Part shown: positions 1 through 64,000 of the stretch, one piece after another
Position numbering within the stretch: the stretch's first letter is position 1
How the letters are laid out: each line of letters opens with the position of its first letter
Assembly (NCBI RefSeq): GCF_055900595.2
Contig: NZ_CM148325.1
Length of the DNA stretch: 64,000 nt
Reading direction: 5' to 3' (one strand)
Program-made: the position numbers and the translations under genes
Notes under the pieces: generated by a model
Told to the model about the DNA's origin: nothing
Seen by the model: the letters and a program-made list of their open reading frames with translations, nothing else
Database searches by the model: none

Positions 1-80
1 ATTTGTTTCCCCATCTACACGTTTATCGTCATATTTTTGTATAGCTATTCTCAGCATTCGTGGGTAGATTATTTTTTTTC

Positions 81-200
81 CAACCGCAGCGCATCCACAT
101 ACCGCCCCTCGCTGTTCTGCTGCCACAACCAGCCCAGCCCCTGCTGCGCCTGCGTTAACATTTTTGCTAGCCAGCACGGTCACGGCAGGCAATTCTATGA
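81..200 (-). pseudogene. Degenerate non-coding duplicate of the 3' end of the tagF-like gene
   Basis: About 110 bp (84-190) aligns colinearly with 1183-1290, the 3' coding end of the 1163-1933 gene, with about 13 mismatches counted by eye; similarity decays beyond. No intact minus-strand ORF covers it. Confidence 0.5.
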
Positions 201-206
201 CAGGTA

Positions 207-680
207 CTACTCATCCGTACAACCCAGCCCCCGGCGCTGAACCACTTCACTGGCAAACGTAGCTCCGGTTTTTTTCATTATTCCTTTTTGTATTTTTTGC
301 AGCGCGGGAAATGAGATTCTCCTGCATGAATCCTCTTCCCATATATCACCAGTTACAGGGCTAACTGAAAATAGTCCCCACACATCTGTCGCTCCGGCGG
401 AAGGAGAATCATAACCTACCCCAAAACTAAAATACCCAGGATGATACAGGTTACCTTTTTTATCTTTCAGAGAACCGTCAAGAAAAAACCCAGACAATTC
501 CACATTATATTTTTCATTTTTTAGTGAAAAAACCAATAATGCCTGCGCCTGTATTTCAGTAAGACCTGACTGGTTAACAGTCGTTAGATCAAACCGCGGC
601 ACATTCCTGATAAGAATTTCAGCACAACAATTCACGGACACGACCATGAAAAGCAATACTGATATTAATTTACAGGACAT
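207..680 (-). CDS. Putative T6SS immunity protein (N-terminal signal peptide or membrane anchor), cognate to the upstream effector candidate
   Basis: 157-aa ORF whose start overlaps the stop of the 665-1135 ORF by 16 nt. N-terminal hydrophobic stretch LISVLLFMVVSVNCCA. AT-rich relative to the flanking T6SS core. No recognisable catalytic motif. Confidence 0.45.
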   Translation of the reverse strand: MSCKLISVLLFMVVSVNCCAEILIRNVPRFDLTTVNQSGLTEIQAQALLVFSLKNEKYNVELSGFFLDGSLKDKKGNLYHPGYFSFGVGYDSPSAGATDVWGLFSVSPVTGDIWEEDSCRRISFPALQKIQKGIMKKTGATFASEVVQRRGLGCTDE

Positions 681-1135
681 GTTATTCTCCGCTTAACCAT
701 ATTAATCACCCCCACTAACTCACTAGCATAACCGGTATGGCCGCCATTACTGTTTTTACCTGAATTAAAACCAGAATCAATCAATGCCTGCGCAAATTGC
801 TCCGGAGATTTTTTATTTCTGACCGCATTACCAAATCGGATTGCAAAGGACTTTCCGCTAGTTGAAAAAGAGGTATAAGTGGCAACCCACACTTGATTAC
901 TCCCCAGCGGGTGAACCTGTCCTGACTGTAAAGGTGCCGGACCATGCATGGAAAAGTAGTTATTGTATTCTGTCGCGATTCTACCCTGCCCGTAAAAGGA
1001 CTCCTTTGCAGCAAGCCCCAGGATATTTTCCACAGGCACATCAAGTTGCTTAGCGATTAATTCACATTCTTTCAGATATTGCTGTACAAACCTGACTGCA
1101 CCAGTGTTATTACAGGCTTTATCATAAGACCCCAT
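665..1135 (-). CDS. Putative T6SS peptidoglycan hydrolase effector with FlgJ-like N-acetylglucosaminidase (GH73-like) domain
   Basis: 156-aa ORF with no signal peptide. LGLAAKESFYGQG resembles the AQAALESGWG motif of the FlgJ glucosaminidase domain, and YTSF...FAQALIDSGF resembles the downstream conserved block. Sits directly after tagF-like at the 3' end of the T6SS operon. Confidence 0.5.
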   Translation of the reverse strand: MGSYDKACNNTGAVRFVQQYLKECELIAKQLDVPVENILGLAAKESFYGQGRIATEYNNYFSMHGPAPLQSGQVHPLGSNQVWVATYTSFSTSGKSFAIRFGNAVRNKKSPEQFAQALIDSGFNSGKNSNGGHTGYASELVGVINMVKRRITCPVN

Positions 1136-1162
1136 GATTCACTACTCCTTGTCTGATTATTT

Positions 1163-1933
1163 TTAATGCGGCCGGATATCCAGCCGCAACGCATCCACAT
1201 ACCGCCCCTCGCTGTTCTGCTGCCAGAACCAGCCCTGCCCCTGCTGCGCCTGCGTCAGCATTTTGTCCGGCCAGCCCGGCCACGGCAGGTGGCGCACACC
1301 GGGCAGTTCCACTACCGGCACGTCCGGCAGGCCGGTGAGTTCCCGGCTACGCTGCGGTACACGTCGTAAGCCGCGTAGCCACTGCGCCCAGCGCGGCCCC
1401 GGTCGCCACATCGCCCAGAGCTGGTCTGTCTGCTCCGCCAGTCGACCGCAGCGTTCTGTCTGTGGTGAGACATGAGCTGCCGTCAACTGCGCCAGCCAGT
1501 ACAGCCAGCCCTGTGTGTCATCCAGGCTCTCTTCCAGCCATTCCCGCCCGACACGCTGGTAAATCACCAGTGGCCACGGCCTGCCCGTACTGTCACGCGA
1601 GGCGGTCAGCACCCCGGTCAGCCACTCATCGCGCCCGCCAATGGGGAGAAATCCCGGCGACAGCACAAAACTCCACGGCAATGGGTGGTGCTCCGGTAGT
1701 GCCGTTTTCTCACGTGGTGACAGGTGCATCCAGCCGTCATTTGTTCCGGCCTTCTCGGCATCCGCGCCGTCCGGCACCACGATATGCCGCCCCTGTCCCA
1801 GCCACGTCTGCTGGTTCAGCCACGCCTGCCACACCTGCCCTTCGTTCGCGCTCACCCGCCAGCGCACGTAGTCCCGCTGGTCCGGCAGTCTGCCGAACAT
1901 CGCCGGAGCCGATACCTCTGCCCGGCGCATCAC
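1163..1933 (-). CDS. tagF: T6SS-associated protein, TagF-like (ImpM/DUF2094 type; position equivalent to SciT of Salmonella SPI-6)
   Basis: 256-aa ORF; start overlaps the tssM stop (translational coupling). Call rests on gene order after tssM and on size; family assignment is from memory, not motif-verified. Confidence 0.5.
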   Translation of the reverse strand: MMRRAEVSAPAMFGRLPDQRDYVRWRVSANEGQVWQAWLNQQTWLGQGRHIVVPDGADAEKAGTNDGWMHLSPREKTALPEHHPLPWSFVLSPGFLPIGGRDEWLTGVLTASRDSTGRPWPLVIYQRVGREWLEESLDDTQGWLYWLAQLTAAHVSPQTERCGRLAEQTDQLWAMWRPGPRWAQWLRGLRRVPQRSRELTGLPDVPVVELPGVRHLPWPGWPDKMLTQAQQGQGWFWQQNSEGRYVDALRLDIRPH

Positions 1934-4900
1934 AGCGCTCGCTCCGGGCAGGCGAAGCGTTGCAATAGCCCGCGGTTCACCGGGTCAAAATCCCGTCCGG
2001 CGGTGATTTCCAGCACCACCCGCCGCCCGTCAAAACTGTACTCCACCTGCTGTGTTCCCCGTACCACCGTCTCCTGCGCGTTACCCGCATCCAGCAGGTG
2101 AAACAGCGCCCATGGCCCGTTAGTCAGCAACGTCGAGGTGTCCTGGCGGATGCGCGGGCTGGCGGTGATTTCCGCCATTGAGCCGTTGCGCGGCCCCGGC
2201 CAGTTCACTTTCAGCGGCCTGACCGGGCCGTGAGCGTAGCGAAGCACCTGGCCGTCAATGTCAATCACCAGTTCGGTGATGGCAGGGTCCATATCCACCA
2301 CCCGCACCTGCATCGCCCAGGAAAACTTTTTCCCGCCTTCCCCATTAAAAAAAACGCTGCGGATCTGTTTCGCCTCCTGAAACGGTGTCAGGTCCGGCCC
2401 AAGCAACGTCATGTTGCCTTCGGTCGGTTTGTAGCGCCACGGGTTGCTGGCGGTGTCCGCCAGTGGGGCCAGTTGCTTCGTCCAGAACGCATCCAGCACG
2501 CCGCCGCTGGCAAAGATATGGTTAAAATCGTCCGCGCTGACTTCCTGCGGGCTGTCGGTGAAGGGGTAGCGCCCGTCGATGGCGTCGCGGCACTCATCAC
2601 CGATCACCGCTTCCATCTGCGCGTTCAGCACTTCACCGGTGCCGGCGTTGATTTTTCGCGTTCCCTGCTGCGTGAGATCCAGCAGAATATTTTTCAGTGG
2701 CGCGGGCAGTTTTGCCGCCTCCAATTGCAGTTTATCCGCCGCAGAAATGCGGCCAGGTAATGTGCTCGCTGCCAGTGCACTATCAGCGATGGTGAGCTGG
2801 GTGTAATACTCATTGAGCATCGTCAGCAGCGAATTTAACTGCGGCGCGCCGCCGCCCTGCCCGCTGTCTGTCCGCCCGGAAACCACTTCCCGCAAGGCGG
2901 CGAAACGGTCATCCACCAGTGATTTCTCTAGCCGCTCTTCCGGGTGGATGTCCTGCAATAGCTTTGCCGTCTGCACTGCTTTTCCCACATTGCCGGAGAG
3001 CCGGTCCTGCGTGCGCTGGGCCATCTGCTTTTGTCTGGCCTGCGCATCCAGCGGCGGCACCAGCGTGGTCTGCTCCACCACCGCTTTACTCAGGCGCATC
3101 AGCGGGGAATCCGGCGAGGCCAGGGTACGCAGCACCTGAAGGTCATACGCCAGCCCGGGACTGCCGTCTTCCCCGGCACTGTTGATGCTGTGAATACTGG
3201 CCAGAAAATCCTGCCAGCGGCGGGCATATTCAGCCAGGTACAGGCGGCGTACCTCACGGGTAACCGGGAGTTCCTGCCCCGGCAACTGGCTCATCACAAT
3301 ATCCGTCGTTTTTTTTTGCGTGTTTTCCCGGCCCATCACCCAGGCGTCGTCCGCTGATGCGGCTGCGACAAACTCCGACAGCCGTTTGTCGAACAGTTCC
3401 CGGTAGCCTTCGCGAGTGAAGATGCCGGGCACGCCCCGATCCAGCGGCGCGCCATCCGTGCGGACAAAAACCGTTCCCGCATCCGCGCCCACAGCGCGAA
3501 CCAGCGAAAACTCCTGCGGTGCTTCGCTCTCCATGGAAGCCAGGGCTCGAGTGTAGATACGCTCGGTGCTGGTATGGCCGTCAAGGAAAGCTCGCGCCTG
3601 GCGGATCAGCCCCTCATCTTTTTCCCAGGGCAAATGCACCACGCGGCTGCCGTCAAACAGGGCATCGATATGCTCCAGCACGGCGGCGCGACCGCCGAAC
3701 TCCGCCACGCTGTCGCGGTTGCCCAGGTCGTTCAGCACCCAGGCGTGGATCTCCGCCGCGTTGTATTTATCCTCGTGGTCCTTATCGAGGTTCAGCAACA
3801 GATAAACATGCAGGGCGTCATAGGCGGCTTTGCTGTCCTGACGCGCAATCGCATCCGAAAGCACGTATTCCATGCGTTTCACCAGCGGTGGCAGCAGTAA
3901 CTGGTCCAGCAGACGGTCATACAGGGATGCGACGCTCTCCATCACCGGCGGAACGCTGTAAAGACCATAACACCAGGCCAGCGGCGGCGAGTCCGGGTCC
4001 AGTCCCGGCCATGCAGAGAGCGCCCGTGCCTGGTTCAGCAGGGCCGGAACAGGCTGCATAGCAGGTTTTCCGGTATAGGCTTTGACATCACCATCCAGTT
4101 GGGTCGTCCGGCTGGCGATTTCATTCAGATAACCGCTGTTCCCCTGCTGGCTACCCTGCATGCCCTGCCACAACCAGAAAGCCAGCGCCAGTACCAGCAG
4201 ATGCCCGCCAGTACGCAGCAGGCGATAACGCCAGGCCCATTGAAGATTCGGCTCCACCAGGTGCGCTTCGCGGAAGATAAACTGCGTCAGTAGATCGTGC
4301 AGGAAATAGCTGCGGTTGCCGTCCGGCAGGGTATGGGATGGGGAATCAGCCTTCCCTTTGATCGCCCGGACAAAACGCTGCCAGATGCCCGACTGGTCAG
4401 CCACGGCGTCTGCCTGCGCCTGCGCGGCGCTGGTAAAAAATACGCCGCGCAGGGTGTTGTTAAGCTGGGTGGCGTCAAATTTTGAGTCGAGGAAAATCTG
4501 CTCAATGGCTTCCAGCAGCGGCGCACCCAGCGCGGCAAATTCACGCGGGAAGCGGTAGAGCCGCTGGCGGCTTTGAAGGTCGTACTCTTCCTGCAACCGG
4601 GTATCCAGCCCCTGATCCAGCCGCAGCGTCAGGTTTGCCAGTTCCCGGCCACAGAGCGCATGCAGCGACTGCGGATCGCTGGCGTGACGCCTGCGGCTGT
4701 AAGGCAGGGTGAAGCCCCAAACCTGGGCGCGCAGGTGGCTGGTCAGCCCGTGGAAATACTCCGTAAAGCCCGGCAGCAGATCCATTTTGGTGACGACCAG
4801 ATAGACCGGAAAACGAATACCCAGCGTCTCCCGCAGTTCCGCCAGCCGCGCACGCAGGGCCGCACAGGCAGCCAGTCGTTCCGCCGGGGACTGCGCGGTC

Positions 4901-5796
4901 AGATCCGCCACGTTCAGCGTCAGGATCACACCGTTGAGCGGTGCGCCAGGGCGGTGCTTACGCAGCAGCCCAAGAAACCCCTGCCACTCCCCGGCGTTAC
5001 GCTGAGTCGCGCTGATTTCGCCGCCGTCATCGTGGCGGGCATAGCGCCCGGCGGTATCGATGAGTACAGCCTCGTTGGTGAACCACCAGTCACAGTGCAG
5101 CGTGCCGCCGCCCGGCACGGTGAGGATATGCGCGGTCTGCTCCATCTGCTCCGCCAGCGGAAACTGTAGCCCGGTGTTAAGTAGCGCGGTGGTTTTGCCA
5201 TCGCCGGGGCTGCCGATAACCATAAACCACGGCAGTTCGTACAGGAAGCGCTTCCCTTCCAGGACCTTACGCCAGCCGGGCAGGTCCACCCGCAGTTGTT
5301 TCAGTTGCCGGATGGCACGGGTGACAATATGGCTGACCGTGCGCAGGTCGGCTTTAATTTCCCCGGCCACCGGCACGTCTTCCCCGCGCGGATGCAGGAA
5401 ACGGCGCAGCAGTTGTTCATCCAGGCGCAGCGCCCGCCACAGTCGGTACAGGCCATAAAGCGCATAAGTCAGCAGGATCAGGCCGATAAGCGTCAGACGC
5501 AGCCACAGCGGCGCAAACGGGCGAACGTCACCGAAGGCCAGCAGGGGTGAAACAAAACCGATGACCAGGCACAGAACCGTTACGCCAATGATGCTCATCG
5601 ACCAGTTCACCAGCCACAGGGCGAGGAACATCAGTAACAGAACGATGGTGACTACCCGGCTCCCCACAGATGCCAGCGGATGCAGGGTATCAAACGCCAC
5701 CAGCGGCCCGATAAACCAGACCAGCAACGCCAGCATCACCACGCCGACAACGGCCAGCGCGCGGCGGGAAAACAGCATACTGAGAAATTTTTGCAT
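1930..5796 (-). CDS. tssM: T6SS membrane complex protein TssM (IcmF family)
   Basis: 1288-aa ORF with N-terminal transmembrane helices, Walker A motif GSPGDGKTT, and a large C-terminal periplasmic region. Coupled to the upstream and downstream genes. Confidence 0.9.
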   Translation of the reverse strand: MQKFLSMLFSRRALAVVGVVMLALLVWFIGPLVAFDTLHPLASVGSRVVTIVLLLMFLALWLVNWSMSIIGVTVLCLVIGFVSPLLAFGDVRPFAPLWLRLTLIGLILLTYALYGLYRLWRALRLDEQLLRRFLHPRGEDVPVAGEIKADLRTVSHIVTRAIRQLKQLRVDLPGWRKVLEGKRFLYELPWFMVIGSPGDGKTTALLNTGLQFPLAEQMEQTAHILTVPGGGTLHCDWWFTNEAVLIDTAGRYARHDDGGEISATQRNAGEWQGFLGLLRKHRPGAPLNGVILTLNVADLTAQSPAERLAACAALRARLAELRETLGIRFPVYLVVTKMDLLPGFTEYFHGLTSHLRAQVWGFTLPYSRRRHASDPQSLHALCGRELANLTLRLDQGLDTRLQEEYDLQSRQRLYRFPREFAALGAPLLEAIEQIFLDSKFDATQLNNTLRGVFFTSAAQAQADAVADQSGIWQRFVRAIKGKADSPSHTLPDGNRSYFLHDLLTQFIFREAHLVEPNLQWAWRYRLLRTGGHLLVLALAFWLWQGMQGSQQGNSGYLNEIASRTTQLDGDVKAYTGKPAMQPVPALLNQARALSAWPGLDPDSPPLAWCYGLYSVPPVMESVASLYDRLLDQLLLPPLVKRMEYVLSDAIARQDSKAAYDALHVYLLLNLDKDHEDKYNAAEIHAWVLNDLGNRDSVAEFGGRAAVLEHIDALFDGSRVVHLPWEKDEGLIRQARAFLDGHTSTERIYTRALASMESEAPQEFSLVRAVGADAGTVFVRTDGAPLDRGVPGIFTREGYRELFDKRLSEFVAAASADDAWVMGRENTQKKTTDIVMSQLPGQELPVTREVRRLYLAEYARRWQDFLASIHSINSAGEDGSPGLAYDLQVLRTLASPDSPLMRLSKAVVEQTTLVPPLDAQARQKQMAQRTQDRLSGNVGKAVQTAKLLQDIHPEERLEKSLVDDRFAALREVVSGRTDSGQGGGAPQLNSLLTMLNEYYTQLTIADSALAASTLPGRISAADKLQLEAAKLPAPLKNILLDLTQQGTRKINAGTGEVLNAQMEAVIGDECRDAIDGRYPFTDSPQEVSADDFNHIFASGGVLDAFWTKQLAPLADTASNPWRYKPTEGNMTLLGPDLTPFQEAKQIRSVFFNGEGGKKFSWAMQVRVVDMDPAITELVIDIDGQVLRYAHGPVRPLKVNWPGPRNGSMAEITASPRIRQDTSTLLTNGPWALFHLLDAGNAQETVVRGTQQVEYSFDGRRVVLEITAGRDFDPVNRGLLQRFACPERAL

Positions 5797-6083
5797 TATT
5801 GTTCAGAACTCCATGCGAGAATCAGTAATAGCAAAATGCCGCAAGCTGAAAAAATCCTTCCAGTACGGGCTACTGAAAGAAAATAAAGAGCAATCTGAAC
5901 AATTATCAAAATAAAATAAATCAACATTTTGATTATTTCTCTGTTCCCATTTCCCTGAGGCAACGTTGTCATTGAAGGATCCATATCCTGCATCCATTGA
6001 TACTCATTCCCGGAAAAAAGCATGATGATGATCAGACCCATAATGAATAACAACCATCCTGATATCTGAATTATTCTTCTCAC
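5796..6083 (-). CDS. Small predicted 3-TM inner-membrane protein of unknown function (SciR-position gene)
   Basis: 95-aa ORF with three hydrophobic segments (IIQISGWLLFIMGLIIIMLF, MLIYFILIIVQIALYFL, IFSACGILLLLILAW). Its stop overlaps the tssM start. Strongly AT-rich. Confidence 0.45.
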   Translation of the reverse strand: MRRIIQISGWLLFIMGLIIIMLFSGNEYQWMQDMDPSMTTLPQGNGNREIIKMLIYFILIIVQIALYFLSVARTGRIFSACGILLLLILAWSSEQ

Positions 6084-6091
6084 GAAGACTC

Positions 6092-6766
6092 CTAATGGGC
6101 GATGAGTAAATTAGAGAAATGCAACCAGTTGTTGACAATAAAATTGCCATAGCTGGTATCTTCCTTTATTTTCTCCAGAGTAAGCGACATACCCCGGTTA
6201 TAACGGGCACCAATAATTCTTATCTGCTCTTTCGTCAGGTGTGGTAAGGAGGACTGAAATTCATCTCTTTCAGCTAATTGATAAAGATGTCTGGCCACAA
6301 GTTGAATATTAAAAATATCATGCTGGAGGCAATTTGCCAGTTCACGCAATTGAGAGGTATCCATTTTTGACTCATCAAGCCCAAGCGTTCTGGCTGCGGT
6401 TCGCAATTGCATACTCACTGCACCAAAAGATGTTTTTTCTGGTCTCGAAGTTATTGTGATATGTTCATCAATCCACTCAGGCCCACTCCAGTCAATAGTC
6501 CGAGCATCAAATGCCAGCATATCTACAATACTGGGATCCCCCCCGACTTCTATCCAACACACACCTGCCAGTAAAGGTGCTGGCAAATTATATGTATTGG
6601 CAGCCGATGTTATCAGAAGATGGTTATGTTTTACCCAGCCATCTTTGAAATAACGCCCAAACGGTACACCACCGCCCCATTTTTTTGGCGCTAATTTCCA
6701 GAAAAGAAATTCGGTCACGCCCCATACCGGTGAATGATTCGATGCATTGCAGTCCAGATTATTCAT
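6092..6766 (-). CDS. Hypothetical protein with lysozyme/lytic-transglycosylase-like motifs (SciQ-position gene); candidate peptidoglycan-active accessory or effector
   Basis: ORF 6092-6775. ATG at 6766 has GGAG 8 nt upstream; an alternative GTG at 6775 overlaps the tssL stop. Motif series WIEVGG ... GAVSMQL ... GARYNRG is reminiscent of SLT-domain E / GLMQ / AYNxG motifs but with atypical spacing. No signal peptide. AT-rich. Confidence 0.4.
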   Translation of the reverse strand: MNNLDCNASNHSPVWGVTEFLFWKLAPKKWGGGVPFGRYFKDGWVKHNHLLITSAANTYNLPAPLLAGVCWIEVGGDPSIVDMLAFDARTIDWSGPEWIDEHITITSRPEKTSFGAVSMQLRTAARTLGLDESKMDTSQLRELANCLQHDIFNIQLVARHLYQLAERDEFQSSLPHLTKEQIRIIGARYNRGMSLTLEKIKEDTSYGNFIVNNWLHFSNLLIAH

Positions 6767-6771
6767 TTTTC

Positions 6772-8088
6772 TCACTCCACCACCAGAATTTCCACCCGAC
6801 GGTTCTGCGCCCGTCCGGTTTTAGTGCTGTTATCGGCCACCGGTACGGTATCTCCTTTCCCGACGACCCGAATCCGGCTGACCGGAACACCACCGGACGT
6901 CAGCAGTGAAGCCACTTCCGTCGCCCGTTTTTCCGACAACACCTGGTTGGAGGGGAATTCAGCGGAGTGGATCGGCTGACTGTCGGTGTGTCCGGTCACC
7001 GTCACCGCGCCGCCCACACGCGCAATCTCTCGCGCGGCCTTATCAATCACCGGGCTTAGCGCATCATTCACGGTTTTCTGCCCTGGTATAAACATCGTAT
7101 CGCCACGAAAGATTACACGGCTGTGATGGTCATCTTCCTCCACCGTCAGCAGGCCACGGGCGATTTCGTTCGCCAGCAGGATTTTCAGCCGCAGTTTATG
7201 CACTGGAACGGGTGGCGGCGGTAGATTTTTACCAATGGCGTCGATACGCTGTTGTACGGTTTCGATAGCGAGGTTCATCCGGTGGCTGTAAAGGCCAAAC
7301 AGCGTCAGCATCACCAGCAGGGCGATTCCGGCACTCAGCCAGACCGGCACGCGGCGCATCCGTCGCATTCGCCCACTGACGGCACCGGCAAAACCCGGCG
7401 AGAGCGTCGGCGTGATCGGATCGCGACGCTGGACCAGTTGAGTCAGCAGTTGCTGACGAATATCGTCCAGTTGTTTACGTCCGTCAGGCCGTACACTGTA
7501 GCGGCCTTCAAAACCCAGCCCCAGAATGTGGTAAATGATCTCCAGTACATCGTTGTGCTCCTGGAAGCTTGCGGCCAGACGCCCAATTATCTGAAACAGC
7601 TTGATGCCGCCTTCACTTTCGCCATGAAAAGTGACCAGCAGGCTTTTTCCAGCCCAGACACCGCGCCGCCCCCAGGTGGTGTTGTTGGCGGCTTCGTCCA
7701 GCGAAGTGCATAGGCAATAACGCACAGCCAGCACATGTTCGCGGCGAAGGTTTGCCTGATCGCATAACGTCTGATATCGACGAACTTCACGCTCCAGTAG
7801 GGCACGATAATGTTCGACAAAACCAGGGGATAGTTCACGGGGCATTTGCGCCAGCGCGCACAGCAGAGGGCTTGCCGCCGCTAAAAGGGGATTCACGGCA
7901 GCGGTGATTTCAGCCAGCCGGATCTTCACATCCGGGCCGTCTTCAACCACCACCTTTATATCTTCCCTGCGAAGGTTGTCCTGTATTGCCGTATCGTAAC
8001 CGTCACTGTCGGGCAGTTTTACTCCCCCGGCTGATGGCTGGAAGGGCAGGGTATTCGCCGCAGGCGGCGTCAGGATCTCATCGGTCAT
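6772..8088 (-). CDS. tssL: T6SS membrane protein TssL (DotU-like) with C-terminal OmpA/MotB-like peptidoglycan-binding domain
   Basis: 438-aa ORF with a DotU-like N-terminal region, one TM segment (VWLSAGIALLVMLTLFGLY), and a C-terminal OmpA-like region (TVTGHTDSQP...SEKRA...NRRVEI). Overlaps the tssK stop. Confidence 0.85.
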   Translation of the reverse strand: MTDEILTPPAANTLPFQPSAGGVKLPDSDGYDTAIQDNLRREDIKVVVEDGPDVKIRLAEITAAVNPLLAAASPLLCALAQMPRELSPGFVEHYRALLEREVRRYQTLCDQANLRREHVLAVRYCLCTSLDEAANNTTWGRRGVWAGKSLLVTFHGESEGGIKLFQIIGRLAASFQEHNDVLEIIYHILGLGFEGRYSVRPDGRKQLDDIRQQLLTQLVQRRDPITPTLSPGFAGAVSGRMRRMRRVPVWLSAGIALLVMLTLFGLYSHRMNLAIETVQQRIDAIGKNLPPPPVPVHKLRLKILLANEIARGLLTVEEDDHHSRVIFRGDTMFIPGQKTVNDALSPVIDKAAREIARVGGAVTVTGHTDSQPIHSAEFPSNQVLSEKRATEVASLLTSGGVPVSRIRVVGKGDTVPVADNSTKTGRAQNRRVEILVVE

Positions 8089-9428
8089 TTATCGCGAACT
8101 CCCCACAGCTCCAGCTCCAGCCCTGGAAACTCTCCGGCGGTATGCATTGCCATACCACCATAGCGGGCGATATGTTCCCACAACACGCCGTCGCGGCGGA
8201 TGTCGTAATAGATGTAACCGGACTGGAACGGGATCTGACGCGGCGGCACCGGCAATACCTGTAAAGCAAGACCCGGCAGGTGCGAGCGAATCAGTTCCGG
8301 CAGGCGTTCTGACGGCCCTATTTTGGTCTGAGCCGAAAAATGTTGTAGTAAGGTGTCGGCGGACATCTGTGCCTTCACCGCCAATACTAACGAGCTGAAA
8401 TCTGACAGTTCGGTAGGTTCAACCACCGCATTGAGAATACCGTAAATTCCCTCTTCCAGAGGGATTCGCTGCGCCCCACGTATTAGCACAGCATTCAGCA
8501 GATACTGAACCTCGTCCACCACCGATTTCAGCCCGGCATAGGGCGTCAAATGCTTATATTCTTTATATTCTTCCGGACGGCGTGTTTGCGGGCGCACGTA
8601 GGTAGAGAGTTCTCCGGCAAGTGCGCAGAGGTTACGATACAGCACCTCAGGCGACAGCGGTGTTTTCGACATATGGATCAGTAAGGGGCCGAAACGATTA
8701 AGAACTTGCAGAAGCAGGTAATCAGACACTTCCGCCGCTTCATGACCGTGTTTGTCGCTCCCCGTCAATCGTTCCGCCAGTGAATTTGCACGCATTTTTA
8801 TCAGATCGTTAATCCACGATAGCCAGGTACATATCAGCGTACTGGCCTGGTAGTTCGCTACTGGCGGGATCAACTCTTTGTCTATATCGACCCGACCATC
8901 GGGATGCAGCGCCGTGATGCGTGTCAGCGGCAGGCCGATCCACGCGTCTGTCACCGCCTTTTCAGGTAACAGTCGCAAGCGCAGGTGGCTAAGTTGCAGT
9001 AGTTGCGCGCCTCGCCCCAGCGAATTGGCATCACGGATTTCACTTTCATGTACCGAAAAACGTGCCAGTGATTCAGGGTTATTGTCGAAACTGGTTTCTT
9101 CACTGTTCGGCGTGCGTATTGGCACAGCCAGATAAATCAACTGGTTAAGATGCTCAGGAAGGATGGTCAGAGGCGGCGGGAGTGGTGTGTGCCCCGGCGC
9201 ATTAAAAGGTGTACCGTCAGCAAATACCCCGGAAGCCTTCGTTAGTACCAGCTTTCCGATGTTCAGCGCCTCACTACCAATACCATACTCATTGAAGCCC
9301 CAGAAAAAAGGTGAAAGAGGCAAACTGCGATAATGAATGACATGTTCCAGATAGCGTTCCTGCTGCTGAAACATCTGTGGCAGCAAAAATTGTCCTTCAC
9401 TCCAGACCACCCGGTTATTCCAACTCAT
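8085..9428 (-). CDS. tssK: T6SS baseplate protein TssK
   Basis: 447-aa ORF, translationally coupled to tssJ upstream and tssL downstream; size and position typical of TssK. Confidence 0.8.
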   Translation of the reverse strand: MSWNNRVVWSEGQFLLPQMFQQQERYLEHVIHYRSLPLSPFFWGFNEYGIGSEALNIGKLVLTKASGVFADGTPFNAPGHTPLPPPLTILPEHLNQLIYLAVPIRTPNSEETSFDNNPESLARFSVHESEIRDANSLGRGAQLLQLSHLRLRLLPEKAVTDAWIGLPLTRITALHPDGRVDIDKELIPPVANYQASTLICTWLSWINDLIKMRANSLAERLTGSDKHGHEAAEVSDYLLLQVLNRFGPLLIHMSKTPLSPEVLYRNLCALAGELSTYVRPQTRRPEEYKEYKHLTPYAGLKSVVDEVQYLLNAVLIRGAQRIPLEEGIYGILNAVVEPTELSDFSSLVLAVKAQMSADTLLQHFSAQTKIGPSERLPELIRSHLPGLALQVLPVPPRQIPFQSGYIYYDIRRDGVLWEHIARYGGMAMHTAGEFPGLELELWGVRDK

Positions 9429-9431
9429 AAT

Positions 9432-9965
9432 TTACTCATCCCGTTCTTTAATCACTATGGCGCTTTGCTCTATGCCTGCATCCAGTTCGACTTTTTTCTT
9501 TGGCATAAAGCGGCTGTACCAACTTTTTTCCGGTGGATCAGGAATTTTATATGTAGCCCGCCAGACCGATTTTCCCAGATTGCGGTATCCGGCGAGGATC
9601 CCCAGCGTGGTGGTTTCCTTATTGAGGGAGCGGCGCAATTTTTTCTCCTCGCCCGGACGCAGAATAAAGCTGTCGCGGTGGAGTAAATCATCAGCAAGAA
9701 CAGCCTTGTCATTGTCCTGAAGGGACCACCAGTCCGCCGCCGTGAAAGCTGCATCATTTTTCAGTTCATAAACGCGTATCTCTATGGGCGCGGCTTTTTT
9801 CTGATTGTCAGGATTCACCTTATCGGAAGCCTTCATCACCAGATCGAGTCTTTGTGACATCAGGTCCGGCACGTCGTCGCTGTCAATGCTGCACCCGGAA
9901 AGCAGGCAGACAAAAGACAAAGCTACCGCACATAACCACCCACCGGGGTTACGCCATTTATTCAC
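9432..9965 (-). CDS. tssJ: T6SS outer-membrane lipoprotein TssJ
   Basis: Long ORF 9432-10091 trimmed to a GTG at 9965 that has an AAGGA Shine-Dalgarno upstream. This gives a lipoprotein signal peptide ending in the lipobox LLSGC. 4 nt before tssK. Confidence 0.7.
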   Translation of the reverse strand: MNKWRNPGGWLCAVALSFVCLLSGCSIDSDDVPDLMSQRLDLVMKASDKVNPDNQKKAAPIEIRVYELKNDAAFTAADWWSLQDNDKAVLADDLLHRDSFILRPGEEKKLRRSLNKETTTLGILAGYRNLGKSVWRATYKIPDPPEKSWYSRFMPKKKVELDAGIEQSAIVIKERDE

Positions 9966-9991
9966 TGTAATTTCCTTTAAAATCAAATGAT

Positions 9992-10021
9992 AAAAACCGG
10001 CCTGGCTATTTGCCGGGCCGG
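9992..10021 (-). terminator. Intrinsic terminator/attenuator hairpin immediately downstream of hcp
   Basis: Minus-strand reading gives CCGGCCCGGCAAATAGCCAGGCCGG followed by TTTTTATCATTT, i.e. a GC-rich stem then a U-tract, between the hcp stop and the tssJ start. Confidence 0.6.
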
Positions 10022-10032
10022 AAAAGTACCGC

Positions 10033-10518
10033 TTAAATTTCTTTATTGGCCTTGAAGTCGTAGCCTGCGGTGATGGTGCCGCCGCTGCCACCTTGCTGGT
10101 TTTGCACCACGTATTCCTGCTTCACGGTGCTGAAAGAGAGTTCGACTGTTTCACGGGAGGCAATTTCACCTTCTTTACTGCCGCTGGGCGATACAACCGC
10201 CACAATCAGGTCAGTGAAGGTATATTTGAGATATTCCAGCGGATTGCCGCCTGCTTTACGCATGGTCAGCACAGCTTTCGGAATGTGTTTGCCAGAGGCG
10301 CAGTACTTGAACAGGTTCGGACTGGCGCGATCGATATAGTGGTCAAAGTCCAGGTTAGTCACGGAGACTTTACCGGATCCCAGACCGCTGCCCGCGTGCA
10401 TGGTGGATTCCTGGTGGATATTCCAGCGCCAGCTCAGCACCTCAATTTCATTTTTATGTTTGTCATCCATTGACTCGCCGTCAATACCGTCAATTTTCAG
10501 AAAAATGTCATAAGCCAT
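10033..10518 (-). CDS. hcp: T6SS tube protein Hcp
   Basis: ORF 10033-10524; the second ATG (10518) has better Shine-Dalgarno spacing and gives MAYDIFLKIDGIDG..., about 161 aa, typical Hcp size and sequence character. Confidence 0.9.
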   Translation of the reverse strand: MAYDIFLKIDGIDGESMDDKHKNEIEVLSWRWNIHQESTMHAGSGLGSGKVSVTNLDFDHYIDRASPNLFKYCASGKHIPKAVLTMRKAGGNPLEYLKYTFTDLIVAVVSPSGSKEGEIASRETVELSFSTVKQEYVVQNQQGGSGGTITAGYDFKANKEI

Positions 10519-10753
10519 TTTCATTTCCTTATTTAGAATTACTTAAAAATAACCTCTGATTTATCTGTACATCTGGATACAGGTAAACCATTGCCGTACA
10601 GAACCCCCTCTCCTTAATTTCAGAAGAACAGAAGGCTGTATAATTTCCGGTACTGAAATACCGGGAAGATATTTATTTACCTTATAAATAAATCATCAAA
10701 ACAATAATTTTAGCCCTGCGTTTCTCACTCAATATATTCACAAAATAAATAAA

Positions 10754-12268
10754 TTAGGCATTACCCTGTTTTACTGACGGCAGTTTTGTGACCAGGCGCA
10801 GCGACCCCGTTAATCCCTCAAGCTGAAAATGCGGGCGCAGGAAGAATTTGGCATCGTAATAACCCGGATTACCTTCCACCTCTTCCACCACCACTTCGGC
10901 AGCTGCTAGTGGGCGACGAGCTTTGGTTTCCTGTGAGGAGTTCACCGGATCGGCATCGACGTAGTTCATGATCCACTCATTGAGCCAGCGCTGCATATCT
11001 TCGCGCTCTTTGAACGAGCCGATCTTGTCGCGCACGATGCATTTGAGGAAGTGTGCAAATCTTGAACAGGCGAACAAATAGGGCAACCGGGCGGAGAGAT
11101 TGGCGTTGGCCGTGGCGTCCGGATCGTAATAATCCTGCGGTTTTTGCAGCGACTGTGCGCCAATAAAGGCGGCATAATCAGAGTTTTTGCGGTGGATCAG
11201 CGGGATAAAACCGTTTTTGGCCAGTTCAGCTTCACGGCGATCAGAGATGGCAATTTCCGTCGGGCATTTCATGTCCACGCCGCCGTCATCGGTCGGGAAG
11301 GTATGACAGGGCAGATTTTCCACCGCGCCACCAGATTCCACACCACGGATCAACGTACACCAACCATAATGTTTGAAAGAACGGTTGATATTTACACCCA
11401 TCGCATAGGCGGCATTGCTCCAGACATATTTGCTGTGATCTGCGCCATCCGCATCTTCTTCAAAATCAAACTCATCGACAGGGTTTGTTTTCGCACCATA
11501 AGGCAAACGGGAGAGAAAACGTGGCATCGTCAGGCCAATGTAGCGAGAATCCTCACTTTTTCGCAGCGAGTTCCACGGTGCGTATTCGAGGTTTTGGGTC
11601 ACGATTTTGGTCAAATCACGCGGGTTAGCCAGTTCCTGCCAGGAGTCCATCTGCAACACTGACGGAGAGGCACCGGCAATAAACGGCGCATGGGCTGAGG
11701 CTGCTACTTTGGCAATGGAACCGAGCAGATCCACATCCGGTGGCGTGTGATCAAAATAATAATCCGCAATAATACAACCGTAAGGTTCTCCACCTAACTG
11801 TCCATATTCAGCTTCATACAGCTTTTTGAACATGGGGCTTTGATCCCAGGCTATCCCTTTGTAACGTTTCATATTTTTCCGCAATTCATCCTTCGAAAGG
11901 TTCATAAAGCGGATTTTTAATTTTTCATCGGTTTCAGTGTTGTAAACCAAATGTTCCATCCCACGCCAGGAGGACTCCAGTTTCTGAAATTCCGGATGAC
12001 TCAGGATGAGTTTGATCTGCTCGGTTAATTTGAAATCAATCTGCTCAATAATCGCAGCAATACTTTTATAAGCGTCGTCACTGACGGTGACGGTATTTGT
12101 CAGAGCCTGTTGGGCCAGCGTCTGAACTGCTGCCTCAACAGCCTTTGCTGCCTGAGGTGTCTTGGGACGGAAGGCTTTATCCAGGAGCGAATCAAATTCA
12201 GTGTCCTGATAGGCAGTGGTTTGCGCAGCAGAGAGATCGCCAGTCGCCAGAAGAGTATCGTTTACCAT
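10754..12268 (-). CDS. tssC: T6SS contractile sheath large subunit TssC
   Basis: 504-aa ORF immediately downstream of tssB; size and position of TssC (VipB). Confidence 0.9.
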   Translation of the reverse strand: MVNDTLLATGDLSAAQTTAYQDTEFDSLLDKAFRPKTPQAAKAVEAAVQTLAQQALTNTVTVSDDAYKSIAAIIEQIDFKLTEQIKLILSHPEFQKLESSWRGMEHLVYNTETDEKLKIRFMNLSKDELRKNMKRYKGIAWDQSPMFKKLYEAEYGQLGGEPYGCIIADYYFDHTPPDVDLLGSIAKVAASAHAPFIAGASPSVLQMDSWQELANPRDLTKIVTQNLEYAPWNSLRKSEDSRYIGLTMPRFLSRLPYGAKTNPVDEFDFEEDADGADHSKYVWSNAAYAMGVNINRSFKHYGWCTLIRGVESGGAVENLPCHTFPTDDGGVDMKCPTEIAISDRREAELAKNGFIPLIHRKNSDYAAFIGAQSLQKPQDYYDPDATANANLSARLPYLFACSRFAHFLKCIVRDKIGSFKEREDMQRWLNEWIMNYVDADPVNSSQETKARRPLAAAEVVVEEVEGNPGYYDAKFFLRPHFQLEGLTGSLRLVTKLPSVKQGNA

Positions 12269-12292
12269 GAAAGTTCCTTAATAAAATCGCAG

Positions 12293-12838
12293 TTAGTCTG
12301 CTGTTCCTGTTTCACCTGATAAGACACTTTCCTGTTGAGCGACAGGTTTTGGCGCACTGGCCAGAGCTTTCAGTAACGTAGGGTCTTGTAATAGTTTGTT
12401 GATAAGATTTTCTGCTCCCGCTTTACCATCCATATACGTTTGTAGGTTGGCAAGCTGAGTACGCGCTTCCAGCAGCTGGTTCAGGGCATCCACCTTACGG
12501 GCAATTTGCGCAGGCGAAAAATCGTCCATATTCTCCAGCGTGATATCGACCATTAACTGCCCTTCGCCCGTCAGCGTATTGGGGACAGCAAACGCCACGC
12601 GCGGCGCAATGGCTTTCATCCGCTCGTTGAAGTTATCGATATCAATATCAAGGAATTTACGATCGGTGACCGGTGGCAGCTCTTCGCGTGGTTTACCGGC
12701 CAGATCGGCCAGCACTGCCATGACAAACGGTAGTTCGATTTTTTTCTCGGAGCCATAAATCTCAACGTCATACTCAATCTGCACGCGGGGCGCGCGGTTG
12801 CGGGCAATAAACTTCTGCGCGCTGTTGTTGATAGCCAT
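12293..12838 (-). CDS. tssB: T6SS contractile sheath small subunit TssB
   Basis: 181-aa ORF directly upstream of tssC; size and position of TssB (VipA). Confidence 0.9.
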   Translation of the reverse strand: MAINNSAQKFIARNRAPRVQIEYDVEIYGSEKKIELPFVMAVLADLAGKPREELPPVTDRKFLDIDIDNFNERMKAIAPRVAFAVPNTLTGEGQLMVDITLENMDDFSPAQIARKVDALNQLLEARTQLANLQTYMDGKAGAENLINKLLQDPTLLKALASAPKPVAQQESVLSGETGTAD

Positions 12839-12899
12839 AATCCTTCATTTCCTTATCAGTGAGCCGACGACCACCAGGGGAGCGGTTCGACGGTACAGT

Positions 12900-13190
12900 T
12901 TAAAAATCATACGCAGAGAGTATTTTTATAATCTCTTTGTTTTCTTTGTACTTTTCCCGCAGCACAGGGAGTGATTTCTTCGCTGGAGGACACCAGGTAT
13001 CAACCCCCTTTTCGATGTCTCTTTTATCCTTCTCTGGTAAAGAACTGTCCCATTCACCAGCAAGATGCTGGCACATTTCCGCATTACTCAGAAAATGCTG
13101 CACATCCTGTGGTAAAGACGGTTCCCCCTGAACACTGAAAGCGAACATCATTAACAGGAATGTCCACAACACCGGATAACGAAATGTCAT
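12900..13190 (-). CDS. Hypothetical small secreted protein (signal peptide) between clpV and tssB
   Basis: 96-aa ORF with N-terminal signal-peptide-like segment MTFRYPVLWTFLLMMFAFSVQG followed by a charged C-terminal region. AT-rich. No known family recognised. Confidence 0.35.
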   Translation of the reverse strand: MTFRYPVLWTFLLMMFAFSVQGEPSLPQDVQHFLSNAEMCQHLAGEWDSSLPEKDKRDIEKGVDTWCPPAKKSLPVLREKYKENKEIIKILSAYDF

Positions 13191-13408
13191 ACTTAATGTC
13201 CATCAATTGACCAGTGCATGAGATATGCTCTGGCGGGAGGGCGATATGTTGCAGAGATACTGCCCCTTGCACGCGCATTACCAAGCGCGCGCAAAAAATT
13301 TTCTACCGATGCACGAAAAGTCCCCTGCAAATCATTAGTGGAAGAACTTACAGGAAAGCGACTGACCCACATTGCGCCACTTAATTCTTTTGCCATAAGG
13401 ATGCTCCA

Positions 13409-16042
13409 TTAATCCGTTTCAAAAATAATCTGTTCATCCTCATCAACACGAATGCGGATTTGCGTGATGGCCGTTTTCTCTGTCATCGCCTGCAACCAAT
13501 AACGGGACAGTTGTGGGAGGATATGTTGTTCGATATAGCCGATGAGCAAACGAGCGCCGGTTTCGTGCATCGGGCAGCGCGACACAATATGCGTAATCAG
13601 TTCATCGCCATACACCAGTGAAACGCCATGCTGCTCCGCCATCCGAGCCATCAATCTGCCAAGATGCAGGCGGGCAATAACACCACGCGCGGTCTCATCC
13701 AGCGGTAAATAAGGAATAACCGTCACACGCCCCAGGAAAGCCGCCGGGAAGTGTTTACGTAACTCCGGCATTAACGCCTCTTTTAGTCCTGCCGAATCAG
13801 GCATCAGCGCCGGATCCTCACAGAGCTGGCTGATAAGTTCCGCCCCCGCGTTAGTAGTCAACAACAGCGTGGTATTTTTGAAATCGATGTGGACACCTTC
13901 GCCGTCCTCCATCGCGCCTTTATCGAATACCTGGTAGAACAACTCGTGGACGTCGTGATGGGCTTTTTCAATTTCATCCAACAGCACTACACTCCAGGGG
14001 TGACGGCGTACGGCTTCCGTCAACACACCGCCTTCGCCATAGCCGACGTAGCCGGGCGGCGCGCCTTTCAGCGTGGAGACGGTGTGAGACTCCTGAAACT
14101 CGCTCATGTTGATGGTGATCAGGTTCTGCTCACCGCCGTAAATAGATTCCGCCAGCGCCAGCGCGGTCTCGGTCTTGCCGACACCGGACGGCCCGGCCAG
14201 CAGAAAGACGCCCATCGGTTTACGCGGGTCGCCTAACCCCGCCCGCGCGGTCTGAATACGCTCGCCAATCTGCGCCAGCGCATCCATCTGCCCGGTAACA
14301 CGCTGCGCCAAACGGGTGGGCAATTCCAGTATCTGACTGGCTTCATCTTTCACCATCCGTCCGGCGGGAATACCGGTCCAGTCAGAGACAATCTCTGCCA
14401 CCACGGTTGCACTGACTTCCGGGTACACGACGGGGTTTTCACCCTGCCAGCCTCTTAATGCCGTTTCTGCCTGTTGTAGAGTGATTTCGTCGCGCTCGCC
14501 AGGCGCTGCGCCGCGTTGCTCCTGTAAACTGCGAACCAACTCCAGTTCCTGCTGCCACCGCGCTTCGGTGTCAGAAAGATCGGCATTAAGCGATATAATC
14601 CGCGCCGTCAGTACATCGCCCCGCTCCGAGCGGATACCCATTTTTTCCTGCTTTAATAACAACTCCTGCTCCAGTTCGGCAGCGTTGAGCTGCTGGCGCA
14701 GATACTGGACTCTCGCAGGCGGGGTATGCAGCGACAGCGCTACACGGGCCGCCGCCGTATCCAGCAGGCTGATGGCCTTATCCGGTAGTTGCCGGGCCGG
14801 AATGTAACGGTGAGAAAGCTGTACGGCGGCACGCACGGCCTCATCAAGGATCAGCACGTCATGGTGTTTTTCAAGCGTGGTGACTAACCCGCGTACCATC
14901 TCAACAGCCGCAACCTCTTCCGGCTCAGCAACCTGCAATACCTGAAAACGCCGGGTCAGCGCCGGATCCTTTTCGATATGGCGTTTGTACTCGCTCCAGG
15001 TGGTTGCGCCGATGGTGCGCAGGGTGCCACGCGCCAGCGCCGGTTTCAGCAGGTTGGCAGCATCCCCCGTACCGGATGTACCACCAGCGCCCACCAGCGT
15101 GTGAACTTCATCAACAAAAAGGATCACCGGCTGCGGCGAGCGCGCGGCCTCTTCCAGCAACGCTTTCAGGCGGGATTCAAATTCACCCTTCATGGAGGCC
15201 CCAGCCAGCAGCGCTCCAACATCCAGTGACAGCAATCGCACGTTACGCAGTGACGGCGGTACTTCCCCCCCGGCAATCGCCAGCGCGAATCCTTCCACCA
15301 CTGCCGTTTTCCCGACCCCCGCTTCGCCGGTCAGTAGCGGGTTGTTCTGGCGACGGCGCAGCAGAATATCCGTCATAGTACGGATCTCGTGTTCGCGACC
15401 GGTGACCGGATCGATATTGCCTTCACGGGCCAGCGCAGTCATGTCCTGGCAGTATTTCGCCAGCGCGGATTTGCTTCCGGTTGATTCGCCGGCAAAGACC
15501 TGGCTAGCTTCCCCCGGTACTGCAGAATTTAAATCCGAGCCGTCATAAGGCATTTCTGTTAATTCAGGAGATGAAGTGATTAAAGACGGAAGAATATCTA
15601 ATAGTTCATCTACCGGTAGCTCTGCCAATGGCGCACAAATATTTTTTAACACCCGACACAATTCTGGCGTGGTTAACCAGGCAAGTAATAACCATCCACT
15701 ACGAATTTTTTGATCGCCAAAGCGGATACTTGCTAACATCCAGGCTTTTTCAACTGAAAGATCGATATGATGGGAAAAATCGTTAATTACACTCGCTCCG
15801 GCAGGCAATATATTCAATTGCTGAATTAACGCCTTCTCAACATCAGCAGATGTTATTTGATAATGTCGAAGCACATTGTGAATGTCATTCTCTGGTTGTT
15901 GTATTAACTGATGCAACCAATGCGTCAGTTCGACATAAGGGTTAGCGCGTAATTTACAGAACGTCGTCGCAGATTCCAAAGATCTAAACAAAGATTTGGT
16001 TAGCTTTCCATACAGTGCACTGCGCGAAACAGGAGTGTCCAT
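13409..16042 (-). CDS. clpV: T6SS AAA+ ATPase ClpV (TssH)
   Basis: 877-aa ORF with two AAA+ modules: Walker A GEAGVGKTA and GPSGVGKTE, Walker B DEVH and DEIEKAH; ClpB-like but located in the T6SS cluster. Confidence 0.93.
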   Translation of the reverse strand: MDTPVSRSALYGKLTKSLFRSLESATTFCKLRANPYVELTHWLHQLIQQPENDIHNVLRHYQITSADVEKALIQQLNILPAGASVINDFSHHIDLSVEKAWMLASIRFGDQKIRSGWLLLAWLTTPELCRVLKNICAPLAELPVDELLDILPSLITSSPELTEMPYDGSDLNSAVPGEASQVFAGESTGSKSALAKYCQDMTALAREGNIDPVTGREHEIRTMTDILLRRRQNNPLLTGEAGVGKTAVVEGFALAIAGGEVPPSLRNVRLLSLDVGALLAGASMKGEFESRLKALLEEAARSPQPVILFVDEVHTLVGAGGTSGTGDAANLLKPALARGTLRTIGATTWSEYKRHIEKDPALTRRFQVLQVAEPEEVAAVEMVRGLVTTLEKHHDVLILDEAVRAAVQLSHRYIPARQLPDKAISLLDTAAARVALSLHTPPARVQYLRQQLNAAELEQELLLKQEKMGIRSERGDVLTARIISLNADLSDTEARWQQELELVRSLQEQRGAAPGERDEITLQQAETALRGWQGENPVVYPEVSATVVAEIVSDWTGIPAGRMVKDEASQILELPTRLAQRVTGQMDALAQIGERIQTARAGLGDPRKPMGVFLLAGPSGVGKTETALALAESIYGGEQNLITINMSEFQESHTVSTLKGAPPGYVGYGEGGVLTEAVRRHPWSVVLLDEIEKAHHDVHELFYQVFDKGAMEDGEGVHIDFKNTTLLLTTNAGAELISQLCEDPALMPDSAGLKEALMPELRKHFPAAFLGRVTVIPYLPLDETARGVIARLHLGRLMARMAEQHGVSLVYGDELITHIVSRCPMHETGARLLIGYIEQHILPQLSRYWLQAMTEKTAITQIRIRVDEDEQIIFETD

Positions 16043-16374
16043 CTGTTACACCTAATGATGTAATAACATATAAATGATACATAAAAATAACTGTATCGAT
16101 TAAAACTTCTAATTAATAGAATTATCAAAAAGGCAGAATAAAACAATGATGCATATCACAGAACACAATGTAATATAGCAGGTAGTATCTTTTTCATGGT
16201 GATATTCAATAGAGCAAGCCAATTTCATACGCACCGTGAATATATTAAATTGTAAATCGCCACTATATATTTCCGTGAAAACTTATATTGATAAAGTAAA
16301 TTGATCAGCTTTGCTTATCTAAAAATTTAGAAAACTTATTCTTTTGAAAGAAACACTCTACACAGTGATACGCA
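16043..16374. promoter_or_regulatory. AT-rich divergent control region between the clpV operon and the fha-like/tssE-F-G-A operon
   Basis: About 330 bp of strongly AT-rich non-coding sequence flanked by divergently oriented start codons. Individual promoter elements not resolved. Confidence 0.5.
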
Positions 16375-17286
16375 ATGAAACCAAATATTACGTGGGAACT
16401 CCAAAAAATACAGGCGCATGGGATCGCCGATAACACAATTTACGCGACTGAAGGAACACAAATTATCTTCACCGTTACCTCTCCCTGGATTCCTGTTTTT
16501 GATGTGAATGATGATGTAAAGATTGCGCTCAGACTGACCCGCCACGAAGAAGCATGGTGGATTATCAATCAGTCTACCGAATATTGCTGTACGGTAAACG
16601 ACCAGATTGTGGAACCTCATCACCGTATGCGTCTGAATGAAGGCGACCTGATAGAATGGGGATTATCTTCATGGTGCCTTGTGCATGGCAATCCATCATC
16701 TCCGAACCTAAGCGCAGTAAAGACATCGCAGACTGCCACCACGTCGGAAACAATAACCGAATATCTGGATCTGGATTGGTTCAGGCAGCAGCATCTGACA
16801 TCACAAAATCCATTCGATATCATTCCTGTTCATGGAGCCTCCTCCACCGGAGAAGATGCGGAAAAAGAAAATGCCCTGACCCGACTTTATCAGGAATACC
16901 GCGAAGCGTTGTTATCTCCCGAACAAGATCTTCATCGCCATGCTGATCCTTTTCCCTTTAACGAAGAACCCTCCTCGCAGGATCTGGATTCATTGCGTGA
17001 CCTGGTCACCGAAGCCGAGACATTGCAGGATATGGTCACTGGCGGGTTAAGCATTGACGCTATTCTCAATGTACTGGATGCCACCGGCGAAGATGAAACT
17101 ATCTGGCCTGTCGAAAACACTCCCCCTGACATCCTGCATTTACTTTCCCCGGAATACGCCCCGGAAACAGCGCATAACACCGTTCTGCCCGACCTGACAC
17201 GCAAAGAGCATCGCATCATTGGCATTGACAGCCATTACCGGATAAACCCGGCACAACACGGAGATACCTCTCATGATAAACAATAA
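16375..17286 (+). CDS. T6SS-associated hypothetical protein, possibly degenerate FHA-domain (TagH/Fha-like); SciA position
   Basis: 303-aa ORF, first gene of the plus operon. N-terminal region has weak FHA-like character (RLNEGDLIEWG); acidic/proline-rich C-terminal half. Assignment is weak. Confidence 0.3.
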   Translation: MKPNITWELQKIQAHGIADNTIYATEGTQIIFTVTSPWIPVFDVNDDVKIALRLTRHEEAWWIINQSTEYCCTVNDQIVEPHHRMRLNEGDLIEWGLSSWCLVHGNPSSPNLSAVKTSQTATTSETITEYLDLDWFRQQHLTSQNPFDIIPVHGASSTGEDAEKENALTRLYQEYREALLSPEQDLHRHADPFPFNEEPSSQDLDSLRDLVTEAETLQDMVTGGLSIDAILNVLDATGEDETIWPVENTPPDILHLLSPEYAPETAHNTVLPDLTRKEHRIIGIDSHYRINPAQHGDTSHDKQ

Positions 17287-18103
17287 CGAGCTACCGGCTA
17301 CCCTGTCGGCGCTGCTGCGGGATTATTCCGTGGCGGAAGGCATTCAGATGGCCGAGCAGCAGGTCAGGATGCTCCCAGCGCAGACCTTCCGCCGCCACAG
17401 TCTATTTCAGTTATTGTGCGTGGCAGGCGACTGGTCGCGGGCACTGCAACAGATCCAGCTATGCGCCCGGATGGACGCAAATTATACCCGCGAAGCGCAG
17501 GTATTTGGCGAGCTGATCCGCTGTGAGATATACCGCCACGCCTGCTTTCAGGGAGAACAACGGCCCGATTTTATTCTTCCGCCGCCCGCCTGGATGGAGG
17601 ATCTGCTGACCGCCCTCGCCTGTAACGCCCGTGGTGAAGCGCAGGAAGCTGACGCCCACCGCAGCCGCGCACTTGAGGCCATAACAGATACTGCAGGGCA
17701 GTGGAATGGCGGCGCATTTGACTGGATTAGCGACAGCGACTCCCGTATCGGTCCGGTACTCGAACTGATCGCGGGCGGGGTATATATCTGGCTGCCGTTT
17801 TCACAAATCTGTTCGCTGAAATCGCCGCGGCCTGCGCATCTGACCGATTTGCTCTGGAAACCCGTCAACGTCACCCTGCACAACGGTGACACGCACAGCG
17901 CCTGGCTGTTTCCCCGCTACAGCGGCTCTGAAAAGGCCGCCGATACCCTGCGTCTGTGCCGGGAAACGGTCTGGCAGGACGGGCCGGGAGAGACGCTGGT
18001 ACAGGCGCAGGGTCAGAGGGTGTGGCTCACCAGCCAGGGCGATATCAGCCTGCTGGATTTGTCCACCTGTACCTTTAATACCTCCGAAGGAAGCGACGCG
18101 TGA
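17273..18103 (+). CDS. tagJ: T6SS accessory protein TagJ (ImpE family)
   Basis: 276-aa ORF, overlaps the preceding and following genes; size and position match ImpE/TagJ (SciB position in SPI-6-type clusters). Confidence 0.55.
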   Translation: MINNNELPATLSALLRDYSVAEGIQMAEQQVRMLPAQTFRRHSLFQLLCVAGDWSRALQQIQLCARMDANYTREAQVFGELIRCEIYRHACFQGEQRPDFILPPPAWMEDLLTALACNARGEAQEADAHRSRALEAITDTAGQWNGGAFDWISDSDSRIGPVLELIAGGVYIWLPFSQICSLKSPRPAHLTDLLWKPVNVTLHNGDTHSAWLFPRYSGSEKAADTLRLCRETVWQDGPGETLVQAQGQRVWLTSQGDISLLDLSTCTFNTSEGSDA

Positions 18104-18594
18104 GCACCTCCCGCCAGCGTCCGGGCAGCCACCTGCTGCCCACACTGTTTGACCGCCTGTGCGATGACGCCCCAGACCAGAAGCGCGACCACGATATCAG
18201 CGTCAGCCCGGTTCAGCTTAAGGAGATCATCCGCCGGGATTTGTCGTTTCTGCTCAACACCGTCAGCCATGAAGATGATATTGATGCCGCACGTTACCCA
18301 CACGCGGCGGCATCCGTACTGAACTATGGCCTGCCGCCACTGGCGGGCAGCTTTCTGTACGAACACAAATGGGACGATATTCGCAGGGCCATTTTGCGTA
18401 CCATCATCCGGTTTGAACCCCGGCTGCAAGCGTCCACCCTGCAAATCATCCCACTTCAGGATGAGCGCCACCAGAGCGGCCATAACACATTACAGTTTGA
18501 AATTCGCGGCGAGATCCTCACGCAGCCCTACCCGATGGCATTCCGGGTACGCAGCGCGCTGGATATGGAACAGAGCCGCATTACGTTTTTTTAA
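18100..18594 (+). CDS. tssE: T6SS baseplate protein TssE (gp25-like)
   Basis: 164-aa ORF directly upstream of tssF with ATGA overlap to tagJ; size and position of TssE. Confidence 0.75.
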   Translation: MSTSRQRPGSHLLPTLFDRLCDDAPDQKRDHDISVSPVQLKEIIRRDLSFLLNTVSHEDDIDAARYPHAAASVLNYGLPPLAGSFLYEHKWDDIRRAILRTIIRFEPRLQASTLQIIPLQDERHQSGHNTLQFEIRGEILTQPYPMAFRVRSALDMEQSRITFF

Positions 18595-18609
18595 TTCAGA
18601 GAGAAACCG

Positions 18610-20493
18610 ATGGATCCACGGCTACTGGAATACTACAACCGCGAACTGAGCTATCTGCGGGAAACGGGAGCCGAATTTGCCGCCCGTCATCCTAAAGTCG
18701 CCGCCAGACTGGGTATGCAGGGAACGGATATTGCCGATCCGTATGTGGAGCGTATGGTCGAAGCCTTTAGCTTCCTGACCGCCCGCACGCAGCTAAAAAT
18801 TGACGCTGAATTCCCCCGTTTCACCCAGCGCCTGCTGGAAGTAGTCAGCCCCAATTACGTCACCCCCACGCCCTCAATGAGCGTGGCGCAGCTCCATCCC
18901 GACCCGGAAGAAGGCGATCTGGCGAAGGGATTTACCGTCCCGCGCGACACGGCCTTTTTTTCCGCCATTCCGGAAGGCGAAAGTACCGCCTGTCAGTTTC
19001 GCAGCAGCCAGGATGTAACGCTGTGGCCGCTCGCCATCGAAGAGGTGCGACTGACCGCCGCACCGCCGGATATGCCTGCCCTGCACCGCTCTCTGCCAGC
19101 CAACATTCACGTCGCTGGTGCGCTGCGTATTACCCTGCGCACCTTTGGTGAACTGACATTCAGTCAGCTTGCAGGGCTGGACAGGCTTCCGTTTTATCTC
19201 TGTGGCGAGGAGCGCACGGCCTCACACCTGTTCGAACTGCTACATACCAGCGCCATCGCGACCCTGGCTGGCATTCCGGGGCATTTTGACGGTGCGCTGG
19301 ATGTGAATCTGCAACATCCCGTTATGTACGAAGGCCTGGAGCTGGATCAGGGGCTGCTGCCGCTGGCGTGGAACGTGTTTCACGGTCATAACCTGCTGCA
19401 TGAATATTTTGCCTGTCCAGAACGCTTTTATTTTTTCACCCCGACAGGCCTGTCTGCCGGGTTACAGAAAATTGACGGTGGCGTGGCGGAGATTGTTATC
19501 CTGCTGAACCGCCTGCCGCCGGACTGGCTGATCCACCAGACAAACGCGGCACAGTTCAGCCTGTTCTGTACCCCGATTATCAACCTGTTTCCCCGCGTCA
19601 CCGCACGGATCGATGTCACGCACAGCACGACGGAACAGCATCTGGTGGTAGACAGAACCCATCCACTGGATTATGAGGTGTTCTCGGTCCAGGAAGTGGA
19701 AGGGCTGGAAACCGACACCACACGGAAGATGGCCTTTCGCCCGCTCTACCACACCCGCAATAATGATGAAGGCAATCACGGACGTTATTTTTCCCTGCGC
19801 CGGGAGCCCCGCCGCTTATCAGAAAACGCCCGCCGTTACGGCACCCGTACCCCCTATACGGGCTCGGAAGTGTTCCTGTCGCTGGTTGACCAATATGAAG
19901 CGCCGTACCCAGAAAATCTGCGCCACATCACCATCACGGCCATGGTCACTAACCGCGATCTGCCCTGTCTTATTGCACGTAATGGCCGGGACGATCTAAC
20001 CGTGGATGCGGCAATCCCAGTGGCGGGCGTAGGGCTTATCCGCCCGCCGCGCTCGCCGCAGCCCCCGCTGGCTGAACGTGAGATGGCCTGGCGTTTGATC
20101 CGCCAGTTATCCTTTAATTATCTGCCGCTGGCCGATCTGGATCACCGTACCGGCGGCCAGGCGCTGCGCGATCTGCTTAACCTGTTTATTCCGGCGCATG
20201 ACAGCCCACAGTCGCGCCAGGTACGCAGTCTGATTGGCTGCAACACCACCCCGGTCACCCGCCGTCTGCCCGGTACCGGGCTGCTGGTCTATGGACGCGG
20301 CGTCAGTTGTGAACTGACGGTGGATGAGGAAGGGTTCTCCGGTATCAGTCCGTATCTGTTCGGCCTGGTGCTGGAGCACTATATCGCCCGTCATGTTTCC
20401 ATTAATACCTTCTCGCAGATGACGCTGCACAGCATGCAGCGCGGCAAAATTATGACCTGGCCTGTCAGGGCGGGACAGCGGGGAAGCGTATGA
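18610..20493 (+). CDS. tssF: T6SS baseplate protein TssF
   Basis: 627-aa ORF between tssE and tssG, overlapping the tssG start; size and position of TssF. Confidence 0.85.
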   Translation: MDPRLLEYYNRELSYLRETGAEFAARHPKVAARLGMQGTDIADPYVERMVEAFSFLTARTQLKIDAEFPRFTQRLLEVVSPNYVTPTPSMSVAQLHPDPEEGDLAKGFTVPRDTAFFSAIPEGESTACQFRSSQDVTLWPLAIEEVRLTAAPPDMPALHRSLPANIHVAGALRITLRTFGELTFSQLAGLDRLPFYLCGEERTASHLFELLHTSAIATLAGIPGHFDGALDVNLQHPVMYEGLELDQGLLPLAWNVFHGHNLLHEYFACPERFYFFTPTGLSAGLQKIDGGVAEIVILLNRLPPDWLIHQTNAAQFSLFCTPIINLFPRVTARIDVTHSTTEQHLVVDRTHPLDYEVFSVQEVEGLETDTTRKMAFRPLYHTRNNDEGNHGRYFSLRREPRRLSENARRYGTRTPYTGSEVFLSLVDQYEAPYPENLRHITITAMVTNRDLPCLIARNGRDDLTVDAAIPVAGVGLIRPPRSPQPPLAEREMAWRLIRQLSFNYLPLADLDHRTGGQALRDLLNLFIPAHDSPQSRQVRSLIGCNTTPVTRRLPGTGLLVYGRGVSCELTVDEEGFSGISPYLFGLVLEHYIARHVSINTFSQMTLHSMQRGKIMTWPVRAGQRGSV

Positions 20494-21485
20494 GCGACGA
20501 TTTCACTCAGGCGCAGGAAACCCCATGGCGTTACGGTTTTCTGAACCTGATGCGCCGCGTGGATGTGCAGTTGTGTACCGTTCTGGCGGGCAACACCTGG
20601 CAACCACGGATGGAAAAATTTCGCCTCGGACAAACGCCCACGCTGACCTTTGCGCCACGGGAAATCGCCAGTGTGAGCTGGCAGGAAGGACGCCTGCACA
20701 TCAGCCTGTACAGTCTCGGGCTGTGGGGGCCGAACGGCCCGCTGCCGCTGCACTACACCGAACTGGCGCGTAACCGGACCGAAAGCCGCCGCGATCCGAC
20801 GCTGACCCGTTTTTCCGATCTTTTTCATCACCGCTGGCTGACGCAGTTTTACCAGGCCTGGCGCAGCGCCCAGTCCGCCGGAGGCGGTCTGGATAAACCG
20901 CAACATGACCGCTTTGCCTTTTATGTCGCCAGCCTCAGCGGGCAGGATTTGCGGGAGAGCGCCGACAGCCCGCTGCCGGATCACGTTCGCCTGGCAGCAT
21001 CGGCGCATCTGGTGCGTGAGTCCCGCAACCCCGACGGGCTGGCCGCCACGCTGGCTCACTATTTCGGCGTGCCTTTCCGGATACAAGAGTATGTCCTGCA
21101 CTGGATAGCCGTGGCGGACGATGAGATCACCCGGCTGGGGATGCCTGCTTCCTCTTCCGTTATTGGCAATGGCGCACTCATCGGCCAGGCGGTGCCGGAT
21201 ATGCAGTATAAATTCCGGCTGGTGATTGGCCCGCTGACGCTGGCCGATTATCAGCGTTTTCTGCCTGGCGGCAATAACCTGCCAGTCCTGACGGAACTGG
21301 TTCGCGCTTTCACCGGTTTTGAATACTGCTGGGAAATTGAGCTACAGCTTAAACCACATGCTGCCCCTCCGGCTGTTACCGGTGGCCCATACCAGCTTGG
21401 CTGGACCGCCTGGGCCGGTAAAGCCATGCACGACAACCCGGTGACGGGCATGATTTTCGAACCTGAACACTATCTGGCGCACTGA
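20490..21485 (+). CDS. tssG: T6SS baseplate protein TssG
   Basis: 331-aa ORF coupled to tssF; size and position of TssG. Confidence 0.85.
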   Translation: MSDDFTQAQETPWRYGFLNLMRRVDVQLCTVLAGNTWQPRMEKFRLGQTPTLTFAPREIASVSWQEGRLHISLYSLGLWGPNGPLPLHYTELARNRTESRRDPTLTRFSDLFHHRWLTQFYQAWRSAQSAGGGLDKPQHDRFAFYVASLSGQDLRESADSPLPDHVRLAASAHLVRESRNPDGLAATLAHYFGVPFRIQEYVLHWIAVADDEITRLGMPASSSVIGNGALIGQAVPDMQYKFRLVIGPLTLADYQRFLPGGNNLPVLTELVRAFTGFEYCWEIELQLKPHAAPPAVTGGPYQLGWTAWAGKAMHDNPVTGMIFEPEHYLAH

Positions 21486-21495
21486 GGATAATTTT

Positions 21496-22542
21496 ATGGA
21501 TACATCCCTGTCTGACCCTGTTTCGGCGGAATGCCCCTGCGGCCCGGATCTGGAGTACGATCCCGAGTACCTGCTGCTGTTCACCCGCGCCGCACCGCGT
21601 GAAGAAGCGCAATATGGCGATTTTGTCAGTACGCCGGAAATCATTAACTGGGCGGAGCTTGAGCGGGATGCCCGCCGCCTGCTGACGCGCAGTAAAGATA
21701 TCCGTATTCTGGTTGTCCTGCTGCGCTGCCGTATCCAGCAGGCCGGTGCCAGGGGACTGGCGGAGGTACTCACGCTGCTGGAAACGTTGTGCGCCACGTA
21801 CCCGGACGCCATCCACCCGCAACTGCTCGCGACTGAAGATATCACCGCCGAAGAGGCGGCTGTGGCACGCAGTAACGCGCTGGCGGCGTTGCTGGACCAC
21901 GAAGGCGTAATGGCGGATATCCGGGGTATCACGCTGTCAAATAATGTCGCCATGCGCCTTCAGGTACGGGATGTGGAGCGTTCGCTGTCTGCATCACGCC
22001 CGGCGGATGCGCTGGCACCGGAATCGGTACGCCAGCAACTGGCCGACCTGGAAGCGCGCGGCGCACTGCCACTTGACGCCTTTCGCCAGGCCGCAGAGAC
22101 CACTGAGCGGCTGCAACGCCATGCGCGTGAAACGCTGAATGAACAGGCACCGAACCTATCCCGTCTGACACAATTGCTGGCTCTGTTGCCGGGAGCGATA
22201 CGGACCACCACGCCGGAGATCCTGCCACAACCAGTGGTTGAACAGCCGGAGAGCACCGCCATCGTTCATACTGAACAGATATCGTCAGAGCAGATTGCGC
22301 TACCGGTGCATATCGCGGAGGAAATATCACCGATGTCCGGCGCAGAACCCAGGCAGATCCGCGACCGGAACGACGCGCTGGAACGCCTGCGTGTCATCCG
22401 TCGCTGGTTTGAGCACAGCGAACCGAGCAGCCCGACCATTCCTTTGCTGCGCCAGGCAGAGCGCCTGGTCGGAAAACGCTTCTCGGAGGTTATAAATGAA
22501 ATTCCAGTAGAACTGCTGGAAAAATGGGATGCGCTGGAGTAA
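21496..22542 (+). CDS. tssA: T6SS protein TssA (ImpA N-terminal domain), short form
   Basis: 348-aa ORF with an ImpA_N-like signature at the N-terminus (CPCGPDLEYDPEY...EAQYGDF...INWAELERDARRLLTRSKDIRILVVLL). Confidence 0.8.
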   Translation: MDTSLSDPVSAECPCGPDLEYDPEYLLLFTRAAPREEAQYGDFVSTPEIINWAELERDARRLLTRSKDIRILVVLLRCRIQQAGARGLAEVLTLLETLCATYPDAIHPQLLATEDITAEEAAVARSNALAALLDHEGVMADIRGITLSNNVAMRLQVRDVERSLSASRPADALAPESVRQQLADLEARGALPLDAFRQAAETTERLQRHARETLNEQAPNLSRLTQLLALLPGAIRTTTPEILPQPVVEQPESTAIVHTEQISSEQIALPVHIAEEISPMSGAEPRQIRDRNDALERLRVIRRWFEHSEPSSPTIPLLRQAERLVGKRFSEVINEIPVELLEKWDALE

Positions 22543-22548
22543 CAGAAG

Positions 22549-22580
22549 TGGCCAGAATTTATAATGTCTGGCCATTTTTT
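22549..22580 (+). terminator. Intrinsic terminator after tssA
   Basis: Stem TGGCCAGA...TCTGGCCA followed by TTTTTT, 7 nt after the tssA stop codon. Confidence 0.7.
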
Positions 22581-22638
22581 AAATCATATTCGTTTTACTT
22601 CCTGAGTGAAAAAATTCTCGCTTCACCAAAACGACGAA

Positions 22639-22665
22639 AGCCCGAATCATTACTGATTCGGGCTT
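22639..22665 (-). terminator. Hairpin downstream of aspV (putative terminator)
   Basis: Inverted repeat AAGCCCGAATC...GATTCGGGCTT just 3' of the tRNA on the minus strand; the U-tract is interrupted. Confidence 0.4.
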
Positions 22666-22674
22666 TCTGAATAT

Positions 22675-22751
22675 TGGCGGAACGGACGGGACTCGAACCC
22701 GCGACCCCCTGCGTGACAGGCAGGTATTCTAACCGACTGAACTACCGCTCC
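22675..22751 (-). tRNA. aspV: tRNA-Asp (GUC)
   Basis: 77-nt sequence; reverse complement matches E. coli tRNA-Asp as recalled (GGAGCGGTAGTTCAGTCGGTTAGAATACCTGCCTGTCACGCAGGGGGTCGCGGGTTCGAGTCCCGTCCGTTCCGCCA). Confidence 0.97.
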
Positions 22752-22883
22752 GCGTTGTGTTCCGTTGGGAACGAGGCGAATATTACGGATTGCCTCACCC
22801 TTCGTCAACGGTTTTTCTCATCTTTTGAATCGTTTGCTGCAAAAATCGCCCAAGTCGCTATTTTTAGCGCCTTTTACAGGTAT

Positions 22884-23615
22884 TTATGCCCGCCAGAGGC
22901 AGCTTCCGCCCTTTTTCTGCACCAGATCGAGACGGGCTTCATGTGCCGCAAGCTCTTCATCTGTCGCAAAAACAACGCGTAACTTACTTGCCTGACGCAC
23001 AATGCGCTGAATTGTTGTTTCACCTTGTTGCTGCTGTGTCTCTCCTTCCATCGCAAAAGCCATCGACGTTTGACCACCGGTCATCGCCAGATAAACTTCC
23101 GCAAGGATCTGGGCATCGAGTAATGCCCCGTGCAGCGTTCGTTTACTGTTATCTATTTCGTAGCGGGCACATAACGCATCGAGGCTGTTACGTTTACCGG
23201 GAAACATTTTCCTCGCCACCGCAAGGCTATCGGTGACCTTACAGAAGGTATTGGTCTTCGGAATATCGCGCTTAAGTAACGAGAACTCGTAGTCCATAAA
23301 GCCGATATCGAACGCTGCGTTATGGATCACCAACTCAGCGCCGCGAATATAGTCCATGAACTCATCGGCTACCTCGGCAAACGTGGGCTTATCGAGCAAA
23401 AACTCATCGGCAATACCATGTACGCCAAAGGCTTCAGGATCCACCAGCCGATCGGGTTTGAGATAAACATGGAAGTTATTGCCCGTCAGACGACGGTTCA
23501 CTACTTCAACGGCACCAATCTCAATGATCTTGTGGCCTTCATAGTGCGCACCAATCTGGTTCATGCCGGTGGTTTCGGTATCGAGAACGATCTGGCGTGT
23601 AATTGCAGTGCTCAT
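22884..23615 (-). CDS. dnaQ: DNA polymerase III epsilon subunit (3'-5' proofreading exonuclease)
   Basis: ORF 22884-23624 trimmed to the internal ATG giving [20 protein letters not shown]... (243 aa), recognised as E. coli DnaQ. Confidence 0.95.
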
Positions 23616-23679
23616 AGCGGTCATTTATGTCAGACTTGTCGTTTTACAGTTCGATTCAATTACAGGAAGTCTACCAGAG

Positions 23680-24147
23680 ATGCTTAAACAGGTAGAAATT
23701 TTCACCGATGGTTCGTGTCTGGGTAATCCTGGACCTGGTGGTTACGGCGCTATTTTACGCTATCGCGGACGCGAGAAAACCTTTAGCGCTGGCTACACCC
23801 GCACCACCAACAACCGTATGGAGTTGATGGCCGCTATTGTCGCGCTGGAGGCGTTAAAAGAACATTGCGAAGTCATTTTGAGTACCGACAGCCAGTATGT
23901 CCGCCAGGGTATCACCCAGTGGATCCATAACTGGAAAAAACGTGGCTGGAAAACAGCAGACAAAAAACCAGTAAAAAATGTCGATCTCTGGCAACGTCTT
24001 GATGCTGCATTGGGGCAGCATCAAATCAAATGGGAATGGGTTAAAGGCCATGCCGGACACCCGGAAAACGAACGCTGTGATGAACTGGCTCGTGCTGCGG
24101 CGATGAATCCCACACTGGAAGATACAGGCTATCAAGTCGAAGTTTAA
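23680..24147 (+). CDS. rnhA: Ribonuclease HI
   Basis: Internal start gives [23 protein letters not shown]... (155 aa), recognised as E. coli RNase HI; divergent from dnaQ as in E. coli. Confidence 0.95.
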
Positions 24148-24866
24148 GCCTGTGGTTTACGACATTGCCGGGTGGCACCAACCGCCTGGCGAATTCGTGG
24201 CTTGTTTTTACTCTGTTTCATCGGATTTAGCGTTAAAGGAATAGTCCGTTTCCGGGCAACGATAAGTTGTAAGCAACCAAGCGCAGGAATATGCGCATTC
24301 AATAGTTTTCCACCGTGTTTGTTCCACGGGAGAACGTGGAAACGGCTGGCGTGCAGCACTTCAAAATTCAACAAAGAGAGCCAGTCCAGTTGCCGCATCA
24401 GAGTAAACATCCGGCTGTTATAGGGCGAGTTTTTTCGCAATACCGGCACAAGTTTGCGTAATCCCATTAAACTGATGGGATTGAAGCCGCTAATGACCAA
24501 CCAACCATCATCAATCAATACCCGATCGGCTTCACGTAATAAACGATGCGGATCGGTGCACCACGGCAATGTATGTGCCAATAGACAAACATCAACGGAT
24601 TTATCGGCAAAAGGAAGATGAAGTGGGTCCGCCTGTACCTGGACGGGCATTCCTTGCGCAGAAACATTCACTTGATGAGAAACCGCGCACGCTTCGCAAT
24701 TGATTTCTGCGCTTAAATTGCCAATCTTAAGCAGATGAAAACCATACATTTTAGTGAACCACGGGTTGAGCTGGCGCTCCAGCGCTTTGCGATAAAGCTC
24801 TCCCCAGGGCAAATCGCCCCAGCGATCAGGAGCCACGACAGTTTGAGGGACTCTTGCCGGTTTCAT
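24144..24866 (-). CDS. yafS: Putative SAM-dependent methyltransferase YafS
   Basis: ORF 24144-24884 trimmed to [14 protein letters not shown]... (240 aa); convergent with rnhA, overlapping stops. Confidence 0.85.
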
Positions 24867-24896
24867 CACAACCTTCCGTTTCACACTGAGAGGTAA

Positions 24897-25655
<759 letters not shown>

Positions 25656-25726
25656 TAAAACTTTCTTGTCATCGGCTCCGTTCGCCGTTATGATCGGTCG
25701 TCTTTTAAGCAACTATTGACACACAC

Positions 25727-27085
25727 ATGAAGGCAAAAGCGATATTACTCGCCTCTGTCCTGCTCGTGGGTTGCCAGAGTACCGGCAACGTTCAACAGCA
25801 CGCACAGAGCCTTTCTGCAGCTGGTCAAGGGGAAGCAGCAAAGTTTACAAGTCAGGCACGATGGATGGACGATGGGACGTCTATCGCGCCAGATGGTGAC
25901 TTGTGGGCTTTCATTGGCGACGAGCTAAAGATGGGAATTCCGGAAAATGACCGGATTCGCGAACAGAAACAGAAATATTTACGCAATAAGAGCTATCTCC
26001 ACGATGTAACTTTACGGGCAGAGCCGTATATGTACTGGATAGCCGGGCAAGTTAAAAAACGTAACATGCCTATGGAACTGGTACTACTACCCATAGTGGA
26101 GAGCGCTTTTGATCCTCACGCAACGTCTGGCGCCAATGCCGCAGGCATCTGGCAGATCATTCCGAGCACGGGGCGCAATTATGGTTTGAAACAGACCCGT
26201 AATTATGACGCGCGTCGCGATGTTGTTGCTTCAACAACTGCCGCGCTGAACATGATGCAGCGTCTGAACAAGATGTTTGACGGCGACTGGCTTCTGACCG
26301 TAGCGGCTTATAACAGCGGCGAAGGTCGGGTCATGAAGGCAATTAAAACGAACAAAGCGCGTGGGAAATCCACGGACTTCTGGTCATTACCATTGCCGCA
26401 GGAAACGAAGCAATACGTGCCTAAAATGCTGGCATTGAGTGATATTCTCAAAAACAGCAAGCGTTATGGTGTACGTCTGCCAACGACTGATGAAAGCCGT
26501 GCTCTGGCGCGTGTGCACCTGAGCAGCCCGGTTGAAATGGCGAAGGTTGCAGATATGGCGGGGATTTCCGTCAGCAAGCTGAAGACATTCAACGCTGGCG
26601 TGAAAGGCTCCACGCTGGGCGCAAGTGGCCCGCAGTACGTGATGGTGCCAAAGAAGCATGCAGATCAACTGCGTGAATCTCTGGCTTCTGGCGAAATTGC
26701 TGCCGTACAGTCGACACTGGTTGCCGACAATACGCCGCTTAACAGCCGTGTTTACACCGTACGCTCTGGCGACACGCTTTCAAGCATCGCTTCACGTCTC
26801 GGCGTAAGCACCAAAGATTTGCAGCAGTGGAACAAACTGCGGGGATCTAAGCTGAAAGCAGGCCAAAGTTTGACGATTGGCGCAGGTAGTAGCGCACAGC
26901 GGTTGGCAAACAACAGCGATAGCATTACGTATCGTGTACGCAAAGGCGATTCGCTTTCAAGCATTGCTAAACGCCACGGCGTGAACATCAAAGATGTGAT
27001 GCGCTGGAACAGCGACACTGCGAATCTGCAACCAGGCGATAAGCTGACGTTGTTTGTGAAAAACAACAACATGCCAGATTCCTGA
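25727..27085 (+). CDS. mltD: Membrane-bound lytic murein transglycosylase D (lipoprotein, LysM repeats)
   Basis: 452-aa ORF with lipoprotein signal peptide ending LLVGC and two C-terminal LysM-like repeats (YTVRSGDTLSSIASRLGV, YRVRKGDSLSSIAKRHGV). Confidence 0.93.
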   Translation: MKAKAILLASVLLVGCQSTGNVQQHAQSLSAAGQGEAAKFTSQARWMDDGTSIAPDGDLWAFIGDELKMGIPENDRIREQKQKYLRNKSYLHDVTLRAEPYMYWIAGQVKKRNMPMELVLLPIVESAFDPHATSGANAAGIWQIIPSTGRNYGLKQTRNYDARRDVVASTTAALNMMQRLNKMFDGDWLLTVAAYNSGEGRVMKAIKTNKARGKSTDFWSLPLPQETKQYVPKMLALSDILKNSKRYGVRLPTTDESRALARVHLSSPVEMAKVADMAGISVSKLKTFNAGVKGSTLGASGPQYVMVPKKHADQLRESLASGEIAAVQSTLVADNTPLNSRVYTVRSGDTLSSIASRLGVSTKDLQQWNKLRGSKLKAGQSLTIGAGSSAQRLANNSDSITYRVRKGDSLSSIAKRHGVNIKDVMRWNSDTANLQPGDKLTLFVKNNNMPDS

Positions 27086-27095
27086 CAAACCAGAT

Positions 27096-27131
27096 AATAA
27101 AAAGGCACCGATTCCCCCGGTGCCTTTTTTA
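27096..27131. terminator. Bidirectional intrinsic terminator between convergent mltD and yafE
   Basis: AAAAAGGCACCG...CGGTGCCTTTTTT: a stem flanked by an A-tract and a T-tract. Confidence 0.75.
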
Positions 27132-27132
27132 T

Positions 27133-27903
27133 TTATGCTGCTTTATGTGCTTCTACCATGATGATATCACTGGTGAAAGAGCCATCATTCTGCAAGGCAA
27201 AATACGTTTTCACCTCTGTCGATGCGCTCTGTTGGTAAACGCGAATAGCGTCTACTAACGTTTCTGGCGTACGCATTCTCGCGACCCATGAAGAAAATTC
27301 CAGCGGTAACTTATCTGTAATTAAATTATCAACTATCAGATTGGCTTCATTGATTAACGCCAACCACTCACCGCAGGCGTAATTACGCACATGTGATGTA
27401 TCGCGTAACGCTTCTACCGTCTGTAACCAGATATCACGTACCGGATGTCCTGGCGACATGACGTCCATCACAATCAGCTTACCGCCAGGTTTCAATATCC
27501 GATTCACTTCACGCAGTGCTGCACCAACATCATGCCAGTGATGGGCAGAATAACGGCTGATAACAATATCAAATGCGTTATCGGCAAATGGCAGACTTTC
27601 GGCATATCCCTGGCGGGTGGTGATATTTTTCAGTTGCCGGGCTTCGGCAGCTTGTGCCACGACATCCAGCATATGGGCAGATAAGTCATACGCCACCACC
27701 GTGCTCACGTTTTGCGCAGCGACAAAGCTGGCATGCCCTGCTCCGCAGCCCATATCAAGTACACTTGCATCAGGATAATCAGCCAGACGCTCCGCCAGGC
27801 GCTGTAAATCTCGTCCGGATGCATGTACGGTACTGGTCAGATATTCGCTGGCTTGAGAGCTAAACTGCTTTTCTACGTGGTCATGGTGGGATTGTGTTGT
27901 CAT
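27133..27903 (-). CDS. yafE: Putative SAM-dependent methyltransferase (YafE-like)
   Basis: 256-aa ORF with methyltransferase motif I (VLDMGCGAGH); conserved neighbourhood. Annotated start in reference genomes may differ. Confidence 0.8.
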   Translation of the reverse strand: MTTQSHHDHVEKQFSSQASEYLTSTVHASGRDLQRLAERLADYPDASVLDMGCGAGHASFVAAQNVSTVVAYDLSAHMLDVVAQAAEARQLKNITTRQGYAESLPFADNAFDIVISRYSAHHWHDVGAALREVNRILKPGGKLIVMDVMSPGHPVRDIWLQTVEALRDTSHVRNYACGEWLALINEANLIVDNLITDKLPLEFSSWVARMRTPETLVDAIRVYQQSASTEVKTYFALQNDGSFTSDIIMVEAHKAA

Positions 27904-27980
27904 TGCGCTGTCCTTTTGTTATTTGAGTATAAAAGGGCAGCGCCAAACGTTGGTCTGCCCTGTGGCAGACCTGACATACC

Positions 27981-28832
<852 letters not shown>

Positions 28833-29021
28833 CTACTGTTATAGGGATTTTAGCTCACTCTTTCAACGAGCAATTGTATATTGTTATGTAAGCAAGTGCT
28901 TACACCGGTCAGAAATTTGCTCATTATTGAGAACATTAAATCGGATGACATATCACGCATCCCGATGGTTTAATGACAAATAAATTCAAAATATCTCATC
29001 TATTTTGCAACAGGAGCAAAA

Positions 29022-29936
29022 ATGAAAGCCACGTCGGAAGAACTCGCCATTTTTGTTTCGGTCGTCGAAAGCGGCAGCTTTAGCCGGGCAGCGGAACAAT
29101 TAGGGCAAGCAAACTCAGCGGTAAGCCGGGCGGTGAAAAAGCTGGAGATGAAACTTGGCGTTAGCCTGCTTAATCGGACCACGCGGCAACTTAGCCTGAC
29201 GGAAGAAGGCGAGCGTTATTTTCGTCGCGTACAGTCAATTTTGCAGGAGATGGCAGCGGCAGAATCAGAAATTATGGAGACGCGTAATACGCCGCGTGGA
29301 CTGTTACGGATCGATGCTGCAACCCCTGTGGTGCTGCACTTCCTGATGCCGTTGATTAAGCCTTTCCGTGAACGCTATCCGGAAGTCACTTTATCGCTAG
29401 TCTCCTCCGAAACGATTATTAATTTGATTGAACGAAAAGTGGATGTCGCGATTCGCGCTGGTACGTTAACAGATTCCAGCTTACGAGCCAGGCCATTGTT
29501 TAACAGTTATCGAAAAATTATCGCCTCCCCCGATTATATTTCCCGCTACGGGAAGCCAGAAACGATCGACGATTTAAAGCAACATGTTTGCCTGGGATTC
29601 ACTGAACCCGCTTCCCTCAATACCTGGCCGATAGCCTGTAGTGATGGACAATTACATGAGGTAAAGTACGGTTTGTCATCCAATAGTGGGGAAACACTGA
29701 AACAGCTTTGCCTGAGTGGCAACGGGATTGCGTGTTTGTCCGACTACATGATCGACAGAGAAATCGCTCGCGGAGAATTGGTGGAGTTAATGGCAGATAA
29801 AGTGTTGCCAGTGGAAATGCCATTCAGTGCAGTCTATTACAGCGACCGTGCGGTAAGTACGCGCATCCGGGCTTTTATCGATTTCCTTAGCGAGCATGTA
29901 AAAACAGCTCCCAGAGGAGCTGTCAGAGAGGCTTAA
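29022..29936 (+). CDS. yafC: LysR-family transcriptional regulator YafC
   Basis: 304-aa ORF with an N-terminal helix-turn-helix typical of LysR regulators ([36 protein letters not shown]). Confidence 0.9.
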
Positions 29937-30736
29937 TCCCATTCAGGAGCCAGACCTGCCGGGCTAACCAGGCGGTCGTTGCAATCCAGTGCGGCGATCG
30001 CTTTTTTATCTTCGGCATCAAACTGTAAATTTTGTGCCTTAAGATTACTCTCCAGGTTTTCACGTTTAGTAGAAGAAGGAATTACTGAGTAACCTTCCCC
30101 CATAGCCCACGCCAGAATCACTTGTGCCGGAGTCGCATTGTGTTTAGCTGCGATACGAGCAATAACCTCATTTTTCAGTGCATTACCATAAGCCAGCGTC
30201 ATATAGGAAGTAATATGGATGCCGTGCTGTTTAGCCCAATCAACCACTTTACGGTTTTGCAGATAAGGAGAGAGTTCAATCTGGTTAGTAGCGATGTTTT
30301 CAGCGCCAACAGCAGCAATCGCTTTTTCCATCAATGGGATCGTGAAGTTGGAAATACCGATCTCACGCGTCAGACCTTGTTTTTTCGCTTCCAGCAGCGC
30401 CTGCATAAACTCTTCAACAGAGACTTCATCGTTTGGTGACGGCCAGTGGATTAGCGTCAGATCAACATAATCGGTACGCAATTTTTGCAGGCTCTCTTTC
30501 AGACTTGGGGTCAATTTATCTTTGCTGAGATTTTCAATCCAGATTTTAGTGGTGATGTAGAGTTCATTACGTGGCACGCCACTTTCTGCAATCGCCTGAC
30601 CTACTGCGGCTTCGTTATCATAGATTTGTGCGGTATCAATTGCGCGATAACCAAGTTCAAGCGCCGTTTTCACAGATGAAATAACAACGTCGTCTTTCAG
30701 ACGAAAAGTACCTAAACCAAATGCAGGAATAGCCAT
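29933..30736 (-). CDS. dkgB: 2,5-diketo-D-gluconate reductase B (aldo-keto reductase)
   Basis: 267-aa ORF recognised as E. coli DkgB ([42 protein letters not shown]...); convergent with yafC. Confidence 0.95.
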
Positions 30737-30859
30737 AATATGCCTCTTTTAATGCTATGTTCGTTAACTGAGATGATTATGGACTTTAGACTGTTGCGGA
30801 AAAAGGGCATAAAATGCAGAGGATTTTTGCAATTATGGCAACAATAAACATACAGACGA

Positions 30860-31567
30860 AAATAAATATCCTCCGGCATAGCCGGAGGTTTTTCAAATGC
30901 GCCTGTAAGGCTCTGTTACCAGCCGCGCCCTAACAGGCGCATACGATCTGACATTTGCATTCAACTTCGTTACTTACGGCCCGTAAACGGGCTGCCCGGA
31001 TATGGAATCGATAACTGCTCCCCCATTTTATCCTCTTCAAGCTGGTGCTTTATGTAGTCCTGTATCTTCGCCGTGTTCTTACCCACCGTATCGACATAGT
31101 ACCCTCGGCACCAGAACTCCCTGTTTCTGTATTTGAATTTCAAATCCCCAAACTGCTCGTAAAGCATCAGACTGCTTTTCCCTTTCAGATATCCCATAAA
31201 GCCGGATACGCTCATTTTGGGTGGGATTTCCACAAGCATATGGATATGATCTGCGCAGCACTCTGCTTCCAGAATCCGTACGCTTTTCCACTCACACAGC
31301 TTTCTCAAAATACTGCCTATCGCCCTACGCTTCTCTCCGTAAAACGCCAGTCTTCGGTATTTCGGCGCAAAAACTATGTGATATTTACAGTTCCAGCGGG
31401 TGTGCGCTAAGCTCTTTTCGTCCCCCATTGGGACCCCCTTTTGATTTCTTGTTTGACACTTGCAGTTGCCAGACCGCAAGGTGTTTTAACAAATCAAAAG
31501 GGGTTTTAATAACTGGCTCAAAGCTGAAAGCTTTCCGGAACCCCCAGCCTAGCCGGGGGTTTTCTGT
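30860..31567 (-). mobile_element. IS200-type insertion sequence (IS200/IS605 family); boundaries approximate
   Basis: Contains an intact IS200-like tnpA; hairpin AACCCCCAGCCTAGCCGGGGGTT near 31541-31563 and palindromes at 30870-30945 flank it. Exact ends not determinable by eye. Confidence 0.6.
30970..31428 (-). CDS. tnpA: IS200 transposase TnpA (Y1 HuH tyrosine transposase)
   Basis: ORF 30970-31479 trimmed to MGDEKSLAHTRWNCKYHIVFAPKYRR... (152 aa); HuH motif HIHML and catalytic Tyr region YYVDTVG. Confidence 0.9.
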   Translation of the reverse strand: MGDEKSLAHTRWNCKYHIVFAPKYRRLAFYGEKRRAIGSILRKLCEWKSVRILEAECCADHIHMLVEIPPKMSVSGFMGYLKGKSSLMLYEQFGDLKFKYRNREFWCRGYYVDTVGKNTAKIQDYIKHQLEEDKMGEQLSIPYPGSPFTGRK

Positions 31568-31571
31568 GCAC

Positions 31572-31598
31572 AAAAAAACCTCGAGCGTTAACTCGAGG
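31572..31598 (-). terminator. rrnH operon terminator downstream of aspU
   Basis: CCTCGAGCGTTAACTCGAGG hairpin with a U-tract on the minus strand (AAAAAAA on plus), directly 3' of tRNA-Asp. Confidence 0.8.
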
Positions 31599-31610
31599 CT
31601 TCTTAATAAG

Positions 31611-31687
31611 TGGCGGAACGGACGGGACTCGAACCCGCGACCCCCTGCGTGACAGGCAGGTATTCTAACCGACTGAACTACCGCTCC
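31611..31687 (-). tRNA. aspU: tRNA-Asp (GUC), distal gene of rrnH operon
   Basis: 77 nt, identical to the 22675-22751 copy. Confidence 0.97.
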
Positions 31688-31739
31688 ACCGAATTCTTTT
31701 ACAACCACCGGTTTTATGACCGGCTTACTGCTTAATTTG

Positions 31740-31859
31740 ATGCCTGGCAGTTCCCTACTCTCGCATGGGGAGACCCCACACTACCATCGGCGCTACGGCG
31801 TTTCACTTCTGAGTTCGGCATGGGGTCAGGTGGGACCACCGCGCTAAGGCCGCCAGGCA
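31740..31859 (-). rRNA. rrfH: 5S ribosomal RNA
   Basis: 120 nt; reverse complement matches E. coli 5S rRNA (TGCCTGGCGGC...GGAACTGCCAGGCAT) apart from about one position relative to my recollection of rrfB. Confidence 0.95.
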
Positions 31860-31952
31860 AATTCTGTTTCATCAGACCGCTTCTGCGTTCTGATTTAATC
31901 TGTATCAGGCTGAAAATCTTCTCTCAATCCGCCAAAACATCTTCGGCGTTGT

Positions 31953-34857
<2,905 letters not shown>

Positions 34858-35030
34858 TCACAACCCGAAGATGTTTCACTTCTGATTGCGAAAATTTGAG
34901 AGACTCACGAACAACTTTCGTTGTTCAGTGTTTCAATTTTCAGCTTGATCCAGATTTTTAAAGAGCAAAACTTCGCAGTGAACCTTTGCAGGTACACTCT
35001 GAAGTATTTTTTATTTAATCACTACAGAGA

Positions 35031-35106
35031 TGGTGGAGCTATGCGGGATCGAACCGCAGACCTCCTGCGTGCAAAGCAGGCGCTCTCCCAGCTGAGCTAT
35101 AGCCCC
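35031..35106 (-). tRNA. alaV: tRNA-Ala (UGC), spacer tRNA
   Basis: 76 nt; reverse complement GGGGCTATAGCTCAGCTGGGAGAGCGCCTGCTTTGCACGCAGGAGGTCTGCGGTTCGATCCCGCATAGCTCCACCA. Confidence 0.97.
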
Positions 35107-35148
35107 ATAACATGTAGTTAAAACCTCTTCAAATTTGCGGTGCAAATT

Positions 35149-35225
<77 letters not shown>

Positions 35226-35293
35226 GTAGAGGTTTTACTGCTCATTTTCATCAGACAATCTGTGTGAGCACTGCAAAGCACAGTTCTTTCAGG

Positions 35294-36835
<1,542 letters not shown>

Positions 36836-36966
36836 AAAAGTTTGATGCTCAAAGAATTAAACTTCGTAATGAATTACGTGTTCACTCTTGAGACTTGGTA
36901 TTCATTTTTCGTCTTGCGACGTTAAGAATCCGTATCTTCGAGTGCCCACACAGATTGTCTGATAAA

Positions 36967-36978
36967 TTGTTAAAGAGC
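36967..36978 (-). promoter_or_regulatory. rrn leader boxA antitermination element
   Basis: Minus-strand GCTCTTTAACAA in the rrnH leader between the promoters and 16S. Confidence 0.7.
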
Positions 36979-37019
36979 AGTTGCGACGCGGCTTTCAGCT
37001 CACTGTCGCGAGGTGGCGT

Positions 37020-37047
37020 ATATTACGCTTTCCTCTTTCAGAGTCAA
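37020..37047 (-). promoter_or_regulatory. rrnH P2 promoter
   Basis: Minus strand: -35 TTGACT, 16-bp spacer, -10 TAATAT, GC-rich discriminator (CGCCACC). Confidence 0.7.
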
Positions 37048-37129
37048 CCCTGAATTTCAGGATTTTTCTCTTCAACCGAACCGGCTGTTTGTGTGAAGTG
37101 ATTCACATCCGCCGTGTCGATGGAGGCGC

Positions 37130-37185
37130 ATTATAGGGAGTCGTTTCAGGAAGACAAGCGGAAAAATGCATTTTTATTTCAACCG
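37130..37185 (-). promoter_or_regulatory. rrnH P1 promoter with upstream AT-rich UP element
   Basis: Minus strand: -35 TTGTCT, 16-bp spacer, -10 TATAAT, discriminator GCGCC; AT-rich UP-like sequence (AAATAAAAATGCATTTTTC) just upstream. Confidence 0.75.
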
Positions 37186-37200
37186 CTCATCTTTTAATCA

Positions 37201-37773
37201 TTACGCCGGTTTTTGCTGCTTTTTTATCGCTTGCGGCAGGTCTGCCAGGCTATTTAACACCCAATCCGCCGCGTTTTCTGCTTCAGGCGTAATAGGTTTT
37301 CCCGTACGCACCAGCACTTTTGTTCCCACGTTCGCCGCAGCCGCTGCCTGCATATCTTCTAATTTATCGCCCACCATATAAGAAGCGGCCATATCAATAT
37401 GCAAATAATCGCGTGCTGACAAAAGCATCCCCGGATGTGGTTTGCGGCAGTCGCAGACCTGGCGAAACTCTTCAACACTACCCTGCGGATGATGCGGGCA
37501 ATAATAGATACCATCCAGATCGACATCGCGGTCCGCCAGCGACCAGTCCATCCACTCGGTCAGCGTTTCAAACTGTGCTTCAGTAAATTTACCGCGAGCA
37601 ATGCCAGACTGGTTGGTTACTACCACCAGCGCAAAGCCCATTTTTTTTAGCTCGCGCATGGCGTCAATGACACCGTCGATAAATTCAAAGTTGTCGATCT
37701 CATGGACATAGCCGTGATCGACATTAATGGTGCCATCACGGTCAAGAAAAATTGCGGGTACGCTCTTCGCCAC
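37201..37773 (-). CDS. gmhB: D-glycero-beta-D-manno-heptose-1,7-bisphosphate 7-phosphatase
   Basis: 190-aa ORF with HAD phosphatase motif FLDRDGT and CxxC...C zinc-binding pattern; recognised as E. coli GmhB, upstream of rrnH. Confidence 0.93.
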
Positions 37774-37862
37774 CTTTTATAGCTCCTTAATAAGGCATGT
37801 GACGCTAGTATCGCATGTTTCGACCTGCAAGAAAGTGTTCTTCGCATAAACCTGATTGATTT

Positions 37863-37870
37863 AGACGTCT
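37863..37870 (+). promoter_or_regulatory. MetJ operator (met box) in metN promoter region
   Basis: Exact AGACGTCT consensus octamer about 95 bp upstream of the metN start; adjacent octamers are degenerate. Confidence 0.55.
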
Positions 37871-37960
37871 GGATGCCTTAACATCCATTTCATTGACGGC
37901 TTTGACCGTTTCAGGCATTCGAAATGCCACGACTAACTTAATGACGATAATAAATAATCA

Positions 37961-38992
37961 ATGATAAAACTTTCGAATATCACCAAAGTGTTCCACCAGG
38001 GCACCCGCACCATCCAGGCGTTGAACAACGTCAGCCTGCATGTGCCAGCTGGACAAATTTATGGCGTTATCGGTGCCTCAGGCGCGGGTAAAAGTACGCT
38101 TATCCGTTGTGTAAACCTGCTGGAGCGCCCAACCGAGGGTAGCGTGCTGGTCGATGGTCAGGAACTTACCACGCTGTCAGAATCCGAGTTGACCAAAGCT
38201 CGCCGCCAGATTGGTATGATTTTCCAGCATTTTAACCTGCTCTCTTCGCGCACTGTTTTTGGCAACGTGGCACTGCCGCTGGAGCTGGACAACACGCCGA
38301 AAGACGAGATTAAACGTCGCGTGACAGAATTACTGTCATTGGTTGGTCTTGGCGATAAGCATGATAGTTACCCGTCTAACCTTTCCGGTGGGCAGAAACA
38401 ACGTGTGGCGATTGCCCGTGCGTTAGCCAGCAATCCCAAAGTATTGCTGTGTGATGAGGCCACCAGCGCGCTGGACCCGGCAACAACACGTTCTATTCTC
38501 GAACTGCTGAAAGACATCAATCGTCGTCTGGGTTTGACGATTCTGTTGATCACCCACGAAATGGACGTTGTGAAGCGCATTTGTGATTGCGTGGCGGTGA
38601 TCAGTAATGGCGAGTTGATCGAGCAGGACACGGTAAGTGAAGTGTTCTCGCATCCGAAAACGCCGCTAGCGCAGAAGTTTATTCAGTCGACCCTGCATCT
38701 GGATATCCCGGAAGACTATCAGGAACGACTGCAAGCGGAACCATTCGCTGACTGCGTGCCGATGCTGCGTCTGGAGTTTACCGGTCAATCGGTCGATGCC
38801 CCGCTGCTTTCTGAAACCGCGCGTCGTTTCAACGTCAATAACAACATTATTAGCGCGCAGATGGATTACGCCGGTGGCGTTAAGTTCGGCATCATGCTGA
38901 CTGAAATGCACGGCACACAACAAGATACGCAAGCCGCCATTGCCTGGCTGCAGGAACACCATGTAAAAGTAGAGGTACTGGGTTATGTCTGA
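37961..38992 (+). CDS. metN: D/L-methionine ABC transporter ATP-binding protein
   Basis: 343-aa ORF with Walker [13 protein letters not shown] signature LSGGQKQR and Walker [13 protein letters not shown]-terminal regulatory domain. Confidence 0.95.
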
Positions 38993-39638
38993 GCCGATGA
39001 TGTGGCTGCTGGTTCGTGGCGTATGGGAAACGCTGGCAATGACCTTCGTATCCGGTTTTTTTGGTTTTGTGATTGGCCTGCCGGTTGGCGTCCTGCTTTA
39101 TGTCACGCGTCCGGGGCAAATTATTGCTAACGCGAAGCTGTATCGTACCGTTTCTGCGATTGTGAACATTTTCCGATCCATCCCGTTCATTATCTTGCTG
39201 GTATGGATGATTCCGTTTACTCGCGTTATTGTCGGTACATCGATTGGTTTGCAAGCAGCGATTGTTCCGCTGACAGTTGGTGCAGCACCGTTTATTGCCC
39301 GTATGGTCGAGAACGCTCTGCTGGAGATCCCAACCGGGTTAATTGAAGCTTCCCGCGCAATGGGTGCTACGCCGATGCAGATCGTTCGCAAAGTGCTGTT
39401 ACCGGAGGCGTTGCCAGGTCTGGTGAATGCAGCAACTATCACCCTGATTACTCTGGTCGGTTATTCCGCAATGGGTGGCGCAGTCGGTGCCGGTGGTTTG
39501 GGTCAGATTGGCTATCAGTATGGCTACATCGGTTACAACGCGACGGTGATGAATACGGTACTGGTATTGCTGGTCATTCTGGTTTATTTAATTCAGTTCG
39601 CAGGCGACCGCATCGTCCGGGCTGTCACTCGCAAATAA
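38985..39638 (+). CDS. metI: D/L-methionine ABC transporter permease
   Basis: 217-aa multi-TM ORF overlapping the metN stop; ABC permease fold. Confidence 0.93.
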
Positions 39639-39677
39639 CGTTCAACACAACATAAATAATTGAAGAAGGAATAAGGT

Positions 39678-40493
39678 ATGGCGTTCAAATTCAAAACCTT
39701 TGCGGCAGTGGGAGCCCTGATTGGATCACTGGCACTGGTAGGCTGCGGTCAGGATGAAAAAGATCCAAACCACATTAAAGTCGGCGTGATTGTTGGTGCC
39801 GAACAGCAGGTTGCAGAAGTCGCGCAGAAAGTCGCGAAAGACAAATATGGCCTGGACGTTGAGCTGGTCACCTTCAACGACTATGTTCTGCCAAACGAAG
39901 CATTGAGCAAAGGCGATATCGACGCCAACGCCTTCCAGCATAAACCGTACCTTGATCAGCAACTGAAAGATCGTGGCTACAAACTGGTCGCAGTAGGCAA
40001 CACGTTTGTGTATCCGATTGCCGGTTACTCCAAGAAAATCAAATCGCTGGATGAACTGCAGGATGGTTCGCAGGTTGCCGTGCCAAACGACCCGACTAAC
40101 CTTGGTCGTTCACTGCTGCTGCTGCAAAAAGTGGGCTTGATCAAACTGAAAGATGGCGTTGGCCTGTTGCCAACAGTTCTTGATGTTGTAGAGAACCCAA
40201 AAAACCTGAAAATTGTTGAGCTGGAAGCACCGCAGCTGCCGCGCTCTCTGGACGATGCGCAAATCGCTCTGGCGGTTATCAACACCACCTATGCCAGCCA
40301 GATTGGCCTGACTCCGGCGAAAGACGGTATCTTTGTCGAAGATAAAGACTCCCCGTACGTAAACCTGATCGTAACGCGTGAAGATAACAAAGACGCTGAG
40401 AACGTGAAGAAATTCGTCCAGGCTTATCAGTCTGACGAAGTTTACGAAGCAGCAAACAAAGTGTTTAACGGAGGCGCTGTTAAAGGCTGGTAA
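39678..40493 (+). CDS. metQ: D/L-methionine-binding lipoprotein
   Basis: 271-aa ORF with lipoprotein signal peptide ending LVGC; NlpA-family substrate-binding protein. Confidence 0.93.
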   Translation: MAFKFKTFAAVGALIGSLALVGCGQDEKDPNHIKVGVIVGAEQQVAEVAQKVAKDKYGLDVELVTFNDYVLPNEALSKGDIDANAFQHKPYLDQQLKDRGYKLVAVGNTFVYPIAGYSKKIKSLDELQDGSQVAVPNDPTNLGRSLLLLQKVGLIKLKDGVGLLPTVLDVVENPKNLKIVELEAPQLPRSLDDAQIALAVINTTYASQIGLTPAKDGIFVEDKDSPYVNLIVTREDNKDAENVKKFVQAYQSDEVYEAANKVFNGGAVKGW

Positions 40494-40530
40494 TTTTTAG
40501 GCTGTTTCCACAATTTGTAATATCATTCAG

Positions 40531-40559
40531 GACGGGCGCTTGCCCGTCTTGTCATTTTT
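40531..40559 (+). terminator. Intrinsic terminator after metQ
   Basis: GACGGGCGCTTGCCCGTC hairpin followed by a T-rich tract. Confidence 0.75.
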
Positions 40560-40610
40560 ACAAGCTCCTGATTCAATATTGACGTTTTGATCATACATTG
40601 AGGAAATACT

Positions 40611-41015
40611 ATGCGTGCTTTACCGATCTGTTTAGTAGCACTCATGCTAAGCGGCTGTTCCATGTTAAGCAGATCCCCTGTCGAACCCGTTCAAAGCACT
40701 GCACCCCAGCCGAAAGCGGAGCCTGCAAAACCGAAAGCACCGCGCGCCGCGCCGGTCCGAATTTATACCAATGCAGAAGAATTAGTCGGCAAACCATTCC
40801 GCGATCTCGGTGAAGTCAGTGGCGATTCTTGCCAGGCCTCTAATCAGGACTCTCCGCCGAGCATTCCAACCGCGCGTAAGCGGATGCAAATCAATGCCTC
40901 TAAAATGAAAGCCAATGCGGTATTACTGCATAGCTGCGAAGTTACCAGCGGTACGCCAGGCTGTTATCGTCAGGCTGTATGTATCGGTTCTGCGCTTAAC
41001 ATTACGGCGAAATGA
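40611..41015 (+). CDS. rcsF: Outer-membrane lipoprotein RcsF (Rcs phosphorelay sensor)
   Basis: 134-aa ORF with lipobox LSGC, proline/lysine-rich linker and four conserved cysteines; recognised as RcsF. Confidence 0.93.
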   Translation: MRALPICLVALMLSGCSMLSRSPVEPVQSTAPQPKAEPAKPKAPRAAPVRIYTNAEELVGKPFRDLGEVSGDSCQASNQDSPPSIPTARKRMQINASKMKANAVLLHSCEVTSGTPGCYRQAVCIGSALNITAK

Positions 41016-41719
41016 GCAGTTTCCAGTTCGAGCAAATAGGCGTTATTCACTCGCCCTATAAAGAAAAATTCGCCGTTCCGCGCCAGCCAGGTCTGGTAAA
41101 AAGCGCCAACGGTGAACTGCATCTCATTGCTCCCTACAACCAGGCCGACGCCGTTCGCGGCCTGGAAGCGTTTAGCCATTTATGGATCCTTTTTGTCTTT
41201 CATCAAACAATGGAAGGCGGCTGGCGTCCGACAGTGCGTCCACCGCGCCTCGGCGGTAACGCCAGAATGGGCGTTTTCGCCACACGCTCTACTTTCCGCC
41301 CTAACCCGATTGGTATGTCGCTGGTAGAGCTGAAGGAAGTTATTTGTCATAAAGATAGCGTGATTCTGAAGCTCGGCAGTCTGGATCTGGTCGATGGTAC
41401 GCCGGTGGTAGATATCAAACCGTATCTTCCCTTTGCCGAATCGCTTCCTGATGCCAGTGCCAGCTATGCGCAAAGTGCACCAGCGGCAGAGATGGCGGTG
41501 AGTTTTACCTTAGAGGTCGAAAAGCAGCTTTTGACATTGGAGAAGCGCTATCCGCAGTTAACGCTGTTTATCCGCGAAGTACTGGCGCAGGACCCGCGTC
41601 CAGCCTATCGTAAAGGTGAGGAAACGGGCAAAACCTATGCCGTCTGGCTACATAATTTTAACGTTCGCTGGCGCGTCACCGACGCTGGTTTTGAAGTCTT
41701 TGCGCTGGAACCGCGTTAA
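41012..41719 (+). CDS. tsaA: tRNA (adenine37-N6)-methyltransferase TsaA (YaeB)
   Basis: 235-aa ORF overlapping the rcsF stop; conserved position upstream of proS. Confidence 0.88.
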   Translation: MSSFQFEQIGVIHSPYKEKFAVPRQPGLVKSANGELHLIAPYNQADAVRGLEAFSHLWILFVFHQTMEGGWRPTVRPPRLGGNARMGVFATRSTFRPNPIGMSLVELKEVICHKDSVILKLGSLDLVDGTPVVDIKPYLPFAESLPDASASYAQSAPAAEMAVSFTLEVEKQLLTLEKRYPQLTLFIREVLAQDPRPAYRKGEETGKTYAVWLHNFNVRWRVTDAGFEVFALEPR

Positions 41720-41829
41720 ATTCGCGCCCTTCTCTTTTGACATTTCTTTTGCACTGGTAAACTAAATCACTTTTTTTGTCCCAGGCTCGCCTTGAGCCTG
41801 CTCTACCTTCCAACTGGAACCGTAACAAC

Positions 41830-43548
41830 ATGCGTACTAGCCAATACCTGCTCTCCACTCTTAAGGAGACACCTGCCGACGCCGAGGTGATCAGCCATCA
41901 GCTGATGTTGCGCGCCGGGATGATCCGCAAGCTGGCCTCCGGGTTATACACCTGGCTGCCGACCGGCGTGCGCGTTCTGAAAAAAGTCGAAAACATCGTG
42001 CGTGAAGAGATGAACAACGCCGGTGCGATCGAGGTGTTAATGCCGGTGGTTCAGCCATCTGAACTGTGGCAAGAGAGTGGTCGTTGGGAACAGTATGGCC
42101 CGGAATTGCTGCGTATTGCTGACCGTGGTGACCGTCCGTTCGTACTCGGCCCAACTCATGAAGAAGTGATTACCGACCTGATTCGTAACGAGCTGAGCTC
42201 TTACAAACAGCTGCCGCTGAACTTCTATCAGATCCAGACCAAGTTCCGTGATGAAGTGCGCCCGCGTTTCGGCGTCATGCGTTCCCGCGAATTCCTGATG
42301 AAAGATGCTTACTCTTTCCATACCTCTCAGGAATCCCTGCAGGAAACCTACGATGCAATGTATGCGGCCTACAGCAAAATCTTCAGCCGCATGGGGCTGG
42401 ATTTCCGCGCCGTACAGGCCGACACCGGTTCTATCGGCGGCAGCGCCTCTCACGAATTCCAGGTGCTGGCGCAGAGCGGTGAAGACGATGTGGTCTTCTC
42501 CGACACCTCTGACTATGCAGCGAACATTGAGCTGGCAGAAGCTATCGCGCCGAAAGAACCGCGCGCTGCTGCTACCCAGGAAATGACGCTGGTTGATACG
42601 CCGAACGCGAAAACCATCGCTGAACTGGTAGAACAATTCAATCTGCCGATTGAAAAAACGGTTAAGACTCTGCTGGTTAAAGCCGTTGAAGGCAGTAGCT
42701 TCCCGCTGGTTGCGCTGCTGGTTCGCGGTGACCACGAGCTGAACGAAGTTAAAGCTGAGAAACTGCCGCAGGTTGCAAGCCCGCTGACTTTCGCGACTGA
42801 AGAAGAAATTCGTGCCGTGGTTAAAGCCGGTCCGGGTTCACTGGGTCCGGTAAACATGCCGATTCCGGTAGTAATTGACCGTACTGTTGCGGCGATGAGT
42901 GATTTTGCTGCTGGTGCTAACATCGATGGCAAACACTACTTCGGTATCAACTGGGATCGCGATGTCGCAACCCCGGAAGTTGCGGATATCCGTAACGTAG
43001 TGGCTGGCGATCCAAGCCCGGATGGACAGGGTACGCTGCTGATCAAACGTGGTATCGAAGTCGGTCACATCTTCCAGCTGGGTACTAAGTACTCCGAAGC
43101 ACTTAAAGCCTCCGTTCAGGGTGAAGATGGCCGTAATCAGATCCTGACTATGGGTTGCTACGGTATCGGCGTAACGCGCGTAGTAGCTGCGGCAATTGAG
43201 CAGAACCACGACGAACGCGGCATCGTATGGCCTGACGCTATCGCACCTTTCCAGGTGGCGATTCTGCCGATGAACATGCACAAATCCTTCCGCGTACAGG
43301 AGCTGGCTGAGAAACTGTATAGCGAACTGCGCGCACAGGGTATCGAAGTGCTGCTGGATGACCGCAAACAACGTCCGGGCGTGATGTTTGCTGATATGGA
43401 ACTGATCGGTATTCCGCACACTATCGTGTTGGGCGACCGTAACCTCGACAACGACGATATCGAATACAAATACCGTCGTAACGGTGAGAAACAGTTAATT
43501 AAGACCGGTGACATCGTCGATTATCTGGTGAAACAGATTAAAGGCTGA
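41830..43548 (+). CDS. proS: Prolyl-tRNA synthetase
   Basis: ORF 41776-43548 trimmed to the internal ATG giving [20 protein letters not shown]... (572 aa); class II aaRS motifs. Confidence 0.95.
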
Positions 43549-43554
43549 TGCCAG

Positions 43555-43585
43555 AAAGGGTCCTGAATTTCAGGACCCTTTTTTA
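43555..43585 (+). terminator. Intrinsic terminator after proS
   Basis: GGGTCCTGAATTTCAGGACCC hairpin followed by TTTTTT. Confidence 0.8.
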
Positions 43586-43591
43586 CATGGA

Positions 43592-44425
43592 TTGTATAAA
43601 ATGGATAAACCAAAGGCGTACTGCTGCCTGCTTCTCCCCTGCTTTCTTTTACTTTCGGCCTGTACCGTTGATATCAGCCAACCAGACTCATCAGCCACAG
43701 CGGTAGATGCCAAGGCAAAAACATGGGCAGTCAAATTCCAGCATCAAAGCTCTTTCACCGAACAATCAATAAAAGAAATAACAGAACCTGATCTCAAACC
43801 CGGCGATTTACTGTTCTCCTCAAGCCTCGGGGTAACCTCATTTGGTATCCGCGTCTTCAGCACTTCCTCAGTGAGCCACGTTGCAATCTTTTTGGGAGAT
43901 AATAACGTTGCAGAAGCGACAGGAGATGGCATCCAGATTGTTTCCCTTAAAAAAGCGATGAAGCATAGTGATAAGCTTTTCGTCTTACGAGTCCCGGATC
44001 TTACCCCGCAACAAGCCACAGAAATTACCGCGTTTGCCAATAAAATCAAAGATAGCGGTTATAACTATCGCGGCATTGTCGAATTTATTCCATTTATGGT
44101 GACTCGCCAGATGTGCTCACTGAATCCGTTCTCCGAGGATTTTCGCCAACAGTGCGTCAGCGGCCTGGCGAAAGCGCAGTTAAGCAGTGTGAGCGAAGGA
44201 GACAAAAAGTCGTGGTTTTGTTCGGAATTTGTCACTGATGCATTTGCCAAAGCCGGACATCCGCTTACGCTGGCACAGTCTGGCTGGATTAGCCCTGCCG
44301 ATCTGATGCATATGCGTACTGGCGATGTCTCTGCGTTTAAGCCAGAAACGCAGTTACATTATGTTGGGCACCTGAAGCCAGGAATTTATATTAAAGCGAG
44401 TCGCTTTGTTGGACTGACTCAGTGA
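43592..44425 (+). CDS. yaeF: Putative lipoprotein YaeF (NlpC/P60-like)
   Basis: 277-aa ORF with lipoprotein signal peptide (lipobox LLSAC); conserved position. Exact start uncertain (alternative ATG 3 codons in). Confidence 0.8.
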   Translation: MYKMDKPKAYCCLLLPCFLLLSACTVDISQPDSSATAVDAKAKTWAVKFQHQSSFTEQSIKEITEPDLKPGDLLFSSSLGVTSFGIRVFSTSSVSHVAIFLGDNNVAEATGDGIQIVSLKKAMKHSDKLFVLRVPDLTPQQATEITAFANKIKDSGYNYRGIVEFIPFMVTRQMCSLNPFSEDFRQQCVSGLAKAQLSSVSEGDKKSWFCSEFVTDAFAKAGHPLTLAQSGWISPADLMHMRTGDVSAFKPETQLHYVGHLKPGIYIKASRFVGLTQ

Positions 44426-44429
44426 TAAA

Positions 44430-44545
44430 AGCCTGCCTCGTGCACAAAATGCCGGATGCGGCGTGAGCGCCTTACCCGGCCTACAAAATCTTGCTAATAC
44501 AAAATGTTGCATTATTGGCTGTAGGCCTGATAAGCGCTGCGCATC
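44430..44545. repeat. REP/BIME extragenic palindromic repeat cluster
   Basis: GCCGGATGCGGCGTGAGCGCCTTACCCGGCCTACA and inverted partner ...TGTAGGCCTGATAAGCGCTGCGCATCAGGC in the convergent yaeF-nlpE gap. Confidence 0.8.
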
Positions 44546-44580
44546 AGGCAATTTTTCGTTTGTTTCTGTCTCACGATGGC

Positions 44581-45291
44581 TTACTGCCCCAAACTACTGC
44601 AATCCTGGTGCGGGTAAAATTTACCTGCCGTATCGGGCGCAAATACTTTGGTCGGCGCACCAGTATCCGGATTAGCCTCAAGCGTAAAGTGACCTTCTAC
44701 TGACAGTAACACTGGTTTCTCGCTGTTGCCGCGGGCAGCCAAATAGCCCCGTTCCAGCTCAGCGTTATTCGCTACCATGAAACGTTTTCCGGTCGCACAA
44801 TCAGTAAAGGTTGCCGCATCAGCCATATAAAAATACATGCCGCGTAGAGTCATCGGCGTCACTGGCAGGCTGGATTTTGCCGGTTCCAGTGTATAGTTGA
44901 ACTGCGATTCGATCGGATTGCCTTCACGATCGAGCATCTCCAGCGCATCTCCTTTCGCCCGATAATATGACTTTTCACCTTTACTGTCGGTTAATACCAG
45001 TTTGTCAGCGGTTCGCGCCCATGTACCGTAGGAGGCGAAAGAGGAAGGTTCTTCACGAGCCCCCAGATAACGCTCATTCATCACCCAGGTTCCATCTTTT
45101 TCGAGGAACAGAGAGGTTTCGATGCCTTCGCAATCAGCACACGGCAGCACGCCGCGCCAGCTTTGCGGCATCGGCTTCAGTTCAGCGGCCTGCGCCGGAG
45201 AAAGCGTATCGACTTCGGCTCGATTATTACATCCCATCAGAGTAAAGAGGCTGATTACAGCCATCGCTGTCACTATCGCTTTTTTCACCAT
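44581..45291 (-). CDS. nlpE: Envelope stress sensor lipoprotein NlpE (CutF)
   Basis: 236-aa ORF with lipoprotein signal peptide (LMGC) and CxxC motif; recognised as NlpE. Confidence 0.92.
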   Translation of the reverse strand: MVKKAIVTAMAVISLFTLMGCNNRAEVDTLSPAQAAELKPMPQSWRGVLPCADCEGIETSLFLEKDGTWVMNERYLGAREEPSSFASYGTWARTADKLVLTDSKGEKSYYRAKGDALEMLDREGNPIESQFNYTLEPAKSSLPVTPMTLRGMYFYMADAATFTDCATGKRFMVANNAELERGYLAARGNSEKPVLLSVEGHFTLEANPDTGAPTKVFAPDTAGKFYPHQDCSSLGQ

Positions 45292-45304
45292 CCATTCCTT
45301 CTTT

Positions 45305-45727
45305 TTATTCCCGACCGCCGCGCACTTTGCCGCGCAACGCCTTCACGCTTGATTTTTGTGCTTTCGATACCAGCCTGCGCTCTTTTGATGCGCGGGTAGG
45401 TCGTGTCGGTCGTCGGGCTTTTTGTTCTGTTGTTAATTCTTTAATCACTGCCACCAGCCGAGCCAGCGCCGCTTCGCGGTTCAGTTCCTGGCTGCGGTAT
45501 TCCTGTGCCTTGATGACTATCACTCCATCGCTGCTAATCAGATGATGGCTGGCAGCGAGCAGGCGCTCTTTGTAATACTCTGGCAGGCTGGACGCTCGAA
45601 TGTCAAAACGCAGATGAATAGCCGTTGAGGTCTTATTCACATGCTGTCCGCCCGCGCCCTGTGCACGAATAGCAGTGATCTCAAACTCACCATCGGGGAT
45701 AGCAACATGTCGGGAAATCATAATCAT
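45305..45727 (-). CDS. arfB: Peptidyl-tRNA hydrolase ArfB (YaeJ), ribosome rescue factor
   Basis: 140-aa ORF with GGQ motif ([12 protein letters not shown]) and basic C-terminal tail. Confidence 0.93.
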
Positions 45728-46269
45728 GAAGGTTGTTGCCAGGCGATTAAGTTTACTTCCAGATTATTCTTATCATCCGATAACCAAATCACCCCATCCT
45801 GAATCGTTGCCTGCAGCGTCATGGTACGATCGGCAAAGGCGCTCACTTTTGCCAGTTGCTCGTCGTCCAGATACCAGACAGAAAGATTGGCAAACTGCGC
45901 ACATTTGCTCTGATTTTGCTGCCACCAGATTTGCGCCGCCCGACTATTATAGGCAAACAGCGCCACTTCTGCGGCCTGGGTGCAGGCTTTCTTAATCCGC
46001 CGCTCATCCGGCAATCCCAGTTCAATCCACAAATCAATGCCCAGATGATCATTACGCAGCCACGCTTCCGGCTCATCATCGGCACACAAACCTCGGGTAA
46101 ATTGCAGACGTTCATCAGCATATTTCAGCCACGCCAGCAAGCGCAGCATCATGCGCTCCTGGGTTTCTGAAGGATGGCGCGCCAGCGTCAGAGAGGCATC
46201 GAGAAACTGGTTGCGGTCGAGATCGGCCACATTAACCGTCGCTTTATAAATTGTCGCTTTAAGCGCCAT
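45724..46269 (-). CDS. yaeQ: YaeQ family protein
   Basis: 181-aa ORF overlapping the arfB start; conserved neighbourhood. Confidence 0.88.
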
Positions 46270-46434
46270 AAGAAAACTCCTTTCGAATCAGGAGGCCATT
46301 GTAACGGAATACGTGCAGTTGCGACGCTGATATTGCAGAAATGAGTGTGGTATAGTCACCTTGCGAAACAGAGTTTATCTTCGTAGGCTTAGACTTGCAT
46401 CCACGGTTAAGTCAGAGTGCTGACAGGAGGGCAT

Positions 46435-46635
46435 GTGGAAAAATATTGTGAGTTAATACGCAAGCGGTACGCGGAAATCGCCAGCGGAGACTTAGGATAC
46501 GTTCCGGACGCGCTGGGCTGCGTTTTGAAAGTGCTGAATGAAATGGCTGCCGACGATGCCCTTTCTGAGGCTGTCAGGGAAAAAGCAGCATACGCTGCGG
46601 CAAACTTACTGGTGAGCGATTATGTCAATGAATGA
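46435..46635 (+). CDS. yaeP: UPF0253 protein YaeP
   Basis: GTG start preceded by AGGAGG, giving (M)[21 protein letters not shown]..., 66 aa; overlaps the rof start. Confidence 0.8.
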
Positions 46636-46882
46636 TACGTATCAACCAATCAATTGTGATGATTACGATAATCTTGAGCTCGCCTGCCAGCATCATTTAA
46701 TGCTGACACTTGAGCTGAAAGATGGCGAAAAACTGCAGGGGAAGGCCAGCGATTTAGTCTCCCGCAAAAATGTGGAATATCTGGTCGTTGAAGCTGCTGG
46801 CGAAACACGCGAGCTACGCCTGGATAAAATTACCAGCTTTAGCCACCCGGAAATTGGTACGGTGGTGGTGAGCGAGTCCTGA
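46628..46882 (+). CDS. rof: Rho-binding antiterminator Rof (YaeO)
   Basis: Internal ATG gives [23 protein letters not shown]... (84 aa), recognised as Rof. Confidence 0.88.
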
Positions 46883-46934
46883 TTGACTTTCGCCGGATGC
46901 GACGTTTGATGCGTCTTATCCGGCTTTCACTTAA

Positions 46935-48230
46935 CTAAGTGTTTCGCCGCCAGACAAAACTTACGCCATTCTCACCTTCAGCCACACCTTCTTGCGTCAC
47001 AAATACCTCTGCCGCTGCAATCAGCGTTTCGCCATAAAACAGCAGTGGCGTGGTGTCACGCAACCACGGCGGTACGCCCAGTTCCTGCCAGATTTTCTTT
47101 AACTTACGCCCACCATTGCGCCCGACAATATGCAGCAATCCTGGCGCTTTGAAACGCACGCTGACCGCTTCGTCTGCACGCGGAGGGCGAATATCGCCTC
47201 CCGCAGTAAGCTGTACACTTCCCAGCGCCGCCGGTAATTCCAGCGGTTGTAACCACGTCTGCCACGGCACAATGGTTTCGCTTTGCCCAGTGACGGATTT
47301 AATCCACCACAGTTGCGATTGATAGCGGCGGATTTCAAACGCCCCCAAACGTAAACAGGGGGAAGCATCTTCTCGCGCCAGCGCCACTTCCTGCCAGATC
47401 CTCACCAACGCGTCGCGGGAAGGCATCGGTGCATTCTGCCCTGCCAGCCAGCGGCGGATAATCGCCGCGCGACGGGCATCACTCATCGCCAGCATTGGCG
47501 CAATCTGCAGCGTCCCCTGCGGCGTTTGACAGTGTGCTAAATCATCTGCCAGCAGTTCATCCAGCAGGCTCTCTTGCTCAGCACAAAGTGCGGCGCTGCG
47601 GGCCGTTGCTTCGGCAAAATGCGGCCAACGCTGCTGCAATAACGGCACTACGCGTAGGCGCAGGAAGTTACGATCGTATGAGTCGTCCTGATTACTTTCG
47701 TCTTCAATCCAACGTAAACCATGCGCCAACGCCCACTGCTCCAGTTCTCCCCGTGTGCGGGCGAGCAACGGTCGGATCAGCCGCGTTCCGGCAAACTCCG
47801 AGACTTCCGCCATAGCCGAAAGCCCTGCAGGGCCGCTACCACGTTTTAACGCCAGCAGAAACGTTTCACATTGATCGTCGAGATGTTGCGCTGTAACCAG
47901 CACTTCACCAGGTAACAGGGTACGAGCAAATGCCTGATAACGTGCCTGCCGCGCCTGAGCCTCAATACCTAGCCCCTCTTGCGCAAGTTGCACACGCTCA
48001 ACCACCAGCGGCACCTGCCACTGGTGGCAGATGTTCTCGCAATGCATAACCCAGGCATCGGCATTGGCACTTAAACCGTGATGCACATGAATCGCGCGCA
48101 GGGTGACGCCCGGATTTTCCGTCCGCCACTGCACCAACTGATGCAGCAGAACGGTGGAGTCAAGCCCGCCGCTAAAGGCCACCAGAATCTGGCGTGAGAT
48201 GAGAAGTTGTCTATTGAGAGTGAGTGTCAT
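46935..48230 (-). CDS. tilS: tRNA(Ile)-lysidine synthetase
   Basis: 431-aa ORF with PP-loop motif SGGLDS near the N-terminus. Confidence 0.93.
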
Positions 48231-48294
48231 GATGGTGCGATTTTACAGTAGCAATGCCCGGCACGTTACCGGGCAAATATGGCGATGACAAGCC

Positions 48295-48684
48295 TTACTG
48301 CTCATACAGTTCCAACGGCAGTCCGTCCGGATCGTTAAAGAATGTGAAGCGCTTTTGCGTGTAGGGATCGACACGTATGGCTTCACATTTCACGTTATGG
48401 CTTTCAAGGTGCGCCACTGCCGCATCGATATCATCAACGCTAAAAGCCAGATGACGCAGGCCGCAAGCTTCCGGTCGGCTGGGGCGCTCCGGCGGGAACG
48501 GAAATGAGAAAAGCTCAATCACATATTGCCCATTAAGCGCCAAATCCCCTTTCCACGAATCGCGCGCTTCGCGATAGACTTCGCTTTGCAGCGTGAAACC
48601 GAGAATATCGCAGTAGAAAGCTTTGCTCACCGCATAATCCGTCGCAATAATCGCAATATGATGAACTTGTTTTAAACCCAGCAT
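48295..48684 (-). CDS. yaeR: Glyoxalase/VOC-family protein YaeR
   Basis: ORF 48295-48711 trimmed to MLGLKQVHHIAIIATDY... (129 aa). Confidence 0.85.
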   Translation of the reverse strand: MLGLKQVHHIAIIATDYAVSKAFYCDILGFTLQSEVYREARDSWKGDLALNGQYVIELFSFPFPPERPSRPEACGLRHLAFSVDDIDAAVAHLESHNVKCEAIRVDPYTQKRFTFFNDPDGLPLELYEQ

Positions 48685-48740
48685 AACGTCTCCTTTATTT
48701 GTTAACAGCACGTTACTCGCCCGGAAGCCGCTCTGGCAAG

Positions 48741-50882
48741 TTATCCCGCCATTTTTAGGACTCGTACGCGGTAAACGCCATCTTCGTCCTGTTTCGCGCC
48801 GTGAATATCCGTTTCCAAGCCGGGGTAGCGCTGGCCCACTGAACAGAGCATCAGCAGAAAATCGAGTACCGTGCGGCTCTTCTCGGTCAGCATTTCTCCT
48901 GGCATCAGTAGCGGTACGCCAGGCGGATAAGGCAGGATCATATTTGCCGATACTCTACCGACCAGTTGTTCCAGCGCAATGGTTTCTACTTCACCTTTAA
49001 TCTGTCGTTGCCAGGCCTGATGTGGCGTCATGATCATCTCCGGCAAAGTATCAAATGCCCGCAACATCAAACCGGGAAGATCGTGTTTACGAATCAGCTT
49101 ATGTATCCCTTGCGCGAGATCCTGAATACGCATATTGCGATAAAAATCGGGATCTTCTGCATAGAGATCGGGCAGCATATTTTTGATCCGCAGGTTGAGA
49201 TCGTAAGAGCGCTTAAATTCCGTCAACCCACGCAATAATCCCATTGCTTTGGTTTTATCGATGCCAATACTAAAGAGAAACAGCAGGTTATAAGGGCCGG
49301 TTTTCTCTACTACGATCCCACGTTCGTCGAGGAATTTTGCCACCAGCGCCGCCGGGATCCCCTCATCGCTCATATTGCCCTGCTCGTCCATCCCCGGTGT
49401 CAAAATAGTGACTTTAACCGGATCGAGAAACATATGATCGGCATCCGCATCGTTAAAGCCGTGCCACTTTTCGCCAGGCGCAACGGGCCAGCATTCGGCT
49501 TCATCCACCTGCGGCGGTTGCCAGATATCGAAAAACCAGCCGTCAGACTCTTCCCGCAGCCGCTGGACCTCTTTGCGAAAATGCAGCGCTCGTTCTACTG
49601 AACGGTTAATCAGCCGTTTGCCCGGATTACCACGCAGCATCGCCGCCGCTGTCTCAACCGAAGCAACAATGGGATAACTGGGCGAAGTGGTGGTATGCAT
49701 CATAAAGGCTTCATTAAACGCCTCTTCGTCGTACTCACCTTTAATGTGGATCAGTGATGCCTGCGACAACGCCGCCAGCATTTTGTGGGTCGATTGCGTT
49801 TCGAAGAAAACTTTTCCTGCCACCCGATCGCCACTCATACCACTTTTGCCCTGATAGATCGGATGAAAATGAGTATACGGGACCCAGGCGGAATCGAAGT
49901 GGATCGAGGGGACATCCAGCGTCTGTTTGATCCAGTCGGTGTTGTAGAGCAAGCCATCATAGGTTGAGTTGGTGATCACCGCATGAACCGGCCATTGTGC
50001 CTGCGTGGTAGCAGCGACTTTCTCTTCGATACTGTCGCGGGTAAATTCTCGTCGCGGGATCCCACCCAGAATCCCCAACGCATTACGTGTTGGTTTTAGC
50101 CAGACCGGCACTACATCGTTCATCATCAACAGATGCGCCAGCGATTTATGACAATTGCGGTCAATTAACAGCGTACTGCCGGATGGCGCGGCGTACATAC
50201 CCACAATTTTGTTCGACGTCGATGTTCCGTTGGTGACAATATAACTCTGTTCCGCGCCGAAAGTCCGTGCGATGTACTCTTCCGCTTCCAGATGTGGCCC
50301 GGTGTGGTCGAGCAACGAACCTAGCTCGGTGACCGAAATAGAGACGTCAGCCTTGAGGGTATTCCCGCCGAAAAAATCATAAAACAGACAGCCAACCGGG
50401 CTTTTTTGATAGGCGGTGCCGCCCATATGCCCCGGCGTACAAAAGGTGTACTTCCGCTCTTTGACATAAGTAAACAAGGCTTTAGTGAATGGCGGGGTAA
50501 TGTTATCGAGATATTCGTTGGTGTACTGACGAATACGAATGGCGATATCTTCTGCCTGCCCCAGCGCATATTCAAAGAACCAGAGCGCCATCCGCATATC
50601 CTGCACGCTGACATCCATCGTCGAGTGAGTATTGATGAAGGCATAAAGCGGGAGATATTCATTAAGTTGATTGATATCGCTACATAAATCGAGACTGTAT
50701 TCATCCCAGTCAAAAATCACGCCGCATATTCGTGGGTTGTGTTCGATAAATTTCAGCAAATCAACGCTGTTTTGTGGCCAGATAATCTGAAAACCTTGCG
50801 CCACCAGCGCCGACTCCAGTTCTTTGATGGGCTCATCTTTATAAAAGACGCCATGCGGTCCCATAATGGCAATGATATTCAT
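48741..50882 (-). CDS. ldcC: Lysine decarboxylase, constitutive
   Basis: 713-aa ORF of the Orn/Lys/Arg decarboxylase family (PLP-lysine region FETQSTHKMLAALSQAS); chromosomal context next to accA identifies ldcC rather than cadA. Confidence 0.93.
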   Translation of the reverse strand: MNIIAIMGPHGVFYKDEPIKELESALVAQGFQIIWPQNSVDLLKFIEHNPRICGVIFDWDEYSLDLCSDINQLNEYLPLYAFINTHSTMDVSVQDMRMALWFFEYALGQAEDIAIRIRQYTNEYLDNITPPFTKALFTYVKERKYTFCTPGHMGGTAYQKSPVGCLFYDFFGGNTLKADVSISVTELGSLLDHTGPHLEAEEYIARTFGAEQSYIVTNGTSTSNKIVGMYAAPSGSTLLIDRNCHKSLAHLLMMNDVVPVWLKPTRNALGILGGIPRREFTRDSIEEKVAATTQAQWPVHAVITNSTYDGLLYNTDWIKQTLDVPSIHFDSAWVPYTHFHPIYQGKSGMSGDRVAGKVFFETQSTHKMLAALSQASLIHIKGEYDEEAFNEAFMMHTTTSPSYPIVASVETAAAMLRGNPGKRLINRSVERALHFRKEVQRLREESDGWFFDIWQPPQVDEAECWPVAPGEKWHGFNDADADHMFLDPVKVTILTPGMDEQGNMSDEGIPAALVAKFLDERGIVVEKTGPYNLLFLFSIGIDKTKAMGLLRGLTEFKRSYDLNLRIKNMLPDLYAEDPDFYRNMRIQDLAQGIHKLIRKHDLPGLMLRAFDTLPEMIMTPHQAWQRQIKGEVETIALEQLVGRVSANMILPYPPGVPLLMPGEMLTEKSRTVLDFLLMLCSVGQRYPGLETDIHGAKQDEDGVYRVRVLKMAG

Positions 50883-50979
50883 GTGTTCCTCCTGGAAAAT
50901 CCTTCCTTAATCATAGCCCGCTCAAACCATGGCGATAAAAAAGGGCCACCGAAGTGACCCTTTTCAGAACATTTGCTGA

Positions 50980-51939
50980 TTACGCGTAGCCGTAGCTCAT
51001 CAGGCGCTGATAACGACGATTTTTTAAATCTTCAGTGCTTAACACGTCGAGATCGGCCAGATCCGCCAGCAGTTGCGCTTTCAGAGACGCCGCCATCGCT
51101 TCCGGGTTACGGTGAGCGCCGCCCAGCGGTTCCGGGATGATGGAGTCGATCAGTTTCAGTTCTTTCAAACGCGGAGCGATGATCCCCATCGCTTCAGCCG
51201 CCAGCGGTGCTTTGTCGGCGCTCTTCCACAGAATGGACGCGCAACCTTCCGGCGAAATAACGGAATAGGTGCTGTATTGCAGCATATTCACTTTATCGCC
51301 CACGCCAATCGCCAGTGCGCCGCCAGAACCACCTTCACCGATAACGGTGCAAATAGTCGGTACGCTAAGGCGAGACATTTCACGCAGGTTGCGTGCAATG
51401 GCTTCAGACTGACCGCGTTCTTCTGCGCCCACGCCCGGATAAGCCCCCGGGGTGTCGATAAAGGTGATGATTGGCATCTTAAAGCGTTCAGCCATTTGCA
51501 TCAGACGCAGTGCTTTGCGGTAACCTTCTGGCGCTGGCATACCAAAGTTACGGCGAATTTTTTCTTTGGTTTCACGACCTTTTTGATGACCAATGATCAT
51601 CACCGGACGACCATCGAGACGGGCGATACCACCGACGATAGCTTTATCGTCTGCATACGCGCGGTCGCCAGCCAGTTCGTCAAATTCATCAAAGGCCAGG
51701 CGAACGTAATCCAGGGTATAAGGACGCTGTGGATGGCGTGCCAGTTGCGCAATCTGCCATGCACCGAGATCGGCGAAGATTTTACGCGTCAGTTCTACGC
51801 TTTTTTCACGCAGACGATGCACTTCTTCATCGATGTTAATATCCAGTTTCTCATCCTGGCGGCTAACCGCAGTCAGAGAATCGATTTTCGCTTCCAGCTC
51901 TGCAATCGGCTGTTCAAAATCAAGGAAATTCAGACTCAT
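50980..51939 (-). CDS. accA: Acetyl-CoA carboxylase carboxyltransferase alpha subunit
   Basis: 319-aa ORF recognised as AccA ([22 protein letters not shown]...). Confidence 0.96.
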
Positions 51940-51951
51940 AGTATTCCTGTA

Positions 51952-54900
51952 TTAGTCAAACTCCAGTTCCACCTGCTCCGAACCAATGAGGCCACGGAGA
52001 TCGTTTAATAAACGATCGCTCGGAGAAACACGCCACGTCGCGCCAAAACGCAACCGCGCGCGTGCATCCGCCCTCTGATAGTAGAGATGTACTGGAATTG
52101 TCCCAGAGCGGTGGGGTTCCAGAGACTGACGGAGTCGGTTTAAAAGCTGGTCATCAATTTGCCTGTCCGTCAGCGAGATAGCAAGCCCGCGAGCATATTT
52201 TTCCCGGGCTTCGTCAATATCCATCACTTCGCGAGCGGTCATTTTAAGCCCACCGCTGAAGTCATCAAAGCTGACCTGTCCGCTGACGATAAGTATGCGG
52301 TCTTTTTCCAGCAATTGCTGGTATTTATCCAGGGCGTCAGTAAACAACATCACTTCCAGCCGCCCGGAACGGTCATCCAGCGTGCAGATACCGATACGAT
52401 TGCCGCGCTTGGTGACCATAACCCGCGCAGCAACAACGAGCCCCGCAGCCGTGGTGACTTTACCACGTTCTGTCGGGTGCATGTCTTTCAGCCTTACGCC
52501 TCCGACATAACGCTCAATCTCTTTTAAATACTGGTTGATAGGGTGTCCCGTCAGATACAGACCTAACGTTTCACGTTCCCCATCTAACACCACCTGCTCC
52601 GGCCACGGTTGGCAACTGGCGTAGGATTGTTCAATTTGTTCCGGCTCTTCTGCCAGCACGCCGAACATATCAGCCTGACCGATGGCTTCTGCTTTCGCGT
52701 GTTGATCAGCCGCCTTTAACGCATCGCCCAGCGAGTTCATCAGCGCCGCGCGGTGTGGCCCAAGACGGTCAAACGCCCCGGACATGATCAGTTTTTCCAG
52801 CACTCGCCGGTTTAACTTTTTGGTGTCTGTACGGGCGCAGAGATCAAACAGTTCACGGAAATAGCCGCCTTTATTACGGGCTTCGATGATCGCCTCAATC
52901 GGACCTTCACCTACCCCTTTGATCGCGCCAATACCATACACGATTTCGCCGTCGTCGTTGACGTGGAAATGGTAAAGACCGGAGTTTATATCTGGTGGCA
53001 GGATTTTCAGCCCCATCCGCCAGCACTCATCCACCAGGCCTACCACCTTCTCGGTGTTGTCCATATCTGCGGTCATTACTGCCGCCATAAACTCCGCTGG
53101 ATAGTGCGCTTTCAGCCATAACGTTTGATATGAAACCAAAGCATAGGCCGCGGAGTGCGATTTGTTAAATCCGTACCCAGCGAATTTCTCCACCAGGTCG
53201 AAGATTTTCATCGCCAGTTCGGCGTTGATCCCGTTCTTTTCTGCGCCTTCAGCAAATACAGAACGCTGCTTGGCCATCTCTTCCGGCTTTTTCTTACCCA
53301 TCGCACGACGCAGCATATCCGCGCCACCGAGGGTATAACCAGAAAGCACCTGGGCAATCTGCATGACCTGTTCCTGATACAGGATGATGCCGTAGGTTGG
53401 CTCCAGTACCGGTTTCAGGCTTTCATGCTGCCACTGCACATCCGGATAGGAGATCTCTTCGCGACCATGTTTACGGTCGATAAAGTTATCCACCATCCCT
53501 GATTGCAACGGACCAGGGCGGAACAGTGCCACCAGTGCGATCATATCTTCGAAGCAGTCAGGTTGCAGACGCTTGATCAGGTCCTTCATGCCGCGCGATT
53601 CAAGCTGGAATACCGCAGTGGTTTCCGAGCGTTGCAGCATGTCGAAGCTTTTCTTGTCATCCAGCGGGATCGCGGCGATATCCAGCGGCGGCTCGCCATT
53701 CTTCGCCCGCCGCTTGTTGATCATCTCCAGCGCCCAGTTGATGATGGTGAGCGTACGCAAACCAAGGAAGTCGAACTTCACCAGTCCGGCGTATTCAACG
53801 TCGCTTTTATCAAACTGGGTGACCGGATGTTTGCCCTCTTCATCGCAGTAAAGCGGCGCAAAATCAGTAATTTTGGTCGGCGCGATAACCACCCCACCGG
53901 CGTGCTTACCGGCGTTACGGGTGACCCCTTCAAGTTTGCGCGCCATGTCGATCAGCGCCTTAACTTCTTCGTCCGCTTCGTAGATTTCCGGCAGTTGCGG
54001 CTCGGCTTCAAACGCTTTCGCCAGCGTCATCCCCGGATCTGGCGGGATCAGTTTCGAGATACGATCGACAAAGCCGTACGGATGCCCCAGCACACGGCCT
54101 ACGTCGCGGATCACCGCTTTTGCCGCCATTGTACCGAAGGTGATGATCTGCGATACCGCATCACGGCCGTACATATCTGCCACGTGTTCGATAACCTGGT
54201 CGCGTTTTTCCATACAGAAGTCAACGTCGAAGTCAGGCATGGAGACACGTTCCGGGTTAAGGAAACGTTCGAACAGCAGGTCAAATTCCAACGGATCGAG
54301 GTCGGTGATTTTTAACGCGTAAGCCACCAGTGACCCTGCACCAGAACCACGGCCTGGCCCTACCGGTACGCCGTTATCTTTCGACCACTGGATAAATTCC
54401 ATAACGATGAGGAAGTAACCCGGGAAGCCCATCTGGTTGATAACCTGAAGTTCAGTATCCAGACGTTCGTCATACTCCGGGCGACGCTTAAGACGTTCTT
54501 CCTCGTCAGGGAATAAAAACGCCAGACGCTCTTCCAGGCCTTCTTTTGCACGCTTGACCAGATAATCTTCGGTGCTCATGTCCCCGGTCGGGAACTGCGG
54601 CAGGAAGTATTCACCGAGACGCACAGTCACGTTACAGCGTTTGGCGATCTCAACAGTGTTGGCAAGGGCTTCGGGGATGTCGGCAAACAGCTCGCACATC
54701 TCCTCTTCGCTGCGCATATATTGCTGCGGCGAATAATTACGCGGGCGTTTGGGATCGTCGAGAGTAAAGCCGTCATGGATCGCGACACGGATTTCGTGCG
54801 CGTCAAAGTCGCTGCTGTCGATAAAGCGCACGTCATTGGTCGCCACGACGGGCAAACCGCGCGCTTCCGCCAGCTCCACTGCCGCGTGCAGATAACTTTC

Positions 54901-55434
54901 TTCGTCCGGCCTGCCGGTGCGGATCAGCTCGAGAAAATAGCGATCCGGGAAGTGCTCTTCATAAAACGCAACGCACTCATCTACCAGCGCGCTGTTACCA
55001 CGCAAAAGACTGCGCCCGACGTCGCCCATGCGCCCGCCGGAAAGGAGGATCAGCCCTTCGTTTAATTCGATAAGCCAGTCGCGATCGATGATAGGCCCAG
55101 CGGCACCGTACCCGCGCTGATACGCTTTTGAGATCAGCAACGTCAGATTCTGATAGCCGGTATTGTTCGCCGCCAGCACCGTCAGGTGGGTTAACTCATC
55201 ACCCAGCAGGTCGCACTGGACATTAAAATCTGCCCCGACGATGGGCTTAATCCCTGCGCCATGTCCCGCTCCGTAGAACTTCACCAGACCGCAAAGGTTG
55301 GTGAAATCGGTGATCGCCAGTGCTGGCATACCCAACGCCGCCGCCTTTTTTACCAGCGGCGCGGTTTTGGCCAGGCCATCGATCATCGAGTAGTCGCTGT
55401 GCACCCGCAGGTGTACGAAACGTGGTTCAGACAT
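51952..55434 (-). CDS. dnaE: DNA polymerase III alpha subunit
   Basis: 1160-aa ORF with N-terminal PHP domain ([14 protein letters not shown]...) and polymerase core. Confidence 0.97.
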
Positions 55435-55470
55435 CTTCAGATTCCGGTTTACTTAATCTCGACACAAGAA

Positions 55471-56067
55471 TCAGGACGCAAGTCCCAGTGCGCGTTTGAC
55501 AGGCCCAAAGCTGCGACGATGATGTTCAGTCGCGCCATATTCAGCCAGTTTTTCCAGATGAAAAGCGGTTGGATACCCTTTGTGCTGGGCAAAACCATAT
55601 TGCGGGAAAACAATATCCAGCGCCGCCATTTCAGCGTCGCGCGTCACTTTCGCCAGGATAGACGCAGCACTGATTTCCGGCACACGACTGTCGCCTTTCA
55701 CCACTGCCATCGCAGGCATCGGTAATTTTGGGCAGCGGTTACCATCAATCAACACATATTCTGGCGCAATATGCAGCCCCGCGACGGCGCGCTGCATCGC
55801 CAGCATGGTCGCATGAAGAATGTTCAGTTCGTCGATTTCGTGGGGTTCCGCGCGGCCCAGACTCCAGCTCAACGCTTTCTCTTTGATCTCTTCACAGAGC
55901 GCCAGACGGCGTTTTTCGCTCAGCTTTTTGGAATCATTCAGCCCGGCAATTGGGCGCGCCGGGTCAAGGATCACCGCAGCGGTAACCACCGCGCCAACTA
56001 ACGGCCCGCGTCCGACTTCATCCACACCCGCAACCAGATGCGTGTGCGGATAAACAAATTCGATCAT
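55471..56067 (-). CDS. rnhB: Ribonuclease HII
   Basis: 198-aa ORF with motif [12 protein letters not shown]; overlaps the lpxB stop. Confidence 0.95.
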
Positions 56068-57212
56068 TGTGTTAACTCCAGAACGGCTTGTGCCGCCTGC
56101 TCATCGGCATTGCAGCGGATCTGCTGATGCAGTTCACGGAAGGTATCGTGCATCGCGTGACTGGTTTTCCCATTCGCCAACAGCGGTAACAGCGCCGCAG
56201 CCAGTTTTTGCGGCTCACACTCTTCCTGCAATAACTCTTTGACTAACTCTCTGCCCGCCAGCAAATTTGGCAGCGAGACATACTCGGTTTTCACCAGCCG
56301 CTTCGCCAGCCAGAAGGTAAAAGGCTTCATGCGATATCCCACCACCATCGGGCATTTCGCCAGCATGCACTCCAGGGCTGCCGTACCCGACGCCAGTAGC
56401 GCCGCATCACTGGCGACCATCGCCTCACGGCCCCTCCCATCCAGCAGATGAACAGCAAGGTCCGGTGCGACTTCAGCTTTGATACGCTCAAACTGCTCGC
56501 GGCGTTTGGCATTCACCAGCGGCACCACGATCTCGAGATCGGGATATGTCTGACGCAAAAGCTGAGCCGTTTTCAGGAAATCGGCACTAAGCATCTCCAC
56601 TTCCGCACCACGGCTTCCCGGCAGCAATGCAAGACAGTGAGCATCGTGAGGGATCCCCAGCACATCACGCGCGGCGTTTTTATCTGGATCTAACGGCATG
56701 GCATCAGCCATGGTGTGACCGATAAAACGGCACGGCACGTTGTATTTGTCATAAAACGCTTTTTCGAAAGGCAGAAATGCGAGCACCAGATCGGTGGCTC
56801 TGCCTATTTTGAAAACGCGTTTCTGTCGCCACGCCCAGACGGACGGACTGACGTAATGAATGGTTTTGATACCCTGCTTTTTAAGATTACCTTCGAGGGT
56901 AATATTGAAGTCAGGTGCATCAATGCCGACAAAAACATCTGGCTTCAGTTCGCCAAAACGCTTTGTCAGATCGGCACGAATATGCAGTAAGCGACGCAGA
57001 CGCCCGAGCACTTCAACAATGCCCATCACCGCCAGCTCTTCCATTTCGTACCAGGCTTCGCAGCCTTCAGCCTGCATTCGTGGCCCGGCAACACCAACAA
57101 AGCGGGCGTTGGGCACACGTTCTTTCAGAGCGCGGATTAAACCGGCCCCCAGGATATCGCCGGAGGTTTCTCCGGCGACCAGGGCAATCGTTAATGGACG
57201 CTGTTCAGTCAT
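56064..57212 (-). CDS. lpxB: Lipid-A-disaccharide synthase
   Basis: 382-aa ORF recognised as LpxB; coupled to lpxA. Confidence 0.95.
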
Positions 57213-58000
57213 TAACGAATCAGACCGCGCGTTGAGCGTGCAAAGAAATCGGTAAAGGCTTTCACTTCCGGATATGTTTCCGCCAGTTCAGCAATTTCCG
57301 GTTTCACTTCATCGAGCGTTTTACCGCTACGATAAATCAGCTTATACGCATTGCGGATAGCGGTAATCGCCTCACGGCTGAATCCGCGGCGCTTCAGCCC
57401 TTCGATATTGACACCGAACGGCGTTGCGTGGTTACCCTGCGCAATGACATAAGGAGGGACGTCCTGCGCCACACCGGAGCAGCCGCCAACCATCACATGC
57501 GCACCAATGATGCAGAACTGATGGACTGCGGTCATGCCGCCGATGATCGCGAAGTCGTCAACCGATACGTGACCCGCCAGCGTTGCGTTGTTGGCGAGGA
57601 TGCAGCGGTTACCTACCGTACAATCGTGCGCAATGTGCGCGTTGATCATCAGTAAGTTGTCGCTGCCCACCTTCGTCAATCCACCGCCCTGGACTGTGCC
57701 ACGATGAATGGTGACGCTTTCGCGAATGCGGTTACGATCGCCGATTTCCACACGGGTCGGTTCGCCAGCATATTTAAGATCCTGGTTGACTTCGCCGATG
57801 GAGGCGAACTGATAAATCTCATTGTCGCGGCCAATTTTAGTATGACCATTCACGACAACGTGAGATTTCAGTACGGTACCCTCACCAATTTCGACATGGG
57901 GTCCAACGATACAAAAAGGACCAATGTGAGCATTGGCGGCAATCGATGCGCCCTCTTCCACAATGGCGGTTGGATGCACAAAGGCGGATTTATCAATCAC
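57212..58000 (-). CDS. lpxA: UDP-N-acetylglucosamine O-acyltransferase
   Basis: 262-aa ORF with left-handed beta-helix hexapeptide repeats; starts [18 protein letters not shown]. Confidence 0.96.
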
Positions 58001-58003
58001 GTA

Positions 58004-58459
58004 TCAGGCCTCCCGGCTACGAGCACACATCATCGTTGCTTCGCAAACTACTTTACCGTCGACCAGAGCAACCCCTTTAAAACGGGTCAGGCCGCGGCGC
58101 GTTTTTTCGAAAGTGACTTCCATGATCATTTGATCGCCTGGCACGACCGGGCGCTTGAAGCGCGCTTCGTCAATACCGGCGAAGTAGTACAGCTCGCCCG
58201 GTTCCAGTTTTCCTACGCTCTTAAACGCCAGAATACCTGTTGCCTGTGCCATTGCTTCCAGAATAAGCACACCCGGGAAAATCGGTTTTCCAGGAAAATG
58301 GCCCTGGAAGAATGGCTCATTGACAGAGACATTTTTTACTGCGCGCAGAAAACGACCTTCTTCAAAATCCAGCACGCGATCTACCAGTAAGAACGGGAAA
58401 CGGTGCGGCAGAAGTTCTAAAATCTCTTCAATCTGCAGAGTATGAGTGTTAGTAGTCAA
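58004..58459 (-). CDS. fabZ: 3-hydroxyacyl-ACP dehydratase FabZ
   Basis: ORF 58004-58552 trimmed to a non-ATG (TTG) start, giving (M)[31 protein letters not shown]... (151 aa), as in E. coli. Confidence 0.9.
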
Positions 58460-58563
58460 GATACTCTTCCTGTCAAAATATAAGAAACGACAATAATAAC
58501 ACGGCCTGCCGCAATCGTAAGAATGAGACAGGCCGTAAAGTTTGGCGAACAAAAGATGGAACG

Positions 58564-59589
58564 TTAGTCTTGTTGATTAACCTTGCGCTCAAGCGATTTC
58601 AAACGCTTGCTCATGTCATCAATGTTCATCACCAGTGCAGCGGTTTTGCGCCAGACTTTGTTGGGTTGCAGCGGAATGCCTGAGGAATAGACGCCTGGTT
58701 CAGTGATGGGACGCATCACCATACCCATGCCCGTAACCGTCACTTTGTCGCATATTTCCATATGCCCATTGATTACGCTGGCTCCGCCGATCATGCAGTA
58801 ACGACCAATTTTCAGGCTTCCCGCCATAATGACGCCACCGGCAACCGCCGTATTGTCGCCAATCACGACGTTATGTGCAATCTGGCACTGGTTATCAATG
58901 ATCACGCCATTGCCAATAACGGTGTCATCCAGCGCACCGCGATCGATAGTAGTACAGGCACCGATCTCCACGCGATCGCCAATAATTACGCGACCAATCT
59001 GCGGGATCTTCACCCAGTTACCCCGATCGTTGGCATAACCAAAGCCGTCTGCGCCTACCACTGTTCCGGACTGGATCAGGCAATTCTGACCGATCTGGAT
59101 CTCATGGTAAATGGTTACGTTCGCCCAGAGACGCGAACCTGCACCTATTTTGCTGTTTTTACCTACGAAGCAACCGGCACCGATAATCACGTTATCGCCC
59201 AGTTCAACGCCGGACTCAATCACCGCGTTAGCGCCAATCGATACGTTGTTACCCAGCTTCGCCGTCGCGTCGATCACCGCACTGGGTGCAATGTTCTGCG
59301 CGGGCTGCGGCGTGGTATCTAAAATTTGCGCCATGCGCGCGTAAGTCAGGTAGGGGTTCTTCACTACCAGCGCGGCACTTTTCGCGAAAGGAAGATCGTC
59401 CTGGGTCATGACAACCGCGGACGCCTGGCACAAGCCTAAATGCTCACGGTATTTTGGGTTAACCATGAACGTGATGTGACCTGTTTGTGCAGATTGCATG
59501 GACGCAACGCCGGTGATGACGATATCGCCATCACCGTGTAGTTCTGCATCCAACTGCTGCGCTAAATCAGCCAGTCGAATTGAAGGCAT
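58564..59589 (-). CDS. lpxD: UDP-3-O-(3-hydroxymyristoyl)glucosamine N-acyltransferase
   Basis: 341-aa ORF with hexapeptide repeats; [22 protein letters not shown]. Confidence 0.96.
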
Positions 59590-59592
59590 TAC

Positions 59593-60078
59593 TTATTTAA
59601 CCTGTTTCAGTACGTCAGCAGTGATGTCTTTTACATCGCTGCTGTTGTAAGCAACGGCGTTTGCATCAACAACCAGATCGATATCCTGGCTGTTGGCAAC
59701 GGATTTCACAGCAGTCTGGATACGAGTAACCAGTTTGCCGCGTTCTTCGTTGGAACGACGAGCGCGATCCTGCTCAAAAGCCTGCGCTTTCTGAGCAAAA
59801 GTCTGGCGCTGAGCCATCACGTCTTTTTCCAGTTTGGTACGATCGCTGCCCGCTTTCATGGACTGCAGCTTTTTCATTTTAGCCTGCAGATCGGTTTCCA
59901 TACGCTGCAGTTCGCTGGCACGGCCTTTGAACTCATTTTCCAGCGTGTTAGAAACACCGGTTTTCTGCGCTACCTGCTGGAACAGGCTGCCCATATTGAC
60001 GATTGCAATTTTGTCAGCCGCCTGAGCAGAAGTTGCCAGTGCTAAACCGAGACCTGCAGCTAATAACCACTTTTTCAC
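59593..60078 (-). CDS. skp: Periplasmic chaperone Skp
   Basis: 161-aa ORF with signal peptide and basic coiled-coil body; [20 protein letters not shown]. Confidence 0.96.
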
Positions 60079-60199
60079 AATAAACTCCTTACCATCCCAT
60101 TTGCACCGGAGGGTGCAGTTCTTTGCGTGGCCCGGCGATCTTATATTGATCGCCTAAAGTCATCGCTACACTACCACTACATTCCTTTGTGGAGAACAC

Positions 60200-62650
<2,451 letters not shown>

Positions 62651-62661
62651 CTAACTAACTC

Positions 62662-64000
62662 TCATAACCGAGAGAAATCATTGAAAAGTGCAAGCCCCAT
62701 TAACAGCACCAGCAGAATCGAGCCAATGCGATAACAAAAGTCTTGAACCCGCTCGGATACCGGTCCGCCCTTGATCTTTTCGATCGCAAGGAACAGCAGA
62801 TGCCCCCCATCAAGTACGGGCAACGGAAACAGGTTAATTATCCCTAAGTTCACGCTAATGAGCGCAAGAAACGGCAGGTAATAAACAACCCCGAGTTCCG
62901 CTGTCATCCCAGCCCCCTTGGCGATAGAGATCGGCCCACTGAGGTTGTTCAGTTTCACATCACCGGTGATCAATTTTCCCAGCATACTGACCGTCAGCTT
63001 CATCAGCTGCCACGTTTTGTCCGTGGCTTCGACGATAGCGTTGAACGGCCCATACTGGCGTACAACTTTATACTCATCTGGCAAAGGAATGACTTTCTGC
63101 TCAATACCGACAAAACCAATCGCCTTACCATTACCCGGTTTACTCTCCGGGATTAATGTCAAAGACAAGGGACTCCCCTGTCTTTCGATTTCTAACGCTA
63201 AGGATTTACCCGGGTTATCCCGGACAAGCATCACAAAGGTCACCCACTGCGTTAAGGACTGACCATCGACTTTAACGATCCTGTCGCCTGCTTGCAAACC
63301 TGCCTTGCTTGCGGCCGAGTTTGGCTGCACATTTTCCAGTACAGGTTCAATTTGCGGGCCACGAGGACGAATCCCCAGCGAAGATACCGGATCTTCTTTA
63401 TCAGGCTCAAACGCCCAGTGACGTAAATCGAGCTTTACATCCCGTCGTTGGTCGCTGCCAAATGGCGCTACCGTAATGGTGGTGCTTTCATCGCCAATTT
63501 TATCGACCAACTGCAAACGCACGGCATCCCAATCAGGCGTTTCGATACCATCTACGGCTTTTAGTTCCGTACCTGGTGCAATTTGTGCTTCCGCAGCTAT
63601 CGAATTGGCTGCTATTTCGCCAACCACCGGACGTACGCCAGGTACACCAATAATAAAAACCAGCCAGTAGGCAAAGATAGCAAAAATGAAGTTTGCAACC
63701 GGACCTGCGGCAATAATCGCCGCACGTTGGCCGACAGATTTATTATTGAAGGCATGGTGGCGGAGTTCCGGAACAACCGGTTCTGCGCGCTCATCCAGCA
63801 TTTTGACATAACCGCCCAACGGGATCAGGGCGATGACATATTCGGTGCCTAGCTTATCAGTTCGGCGCCAGAGCGCCTTGCCAAAACCTATTGAGAAACG
63901 CTCAACACGAACACCACAACGCCGGGCAACCCAGAAATGACCAAATTCATGCACGGTGATAAGTACACCCAGTGCAACGATGAACGAAGCCAAATCCCAG
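62662..64000 (-). CDS. rseP: Regulator of sigma-E protease RseP (site-2 protease), 5' end truncated by window edge
   Basis: ORF runs to the window end; HEFGHF zinc-metalloprotease motif and PDZ region present. The first few codons lie beyond position 64000. Confidence 0.93.

Follow-up and report, generated by a model that had tools for sequence, protein, structure and literature searches.

The window, by which we mean the whole 64,000-nt stretch of contig NZ_CM148325.1 (NCBI RefSeq assembly GCF_055900595.2) that was analysed, carries a T6SS cluster in which the genes follow the order tssJ-tssK-tssL-(cassette)-tssM-tagF. The neighbours of tssL all exceed the cut-offs of their models, and the remaining open reading frames in the window match the expected T6SS core families. 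The features discussed below are listed in Table 1.

Table 1. Features of the tssL locus and of the surrounding T6SS island; positions are those of the window.
Feature	Position	Strand	Evidence or remark
Tge2-like glucosaminidase and Tgi2PP-family immunity gene (PF21576)	207-1135		downstream of tagF
tssM, inner-membrane partner of TssL	1930..5796	minus	TIGR03348, 1049.7 bits, and IcmF domains
95-aa three-TM protein, candidate cognate immunity protein	5796..6083	minus	hydropathy; GTG start with AGGAG upstream
224-aa protein of predicted lysozyme/SLT fold, candidate T6SS cargo effector	6092..6766	minus	begins 5 nt past the tssL stop
tssL, long (evolved/specialized) form	6772..8088	minus	438 aa + stop; ORF and translation, Pfam/NCBIfam models, RefSeq name
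OmpA/MotB-like peptidoglycan-binding domain of TssL, aa 332-430	6799..7095	minus	PF00691, E 2.2e-16, 60.4 bits vs GA 27.2
Putative peptidoglycan (DAP) binding motif: D369 in GHTD, N381-x2-L384-S385-x2-R388-A389	6922..6984	minus	motif positions and alignment with TagL
Periplasmic linker of TssL, aa 268-331, with proline run PPPPVPV at aa 290-296	7096..7287	minus	lies past the TM helix and before the OmpA Pfam envelope
Single TM helix of TssL, aa 247-267	7288..7350	minus	Kyte-Doolittle 19-residue maximum 2.08; sole TM-grade segment in TssL
DotU/TssL cytoplasmic domain, aa 67-269 (its last residues include the TM helix)	7282..7890	minus	PF09850, E 1.1e-60
tssK (baseplate)	8085..9428	minus	PF05936, E 2.8e-135; TIGR03353; ATGA overlap with tssL
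tRNA-Asp gene, end of the T6SS island	22675-22751	minus	

We take the open reading frames beside the tRNA-Asp gene to be dnaQ and rnhA, and the end of the island to be the aspV insertion site; the order of the T6SS genes resembles that of Salmonella SPI-6. For comparison we used a 42-kb stretch of E. coli R32_14_1F (L007), which overlaps the window and reaches about 20 kb past its left edge. The cluster annotated there begins with Rhs, a DcrB-like protein, VgrG, a glucosaminidase, a hypothetical protein (Tgi2PP-like), TagF and TssM, continues with two hypothetical proteins, TssL (long form), TssK, TssJ, Hcp, TssC and TssB, and ends with ClpV, TagK, TagJ, TssE, TssF, TssG and TssA. The Tae4/Tai4 pair that lies between hcp and tssC in related strains is absent from the window. 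The left 2.2 kb of the window are 99.9% identical to R32_14_1F, whose TssL is only 94-97% identical at the protein level, and the tssL region is 99.4% identical in DNA to that of other strains. The cluster is a mosaic and not simply that of R32_14_1F.

The tssL frame is exactly 438 codons long. The plus-strand frame over the same interval contains many stops, and the gene is therefore on the minus strand; the earlier note had given a tssL product of 438 aa, which is exact, and had left the strand unstated. In 90 complete E. coli genomes the region is present at 99% identity or more and is annotated as tssL, long form, so that this is not a chance open reading frame. The same ORF is present in 98 complete genomes, and in 116 complete E. 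coli genomes RefSeq/PGAP names the product "TssL, long form". At a threshold of at least 85% DNA identity, an orthologue of tssL is present in only ~2% of complete E. coli genomes; an orthologue of 418 aa is 58% identical to the TssL described here. The tssL start codon overlaps the stop codon of tssK, and the two genes are predicted to be translationally coupled.

TssL has a cytoplasmic half of the DotU family, a single membrane helix and a C-terminal domain of the OmpA family. The first of these is recognised by PF09850 (205.3 bits against a Pfam GA of 27) and by the NCBIfam model TIGR03349 (215 bits against a cutoff of 89.95), and in a comparison with PDB sequences it matched the structure of V. 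cholerae VCA0115 (4v3i) with E 1.3e-23. The DotU domain is preceded by an N-terminal extension of ~60 residues. A basic cluster, RMRRMRR (aa 240-246), lies directly on the N-terminal side of the membrane helix, from which an N-in/C-out topology is predicted by the positive-inside rule. The PF00691 domain is C-terminal to the helix, that is, on the predicted periplasmic side. The equivalog-domain model TIGR03350 ("TssL, long form"; type_VI_ompA) aligns over its entire length, positions 1-137 of 137, with aa 300-436 (6781-7191) and scores 163.8 bits against a cutoff of 139.8. A full-length subfamily model, NF005999, covers aa 33-438 with its positions 30-432 of 432 (650.9 bits; cutoff 571). The DotU-like domain, the one TM helix and the OmpA/MotB-like domain that the earlier note had described are thus all found, by PF09850, at aa 247-267, and by PF00691 and TIGR03350. 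The search with the OmpA_C-like model PF00691 that the note had proposed for the C-terminal region returned aa 332-430 (E 2e-16). Since this region matches OmpA-family models, the observation of a fused domain stands, and we regard the identity and architecture of TssL as near certain.

The peptidoglycan-binding residues of domains of this kind have been defined in TagL of EAEC. In the crystal structure of the TagL domain, Asp486, Asn494, Leu497 and Arg501 contact DAP, and Asn494, Leu497, Ser498, Arg501 and Ala502 are needed for cell-wall binding (PMC8253398). TssL contains GHTD, which includes D369, followed by N381-Q-V-L384-S385-E-K-R388-A389, and its residues D369/N381/L384/S385/R388/A389 correspond to D486/N494/L497/S498/R501/A502 of TagL. 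An Atlantibacter cluster (L010) encodes a 566-aa protein whose OmpA-like domain was 48% identical by BLASTP to aa 356-437 of TssL, and the motif residues all align. In TssL, the loop that separates the conserved Asp from N-x2-LS-x2-RA has four residues more than in this TagL-type domain. Among solved structures, the best match to the C-terminal domain (aa 288-436) was 4b62, which is the P. aeruginosa TssL1 periplasmic domain (E 3.7e-25); the next matches were the stator domains of PomB and MotB (PomB, E 2e-14). By homology with its family, TssL would be expected to bind peptidoglycan, and secretion would be expected to need this binding.

No second OmpA-like domain was found when the C-terminal 149 aa of TssL were used in tblastn against the window and, in the related R32_14_1F stretch, the ~20 kb beyond its left edge. 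The search for TagL thus covered ~84 kb, with similarity to the OmpA domain of TssL and annotation as criteria. Only tssL itself scored in the window and the R32_14_1F stretch, and none of the genes in the annotated R32_14_1F cluster is of the TagL, TagN, TagP or TagW type. The statement of the earlier note that the system lacks a separate TagL is borne out within this range.

These features can be put together in a model of anchoring. The DotU-fold part of TssL (aa 1-246) would reside in the cytoplasm and, by analogy with studied TssL proteins, contact TssM and the baseplate. Residues 247-267 would cross the inner membrane once, N-in/C-out, and the proline-containing linker would bring the MotB/OmpA-like domain (aa ~300-436) to the sacculus in the periplasm. 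There the domain is predicted to bind, non-covalently and through D369, N381, L384 and R388, the meso-DAP stem peptide of peptidoglycan. In this way the TssJLM membrane complex would be tethered to the cell wall, a task that falls to TagL where TssL is short. The EAEC membrane complex has been reported to hold ten copies of TssL, from which multivalent anchoring of the TssJLM complex would follow.

The relationship to stator domains raises the question of whether binding would be permanent. In MotB and PomB, wall binding by these domains is gated and occurs only after a conformational change. Since the nearest relatives of the TssL domain after TssL1 are such gated domains, wall binding by TssL could be conditional. 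The C-terminal domain may even have lost constitutive peptidoglycan binding and serve as a MotB-like, regulated plug or mediate protein-protein contacts within the membrane complex, for example with TssM or TssJ; the run of flagellar stators (PomB, MotB, MotD, MotS) below TssL1 among the best matches and the longer loop ahead of the binding motif would both fit this reading. Against it stand the score of TssL, which exceeds the cut-off of the curated "long form" model TIGR03350, and the T6SS cluster itself, in which the similarity search and the annotation showed no second wall anchor. We judge a loss of constitutive binding to be unlikely. Constitutive wall binding by the TssL domain is probable, with the gated stator relatives as the main caveat.

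The earlier note had also pointed to a lysozyme-like gene beside tssL and had suggested that the two may be functionally connected. The gene does adjoin tssL after 5 nt, and its 224-aa product is indeed predicted to have a lysozyme-like fold, but no sequence model detects it as such: neither Pfam nor NCBIfam gave a family at E <= 0.01, the SLT/GH23 model PF01464 did not match, and no PDB sequence matched better than E 0.23. About 300 homologues of ~220 aa and 55-60% identity occur in gamma- and beta-proteobacteria, and E73 in WIEVGGDP, TSFGxVSxQ and GARYNRG are invariant in the family. An AlphaFold2 model built on a 39-sequence alignment had a mean pLDDT of 79 and a pTM of 0.80, with aa 84-117 poorly modelled. 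The top Foldseek matches of this model were Tse3, G-type lysozymes and MltE. As all of the top structural matches are enzymes of the lysozyme superfamily, with Tse3 the nearest, the term "lysozyme-like" holds for the predicted fold. Identity is only 14-16% to the P. aeruginosa muramidase effector Tse3/Tge1 and to the family-1 lytic transglycosylases MltE and Slt70. The protein is also half the size of Tse3, and its partner is a polytopic membrane protein of ~95 aa, whereas that of Tse3 is periplasmic and Tsi3-like. It has no hydrophobic N-terminus and hence no Sec signal. The lytic-transglycosylase effector described in a structural-bioinformatics paper on T6SS effectors is SleB-like and unrelated.

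The partner gene ends in a TAATG overlap with tssM. The RefSeq start of this gene gives a protein of 81 aa instead of 95 aa. An alignment of six of the ~95-aa partners showed homology between genera and a conserved loop, Y-x-W-M-x-D-M-D-P-S. The GC content of the 95-aa gene is 36% and that of the cassette 36-43%, as against 58% in tssL and 62% in tssM. The slot between tssL and tssM is polymorphic: other E. coli in which the tssL/tssM flanks are 92% identical have a tlde1-domain gene and a small hypothetical gene at this position, and Tlde1/Tldi1 is an established antibacterial T6SS effector/immunity pair. According to published work, the variable regions of SPI-6 are hot spots for effector/immunity modules that target peptidoglycan.

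A homologous ~95-aa partner followed the homologue of the 224-aa gene in all ten contexts that were compared, half of which are T6SS-linked. Besides the window itself, the pair occupies the same tssL-tssM slot in a diverged cluster of like layout (L011), and it lies just upstream of vgrG in the Atlantibacter cluster, which has a short TssL and TagL. In a Salmonella island (L014) it is found beside Rap1a, Tae4, glucosaminidase, Tgi2PP and Tlde1 domains, VgrG and PAAR-Rhs, and in Paracidovorax (L009) it is part of a PAAR-Rhs island. In Yersinia, Burkholderia, Rhodanobacter, Cronobacter and Massilia, which make up the other five contexts, the pair is an orphan: it is surrounded by housekeeping genes and has no T6SS gene close to it. 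The cassette thus occurs in E. coli, Salmonella, Atlantibacter, Cronobacter, Yersinia, Burkholderia, Paracidovorax (Acidovorax), Rhodanobacter and Massilia. T6SS linkage, a small adjacent gene, the lack of a Sec signal and a variable slot are effector/immunity features, all of which the pair displays.

On this comparison of contexts, the 224-aa and 95-aa genes are a candidate mobile cargo cassette of the effector/immunity type that would be independent of the kind of TssL. They may represent a widely distributed and so far undescribed family of peptidoglycan-targeting T6SS effector/immunity proteins, a proposal that we make tentatively and rate slightly below an even chance. A non-exhaustive search of SPI-6 effector surveys and of the structural-bioinformatics paper on T6SS effectors found no description of the effector family. 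The nature of the putative immunity protein, tiny and polytopic in the inner membrane with a conserved and presumably periplasmic loop, would on this proposal point to an action of the enzyme at the membrane face, for instance on lipid-linked or nascent glycan, and not on the mature sacculus.

The functional connection to tssL would require a different role for the enzyme, namely that of a dedicated wall remodeller which opens the sacculus for insertion of the membrane complex before TssL re-anchors it. Analogues of such a remodeller are TagX in Acinetobacter, MltE, which is recruited by TssM in EAEC, and EtgA/VirB1 in other secretion systems. The 224-aa protein, however, has neither a Sec nor a lipoprotein signal, so that it cannot reach the periplasm of its own cell unaided, and its top structural neighbour is the effector Tse3. 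Its gene is always paired with that of the small membrane protein, is replaced by tlde1 and a small gene between closely similar flanks, and differs sharply in GC content from tssL and tssM. The pair moreover resides beside short TssL and TagL, among the effector/immunity pairs of the Salmonella island and far from any T6SS genes. We consider a remodelling role to be improbable, marginally more so than the loss of constitutive binding by TssL, and the connection to tssL that had been suggested is not upheld: the slot is polymorphic, and the pair is found with short TssL plus TagL, in the Salmonella island and as an orphan. The reading that we favour remains that of a cassette that would be exchanged independently of the anchor.

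The Atlantibacter cluster also clarifies how the long form of TssL relates to the short one. There, a DotU-only TssL of 217 aa is followed by the 566-aa OmpA-domain protein, which has the position and architecture of TagL. Residues 124-271 of the TssL described here align to the short TssL, and aa 356-437 to the 566-aa protein. Judged by these alignments, the long TssL is equivalent to a short TssL plus a TagL-type domain. Although the neighbouring genes of Atlantibacter might suggest that the 438-aa ORF arose, as an artefact or recently, by fusion of a short tssL with an OmpA-family gene through a frameshift or an assembly error, there is hardly any chance of this, because NF005999 spans aa 33-438 as a full-length model, the linker is continuous with neither a stop nor a frameshift, and the ORF is kept in the 98 complete genomes as well as in the 418-aa orthologue.

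A long-form TssL with its own wall-binding domain is already known, and a dedicated NCBIfam model exists. The architecture is identical to that of TssL1 of the P. aeruginosa H1-T6SS (4b62) and of TssL of Salmonella SPI-6, with no difference of substance, and reviews list Salmonella and P. aeruginosa as examples of evolved or specialized TssL. Aschtgen, Thomas and Cascales reportedly described a peptidoglycan-binding domain fused to TssL in 2010. In the EAEC Sci-1 system, by contrast, the two functions are split between a short TssL (SciP) and TagL (SciZ), a separate three-TM protein that is recruited by TssL; here they are combined in one polypeptide with one TM helix. MotB and PomB are the closest relatives of the C-terminal domain outside the T6SS and have in common with TssL the layout of a single TM helix, a linker and an OmpA-like domain. 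TssL differs from them in its DotU N-terminal domain and in having neither a stator function nor a MotA partner, and the NCBIfam Mot models, MotD and MotB among them, match it below their cut-offs. The term "specialized TssL" is that of PMC8253398.

As TssL shows every testable feature of its family, the fused anchor is a known finding that had been read rightly except for the link to the neighbouring gene. Taken together, the locus very probably comprises a long-form TssL wall anchor in an aspV-linked, SPI-6-like T6SS of E. coli and, next to it, an independent, horizontally exchanged cassette of the effector/immunity type. TssL here is one more orthologue of a well-described T6SS anchoring solution, for which automated annotation is already correct. 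The neighbouring lysozyme-fold gene should not be assigned to the machinery of anchoring or assembly, and the cassette, which carries no family annotation, is a cheap candidate for validation as an effector/immunity pair.

The T6SS cluster is a mosaic. Over its left 2.2 kb (window 1-2200) it matches E. coli R32_14_1F at 99.9% identity, whereas the TssL protein of this same strain shares only 94-97% identity with the TssL encoded here. The tssL region (6772-8088) shows 99.4% DNA identity to other strains, and this pattern suggests recombination inside the T6SS island. On its right side, the island ends at a tRNA-Asp gene that we take to be the aspV integration site, and the ORFs just past it are presumably dnaQ and rnhA.

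Features of the T6SS island discussed in the text (window coordinates)
Feature	Position	Strand	Remarks
Second peptidoglycan-targeting effector/immunity pair (predicted)	207-1135	-	Downstream of tagF; PF01832 + PF21576
95-aa three-TM partner gene, cassette	5796-6083	-	Adjoins 224-aa gene
224-aa protein gene, cassette	6092-6766	-	Predicted Tse3/SLT-like fold; E73 invariant; without signal peptide
tssJ, mechanical ORF	9432-10091	-	219 aa from GTG
303-aa protein, TagK by related genome's annotation	16375-17286	+	FHA match sub-threshold
tRNA-Asp (GTC) gene	22675-22751	-	Right border of T6SS island

The mechanical tssJ ORF shares 59 nt with the 3′ end of hcp, and its GTG start is therefore probably an over-extension; RefSeq tssJ in related genomes encodes a 177-aa lipoprotein (534 nt). 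For the TagK protein, the FHA match scored 20.1 bits against a threshold of 20.7, and the cluster showed no gene for a kinase or phosphatase of the PpkA/PppA type. TssL carries an extension of ~60 residues at its N-terminus.

The effector/immunity loci of the cluster differ from those of related E. coli. The pair downstream of tagF consists of a 156-aa Tge2-like protein with a glucosaminidase domain and a 157-aa immunity protein of the Tgi2PP family, whose gene is overlapped by that of the glucosaminidase; the related E. coli locus L001 carries two different hypothetical genes at this place. The Tae4/Tai4 amidase effector/immunity pair that lies between hcp and tssC in L001 and in a second related locus, L002, is absent from the corresponding interval here (10524-10754), where hcp and tssC are only some 230 nt apart.

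The slot between tssL and tssM also varies among E. coli (window 5796-6766 versus L002 7425-8238). Here it is occupied by an unannotated cassette of two genes with a GC content of 36-43%, compared to 58-62% for the flanking core genes, while some E. coli strains carry tlde1 and a small hypothetical gene, putatively for immunity, in its place. RefSeq starts the smaller cassette gene at an internal ATG, giving 81 aa (246 nt in L001 and in the R32_14_1F locus). The 95-aa form is more likely to be correct, judging from an AGGAG motif 6 nt upstream of the GTG at 6083 and from homologues in five other genera, which have a length of 94-102 aa, with the first TM helix in place.

The two genes are kept as a pair across gamma- and beta-proteobacteria, linked to a T6SS in half of the contexts examined (ten loci, including this one) and orphan in the other half. 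The cassette may represent a new family of T6SS effector and immunity proteins; if so, its immunity protein would be of an unusual, polytopic membrane type.

Follow-up and report, generated by a model that had tools for sequence, protein, structure and literature searches.

A conserved leader and a terminator-like hairpin flank hcp within a SPI-6-type type VI secretion operon

Firing of a type VI secretion system (T6SS) needs hundreds of copies of Hcp and few subunits of the membrane complex. This raises the question of how unequal amounts can be supplied when hcp is embedded in one long operon, as is the case in the 64-kb stretch of DNA analysed here (the window). The original prediction held that hcp is insulated by an AT-rich leader upstream and by an intrinsic terminator downstream. 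The analysis leads us to regard hcp as probably a self-contained high-expression unit, formed by a leader and a terminator-like hairpin within the minus-strand operon, an arrangement that is most likely used to make more Hcp than downstream membrane parts.

The hcp locus and its AT-rich spacer

The cluster is a type VI secretion cluster of the Salmonella SPI-6 type, in which hcp encodes the tube protein. In addition to the genes listed below, Pfam also confirms tssB, tssK, tssL and tssM on the minus strand. The island adjoins a tRNA-Asp gene in the window; SPI-6 is located likewise, at aspV.

10754-12268, minus strand: tssC, sheath large subunit, upstream of the spacer (Pfam VipB, 3e-132; VipB_2, 9e-45)
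10525-10530, minus strand: Shine-Dalgarno sequence of hcp, AAGGAA, inside the block UAAUAAGGAAAU, 6 nt before the ATG (alignment)
10033-10518, minus strand: hcp (tssD), T6SS tube protein of 161 aa (Pfam T6SS_HCP, 3.6e-40)
9432-9965, minus strand: tssJ, lipoprotein gene, the first gene past the hairpin (Pfam T6SS-SciN, 5.6e-37)

The Hcp of the window is 100% identical to that of Escherichia sp. E1V33 and 95% identical to Salmonella SPI-6 Hcp. Its gene, which ends with the TAA at 10033-10035, starts at the ATG at 10516-10518 and not at the in-frame ATG at 10522-10524, because the upstream ATG reads ATA in three relatives and the spacing of the AAGGAA sequence is correct only for 10518. The spacer towards tssC therefore comprises exactly 10519-10753, i.e., 235 bp. 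The block UAAUAAGGAAAU is invariant in the first eight aligned sequences (Escherichia, Citrobacter and Enterobacter), and Salmonella has GGAUAU where the Shine-Dalgarno sequence sits in the window. On the other side of hcp, tssJ has a GTG start (9963-9965), found in 12 of 13 aligned variants, a Shine-Dalgarno sequence AGGA at 9973-9976 and the lipobox LSGC. The coordinates originally given for hcp, the spacer, the hairpin and the U-tract all hold, exact to the base.

Both flanks of hcp stand out in the layout of the operon. Within the array of 15 co-directional genes, the tssC-hcp spacer is the largest gap and the 67 bp between hcp and tssJ the second largest, all others being of 61 bp or less; from tssJ to tssM, the genes overlap or are separated by at most 8 bp. 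The spacer is indeed AT-rich, as predicted, and contains the palindrome CCGGTACTGAAATACCGG at 10647-10664. Its GC content is 0.31, compared with 0.54 in the T6SS genes and 0.52 in the window, which places it within the lowest 0.4% of all 235-nt windows; such marked AT enrichment over the surroundings is a trait of H-NS-silenced regulatory regions. Only three stretches of the window have a GC content of 0.34 or less, and two of them are the spacer and the divergent promoter region of clpV/fha (15929-16480); in this respect the spacer therefore resembles a regulatory region.

The terminator-like hairpin downstream of hcp

The GC-rich hairpin and U-tract that the original prediction placed within 12 nt of hcp begin 11 nt past the TAA stop.

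9997-10021, minus strand: GC-rich hairpin of 25 nt, CCGGCC-C-GGC-AAAUA-GCC-A-GGCCGG (folding, dG -17.7 kcal/mol)
9992-9996, minus strand: U5 tract directly 3' of the hairpin, then AUCAUUUGAUUUU (sequence)

The stem has ten positions with nine pairs (8 G-C, 1 C.A mismatch) and closes a 5-nt loop, and UUUUUAUCAUUUG comes directly after its last base. The element has the compact GC-rich stem, the short loop and the adjoining U-tract of an intrinsic terminator, and the 75-nt hcp-tssJ segment folds with a z-score of -3.3, equalled by none of 200 shuffles. An automated terminator scan of the window did not report the hairpin, because of the internal C.A mismatch. A stricter scan, which demanded a single hairpin of at most 30 nt with a dG of -12 or lower and at least four U in the first five bases of the tail, returned 15 sites when both strands of the 64 kb were counted, compared with 2-4 in Markov-shuffled controls; among these 15, the site after hcp is one of the strongest and the sole stringent site inside the T6SS operons.

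The hairpin is kept, with compensatory changes, in 15 sequence variants from Escherichia, Citrobacter, Enterobacter and Salmonella. Across 13 distinct Escherichia, Citrobacter and Enterobacter variants, 93.8% of the alignment cells are paired, and the position of the C.A mismatch is A-U in five variants and C-G in two. The covariation score is 0.156 (0.115 in shuffled alignments) and was reached by none of 500 shuffles, a comparison that draws on close relatives, with a permissive shuffle control for such kin and changes on both sides in two of the ten pairs, so that the compensatory changes carry moderate weight. The U-tract reads at least UUUUU in 12 of the same 13 variants and is broken (UCUUU) in locus L099. 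In Salmonella the inner stem differs (AGAU/AUCU) with pairing still perfect, and the U-tract is mostly interrupted (AUUUAUUGUUUU; UUUUAUUGUU in one Paratyphi A copy), while the U5 of the window is intact. The hairpin is degenerate (-5.4 kcal/mol) at one Salmonella locus, where tssC is called as two separate genes. Beyond this group, the 70 nt after hcp were folded at 61 beta-proteobacterial loci, whose Hcp is mostly 59-72% identical, and they fall in the lowest tenth of same-locus folding energies at 70% of the loci, against 10% expected, in line with a trait of the whole family.

Taken together, these observations support the reading of the hairpin and its U5 as a conserved, canonical element of the intrinsic-terminator type within the operon. 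The partial termination suggested by the original prediction fits this position. Between the U-tract and the GTG of tssJ there are 26 nt, which hold the Shine-Dalgarno sequence only and show no promoter consensus; tssJ to tssM are therefore most likely expressed by polymerase that reads through the hairpin. Two points weigh against termination: an analogous hairpin in Yersinia did not act as a terminator, and most Salmonella orthologues carry the interrupted tract AUUUAUUG, which is weaker for this purpose.

A structured leader and the remnant of an effector cassette

Although the original prediction treated the 235 bp as one leader, the proximal ~170 nt form a conserved, structured RNA-like region, and the distal 63 bp mark the place of a lost Tae2/immunity cassette. 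The features of the two parts are as follows.

10690-10753, minus strand: distal part of the spacer, remnant of a tssC-tae2 intergenic region, 63 bp (blastn, motif match)
10647-10664, no strand assigned: H1, palindrome CCGGTA-N6-TACCGG, at the 5' edge of the conserved block (sequence)
10597-10642, minus strand: H2, predicted stem-loop, CU-rich arm ACAGCCUUCUGUUCUUC paired with GA-rich arm GGAGAGGGGGUUCUGU (RNAalifold consensus)
10557-10590, minus strand: H3, predicted 13-bp stem-loop, UGGUUUACCUGUAU...GUACAGAUAAAUCA (folding)

In blastn comparisons with cassette-bearing E. coli loci, homology stops at 10753 and resumes at 10689, and ATTTATTTTGTGAAT in the distal part matches the Salmonella tssC-tae2 spacer at 15 of 15 positions. 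In relatives, the cassette consists of an amidase gene of the NCBIfam BPSL0067 family, whose product matches PDB 6WIN, 'Type 6 secretion amidase effector 2' (E = 1.5e-33), and of a gene of the STY0301 family, the presumed Tai2 immunity gene. The pair lies between tssC and hcp in loci L002, L003, L005 and L007, and is absent from this site in the window and in L001, where 63 bp stand in place of ~0.92 kb. Salmonella loci have two unnamed genes of similar size at this site, and in Citrobacter and Enterobacter a stretch of 589-780 bp is retained here that holds no long ORF. Nearly all relatives carry a Tae2 amidase effector gene and a presumed immunity gene here, and the distal 63 bp are the leftover of the deletion of this pair in the lineage of the window. 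A deletion mediated by the TTTGTGAAT-like motif found after tssC and after the immunity gene in relatives was considered and is unsupported, because the window retains both copies.

The orthologous Salmonella SPI-6 T6SS (sciG-sciS; hcp1/STM0276 and hcp2/STM0279), the source of the 95% identical Hcp, has the gene order of the window, tssB-tssC-(effector/immunity)-hcp-tssJ-tssK-tssL. Homologues of the leader (H2 and H3) and of the hairpin are present as well, the former ahead of hcp1 and the latter behind each of the two hcp copies. The Salmonella cluster differs in that it keeps the Tae2-like pair and, in many serovars, adds a Tae4-Tai4-hcp2 module, whereas in the window hcp occurs once and the site between tssC and hcp lacks an effector pair. 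The module arose by duplication, in which hcp, the hairpin and a 34-codon remnant of tssJ were copied together around Tae4-Tai4, an association that counts in favour of the hairpin.

The proximal ~170 nt stay directly upstream of hcp even where the Tae2 cassette is present. Their column identity is ~85% over Escherichia, Citrobacter and Enterobacter, they are recognisable in Salmonella, and they hold blocks of invariant columns across these four genera. A metagenome pattern scan returned 31 loci, of which eight carry a full-length Hcp and one an Hcp with a premature stop; the remaining ones are chance matches to an AT-rich pattern. Most relatives in Escherichia and Citrobacter retain H1; it is degenerate in L002/L077 and in L007, and Salmonella has a shorter form, CGGTACCG. 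Read on the plus strand, where a T-rich tail follows, H1 has a terminator-like score. A role in ending transcription of the upstream cassette on the sense strand was rejected: no U-tract follows H1 on that strand, and on the antisense strand, the only one with such a score, there is no gene to terminate.

H2 and H3 are predicted from the same sequences on which their pairing was judged, and in this consensus H2 comprises 16 pairs with 94% of the cells paired. H2 was recovered in every single-sequence fold, Salmonella included, and is specific to the sense strand, because several of its U.G pairs would be A.C on the other strand. H3, which ends 38 nt upstream of the hcp ATG, likewise appears in the consensus and in each fold of a single sequence, and is formed by all nine sequence variants folded. 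Its third pair is G.U, G-C or A-U across variants, and where the window has a C.A mismatch, U-A is found in L007, L099 and Salmonella. Further in, both bases of a pair differ between variants: the inner pairs are G-C/U-A in the window, G-C/C-G in L099 and A-U/U.G in Salmonella. Such double changes affect only 3 of the 34 leader pairs among close relatives, for which the shuffle control is permissive. A permissive Rfam 15 search of 9000-13500 gave no match with E of 1 or less, and at the gathering threshold, applied to the whole window, no family fell in the hcp region.

Two other readings of H3 were rejected. A small leader peptide from a conserved ATG inside it (MVYL.../MIYL...) seemed plausible at first, as the variable sites are third codon positions. 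However, nothing past codon 4 is conserved, relatives vary in the length and stop of the ORF, and the first-position V/I change (G/A) covaries with the H3 partner base (A-U in six, G-C in three, G.U in two). H3 followed by UUAUUUUU is not a canonical attenuator because the U-run starts 5-6 nt past the stem.

Routes to a surplus of Hcp

The original prediction attributed the surplus to an internal promoter in the AT-rich region, which would give extra hcp transcription ahead of a partially terminating hairpin, and we hold this to be a real possibility that falls short of probable. Besides the low GC content shared with the clpV/fha region and the constant position of the ~170-nt block, it is favoured by the conserved motif GGAAAWTATAYAG adjoining the palindrome and by a weak -35/-10 pair, TTCCCG-16-AATTAT, which would put a start site near the base of H2. 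However, a sigma-70 scan of 10519-10753 gave no match of at least 9/12, and looser scans gave weak candidates (6.5-8 of 12) that are unconserved among relatives, the most recurrent of them, TYCAGA-17-GATTAT, reading GGTTAT in the window. For sigma-54, whose promoters are common in other T6SS clusters (GG-N10-GC; TGGCAC-N5-TTGCW), the best match in the spacer agrees at 6 of the 11 specified bases and is without the GC at -12; the sole 6/11 match with both GG and GC lies inside the end of tssC. As for Fur or Dam control of the EAEC sci1 type, the best Fur box match, at 13/19, was equalled or exceeded in 54 of 500 shuffles, and 10500-10800 contains no GATC (Dam) site. No convincing sigma-70 or sigma-54 site thus backs the predicted promoter in the 235-bp spacer; activator-dependent promoters can lack consensus, which leaves room for a functional one.

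Experimental work on related loci bears on this promoter in both directions. In S. Typhimurium, regulated activity was measured when lacZ was fused to the 'promoter regions' of hcp1 and tae4 (PMC10657408). Those reporters were made in pDM4-lacZ, and a literature search for transcription start sites of SPI-6 hcp1 found no paper. Since pDM4-lacZ is a suicide vector that integrates into the chromosome, the lacZ activity may also report read-through from upstream. In Yersinia pseudotuberculosis, the region upstream of hcp4 had no promoter activity and alone gave no expression (PMC12503267).

The Yersinia T6SS4, the closest case with experimental data, is the model for a second account, in which neither an internal promoter nor termination is involved and processing and stabilisation suffice. 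There, hcp4 mRNA is far above the mRNA of downstream genes, and mutation of the GC stem-loop after hcp4 reduced hcp4 mRNA alone; the stem-loop behaved as a stabiliser and not a terminator (PMC12503267, 2025). Applied to the window, an endoribonuclease would cut in the AU-rich spacer and just past the hairpin, stem-loops would protect a monocistronic hcp mRNA, and the downstream RNA would decay fast. The layouts are alike: in both, hcp comes after the sheath genes within a long operon, the upstream spacer is AU-rich and contains AUUA motifs and a predicted stem-loop, a GC-rich stem-loop lies directly past the hcp stop inside the operon, and the arrangement is proposed to yield more mRNA of hcp than of the genes that follow. 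The 69% A+U of the leader, its three AUUA motifs and conserved 5' stem-loops, the lack of a promoter consensus in the spacer and the conservation of the Salmonella hairpins despite their interrupted U-tract all agree with processing. Against it, the conserved U5-U6 run in 12 of 13 variants would be needless for a pure exonuclease barrier, and the Yersinia cluster is non-orthologous, of another T6SS subtype and with the order hcp4-tssE4 instead of hcp-tssJ, with no sequence homology claimed; transfer is therefore by analogy only. While the Yersinia hairpin is experimentally a stabiliser, that of the window carries a canonical U5. We regard processing on its own as a tentative explanation.

That the spacer has no dedicated function, being AT-rich acquired DNA with a deletion scar, at most an H-NS nucleation site, and with an incidental palindrome, appears improbable. 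The distal 63 bp are such a scar, and the palindrome is degenerate in some relatives. H-NS silencing is known for Salmonella SPI-6 in general, including its T6SS genes (PMC12288458, PMC10657408), and in S. Typhimurium RNA-seq the listed genes sciD-sciS are essentially unexpressed, below 10 TPM, and the data are uninformative (PMC4643027 supplement). Neutral AT-rich DNA would, however, account neither for the proximal ~170 nt, conserved over four genera with blocks of invariant columns, nor for H2 and H3 pairing that is kept despite sequence change.

Least probable, and in our view quite unlikely, is that transcription ends efficiently at the hairpin, as at the end of an operon, and that tssJ-tssM have their own promoter in the hcp 3' end or overlapping the hairpin. 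In favour of this, the hairpin matches the strength of operon-end terminators at other places in the window, and a -10-like TATCAT (9987-9992; TATTAT or TATTGT in relatives) lies past the stem. Against it, the matching -35 position reads CGGCAA (2/6 only), a promoter scan reported no site in 9900-10100, and the U-tract and the GTG are just 26 nt apart. The precedent for such an arrangement is EHEC EDL933, whose h3R region (hcp3-vgrG3) contains a terminator and stabilises hcp3 mRNA (PMC13141884, 2026). As in the window, a predicted terminator hairpin lies a few nt past the hcp stop; the EHEC hairpin lowers expression of the next gene, and its deletion reduces hcp mRNA and protein. In that different T6SS cluster, however, the terminator is followed by an own promoter and a long spacer, and hcp3 and vgrG3 are therefore separate operons (PMC13141884), whereas in the window tssJ starts 26 nt past the U-tract with no recognisable promoter. 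A leader and a hairpin flanking hcp are thus a layout already described for Yersinia T6SS4 hcp4 and EHEC hcp3.

Our preferred reading combines partial termination with stabilisation, in a mechanism that we infer from sequence as regards termination efficiency, read-through, stabilisation, processing and any promoter at hcp. In the operon clpV-tssB-tssC-hcp-tssJ-tssK-tssL-...-tssM, hcp would be embedded as a unit of its own. RNA polymerase reaching the hairpin and U5 past the hcp stop would terminate a fraction of transcripts, and the hairpin left at their 3' end would also shield hcp mRNA from 3' exonucleases. The fraction that reads through would provide tssJ to tssM at a lower level, with a further drop in tssJ output expected from its GTG start. 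The effects of the stem-loop after hcp4 in Yersinia and of the region after hcp3 in EHEC are experimental precedents for this reading. At the 5' side, the 170-nt AU-rich leader with H2 and H3, together with a strong and well-spaced ribosome-binding site, would keep hcp mRNA stable and efficiently translated. This role would be the same whether the polycistronic RNA is cut within the AU-rich spacer to create the 5' end or transcription starts locally, at a weak, activator-dependent or H-NS-silenced site beside the palindrome. The distal 63 bp, as a residue of the Tae2 pair deletion, would have no function of their own. Operons in which gene ratios are set by intercistronic stabiliser hairpins or attenuating terminators include puf, malEFG and pap (cited in PMC12503267), where a stem-loop after a highly needed upstream cistron likewise leads to differential mRNA levels in one operon; these cases represent a general principle and not a homologous family.

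How an operon delivers such Hcp ratios is a practical question for switching on silent clusters. The leader and the hairpin form a compact, conserved and easily mutated pair in the SPI-6 family of Salmonella, E. coli, Citrobacter and Enterobacter, and comparison of the canonical U-tract of the window with the stabiliser-only hairpin of Yersinia would separate termination from decay protection. The tssC-hcp spacer is, in addition, a hotspot for gain, duplication and loss of effector/immunity pairs, which is relevant to predicting the toxin repertoire of a strain. More speculatively, SPI-6-type clusters might possess, in the ~170-nt leader (H1-H2-H3, 10557-10664), a cis-regulatory RNA not described before, through which Hcp output would be controlled post-transcriptionally. 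Such an RNA could be a stabiliser processed at its 5' side, or it could sense temperature, a protein or a small RNA, a temperature-sensing route being proposed from a weak UUCUU/AGGAA pairing over the hcp Shine-Dalgarno sequence in relatives. If this were true, the supply of tube protein would be regulated apart from the rest of the machine.

The T6SS island and the flanks of hcp

The window comes from an Escherichia chromosome and holds an rrn operon and a T6SS island adjoining a tRNA-Asp gene, together with ORFs whose sizes would fit dnaE and bamA. Its main genes are the following:

1930-5796, minus strand, tssM (Pfam)
9432-9965, minus strand, tssJ (Pfam)
10033-10518, minus strand, hcp (Pfam)
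10754-12268, minus strand, tssC (Pfam)
13409-16042, minus strand, clpV (Pfam)
minus strand, tssB, tssK and tssL-OmpA (Pfam)
plus strand, divergent from the minus-strand genes, an FHA-like gene, tagJ, tssE, tssF, tssG and tssA
31438-36835, region of a complete rrn operon (16S, tRNA-Ile, tRNA-Ala, 23S, 5S, tRNA-Asp)

Hcp shares 100% identity with Hcp of Escherichia sp. E1V33 and 95% with that of Salmonella SPI-6, identities that make the cluster the Escherichia counterpart of SPI-6. Between clpV and tssB (12900-13396) lie ORFs of 96 aa, with no Pfam match, and 67 aa; the latter may be a remnant, since the gene at its position in E. coli 06-00048 is annotated as a frameshifted peptidoglycan-binding-domain protein. 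A 227-aa ORF between tssL and tssM (6092-6775), also with no Pfam match, shares 4 nt with tssL, an overlap suggestive of translational coupling. At 207-1135, downstream of tagF, a glucosaminidase-domain protein (156 aa) overlaps a Tgi2PP-family T6SS immunity protein (157 aa), probably forming a peptidoglycan-glycoside-hydrolase effector/immunity pair at the cluster end. Rfam matches StyR-44 (34865-34963) and, just downstream of the rrn operon, the Hfq-binding sRNA STnc490 (31438-31561). The 94-nt 'tRNA-His' that ARAGORN places inside tssF (20276-20369) is without Rfam support and almost certainly a false positive.

All coordinates of the original prediction proved correct, and coordinates, composition and folding confirm that hcp is flanked by an AT-rich spacer and a terminator-like hairpin. 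Translation of hcp starts with ATG 10516-10518. Another ATG in frame, two codons earlier, is ATA in three relatives and too near the Shine-Dalgarno sequence; the spacer to tssC (10519-10753) is therefore exactly 235 bp, as predicted. With a GC content of 0.31, compared with 0.54 for the T6SS genes, it falls in the lowest 0.4% of all 235-nt windows, and it is the largest gap of the 15-gene array, the 67 bp between hcp and tssJ coming second. No position of the Shine-Dalgarno block UAAUAAGGAAAU varies among the eight Escherichia, Citrobacter and Enterobacter sequences first aligned.

The hairpin after hcp

The predicted GC-rich hairpin with a U-tract is present at 9992-10021. Its stem-loop (CCGGCC-C-GGC-AAAUA-GCC-A-GGCCGG, 9997-10021) begins 11 nt past the hcp stop codon and is directly followed on its 3' side by UUUUU (9992-9996), with the GTG start of tssJ 26 nt beyond. 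The 75-nt hcp-tssJ segment has a folding z of -3.3. When both strands of the window were scanned stringently for compact hairpins next to a U-run, 15 sites were returned, versus 2-4 for shuffled sequence. At -17.7 kcal/mol the hcp site ranks with the strongest of them, and no other falls within the T6SS operons, the rest lying at the island edge just after tssA (one) or outside the island (13).

Orthologous loci were collected from complete E. coli genomes, one genome per species and metagenomes; those from Escherichia, Citrobacter and Enterobacter yielded 13 different hairpin sequences, and Salmonella loci were added later. Aligned, the 13 have 93.8% of cells paired, the position of the window's C.A mismatch is A-U in five variants and C-G in two, and the covariation score exceeds all 500 shuffles; pairing collapses in register-shifted controls. 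At least UUUUU is retained in 12 of the 13 variants. The Salmonella hairpin has a different inner stem, AGAU/AUCU, with perfect pairing, and its U-tract is mostly interrupted (AUUUAUUGUUUU). Both anatomy and conservation thus support the proposed reading of this element as a putative terminator or attenuator.

A single block made up of hcp, its hairpin and a 34-codon tssJ remnant has been duplicated in Salmonella around a Tae4-Tai4 pair (L102, 3487-3789 and 4786-5340; also L103, L104 and L107); the first tssJ copy is a truncated signal-peptide remnant. In the Salmonella assembly L105 (330-1838), gene calling splits tssC in two, and the hcp hairpin is degenerate and, at -5.4 kcal/mol, weaker than at any other locus, as would fit relaxed selection on a cluster in decay. 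The joint duplication and this degenerate hairpin suggest a functional tie between the hairpin and hcp. Two of the metagenome loci appear decayed: the U-tract after hcp is broken in L099 (GUUCUUU, about 10951-11000), and hcp of L078 has a premature stop after 35 codons (about 12661-12768). A set of 61 more distant loci was nearly all beta-proteobacterial, Hcp identity being mostly 59-72%. Ranked against folding energies from the same locus, the 70 nt behind hcp are in the lowest tenth in 70% of these loci, so that a strong predicted stem-loop right after hcp is the rule there also.

A composite spacer upstream of hcp

The AT-rich leader had been treated as one unit. What stood is its proximal part, about 170 nt that adjoin hcp on its upstream side in all relatives, whether or not a cassette occupies the tssC-hcp site, at about 85% column identity in Escherichia, Citrobacter and Enterobacter and recognisable in Salmonella; the distal 63 bp are better described as a putative deletion scar. 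RNAalifold and every single-sequence fold of the conserved block recover the same hairpins:

10647-10664, H1, the palindrome of the original prediction
10597-10642, sense strand, H2, a CU-rich arm paired to a GA-rich one, several of the pairs being U.G
10557-10590, H3, nine sequence variants, all of which fold

Because of its U.G pairs, H2 could form in sense-strand RNA only. In H3 the third pair is G.U, G-C or A-U among variants, the window's C.A mismatch is U-A elsewhere, and inner pairs vary on both sides. Across the leader structure 94.9% of cells pair, with double changes in a modest 3 of 34 pairs. As the compared sequences are close relatives, H2 and H3 are regarded as well-supported candidate structures rather than proven ones.

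With a single exception, the E. coli genomes covering the region carry two genes between tssC and hcp, as do Citrobacter and Enterobacter. The first encodes a Tae2-family amidase of the BPSL0067 family, matching the solved structure 6WIN, "Type 6 secretion amidase effector 2" (E = 1.5e-33), and the second a STY0301-family protein, presumably its immunity partner. The corresponding position in Salmonella holds two unnamed genes of comparable size. The pair is missing in the window and in the goat E. coli isolate R32_14_1F (98.6% identical). The site lies at these positions:

10690-10753, window, cassette absent
3187-4025, relative L002
3198-4070, relative L003
1368-2219, relative L005
1610-2411, relative L007

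Homology to cassette-bearing loci breaks off with the stop codon of tssC and starts again at 10689, and the initial stretch of the intervening 63 bp matches the Salmonella tssC-tae2 spacer at 15 of 15 positions, so the distal spacer is most simply read as a deletion scar. The tssC-hcp spacer is a variable effector site. A TTTGTGAAT / TATGTAAAT-like motif occurs at 10685-10745 and in relatives (L003, about 4080-4095), in most of them once directly behind tssC and a second time directly ahead of the palindrome; it does not match a CRP site.

Internal promoter or processed leader

An internal promoter upstream of hcp, also proposed originally, found no positive sequence evidence: a consensus scan of the spacer returned no site, loose scans gave only weak, non-conserved candidates, and sigma-54, Fur and Dam signatures are absent from it. 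A regulatory role of the spacer is favoured by its GC content, shared with the clpV/fha promoter region, and by a conserved GGAAAWTATAYAG motif abutting the palindrome. Three stretches of the window have a GC content of 0.34 or less:

10519-10753, the spacer
15929-16480, the 332-bp clpV/FHA-like divergent region, besides the spacer the island's only strongly AT-rich stretch
25324-25695, inside or at the end of ORF 24900-25655, outside the island

By analogy with the Salmonella clpV promoter, the divergent region is probably the main bidirectional promoter and an H-NS/Fur target. The lacZ vector of the S. Typhimurium fusions considered here integrates into the chromosome and can report read-through from upstream. 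In S. Typhimurium, lacZ fusions to the hcp1 and tae4 "promoter regions" respond to H-NS and c-di-GMP (PMC10657408). The cluster is silent in standard Salmonella RNA-seq.

In T6SS4 of Yersinia pseudotuberculosis, hcp4 transcripts are in large excess over those of the downstream genes, the region upstream of hcp4 is without promoter activity, and when the GC stem-loop behind hcp4 is mutated, hcp4 mRNA is the only one to fall; the authors proposed endonucleolytic processing, with loops at the 5' and 3' ends giving protection (PMC12503267). This nearest precedent argues against the putative internal promoter. The preferred mechanism is that the hairpin would combine partial termination with 3' protection, and that the AU-rich leader of hcp would be structured and efficiently translated, with a 5' end that may come from processing or from a weak regulated start; taken jointly, we regard the two parts as somewhat probable. 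In EHEC, a terminator in the region after hcp3 uncouples vgrG3 and stabilises hcp3 mRNA (PMC13141884). The layout of the present locus is that of Yersinia hcp4 and EHEC hcp3, from which it differs in its canonical U-tract and in leaving no space for a downstream promoter. It is thus a new, orthologously conserved instance of an already known arrangement.

Follow-up and report, generated by a model that had tools for sequence, protein, structure and literature searches.

Probable degenerate effector-immunity module in the clpV-tssB interval of an SPI-6-like T6SS island of Escherichia coli

Two small genes occupy the clpV-tssB interval

The DNA analyzed here, referred to as the window, is a stretch of 64,000 bp that contains a T6SS gene cluster of Escherichia coli with the architecture of Salmonella SPI-6. 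One part of this cluster comprises, in this order, tagF, tssM, tssL (in its long form), tssK, tssJ, hcp, tssC, tssB, an immunity-type gene, the remnant of an effector gene, and tssH (clpV). The genes tagK, an ImpE-like gene, tssE, tssF, tssG, and tssA are oriented divergently from the tssH side, and the cluster ends at tRNA-Asp (22675-22751), which adjoins an rrn operon. The interval between clpV and tssB extends from position 12839 to position 13408 and is 570 bp long, as a preliminary description of this DNA had stated. Its features, and those of its direct surroundings, are the following.

16043-16374, between divergent genes: clpV/tagK intergenic region, 27.7% GC (from the gene layout)
13409-16042, minus strand: tssH/clpV, T6SS AAA+ ATPase, upstream gene of the operon (TIGR03345 VI_ClpV1, 1220.8 bits; cut-off, 885)
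13193-13396, minus strand: effector remnant, ORF of 67 aa (from the alignment of the DNA with intact alleles, the family alignment, and tblastn)
13268-13283, minus strand: sigma54-like string TGGTAATGCGCGTGCA (from a sequence scan)
13208-13216, minus strand: deletion junction, at which one copy of the direct repeat CACTGGTCA (9 bp) remains (from the alignment with intact alleles)
12900-13190, minus strand: immunity-type gene, 96 aa, intact (from the family alignment and an AlphaFold2 model)
13125-13190, minus strand: predicted Sec signal peptide, codons 1-22 of the immunity-type gene (from sequence and alignment)
12839-12899, minus strand: spacer of 61 nt between the stop codon of the immunity-type gene and the start of tssB, with the tssB Shine-Dalgarno sequence GAAGGA
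12293-12838, minus strand: tssB, small sheath subunit (TIGR03358, 190 bits)

The preliminary description had regarded the interval as an AT-rich gap, and as an exception within an otherwise tightly coupled operon. The separation of clpV and tssB by 570 bp is real, but the interval is anything but empty: 495 of the 570 bp (87%) are coding and belong to two back-to-back ORFs, so that non-coding DNA is restricted to 12, 2, and 61 nt, and the interval does not depart from the tight coupling of the neighboring genes. With a GC content of 46.0%, compared with 52.3% for the window, it is only mildly AT-rich; the markedly AT-rich spacers of the cluster are found at 16043-16374 and, between tssC and hcp, at 10525-10753 (31.4% GC).

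The first of the two ORFs, with 67 codons, had been overlooked. It begins 12 nt past the clpV stop codon and is preceded, 8 nt upstream, by the Shine-Dalgarno sequence GGAG. The ATG of the second ORF, the 96-aa gene, lies a mere 2 nt beyond the stop codon of the first, a spacing which suggests that the 96-aa gene is translationally coupled to the remnant ORF. The 61-nt spacer that follows is kept even in E. coli A20, a strain that lacks both cargo genes and in which clpV and tssB are about 100 bp apart.

Transcription of the interval

The most likely origin of a transcript comprising clpV, the remnant, the 96-aa gene, and tssBC would be, judged from the gene layout, the AT-rich region at 16043-16374. 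Read-through from this region upstream of clpV is the simplest reading of the spacing of the genes, which points to their co-transcription. A scan for sigma70-type promoters and terminators yielded nothing on the minus strand of 12839-13408, the only match in an Rfam scan of 12200-16500 (E ≤ 1) was a meaningless snoRNA inside clpV, and the predicted RNA fold of the spacer between the 96-aa gene and tssB was no different from that of shuffled sequences (z = -0.27).

An internal promoter of another type (for instance, one of the sigma70 class) within the remnant might drive the 96-aa gene, and perhaps tssBC, independently of clpV. This would be compatible with our main explanation of the locus, and constant expression would suit an orphan immunity gene; moreover, internal promoters and dual expression are documented for T6SS immunity genes of Vibrio cholerae (PMC3857813). 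We nevertheless consider such a promoter unlikely, given that the sigma70-type scan found no minus-strand site in the interval and that a spacing of 2 nt between the remnant and the 96-aa gene suggests coupling of their translation.

The preliminary description had gone further and had proposed a sigma54-type (-24/-12) element in the interval, from which an rpoN-dependent tssB-tssC transcript might originate. T6SS sheath operons of other genera, namely Vibrio, Aeromonas, and Pseudomonas, are under sigma54 control, and the proposed string TGGTAATGCGCGTGCA at 13268-13283 on the minus strand indeed has GG and GC at the right spacing (GG-N10-GC). In other respects it is an ordinary sequence. It deviates at three positions from the 11-nt core TGGCAC-N5-TTGCA and matches eight of the 12 positions of the extended consensus, and three equally good sites are present on the minus strand of 12839-13408 alone. 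Sites with at most three mismatches are not enriched in the window (184, compared with 213 ± 14 in dinucleotide shuffles), and when GG and GC were required together with at least eight of the 12 consensus positions, 84 sites were found, compared with 68 ± 8.5 in shuffles; the string is no better than chance.

The position of the string argues against a promoter as well. Beginning with the third base of codon L38, it encodes L38-G-N-A-R-A43 of the remnant, a gene that is itself variably present, and it is missing from the orthologous clpV-tssB loci of E. coli A20 and of two Salmonella SPI-6 clusters (L014 and L015), in which this segment is deleted. In V. cholerae and in other cases, sigma54-dependent T6SS promoters pair with enhancer-binding proteins encoded in the same cluster, VasH of V. 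cholerae being one of them. None of the signatures GAFTGA, ESELFG, and GESGTGK of such proteins occurs in any of the six frames of the 64-kb window, and neither sigma factors nor RpoN are mentioned in a 2025 review of the Salmonella T6SS. The GG-N10-GC spacing is thus all that the string has in common with VasH-type systems, from which it differs in being a chance-level match, in lying within coding sequence, in not being conserved, and in having no enhancer-binding protein in the window. A sigma54 promoter at this site is very improbable; TGGTAATGCGCGTGCA is a chance match inside the remnant, and a spurious regulatory lead is thereby removed, as we found no evidence that tssB is preceded by a sigma54 promoter in this SPI-6-like T6SS of E. 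coli.

The 67-aa ORF is the remnant of a gene for a 187-aa protein

When the segment 12700-13550 was compared by megablast with 5,426 complete E. coli genomes, the locus was found in 117 of them, and most of the matches span 1,211 bp, as opposed to 851 bp in the window. In strain 2012C-4221, the extra DNA turns the upstream ORF into one of 187 codons, whose product is annotated as a 'peptidoglycan-binding domain-containing protein'. When the DNA of the window was aligned with intact alleles from E. coli, a clean, in-frame gap of 360 bp with CACTGGTCA on its flanks became apparent. Intact alleles carry this 9-mer, which represents the codons for H-W-S, at nt 181 and again at nt 541, exactly 360 bp apart, and the window has retained a single copy. 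The deletion probably arose by replication slippage or short-homology recombination.

The remnant retains residues 1-63 and 184-187 of the 187 residues, and codons 61-180 are gone; in keeping with this, a tblastn search of the window with the intact protein matched only residues 1-63 and 181-187, and it detected no further copy of the effector gene within the 64 kb. With codons 61-180, the catalytic core was lost, including the conserved residue H88 and the conserved motif S118-x-H120-x-x-G-x-A-x-D127. The 67-aa remnant, from which H88, H120, and D127 have been deleted, cannot be an enzyme.

Among the complete E. coli genomes, 115 possess the 96-aa gene, and the central 360-bp segment of the effector gene is found, anywhere in the genome, in 108; 108 of the 115 genomes with the 96-aa gene have the middle portion of the 187-aa gene at this position. 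The exact junction of the window recurs in at least five other E. coli genomes (R32_14_1F, LHM10-1, VE-T9, CP52E, and 6EVA).

Recurrent decay of the effector gene in E. coli and Salmonella

Two haplotype groups can be told apart among the genomes with the 360-bp deletion, one formed by the window and R32_14_1F and the other by the LHM10-1 group. In a comparison of 10 sequences over the local 971 bp, these groups differ at 18 to 24 of the 971 sites, and each of them is closer, or equally close, to an intact allele than to the other group. A 3-kb alignment that included strain 2012C-4221 was not used for this purpose since it gave inflated distances, apparently resulting from the truncated clpV gene of that strain. 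We considered that all carriers of the deletion might represent one clone, but rejected this view on the grounds that the junction is common to two haplotype groups. The data suggest that at least two deletions occurred independently at the 9-bp repeat in E. coli; recombination is possible as well.

Salmonella enterica SPI-6 provides a related case. Just after clpV, it carries an intact homologue of the 96-aa gene (82% protein identity, P0135), and this gene is preceded by an ORF of 32 codons with the product MPKELSGAQWV/YGVTKFVGGNTDKPHWSIDGH. The 32-aa ORF consists of the two ends of the intact 187-aa gene present in the SPI-6-type cluster L019, to which it is identical, joined at a GGTT microhomology. 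The Salmonella gene has therefore undergone an in-frame deletion of 465 bp that is independent of the 360-bp deletion in the window. Blondel et al. (2023; PMC10469887) detected this tssH-tssB ORF of 32 codons in 18 of 60 genomes. They described it as a new effector candidate that contains an L-Ala-D-Glu endopeptidase domain, and the signal-peptide-encoding ORF downstream of it as the immunity gene (SPI-6 VR1). The Salmonella locus is already known in this form, and in our reading, which differs from the published one, the comparison of the alleles suggests that the '32-aa effector' is a deletion stump. The Salmonella SPI-6 VR1 pair and the locus in the window occupy orthologous positions in syntenic T6SS islands and belong to the same effector family. 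They differ in the deletion, which in the window is smaller and of another kind (360 bp between 9-bp repeats, in contrast to 465 bp at GGTT), and most E. coli carriers, unlike the Salmonella locus, have a full-length effector gene.

Across E. coli and Salmonella, the routes by which the effector is lost would comprise deletions of 360 bp (on two haplotypes), 465 bp, and 15 bp, the absence of the entire gene, and the substitution D127N in the commonest E. coli allele.

Since two haplotypes carry an identical deletion, we considered whether the 67-aa product has gained a function of its own and serves, for instance, as decoy, adaptor, or regulator. The ORF has remained open behind a good Shine-Dalgarno sequence, and the junction is identical on the two haplotypes. 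A 9-bp direct repeat is, however, sufficient to account for the recurrence, and the three private non-synonymous changes of the window's remnant (L9M, G16V, and D32E), which are accompanied by no synonymous change, fit relaxed constraint. The Salmonella remnant, moreover, retains a different and much smaller piece of the protein, and in two genomes with the 360-bp deletion tssH is frameshifted as well. We regard a functional 67-aa product as very doubtful and view this ORF as the debris of a deletion.

The intact 187-aa protein is predicted to be a LAS/VanY-like peptidase

Homologues of the intact protein, 186 to 216 aa in length, are widespread in Enterobacterales and Burkholderiales, with 304 matches at E ≤ 0.001, and none of these 304 proteins contains a Pfam domain. 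The family alignment revealed R52, P53, R56, H61-W62, H88, S118-x-H120-x-x-G-x-A-x-D127, and H181-W182-S183 as conserved. This set of residues includes the metal-site motif SxHxxGxAxD and the C-terminal His residue that goes with it, in the form of S118-N-H120-T-R-G-T-A-I-D127 and H181. H120 and H181 are near-invariant, and 17 of 18 full-length sequences have D127, a predicted zinc ligand. Intact alleles with D127 include WP_106906295 and WP_024229216; the allele that prevails in E. coli carries N127.

Sequence models did not place the intact protein in the M15 family (Pfam, NCBIfam, and PDB). The closest approaches were Pfam Peptidase_M15_4, with E = 0.12 over 16 residues (117-132), and the DdpX model, with E = 0.11; sequence and profile searches of the PDB gave no match. 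For this protein and for the product of the 96-aa gene alike, searches of Pfam, NCBIfam, and PHROGs and sequence and profile searches of the PDB returned nothing significant, and it was the structure comparison alone that placed the effector. AlphaFold2 yielded a confident model of the intact protein (pLDDT 93.1) with a Hedgehog/DD-peptidase (LAS) fold, and its neighbors in a Foldseek search were all LAS/M15 peptidases, the best being Ply500 (E = 3.9e-4), followed by LysB4, LdcB, VanYB, VanX, VanXYc, and ChiX. The modeled fold and the metal-site motif point to a distant zinc peptidase of the VanY/LAS type (M15-like), which would act on peptidoglycan peptides.

The predicted fold and the SxHxxGxAxD motif with its C-terminal His residue are features that the protein has in common with the LAS enzymes (MEROPS M15) such as VanY, VanX, VanXY, LdcB, Ply500, the L-Ala-D-Glu peptidases of the endolysin type (T5 and LysB4), and ChiX. 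It differs from them in that its sequence similarity is below the thresholds of the family, in that their roles lie in cell-wall recycling, vancomycin resistance, and phage lysis, whereas the family described here would be T6SS cargo, and in that the copy in the window is without its entire catalytic core.

The 96-aa gene encodes a putative exported partner protein

The preliminary description had noted a small ORF with a signal peptide at 12900-13190 on the minus strand, and this ORF is genuine. Its product starts with MTFRYPVLWTFLLMMFAFSVQG, followed by EP, and has a typical Sec signal with R4, the hydrophobic core VLWTFLLMMFAF, and a V-Q-G/E cleavage site, the last being predicted from the -3/-1 rule. 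The accompanying label of a small secreted protein is apt in so far as the protein belongs to an exported, conserved family; we do not regard it as a free-standing secreted protein, and it is better read as a putative periplasmic T6SS immunity protein.

Every close homologue of the 96-aa protein is an unnamed protein, from Escherichia, Salmonella, or Citrobacter. In the homologues from Burkholderiales, a lipobox (LGA-C or LAA-C) takes the place of the Sec signal. Each aligned partner has one of these two export signals. The alignable partners, which range from 82% down to 20% identity to the protein encoded in the window, have F33, C40, H42, G45, and E46 in common and are characterized by the family motif C40-x-H42-x-x-G45-E46; C67 is conserved in all of them except two frameshifted variants. 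AlphaFold2 predicted the mature protein to be a three-helix bundle, with pLDDT >90 for residues 30-96. A fold search with this model returned generic helical hairpins only (best E = 0.8).

It is hardly credible that the 96-aa protein is a secreted thioredoxin-like redox protein, or a secreted effector of its own, without any relation to the upstream ORF: its match to the NCBIfam StoA model (E = 7e-7) amounts to 29 bits against a cut-off of 210, and the PDB matches to StoA/Trx2 (E = 0.003-0.01) are centered on WCPPAKK, in which the motif is CPPA rather than CxxC and of which only the Cys residue is conserved in the homologues (YCGTAQK, LCEAARR), while the predicted fold is a three-helix bundle and not the alpha/beta fold of thioredoxin, neither a thioredoxin in the fold search nor a Pfam match was obtained, and in every case the gene forms a pair with that for the peptidase. 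We have rejected a thioredoxin-fold oxidoreductase for this ORF in view of the unconserved motif and the helical predicted fold. The best explanation of the 96-aa gene is that it is a retained T6SS immunity gene whose product would neutralize the cognate peptidase.

A putative T6SS effector-immunity module with a peptidoglycan-directed peptidase

In E. coli, the effector gene lies within the T6SS core operon, between tssH and tssB, and the SPI-6-type cluster L019 has an intact copy at the corresponding place. In Ralstonia and Herbaspirillum, it is located directly downstream of a PAAR gene and overlaps its end. Orphan pairs occur in Pectobacterium, in Intestinirhabdus, in Scleromatobacter, and on a metagenomic contig of Burkholderiales; in four of the six effector contexts outside T6SS core clusters, no T6SS genes are found within 5-6 kb. 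A small ORF lies behind the effector gene, or overlaps it, in each of the seven contexts examined outside E. coli, and the downstream products that could be aligned carry an export signal and the C-x-H-x-x-G-E motif. Inspection by eye of the N-termini of 18 effector homologues revealed neither a hydrophobic stretch nor a Sec or Tat signal.

A combination of this kind is the standard signature of T6SS effector-immunity modules that act in the periplasm. Here, a hydrolase without a signal peptide is combined with a small partner that has an export signal and with linkage to T6SS or PAAR genes, and the pair can be read as a T6SS effector-immunity module, whose effector would be secreted by this system, would be toxic through its action on peptidoglycan, and would be neutralized by its partner. 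We found no reports of secretion, toxicity, or neutralization for this effector family in PMC open-access papers and bioRxiv, and no paper on the E. coli protein when we searched by its accession or for VanY/M15 together with T6SS. The term M15 appears in several papers as part of the lacZ-delta-M15 genotype or of strain names.

The layout is that of the Tae1-4/Tai, Tlde1/Tldi1, and Tge/Tgi systems, in which a small, signal-less effector is likewise encoded in a bicistron with a downstream immunity gene that specifies a signal peptide, and likewise in a variable region of a T6SS cluster; stem peptides of peptidoglycan are the predicted target of the effector discussed here. The folds set these systems apart from each other. 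The Tae proteins are papain/NlpC-P60-like, Tlde1 has the YkuD L,D-transpeptidase fold, and Tge is lysozyme-like, in contrast to the LAS/VanY-like and presumably zinc-dependent fold of the present family. Its immunity protein, when compared with Tai, Tldi1, and Tgi, is a predicted three-helix protein without a detectable relative.

In strains that are armed in this way, the T6SS would fire the cytoplasmically made, signal-less peptidase of 187 aa into the periplasm of a rival, where it would cut the stem peptides of the rival's peptidoglycan. The 96-aa protein, exported to the periplasm via the Sec route, would bind and block incoming cognate effector. In the genome represented by the window, an in-frame deletion of 360 bp between 9-bp direct repeats removed the catalytic core of the effector; this strain would be disarmed with respect to this toxin and would still be protected against kin that fire it. 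The remnant and the immunity gene would be read through from clpV into tssB as parts of one operon, with no need for a separate sigma54 promoter.

A probable T6SS cargo slot with a putative retained immunity gene

We consider it very probable that an SPI-6-like T6SS island located at tRNA-Asp has a cargo slot in the clpV-tssB interval and that this slot holds a degenerate effector-immunity module; the interval of 570 bp exists because a broken effector gene sits there. In its overall character, the locus is ordinary: the effector is degenerate, and immunity has been retained. T6SS specialists are familiar with variable cargo slots and with orphan immunity genes, and these findings will come as no surprise to them. 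Orphan T6SS immunity genes are represented by the orphan immunity arrays of V. cholerae and the acquired immunity islands of Bacteroides. The 96-aa gene of the window is a candidate for such an orphan: the adjacent effector gene is inactivated, and the 64-kb window contains no other copy. As in V. cholerae and Bacteroides, an intact immunity gene would then be present without a functional cognate effector, and it would plausibly protect against armed relatives. The candidate orphan of the window differs from them in that it would have arisen in place, through the internal deletion of the adjacent effector gene, and not through acquisition as a stand-alone gene.

With regard to the wider family, we lean, with some reserve, toward the view that the 187-aa LAS/VanY-like proteins and their three-helix partners of about 100 aa are the peptidoglycan-peptidase effectors and the immunity proteins, respectively, of an uncharacterized T6SS family in Enterobacterales and Burkholderiales, of which the effector has repeatedly been lost in E. 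coli and Salmonella while the immunity protein was kept. If this view is correct, the repeated loss of the effector would offer a case from nature of selection for a state in which a strain disarms but stays immune, and the published '32-aa effector' of Salmonella would be a pseudogene stump. An uncharacterized, LAS-fold family of T6SS effectors that has been inactivated repeatedly, with the immunity gene persisting, is a side result of some value. It points to a T6SS cell-wall effector family with a predicted LAS/VanY fold and to a new, small predicted immunity fold, and the repeated, apparently independent inactivation of the toxin with the antidote kept would provide a compact natural data set on the decay of a T6SS arsenal.

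The region is usually annotated as two hypothetical proteins. Our analysis corrects this annotation to a broken effector gene and, as we propose, a live immunity gene.

Deletion and Substitution Alleles of the Effector Gene

The '32-aa candidate effector' published for the tssH-tssB interval of Salmonella enterica SPI-6 (PMC10469887) is, judged by sequence comparison, a deletion remnant of the gene for the 187-aa predicted VanY/LAS-like peptidase. The Salmonella deletion removes 465 bp in-frame and is associated with a GGTT microhomology; at the position matching this remnant, the SPI-6-type cluster L019 carries the 187-aa effector gene in an intact form. We found a third allele state of the effector gene in E. 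coli, a 15-bp in-frame deletion through which residues 77-81 (PAMEG) are lost. In addition, an Asn residue replaces the family-conserved Asp127 of the SxHxxGxAxD metal-site motif in the commonest full-length E. coli allele, represented by the cluster representative P0001.

Alleles of the effector gene
L014 and L015:5900-6291, effector remnant, Salmonella enterica SPI-6
L012:1522-2070, 15-bp deletion allele, E. coli VCSW7 (VCSW5 likewise)
L013:1521-2084 plus L020-L024, N127 allele, E. coli M8, D7, PEC395, SFE8, c1-17, ECN24

N127 was present in each of the six genomes sampled from the 95-99% identity band, a band that comprises 96 of the 108 genomes, and Asp127 is kept only by the 2012C-4221, MEI003 and VCSW7-type alleles. 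The presence of N127 in the commonest E. coli allele may mean that catalysis is impaired too in many of the 'intact' effector copies.

When compared with E. coli R32_14_1F, which shares the exact deletion junction of the window, and with the intact alleles, the 67-aa remnant in the window possesses three private non-synonymous changes (L9M, G16V and D32E, in codons 9, 16 and 32 at window positions 13372, 13350 and 13301, respectively) and no synonymous change. These changes hint that the remnant is under relaxed constraint, although their numbers are tiny. The immunity gene of the window (the 96-aa signal-peptide ORF) carries a single private change, C19S, which lies within the signal peptide.

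Damage to tssH/clpV in Carriers of the Effector Gene

A frameshifted tssH/clpV gene is annotated in two carriers of the 360-bp deletion, VE-T9 and 6EVA, and that of 2012C-4221 is truncated to a 1,482-bp 'AAA family ATPase' gene. In some of these lineages, decay may be affecting the T6SS as a whole.

Other Features of the T6SS Island

Three further ORFs inside the island yielded no NCBIfam match.

ORFs in the T6SS island
Window 207-680, (-), 157 aa
Window 665-1135, (-), 156 aa
Window 6092-6775, (-), 227 aa

The first two are positioned downstream of tagF and tssM and could represent further cargo or immunity genes, because the variable region VR2 of SPI-6 is found at this place.

The spacer between tssC and hcp (window 10525-10753; 229 bp, 31.4% GC) contains no ORF; in Salmonella SPI-6, additional genes, hcp and Tae4/Tai4 among them, are present downstream of tssC (VR1). 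Since this spacer is more AT-rich and less tightly 'coupled' than the clpV-tssB gap, it is the better place to search for an internal promoter. The divergent clpV/tagK intergenic region (window 16043-16374; 332 bp, 27.7% GC) likely serves the island as its main region for promoter activity and silencing.

ARAGORN called a 94-nt tRNA-His within the tssF coding region (window 20276-20369, (+)), a call that received no support from Rfam and is therefore probably a false positive. A tRNA-Asp gene marks the end of the island, and an rrn operon follows beyond it.

Island end and flanking RNA genes
Window 22675-22751, tRNA-Asp gene, end of the island
Window 31438-36835, rrn operon (5S, 23S, tRNA-Ala, tRNA-Ile, 16S), including the next two entries
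Window 31438-31561, STnc490 sRNA
Window 31611-31687, second tRNA-Asp

The insertion site of the island is of the same aspV type as that used by SPI-6.

What the first reader, a model, noticed from the sequence alone, without database searches (positions are those of the whole stretch)
16043..16374. Strongly AT-rich divergent control region for the two T6SS operons
About 330 bp between the divergently transcribed clpV and fha-like genes is much more AT-rich than the surrounding island and has several A/T tracts. This is the expected place for H-NS silencing and regulated divergent promoters controlling the whole apparatus.
Basis: inference. Interest (0 to 1): 0.4.

Follow-up and report, generated by a model that had tools for sequence, protein, structure and literature searches.

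The report
AT-rich T6SS divergent promoter region
This very AT-rich 332-bp gap is the shared control region between the two back-to-back operons of a Salmonella SPI-6-type type VI secretion island in E. coli; the matching Salmonella region is already known to bind H-NS and Fur, so the finding is real but largely expected.

Summary
Window 16043-16374 is exactly the gap between tssH/clpV (minus strand) and the next plus-strand gene. It has 27.7% GC against 54.5% for the island, the lowest of any 332-bp stretch in the window.

The island sits at tRNA-aspV and has the gene order of Salmonella SPI-6. It occurs in only about 2% of complete E. coli genomes and is not the well-studied EHEC T6SS-2. The "fha-like" gene is TagK, with only a weak FHA signal.

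H-NS silencing rests on orthology. Published EMSA primers for the Salmonella clpV promoter map onto the clpV-proximal half of the matching gap, and reviews report Fur binding there. Nothing could be tested in E. coli itself.

Twelve orthologous gaps all have 23-30% GC but diverge in sequence, apart from one invariant core: AAACA-ATGAT-N4-ATCA, exactly 23 bp, then TAnnAT. On the minus strand the core reads as a clpV -10 element. On the plus strand it looks like a CRP/FNR-type site about 42 bp upstream of a tagK start.

No Fur box, H-NS motif or curvature exceeds what the base composition gives. No sigma-54 promoter, sRNA or conserved small ORF is present. "Controls the whole apparatus" overstates the case, because a second AT-rich gap lies upstream of hcp.

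Verdict: an ordinary new member of a known kind.

The parts
16043..16374 (.). AT-rich divergent intergenic control region, 332 bp, 27.7% GC
   Evidence: Orthologous gaps in 11 other taxa are 330-423 bp and 23-30% GC.
15526..16525 (.). Extended AT-rich patch of about 1 kb (100-bp windows below 42% GC), covering the gap, the 5' ~500 nt of clpV and the 5' ~150 nt of tagK
   Evidence: The extension into clpV is specific to the Escherichia lineage: the first 600 nt of clpV have GC 0.40-0.47, against 0.52-0.60 in Salmonella.
13409..16042 (-). tssH/clpV, first gene of the leftward block (clpV, two small ORFs, tssB, tssC, hcp, tssJ, tssK, tssL, tssM, tagF)
   Evidence: TIGR03345 at 1220 bits; RefSeq annotation of the 99.9% identical strain R32_14_1F.
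16375..17286 (+). tagK, first gene of the rightward operon tagK-tagJ-tssE-tssF-tssG-tssA
   Evidence: NF033418 at 545 bits; weak FHA similarity only; downstream genes overlap or lie within 15 bp of each other.
16141..16161 (.). Conserved core AAACAATGATGCATATCACAG. AAACAATGAT, ATCA and the final G are invariant in all 12 orthologous gaps
   Evidence: Alignment A3. This is the best-conserved 12-column window inside the gap (0.96, as high as the coding flanks). It is invariant among E. coli variants.
16146..16159 (.). Dyad ATGAT-N4-ATCAC centred at 16152.5; candidate site for a dimeric CRP/FNR-type regulator (inferred)
   Evidence: Only the central N4 varies across taxa. It matches 8 of 10 specified bases of both the FNR and the CRP consensus, but single-sequence matches are not above chance (P 0.15-0.5).
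16183..16188 (+). -10-like hexamer TAGTAT (TA[A/G]nAT in all 12 taxa), always exactly 23 bp to the right of the dyad; candidate tagK promoter with a start near 16195
   Evidence: No gaps occur between the dyad and the hexamer in A3. The geometry puts the dyad centre near -42.5. The start site is not mapped.
16146..16151 (-). -10-like hexamer CATCAT for clpV (TATCAT in Salmonella, Citrobacter and Enterobacter), with -35-like ATTACA at 16169-16174 after a 17-bp spacer; implies a 5'UTR of about 97 nt
   Evidence: Top-scoring minus-strand sigma-70 PWM hit in Salmonella, C. koseri and Enterobacter ENT03, and third-ranked in Enterobacter kpr-6. The distance from the dyad to the clpV ATG is 103-107 nt in 11 of 12 taxa. 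It is weak in the window (8 of 12 consensus matches) and was not flagged by the simple scan.
16046..16063 (-). Hairpin UUACAUC-AUUA-GGUGUAA in the clpV leader that buries the Shine-Dalgarno sequence (AGGUG)
   Evidence: 96% of cells paired in 11 sequences against 34-53% for slid controls; two pairs show compensatory changes; present in the MFE fold.
16108..16126 (.). Best Fur-box-like match, TCTAATTAATAGAATTATC, 13 of 19
   Evidence: Not above composition-matched shuffles (P=0.28) and found at this position only in three of the four Escherichia sequences.
16321..16345 (.). Three A/T tracts spaced 10-11 bp apart (A5 at 16321, A4 at 16331, T4 at 16342); predicted curvature peak at 16325
   Evidence: The peak of 28.5 degrees exceeds the window's 99th percentile but not shuffles of the gap (P=0.20).
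10525..10753 (-). Second AT-rich gap (about 32% GC) between tssC and hcp; candidate internal promoter or processing region
   Evidence: In Salmonella hcp1 has promoter activity of its own (PMC10657408).

Best explanation
The gap is the shared promoter and operator region of the two divergent operons of a SPI-6-type T6SS island inserted at tRNA-aspV in a minority of E. coli strains.

Its extreme AT-richness, together with the roughly 1-kb AT-rich patch around it, makes it a nucleation platform for H-NS (and StpA). H-NS coats the DNA and keeps both promoters off under standard conditions. Expression then needs relief of silencing, as in Salmonella, where c-di-GMP, bile, arginine and low iron acting through Fur all contribute.

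Inside the gap one short core has been held constant while everything else drifted: AAACA-ATGAT-N4-ATCA, 23 bp, TAnnAT. I read this core as the promoter heart of the region. On the minus strand, ATGAT(A/G) is the -10 element (TATCAT or CATCAT) of a clpV promoter that gives a leader of about 97 nt. The end of that leader folds into a hairpin over the ribosome-binding site. On the plus strand, TAnnAT is the -10 of the tagK operon promoter. This promoter has no usable -35 element. It has instead a dyad centred near -42.5, which is the layout of a class II promoter activated by a CRP/FNR-family dimer.

Shown here: the composition, the boundaries, the synteny and orthology, the conservation pattern and its fixed spacing. 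Shown only in Salmonella by others: H-NS and Fur binding and derepression. Inferred: H-NS occupancy in E. coli, both start sites, the identity of any protein at the dyad, and the role of the hairpin.
For: Composition and boundaries.

Identity of the island: 99.9% match to E. coli R32_14_1F, annotated tssH and tagK, with aspV, dnaQ and rnhA next to it. SPI-6 is adjacent to aspV and SciG is the ClpV homologue (PMC2907695). The Salmonella locus has the same gene order.

H-NS and Fur at the orthologue: PMC10657408 and its supplementary primers. The reverse primer matches L008 exactly at 3628-3648, and the forward primer matches near 3788-3812 by eye with one indel. This probe covers the conserved core. 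Reviews.

AT-richness is conserved at 23-30% GC in 12 taxa while mean column identity is only 57%.

The invariant core and the exact 23-bp spacing occur in 12 of 12 taxa, and the distance to the clpV ATG is near-constant. The minus-strand PWM hit is top-scoring in three distant taxa.

The composite motif is specific to this locus: 24 of 40 metagenome matches are clpV-tagK gaps and the other 16 lie in unrelated contigs.

Hairpin. The core is invariant within E. coli.
Against: There are no occupancy, start-site or expression data for any E. coli carrying this island.

The simple sigma-70 scan finds nothing in the gap. In the window my PWM ranks the two proposed promoters below other candidates, for example a minus-strand hit with -10 TAGAGT near 16355 that is seen only in the Escherichia sequences.

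In the Escherichia lineage the proposed clpV -10 has C instead of T at its first position.

Dyad matches to FNR and CRP are no better than chance in any single sequence. A site that overlaps the clpV -10 while activating tagK would push the two operons in opposite directions, which is awkward for one machine.

The H-NS high-affinity motif and predicted curvature are not enriched beyond composition.

The two primary Salmonella papers (Brunet 2015, Wang 2019) could not be read. I do not know where their footprints lie, or whether the core is already described there.
Confidence: 0.72

Rival explanations
1. Fur is the main specific regulator. The conserved core, or the AT-rich stretch at 16108-16126, is a Fur operator overlapping the clpV promoter, so the system is switched on by iron limitation, with H-NS only as background.
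For: Fur is reported to bind the Salmonella clpV promoter directly and to repress it. The core contains AATGAT(A), part of the Fur consensus, and is one of the three best Fur matches in Salmonella (11/19) and in L012 (12/19). The window's best match is 13/19 at 16108-16126, and 14/19 in Escherichia sp. MOD1 with P=0.04.
Against: No Fur match exceeds composition-matched shuffles in 11 of 12 sequences. The 16108-16126 match appears only in Escherichia sequences. TGAT and ATCA are 4 nt apart in the core, not the 7 nt of the 7-1-7 Fur operator (and direct reading). In Salmonella, induction by c-di-GMP, bile and arginine persists in a fur mutant but is lost in an hns mutant.
Confidence: 0.3
2. The conserved core is only basal promoter sequence (the -10, discriminator and start region of the clpV promoter) and no dedicated transcription factor binds it. 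Regulation is entirely by H-NS coating and its relief.
For: On the minus strand the invariant ATCATTGTTT coincides with the best sigma-70 PWM hit in three distant taxa. The core sits at a near-constant 103-107 nt from the clpV ATG. Consensus matches for FNR, CRP and Fur are all within chance.
Against: This does not explain why ATCA (in the spacer of that promoter) and the symmetric outer C/G are invariant while the four central bases vary. It also does not explain why a TAnnAT hexamer is kept exactly 23 bp away in 12 of 12 taxa, in a gap that otherwise accumulates indels.
Confidence: 0.3
3. The AT-richness is a passive by-product of relaxed selection and AT-biased mutation in non-coding DNA, and the promoters are ordinary and essentially unregulated.
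For: Intergenic DNA in enterobacteria is generally more AT-rich than coding DNA (general knowledge). H-NS motif counts, TpA frequency and curvature do not exceed what the composition predicts.
Against: 27.7% GC is the extreme of the whole 64-kb window. The same 23-30% is kept in 12 taxa whose sequences have otherwise diverged to 57% mean column identity. The orthologous fragment binds H-NS, and its genes are derepressed in an hns mutant in Salmonella.
Confidence: 0.07
4. The gap encodes a small RNA or small protein rather than, or in addition to, promoters.
For: Mechanical ORFs of 41-48 aa exist on the minus strand.
Against: There is no credible Rfam match; the only hit at E<=1 is a sub-threshold snoRNA match inside clpV, outside the gap. 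The small ORFs are interrupted by stop codons in E. coli E69, Escherichia E1V33, Enterobacter and Salmonella. No terminator-like site is present.
Confidence: 0.03

Closest known systems
Salmonella enterica SPI-6 T6SS clpV(sciG)-tagK(sciF) intergenic region, the 'clpV promoter' (H-NS: Brunet 2015, Li 2023; Fur: Wang 2019)
   Same: Same chromosomal site (aspV), same gene order on both sides, and the same divergent layout. GC is similar (27.2% in Salmonella, 27.7% here). The invariant core AAACAATGAT-N4-ATCA, 23 bp, TAnnAT sits at the same distance from the clpV ATG. The published H-NS EMSA probe covers the part that aligns with window positions ~16038-16222.
   Different: Outside the core the sequence is largely unalignable, and the gap is 35 bp shorter here (332 against 367 bp). 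The clpV -10 is CATCAT here and TATCAT in Salmonella. The GATC (Dam) site inside the Salmonella dyad is absent here. The AT-rich patch extends about 500 nt into clpV only in the Escherichia lineage. TagK is only 55-56% identical. No experiments exist for the E. coli version.
EHEC O157:H7 / Shigella sonnei T6SS-2 bidirectional promoter between tssB and hcp (H-NS-repressed)
   Same: It is also an H-NS-silenced divergent promoter region in a T6SS island of E. coli, and the EHEC island is also associated with aspV (PMC13141884; PMC10924462; PMC2907695).
   Different: It belongs to a different T6SS subtype with different flanking genes (tssB and hcp, with clpV inside the tssB operon). No sequence similarity was found: a sensitive blastn of this gap hits only 119 of 5426 complete E. 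coli genomes, all with tssH and tagK as neighbours where the flanks were listed.
EAEC sci1 T6SS promoter with overlapping Fur boxes and Dam GATC sites (Brunet 2011, PMC3145626)
   Same: A T6SS promoter in E. coli under Fur control. The Salmonella, Citrobacter and Enterobacter versions of the core carry a GATC inside the dyad.
   Different: It is a single-direction promoter upstream of tssB in another T6SS subtype. In the window the core has no GATC (the only one in the gap is at 16303) and no Fur box above chance.
Class II CRP- or FNR-dependent promoters (activator dimer centred near -41.5, replacing the -35 element)
   Same: The dyad is TGAT-N4-ATCA with variable central bases. The distance to a -10-like hexamer is fixed, placing the dyad centre at about -42.5. 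No recognisable -35 is present (geometry from general knowledge).
   Different: The bases that discriminate CRP (G) from FNR (T) are A on the left arm and mostly C on the right arm. Neither consensus is matched above chance. The spacing is 1 bp longer than the canonical -41.5. Neither the start site nor any binding has been shown.

Membership tests
SPI-6-type T6SS clpV-tagK divergent regulatory region | Lies between divergently transcribed tssH/clpV and tagK, in an island with SPI-6 gene order inserted at tRNA-aspV | tested here: met
   ClpV N-terminus is 80% and TagK 55-56% identical to Salmonella.
SPI-6-type T6SS clpV-tagK divergent regulatory region | Sequence homology of the non-coding region itself | tested here: met
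   An invariant 10+4+1-nt core and a TAnnAT hexamer at fixed spacing occur in 12 of 12 taxa including Salmonella. The rest of the gap is poorly alignable.
H-NS-silenced xenogeneic promoter region | Markedly AT-rich DNA (well above the genome average) over hundreds of bp within horizontally acquired DNA | tested here: met
   72.3% AT over 332 bp, within a roughly 1-kb patch below 42% GC. The island is present in 119-120 of 5426 complete E. coli genomes and lies next to a tRNA gene.
H-NS-silenced xenogeneic promoter region | H-NS occupancy in vivo and derepression in an hns mutant | not testable with these tools
   Shown only for the Salmonella orthologue (EMSA, qRT-PCR in an hns mutant, earlier ChIP-chip).
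H-NS-silenced xenogeneic promoter region | High-affinity nucleation motif (tCG(t/a)T(a/t)AATT) or intrinsic curvature beyond what composition gives | tested here: not met
   There are 6 motif hits at up to 2 mismatches against 3.7 in shuffles (P=0.16). Curvature is in the top 0.9% of the window but not above shuffles of the gap (P 0.14-0.20). The motif and the wedge parameters were recalled from memory. These features are not strictly required for H-NS binding.
Fur-repressed promoter | A Fur box (GATAATGATAATCATTATC, or 7-1-7) clearly above background and conserved in position | tested here: inconclusive
   The best match is 13/19 (P=0.28) and Escherichia-only. The conserved core scores 11-12/19 in Salmonella and L012.
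Fur-repressed promoter | Fur binding and iron-dependent expression | not testable with these tools
   Reported for the Salmonella clpV promoter (Wang 2019, cited). That paper is not held.
Class II CRP/FNR-dependent promoter | Dyad matching TGTGA-N6-TCACA or TTGAT-N4-ATCAA | tested here: inconclusive
   8 of 10 specified bases match either consensus, the same site in 11 of 12 taxa, but each match is within chance (P 0.15-0.5). The conservation pattern (arms fixed, centre free) is the stronger argument.
Class II CRP/FNR-dependent promoter | Site centred near -41.5 relative to a mapped start, with a weak or absent -35 | tested here: inconclusive
   The centre is at -42.5 relative to a start predicted from the conserved TAnnAT, and no -35 is recognisable. 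The start site is not mapped.
Sigma-54-dependent T6SS promoter | GG-N10-GC core (TGGCAC-N5-TTGCW) | tested here: not met
   The best match has 4 mismatches and no GG..GC core occurs in 15991-16430.
EAEC sci1-type Fur/Dam epigenetic switch | GATC sites overlapping Fur boxes at the promoter | tested here: not met
   The only GATC in the gap is at 16303, away from any Fur-like match. The GATC inside the dyad of other genera is CATATC here.

The most novel reading that the evidence does not exclude
The invariant dyad CAATGAT-N4-ATCAnnG, kept exactly 23 bp from a -10-like hexamer in every SPI-6-type T6SS island from Escherichia, Salmonella, Citrobacter and Enterobacter, is an undescribed operator for a core-genome CRP/FNR-family regulator. 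It would couple the baseplate operon (tagK to tssA) to oxygen or carbon status in the gut while overlapping the clpV -10. A conserved hairpin over the clpV ribosome-binding site would add a translational checkpoint. Together these would form a specific switch layered under generic H-NS silencing.
Probability: 0.25. Interest if true: 0.45.

Novelty: new member of a known kind. Interest (0 to 1): 0.25.

Why it matters
The mechanism itself is not new. The value here is practical.

The SPI-6-type T6SS occurs in a small share (about 2%) of E. coli, including livestock, mouse and human isolates. It is not one of the three T6SS subtypes usually described for E. coli, so its regulation has not been studied there.

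Knowing that its control region is orthologous to the H-NS- and Fur-bound clpV promoter of Salmonella tells an experimenter where to swap promoters or place reporters to switch the system on. It also tells them which 50 bp to mutate first.

The conserved core and the hairpin over the ribosome-binding site are cheap, testable leads. They might explain why removing H-NS alone often does not give full T6SS activity.

Tried and rejected
- **Simple sigma-70 and terminator scan of the gap:** no hits. I replaced it with my own PWM scan across orthologues.
- **Rfam at permissive E-value:** only a sub-threshold snoRNA match inside clpV.
- **Short repeats in the gap:** only short two-copy matches typical of AT-rich DNA.
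- **Sigma-54 promoter:** none.
- **Small ORFs 16109-16234 and 16305-16436 (minus strand):** broken by stop codons in relatives.
- **Fur, 7-1-7 Fur, CRP and FNR consensus counts:** none above composition-matched shuffles in single sequences.
- **H-NS high-affinity motif and TpA frequency:** as expected from composition.
- **Curvature with the Bolshoy wedge model** (parameters recalled from memory; sanity-checked on phased A-tracts): high relative to the window, but not relative to shuffles of the gap.
- **EHEC and S. sonnei T6SS literature:** concerns a different cluster whose divergent promoter lies between tssB and hcp.
- **Primary papers:** Brunet 2015, Wang 2019 and Kroger 2012 are not held, so published footprints and Salmonella start sites could not be compared with the core.
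- **Literature search for FNR control of SPI-6:** nothing relevant.
- **Genome-collection scan with a TagK profile:** only 6 loci, so I added loci by exact-protein look-up.
- **Metagenome scan with the composite motif:** found no additional regulon members. The non-T6SS hits lie in unrelated contigs.
- **Other TGAT-N4-ATCA sites in the window** (6023, 14110, 45511, 46633): 5 against 0.93 expected. The one at 14110 lies inside clpV, 6023 appears to lie inside an annotated small gene, and the other two were not examined. None was pursued.

Full report
**Observation.** The gap 16043-16374 is bounded by tssH/clpV (13409..16042, minus strand) and a plus-strand ORF at 16375..17286. Both start at the first available start codon of their open frames. 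It is 332 bp with 27.7% GC, against 52.3% for the window and 54.5% for the island. That places it at the 0.06th percentile of all 332-bp windows, and the lowest window of all (16058-16389, 26.8%) lies within it. It contains nine homopolymeric A or T runs of at least 4 bases. The AT-rich patch is wider than the gap. It runs from about 15526 to 16525 and covers the first ~170 codons of clpV, where third-position GC is 0.32-0.46 against 0.52-0.80 further on.

**What the locus is.** The window is E. coli chromosome, 99.9% identical to strain R32_14_1F over the 1-kb test region. RefSeq annotation of that strain gives tssA-tssG-tssF-tssE-tagJ-tagK on one strand. The other strand carries tssH, two small ORFs, tssB, tssC, hcp, tssJ, tssK, tssL, tssM and tagF. 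The island lies next to tRNA-Asp (aspV), dnaQ and rnhA. NCBIfam confirms TssH (1220 bits) and TagK (545 bits). Pfam FHA gives i-E 0.0016 over residues 53-96, and 13 of 16 homologues reach E<=0.1 but none reaches 0.001.

The gene order and the aspV site are those of Salmonella SPI-6, where SciG is ClpV (PMC2907695; Salmonella locus L008). This is not the EHEC or S. sonnei T6SS-2, whose H-NS-repressed bidirectional promoter lies between tssB and hcp (PMC13141884; PMC10924462). The gap is found in only 119 of 5426 complete E. coli genomes, at 93.7-100% identity and always on the chromosome.

**Evidence from the orthologue.** In S. Typhimurium, hns deletion raises clpV, hcp1, tae4 and vgrG expression. 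H-NS shifts the clpV promoter fragment in EMSA, and c-di-GMP blocks that binding. Fur represses clpV, reportedly by direct binding, and induction by bile and arginine persists in a fur mutant but not in an hns mutant (PMC10657408; reviews).

The paper's EMSA primers place the probe on my Salmonella locus. The reverse primer matches exactly at L008 3628-3648, across the clpV start codon. The forward primer matches near 3788-3812 with a 1-nt indel, which I read by eye because the mismatch search failed. The probe is therefore the clpV-proximal ~185 bp of the 367-bp Salmonella gap. By alignment this corresponds to roughly 16038-16222 in the window.

H-NS recognises AT-rich DNA by minor-groove shape rather than by a strict sequence, and it is nearly identical in the two genera (general knowledge). 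Transfer of this result to E. coli is therefore likely, but it remains an inference.

**Comparative anatomy.** I collected orthologous gaps from three other Escherichia lineages, two Enterobacter, two Citrobacter, Salmonella and three unnamed assemblies. All are 330-423 bp and 23-30% GC, yet mean column identity is only 57% and indels are frequent. Composition is thus conserved while sequence is not. This argues against pure neutrality.

One internal block stands out: AAACAATGAT-N4-ATCA-n-n-G (window 16141-16161). It is invariant in all 12 sequences and as conserved as the coding flanks. The invariant positions form a dyad (C..TGAT....ATCA..G) and only the central four bases vary. Exactly 23 bp to its right, every sequence has TA[A/G]nAT (TAGTAT at 16183-16188) with no gaps in between. 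The distance from the dyad to the clpV ATG is 103-107 nt in 11 of 12 taxa, whereas the distance to the tagK ATG varies from 184 to 273 nt. Within E. coli these elements are invariant.

A metagenome scan with the composite motif returned 40 stretches. Of these, 24 are clpV-tagK gaps and 16 lie in unrelated contigs with no clpV or tagK nearby, so the composite is specific to this locus.

**Reading the core.** On the minus strand the block reads GTGATCTG-TATCAT-TGTTT in Salmonella. With TTGCTA 16 bp upstream, this is the top sigma-70 PWM hit in Salmonella and C. koseri; Enterobacter ENT03 has the same -10 with TTGTGA as its top hit, and in Enterobacter kpr-6 it ranks third. In the window the same position gives ATTACA-17-CATCAT, only 8 of 12 consensus matches. 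That explains why the simple scan found nothing. This would start the clpV transcript near 16139.

On the plus strand, TAnnAT is a plausible -10 for the tagK operon with a start near 16195 and no usable -35. The dyad would then be centred at about -42.5, which is the layout of class II CRP/FNR-dependent promoters (general knowledge). The dyad matches 8 of 10 specified bases of both consensus sequences. These matches are within chance for any single sequence (P 0.15-0.5), and the bases that discriminate CRP from FNR are ambiguous.

The core could also be the Fur site reported for Salmonella, since it is among the three best Fur matches there. At 11/19 it is not above chance, and its arms are spaced 4 nt apart rather than 7. 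I could not read the primary papers to check this. These readings are not mutually exclusive.

**Tests that add nothing to composition.** The best Fur match in the window is 13/19 at 16108-16126, with P=0.28, and it is Escherichia-only. The H-NS high-affinity motif gives 6 hits at up to 2 mismatches against 3.7 in shuffles (P=0.16), and TpA frequency equals the compositional expectation. Predicted curvature was computed with the Bolshoy wedge model using parameters recalled from memory and sanity-checked on phased A-tracts. It puts the gap in the top 0.9% of the window, with a 28.5-degree peak at 16325 where three tracts are 10-11 bp apart. Shuffles of the gap do as well (P 0.14-0.20). No sigma-54 core is present. 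There is no credible Rfam hit and no terminator, and the small ORFs are not conserved.

**Extra element.** The last 18 nt of the clpV leader (16046-16063, minus strand) form a 7-bp hairpin whose 3' arm contains the Shine-Dalgarno AGGUG. Across 11 sequences 96% of cells pair, against 34-53% when the partner is slid. Two adjacent pairs show compensatory changes in Salmonella and L012, probably a single evolutionary event. The hairpin appears in the MFE fold, although the leader as a whole is not unusually stable (z = -0.98). This is suggestive rather than proven.

**Scope of control.** The rightward genes overlap or lie within 15 bp of each other, so a single operon is likely. The leftward block is interrupted by a 229-bp, ~32% GC gap before hcp (10525-10753). 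In Salmonella, hcp1, tae4 and vgrG have promoter activity of their own. The divergent gap is therefore the main control region but probably not the only one.

**Verdict.** It is a new member of a known kind: an H-NS-silenced, AT-rich divergent T6SS promoter region of the SPI-6 type. The conserved dyad with its -10 module and the leader hairpin are the only parts that might be new. Interest is low to moderate.

Noticed in passing
window 16046-16063 (minus strand): A conserved 7-bp hairpin in the clpV leader buries the Shine-Dalgarno sequence. It is 96% paired in 11 orthologues, with two compensatory pairs in Salmonella and L012. It could be a translational checkpoint or an RNA thermometer.
   Followed up: partly
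window 10525-10753: A second AT-rich gap (about 32% GC) lies between tssC and hcp. It contains a GC-rich palindromic stem-loop at 10644-10667. It is a likely internal promoter or processing site for hcp and the genes downstream.
   Followed up: partly
window 15526-16042; L002-L013: The first ~500-600 nt of clpV are AT-rich (GC 0.40-0.47, GC3 down to 0.32) only in the Escherichia-lineage islands. Salmonella, Citrobacter and Enterobacter have 0.44-0.60 there, although the protein is about 80% identical.
   Followed up: partly
L016-L055 (metagenome loci); window 16375-17286: Across E. coli-type loci the ClpV N-terminus stays 90.8-100% identical while TagK falls into classes near 100, 92, 83 and 74%. 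The island looks mosaic, with the AT-rich gap as the junction between differently diverged halves.
   Followed up: no
L011 3663-4000: In one assembly the tagK operon lies next to an Rhs-repeat gene and a phage-type integrase instead of clpV, so the divergent arrangement has been broken there.
   Followed up: no
window 25325-25660: The 3' third of the core gene gloB (24900-25655) drops to 31-33% GC. This is the second-lowest stretch in the window and lies outside the island.
   Followed up: no
window 5843-6174: An AT-rich stretch (35.5% GC) lies just upstream of tssM and overlaps a small annotated hypothetical gene. It carries another TGAT-N4-ATCA match at 6023-6034.
   Followed up: partly
window 12900-13396 (minus strand): Two small ORFs (96 and 67 aa) lie between clpV and tssB. 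They are absent from the Salmonella locus, where tssB follows clpV directly. The 96-aa product has a faint thioredoxin-like (StoA CxxC) match far below the family cut-off.
   Followed up: no

What the first reader, a model, noticed from the sequence alone, without database searches (positions are those of the whole stretch)
16375..17286. First gene of the plus-strand T6SS operon is unassigned; acidic C-terminal half
The 303-aa product has only weak FHA-like character in its N-terminal third, and its C-terminal half is rich in Asp, Glu and Pro (for example SPEQDLHRHADPFPFNEEPSSQDLDSLRDL). It may be a divergent TagH/Fha scaffold for post-translational regulation, or an unrelated accessory protein.
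Basis: inference. Interest (0 to 1): 0.3.

Follow-up and report, generated by a model that had tools for sequence, protein, structure and literature searches.

The report
TagK, a T6SS accessory protein
The gene is already catalogued as tagK, an accessory gene of a Salmonella SPI-6-type type VI secretion system; it encodes a phosphothreonine-blind FHA-fold domain joined to an acidic, conserved "TagK domain", and no function for it turned up in the searchable literature.

Summary
The ORF (16375-17286, +, 303 aa) is real and is the first gene of the operon tagK-tagJ-tssE-F-G-tssA. It is not unassigned. It matches NCBIfam NF033418 (TagK) over its full length (545 bits, cutoff 200) and is annotated tagK in a 99.9%-identical E. 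coli genome.

The acidic C-terminal half (net charge -24) is a chain of conserved helical motifs, the TagK domain, ending in an invariant LTRxEH...DS motif. It is unrelated to the C-terminal domain of TagH.

Relatives down to ~20% identity occur in Burkholderiales, always at the head of the baseplate operon and usually just after tagF. Burkholderiaceae versions lacking the FHA domain sit mostly in clusters lacking TagF.

My best reading is a phospho-independent, Fha-like adaptor. The TagK domain would act on the baseplate or assembly step, and the FHA module would be the likely input for TagF. This mechanism is inferred, not shown. The family is already known and of modest interest.

The parts
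16043..16374 (.). AT-rich (about 30% GC) divergent intergenic/promoter region between tssH (clpV, minus strand) and tagK (plus strand)
   Evidence: GC is 0.305-0.37 in windows over 16000-16600. [quoted passage not shown] The simple sigma-70 scan gave nothing above chance.
16375..17286 (+). tagK coding sequence, 303 aa plus stop
   Evidence: ORF. NF033418 T6SS_TagK 545.5 bits (cutoff 200), aligned 1-303 to model positions 1-305. Annotated tagK in NZ_CP074749.1 at 99.9% DNA identity.
16375..16689 (+). N-terminal FHA-fold domain (aa 1-105) lacking the phosphothreonine-binding signature
16690..16758 (+). Ser/Thr-rich variable linker (aa 106-128)
   Evidence: S+T is 47.8% and mean identity to orthologues is 0.25. 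pLDDT is below 50.
16759..16827 (+). Conserved motif block EYLDLDWF...NPFDIIP (aa 129-151)
   Evidence: Invariant L131, D132, L133, W135, F136, F147, D148, I149, I150 and P151 among 18 enterobacterial orthologues. Mean identity 0.79. Helix 133-142 in the model. FHA-less homologues start at this motif.
16867..17238 (+). TagK domain (aa 165-288): acidic array of conserved short helices
   Evidence: NF033419 T6SS_TagK_dom 104 bits (cutoff 40), aa 165-288. Helices at 167-180, 204-209, 217-222, 227-235, 253-257 and 273-281, with pLDDT only 40-78. It is the only part present in every family member, and 35 of 146 representative-search hits (some of them fragments) matched it alone.
17185..17241 (+). 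C-terminal signature motif LPDLTRKEHRIIGIDSHYR (aa 271-289)
   Evidence: H279 and S286 are invariant, and L274, E278, H280 and D285 are at least 90% conserved, in 107 sequences at ~20% overall identity. Mean identity 0.91 among orthologues. A DNA pattern for this motif retrieved 45 Burkholderiales loci; 44 lie beside other T6SS genes and one (L013) sits next to a lone vgrG.
17273..18103 (+). tagJ (ImpE family), overlapping tagK by 14 nt
   Evidence: PF07024 ImpE E 1e-39. Coordinates. TagJ is the downstream neighbour in 24 of 51 related loci counted, mostly with 4-nt overlaps.
18100..22542 (+). Rest of the operon: tssE (18100-18594), tssF (18610-20493), tssG (20490-21485), short ImpA_N-type tssA (21496-22542)
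13409..16042 (-). tssH/clpV, divergently transcribed from tagK
1163..1933 (-). tagF, last regulatory gene of the minus-strand operon (after tssM); proposed partner of TagK
   Evidence: PF09867 TagF_N 53 bits. TIGR03373 41.5 bits vs cutoff 41.2. It retains G-R, D-Y, W and S-x-D-x-x-G-R at the positions that Lin et al. 2018 showed to be required for TagF-Fha binding or for repression.

Best explanation
The gene is tagK, a clade-specific accessory gene of SPI-6-type T6SS clusters; it heads the baseplate operon.

Shown here:
- It is a two-module cytoplasmic protein.
- Module 1 (aa 1-105) is an FHA fold homologous to the FHA domain of TagH/Fha, but it has lost every residue that FHA domains use to grip phosphothreonine.
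- Module 2 (aa ~129-289) is an acidic chain of conserved short helices, the TagK domain, ending in an invariant LTRxEH...DS motif. It is the only part present in all family members.

Inferred:
- TagK does, without phosphorylation, the job that Fha/TagH does in related T6SSs.
- The TagK domain binds a component of the baseplate or early assembly stage (candidates: TssE/F/G/K, TssA, TagJ, VgrG, TssL/M) and folds on binding, promoting assembly.
- The pThr-blind FHA module is the handle through which the repressor TagF sequesters or releases the protein.
- This would give a kinase-free on/off switch.
For: Identity:
- NF033418 matched over the full length; RefSeq annotation as tagK.

FHA fold and TagH homology:
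-.

Loss of the pThr pocket:
- Two independent alignments agree, one structure-guided against GarA and one by hhalign against TagH.
- No conserved R/K, S/T or H occurs in aa 17-60 of 107 sequences.

No phosphorylation pathway:
- No PpkA, PppA or TagH is annotated anywhere in the island from the Rhs/VgrG genes next to yafV through to aspV.
- None appears in the Pfam-annotated flanks of six related contigs.
- No TagH-type FHA ORF other than TagK itself appears in any related locus.

Synteny over ~20% identity:
- The order is tagF-tagK-(tagJ)-tssE-F-G-tssA.
- TagF is the immediate upstream neighbour in 23 of 37 informative loci, with mostly 4-nt stop/start overlaps.

TagF interface:
- TagFs encoded next to TagK keep GK/R, D, W and SxDxxGR.
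- Of these, the G-K, W and S-D-R positions were shown to be needed for TagF-Fha binding, and the D-F position for repression without affecting binding (PMC5995506).

TagH and TagK as alternatives:
- Of the sister clusters by TssC identity, Leisingera (69%) and Rhizobium (62%) carry TagH and no TagK.
- TagK-bearing clusters form their own group: TssC 78-82% and TssF 59-71% identity to E. coli, against 36-42% TssF identity for the sister clusters Thiodictyon, Rhizobium and Leisingera.

Module logic:
- FHA-less TagK homologues occur in three complete Burkholderiaceae clusters, plus one interrupted cluster, that have no TagF.
- All 24 FHA-containing cases checked have TagF in the cluster.

Conditionally folded C-half:
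- Helices are conserved, yet pLDDT is only 40-78 even with 107 sequences.

Link to the spike:
- An orphan TagK-domain-only ORF sits immediately upstream of a vgrG.
Against: - No experiment on this family was found in the searchable literature.
- No physical interaction was tested. The structure tool gives no complex prediction or PAE.
- One lineage (L061-L063) has an FHA-less TagK directly after a bona fide TagF. TagF therefore cannot act only through the FHA module.
- The FHA/TagF co-occurrence rests on essentially one clade, so it may reflect one or two evolutionary events.
- The one TagF::TagK gene fusion (P0078) lies in a decayed cluster: tagJ is truncated, tssE is missing and tssF starts at aa 201. 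It may be a read-through in a dying locus.
- TagF interface residues could be conserved for structural reasons.
- TagJ is absent from about 40% of TagK loci, and TagF is absent from some, so neither is an obligate partner.
Confidence: 0.4

Rival explanations
1. TagK is a baseplate or sheath-initiation accessory that works with TagJ and the short TssA, independently of TagF. The FHA domain would be just one more protein-binding surface, with no regulatory switching.
For: - tagK always heads the tagJ/tssE-F-G-tssA operon.
- It overlaps tagJ by 14 nt here and by 4 nt in most relatives.
- A Salmonella in-frame TagK-TagJ fusion exists (P0058).
- The TagK domain persists in TagF-less Burkholderiaceae clusters that keep TagJ.
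- TagJ with a short TssA is proposed to stabilise the baseplate end in short-residence systems (PMC10482370).
Against: - TagJ is missing from roughly 40% of TagK loci, where the downstream neighbour is TssE or TssG.
- H1-like sister clusters have TagJ without TagK.
- This reading does not explain why the FHA module tracks TagF.
- The P0058 fusion is a single cluster and may be a mutation.
Confidence: 0.3
2. TagK is a genuine phosphothreonine-dependent Fha/TagH scaffold that reads phosphorylation by a kinase encoded elsewhere in the genome.
For: - FHA fold.
- Homology to the TagH FHA domain.
- Some T6SSs use Fha without a cluster-encoded kinase, for example V. cholerae TagH (PMC10482370).
- The Ser/Thr-rich linker aa 106-128 could in principle be phosphorylated.
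Against: - The GR arginine, the SxxH serine and histidine, and the loop asparagine are all absent. They are not replaced by any conserved basic or hydroxyl residue in 107 sequences.
- There is no Pfam or NCBIfam TagH or T6SS_FHA_C match, and the C-half is unrelated to that of TagH.
- No PpkA or PppA occurs in the whole island or in related contigs.
- Many family members lack the FHA domain altogether.
- The rest of the chromosome could not be searched.
Confidence: 0.05
3. TagK is an adaptor or chaperone for spike or effector loading (VgrG/PAAR/Rhs cargo), not an assembly regulator.
For: - An orphan TagK-domain-only ORF lies directly upstream of a stand-alone vgrG in Burkholderia cepacia LK29 (L013).
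- An acidic, partly disordered protein with short helical motifs resembles some adaptor proteins (inference).
Against: - This rests on a single locus.
- In all other loci tagK is embedded with core baseplate genes, not with vgrG-effector modules.
- It matches no known adaptor family (DUF4123, DUF1795/Eag, DUF2169) in Pfam.
Confidence: 0.1

Closest known systems
TagK (NCBIfam NF033418 T6SS_TagK; NF033419 TagK domain), as in Salmonella SPI-6 tagKJ-tssEFGA
   Same: Full-length match far above the cutoff. Same operon position. 52-56% identity to Salmonella TagK. Annotated as such in RefSeq E. coli.
   Different: Nothing differs; it is a member. The family has a name but no published function in the library searched.
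TagH / Fha1 (TIGR03354; Pfam FHA + T6SS_FHA_C), the phosphothreonine-dependent T6SS scaffold targeted by PpkA/PppA and TagF
   Same: The N-terminal FHA domain is homologous (hhalign 94.9%). Both are cytoplasmic T6SS accessories with an FHA domain followed by a long, low-complexity acidic region. Both are encoded in clusters with TagF and TagJ. TagH and TagK were never found together in the clusters examined.
   Different: The pThr-binding residues are lost. The C-terminal domain is unrelated. There is no TIGR03354 or PF20232 match. No kinase or phosphatase is present. The FHA module is dispensable in part of the family.
Phospho-independent FHA-like domains of secretion machines (T3SS YscD/PscD/PrgH cytoplasmic domains; T7SS EssC FHA)
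TagF-Fha repression pair (Lin et al. 2018, PMC5995506)
   Same: TagF is present in this cluster and retains the residues needed for Fha binding. tagF and tagK are adjacent and translationally coupled in most distant relatives.
   Different: The partner here would be TagK, not Fha. The interaction is untested.
Xanthomonas citri 'TagK' (AraC-type transcription factor, Lima et al. 2022)
   Same: The name only.
   Different: An unrelated protein family; this is a nomenclature clash.

Membership tests
TagK (NCBIfam NF033418 / NF033419) | Whole-protein HMM score above the curated cutoff, aligned end to end | tested here: met
   545.5 bits vs 200, aa 1-303 on model positions 1-305. TagK_dom 104.2 bits vs 40.
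TagK (NCBIfam NF033418 / NF033419) | Encoded inside a T6SS cluster, immediately upstream of tagJ/tssE | tested here: met
   The same position is seen in Salmonella and in more than 50 related loci.
FHA domain (Pfam PF00498) | Sequence match above the Pfam gathering threshold | tested here: not met
   20.1 bits vs 20.7, covering only the C-terminal two-thirds of the profile.
FHA domain (Pfam PF00498) | Eleven-stranded beta-sandwich FHA fold | tested here: met
FHA domain (Pfam PF00498) | Phosphothreonine-binding residues: Gly-Arg (b3-b4 loop), Ser-x-x-His (b4-b5 loop), Asn (b6-b7 loop) | tested here: not met
   GR falls in a gap, Ser aligns to K49, His to L52 and Asn to E69 in hhalign vs TagH. 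No conserved R/K, S/T or H occurs at aa 17-60 in 107 sequences. Binding itself was not measured.
TagH / Fha (TIGR03354; PF20232 T6SS_FHA_C) | Match to the TagH equivalog model | tested here: not met
   No TIGR03354 hit at E<=1. Only E~2e-3 partial hits for three distant TagK-domain proteins.
TagH / Fha (TIGR03354; PF20232 T6SS_FHA_C) | C-terminal T6SS_FHA_C domain | tested here: not met
   No Pfam hit. Profile-profile comparison of the C-halves gives probability 0.1%, E 0.51. The TagH profile had only 6 sequences.
TagH / Fha (TIGR03354; PF20232 T6SS_FHA_C) | N-terminal FHA domain homologous to that of TagH | tested here: met
   hhalign probability 94.9%, E 4.1e-8 over aa 4-107.
Threonine phosphorylation pathway (PpkA/PppA/Fha) | Cognate Hanks kinase and PP2C phosphatase in the T6SS cluster | tested here: not met
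   None is annotated in the ~35-kb island of the 99.9%-identical genome. None appears in the Pfam-annotated flanks of related contigs. The rest of the chromosome was not searched.
TagF-Fha-type repression pair | Direct TagF binding to the FHA-containing partner | not testable with these tools
   Only indirect support: adjacency in 23 of 37 loci, conservation of TagF interface residues, and co-absence of FHA and TagF in Burkholderiaceae.

The most novel reading that the evidence does not exclude
TagK is the phosphorylation-independent replacement for Fha/TagH in a whole clade of T6SSs (Salmonella SPI-6, the E. coli aspV island, many Burkholderiales). Its C-terminal TagK domain would be a previously undescribed module that folds onto a baseplate or early-assembly component. 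Its pThr-blind FHA domain would be the receptor through which TagF switches the machine off. This would explain how TagF-type repression works in systems that have neither a kinase nor Fha.
Probability: 0.3. Interest if true: 0.5.

Novelty: already known. Interest (0 to 1): 0.25.

Why it matters
As a finding it is ordinary: a named, routinely annotated accessory gene in a well-known T6SS island.

Its value is as a pointer. TagK is conserved at the head of the baseplate operon in a medically relevant T6SS clade (Salmonella SPI-6, E. coli, Burkholderia), yet no function was found in the searchable literature.

The analysis here gives a concrete and cheap hypothesis to test:
- an FHA fold that can no longer read phosphothreonine;
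- a conserved, conditionally folded TagK domain;
- co-inheritance of the FHA module with TagF.

If correct, it would show how post-translational control of T6SS firing is achieved without the PpkA/PppA pathway. It would also define a new interaction module.

Tried and rejected
- **PDB sequence searches.** The single sequence and the family profile found nothing meaningful.
- **The search for related loci.** I replaced this with a degenerate DNA pattern for PxLTRREHHxxSxDS.
- **afdb50 fold library.** It was unavailable.
- **TagF::TagK fusion (P0078).** I first read it as Rosetta-stone evidence. It is a true in-frame fusion, but its cluster is decayed: tagJ is truncated, tssE is absent and tssF starts at aa 201. 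I therefore down-weighted it.
- **618-aa 'TagK' ORF in Variovorax (L034).** It looked like a second fusion but is an ORF over-extension across a separate tagF in another frame.
- **C-terminal half as a divergent T6SS_FHA_C domain.** Rejected. Only an insignificant resemblance appeared, 'dVLxLFAP' vs 'DLLxLFGxxF'.
- **TagK on plasmids.** The only hits were chromosomes mislabelled as plasmids and Burkholderiaceae megareplicons.
- **Literature.** Most 'TagK' full-text hits are the author name Tagkopoulos. Xanthomonas TagK is an unrelated AraC regulator. 'sciF' gave nothing. STM0271 appears only in an epidemiological gene-presence list, and I did not verify that it corresponds to tagK. Burkholderia TagY is a different protein.
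- **Promoter/terminator consensus scan** of the region gave nothing above chance.
- **P0076.** This 1109-aa Ig-repeat protein is a false positive of the profile search, driven by a repeated 'CCTVN' string.

Full report
**What is there**

The window carries an ATG-to-TAA ORF at 16375-17286 on the plus strand, encoding 303 aa. It is separated by a 332-bp, ~30% GC intergenic region from the divergently transcribed tssH/clpV at 13409-16042 on the minus strand.

It is followed by:
- tagJ (ImpE, 17273-18103), overlapping by 14 nt;
- tssE, tssF and tssG;
- a short ImpA_N-type tssA;
- tRNA-Asp, dnaQ and rnhA.

The window is E. coli. The segment 16000-17400 is 99.9% identical to strain R32_14_1F (NZ_CP074749.1). 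A match to this segment (≥~80% DNA identity) is found in only 121 of 5,426 complete E. coli genomes.

This is the aspV-inserted, Salmonella SPI-6-like T6SS island. It runs from the Rhs/VgrG genes next to yafV through to tssA next to aspV.

**The gene is not unassigned**

NCBIfam model NF033418 (T6SS_TagK, equivalog) matches end to end at 545.5 bits against a cutoff of 200. NF033419 (TagK domain) matches aa 165-288. RefSeq annotates the identical gene as tagK.

Orthologues at 52-95% identity occur in Escherichia, Salmonella, Citrobacter and Enterobacter. A Salmonella paper refers to the operon as tagKJ-tssEFGA and reports H-NS binding at its promoter region (PMC11770342).

The full-text library holds no functional study. 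[quoted passage not shown] The Xanthomonas 'TagK' is an unrelated AraC regulator.

**N-terminal third: a real FHA fold that cannot read phosphothreonine**

At sequence level the FHA signal is marginal. Pfam gives 20.1 bits against a cutoff of 20.7, over aa 53-96 only.

Structure prediction is unambiguous:
- aa 1-105 form a beta-sandwich, with pLDDT 82-91 from 18 sequences and 87-97 from 107 sequences;
- every top Foldseek hit in the PDB is an FHA or FHA-like domain;

To compare with TagH, I took a TagH gene from a Rhizobium plasmid T6SS (PF20232 + PF00498). A profile of six TagH proteins aligns to the TagK family profile with probability 94.9%, E 4e-8. The alignment covers the FHA region only.

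In that alignment:
- the TagH 'GR' falls in a TagK deletion;
- the SxxH serine aligns to K49 and the histidine to L52;
- the b6-b7 loop asparagine aligns to E69.

Across 107 family members no column between aa 17 and 60 conserves a basic, hydroxyl or histidine residue. The structural motifs are kept: C72-x-V-N75-G/D and G90-D91-x-I-E94-x-G96-L.

A separate alignment to GarA, whose sequence I verified against PDB 2kfu, leads to the same conclusion. The domain is TagH-derived but has lost the phosphothreonine pocket.

Consistently, no PpkA, PppA or TagH is annotated in the whole island. None appears in the Pfam-annotated flanks of related contigs. I could not search the rest of the chromosome.

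**C-terminal half: acidic, but a conserved motif array rather than junk**

Residues 106-303 have D+E 18.2%, K+R 6.1%, net charge -24 and pI 4.45. Proline at 7.6% is unremarkable.

Conservation is concentrated in five blocks:

| Residues | Motif |
|---|---|
| 129-151 | EYLDLDWF...NPFDIIP |
| 167-182 | LxxLYQEYxxALLSP |
| 216-235 | TLQDMVxGxxSIDAILxxLD |
| 251-260 | PDILHLLSPE |
| 271-289 | LPDLTRKEHRIIGIDSHYR |

**The wider family**

A profile search of 1.8 billion representative proteins found 184 clusters. Of the 146 listed hits I domain-scanned, 98 have both modules, at ~20% identity to the E. coli protein. H279 and S286 are invariant. C72, N75, D91, G96, L171, L256, L274, E278, H280 and D285 are at least 90% conserved.

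A DNA pattern for the terminal motif retrieved 45 genomic loci. All are in Burkholderiales: Burkholderia, Paraburkholderia, Variovorax, Collimonas, Bordetella, Comamonadaceae and others.

I annotated these loci and the metagenomic contigs with HMMs seeded from the window. The gene is always at the head of the baseplate operon.

| Neighbour of tagK | Loci |
|---|---|
| Downstream: TagJ | 24 |
| Downstream: TssE | about 10-13 |
| Downstream: TssG (Variovorax) | about 6-9 |
| Upstream: TagF, same strand | 23 of 37 informative |
| Upstream: ClpV, divergent (as in E. coli) | 13 of 37 informative |

Most junctions are 4-nt stop/start overlaps.

TagK-bearing clusters form a coherent group:
- E. coli TssC is 78-82% identical to TssC of Burkholderia TagK loci, and E. 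coli TssF is 59-71% identical to TssF across the TagK-bearing loci.
- In the nearest TagK-less clusters (Thiodictyon, Leisingera, Rhizobium) TssC is 62-72% and TssF 36-42% identical.

Of these, Leisingera and Rhizobium carry TagH and not TagK. TagK itself has diverged to ~20% over the same span, so it evolves much faster than the core machine.

**Module logic**

Domain-specific HMMs show that 35 of 146 representative-search hits (some of them fragments), and all Burkholderia cepacia-complex-type loci, have only the TagK domain. These ORFs are 212-240 aa, bounded by upstream stops, and start at the FELTDL-type motif. The TagK domain is therefore the core of the family, and the FHA module is optional.

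Three complete Burkholderiaceae clusters were examined: B. gladioli bgla_4p, P. phymatum pBPHY01 and Caballeronia pNK81. A fourth, in B. multivorans, is interrupted. All have the FHA-less form. None has a TagF or TagH detectable in six-frame HMM scans of 40 kb, and in at least two (B. gladioli, P. phymatum) a second DotU-like gene follows tssM.

All 24 FHA-containing cases checked have TagF in the cluster. One lineage (L061-L063) has an FHA-less TagK right after a genuine TagF (E 5e-50). The association is striking, at roughly p = 0.001 by a naive Fisher test calculated by hand on a 24/0 vs 1/3 table. It rests on very few independent events.

The TagFs encoded beside TagK conserve G-K/R, D, W and S-x-D-x-x-G-R. 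The G-K, W and S-D-R positions correspond to the A. tumefaciens TagF residues Lin et al. showed to be required for binding Fha; the D-F pair was needed for repression but not for binding (PMC5995506).

**Interpretation**

Shown:
- the identity of the gene (TagK);
- the FHA fold and its homology to the TagH FHA domain;
- loss of the pThr signature;
- absence of the phosphorylation pathway from the island;
- a conserved C-terminal motif array;
- clade-wide synteny with the baseplate operon and frequent coupling to tagF.

Inferred:
- TagK is a phosphorylation-independent counterpart of Fha.
- Its TagK domain engages a baseplate or early-assembly component.
- Its FHA module is the likely input for TagF repression.

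I put about 0.4 on this mechanism.

The main rival (about 0.3) is a TagF-independent role with TagJ and the short TssA at the baseplate end. This is supported by the tagK-tagJ coupling and a Salmonella in-frame TagK-TagJ fusion. It is weakened by the many TagJ-less TagK loci.

A canonical pThr-reading TagH role is largely excluded (0.05).

A spike or effector adaptor role (0.1) is suggested only by one orphan TagK-domain ORF directly upstream of a vgrG.

**Caveats**

- No interaction was tested. The structure tool returns no complexes.
- The one TagF::TagK fusion (P0078, 16 contigs) sits in a decayed cluster. It is weak evidence.
- The TagH profile used for the C-terminal comparison had only six sequences.

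**Verdict**

This is a correct observation of a real gene whose family is already named and annotated. It is not a novel element. Interest is modest (0.25). It comes only from the fact that TagK has no described function, and from the domain-level and comparative evidence assembled here, which gives a specific, testable model.

Noticed in passing
window 16043-16374: The divergent clpV/tagK intergenic region is very AT-rich (~30% GC, against 57-63% in the downstream T6SS genes). The equivalent Salmonella SPI-6 region is reported as H-NS-bound, so this island is probably H-NS-silenced as well.
   Followed up: partly
window 207-1135 (minus strand): Just downstream of tagF lies a likely effector-immunity pair. 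One is a 155-aa glucosaminidase-domain protein (PF01832). The other is a 156-aa protein matching the T6SS immunity family Tgi2PP (PF21576).
   Followed up: no
window 12900-13396 (minus strand): Two small ORFs (96 aa and 67 aa) lie between clpV and tssB, with no Pfam family. The 96-aa product has a signal-peptide-like N-terminus. It has only a far sub-threshold thioredoxin-like hit (StoA, 29 bits vs cutoff 210). This may be an effector/immunity remnant.
   Followed up: partly
window 5796-6775 (minus strand): Two hypothetical genes (81 aa and 227 aa) lie between tssM and tssL, with no Pfam or NCBIfam match.
   Followed up: no
window 16375-17286 vs 17273-22542: tagK has a lower GC content (about 47-50%) than the genes it is co-transcribed with (57-63%). 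It has also diverged far more than they have: ~20% vs 59-82% identity between E. coli and Burkholderiales.
   Followed up: partly
L013 3134-3679 (Burkholderia cepacia LK29): An orphan 181-aa ORF consists only of the TagK domain. It lies immediately upstream of a stand-alone 920-aa vgrG, with no other T6SS genes within 14 kb.
   Followed up: partly
L002 10001-11857 (metagenome contig; protein P0078): An in-frame fusion joins a complete TagF to a complete TagK-like protein (618 aa, seen on 16 contigs). It lies in a cluster where tagJ is truncated, tssE is missing and tssF starts at residue 201.
   Followed up: yes
protein P0058 (Salmonella, 570 aa): An in-frame TagK-TagJ fusion protein occurs in one Salmonella protein cluster. 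It probably arose from a small deletion in the 14-nt overlap.
   Followed up: no
L064 5439-6734; L066 6110-6619: In the Burkholderiaceae clusters with FHA-less TagK, a second DotU/TssL-like gene is encoded directly beside tssM in at least two of them (B. gladioli, P. phymatum), and no TagF is detectable anywhere in the 40-kb loci of all four.
   Followed up: partly
L057 9310-10527 (Rhizobium phaseoli plasmid pRphaN841d): The annotated T6SS FHA-domain protein (TagH type, with PF20232) has itself lost the canonical Gly-Arg: 'TTSRAGN' where relatives have 'TIGRxxxN'. Degeneration of the pThr pocket may therefore not be unique to TagK.
   Followed up: no
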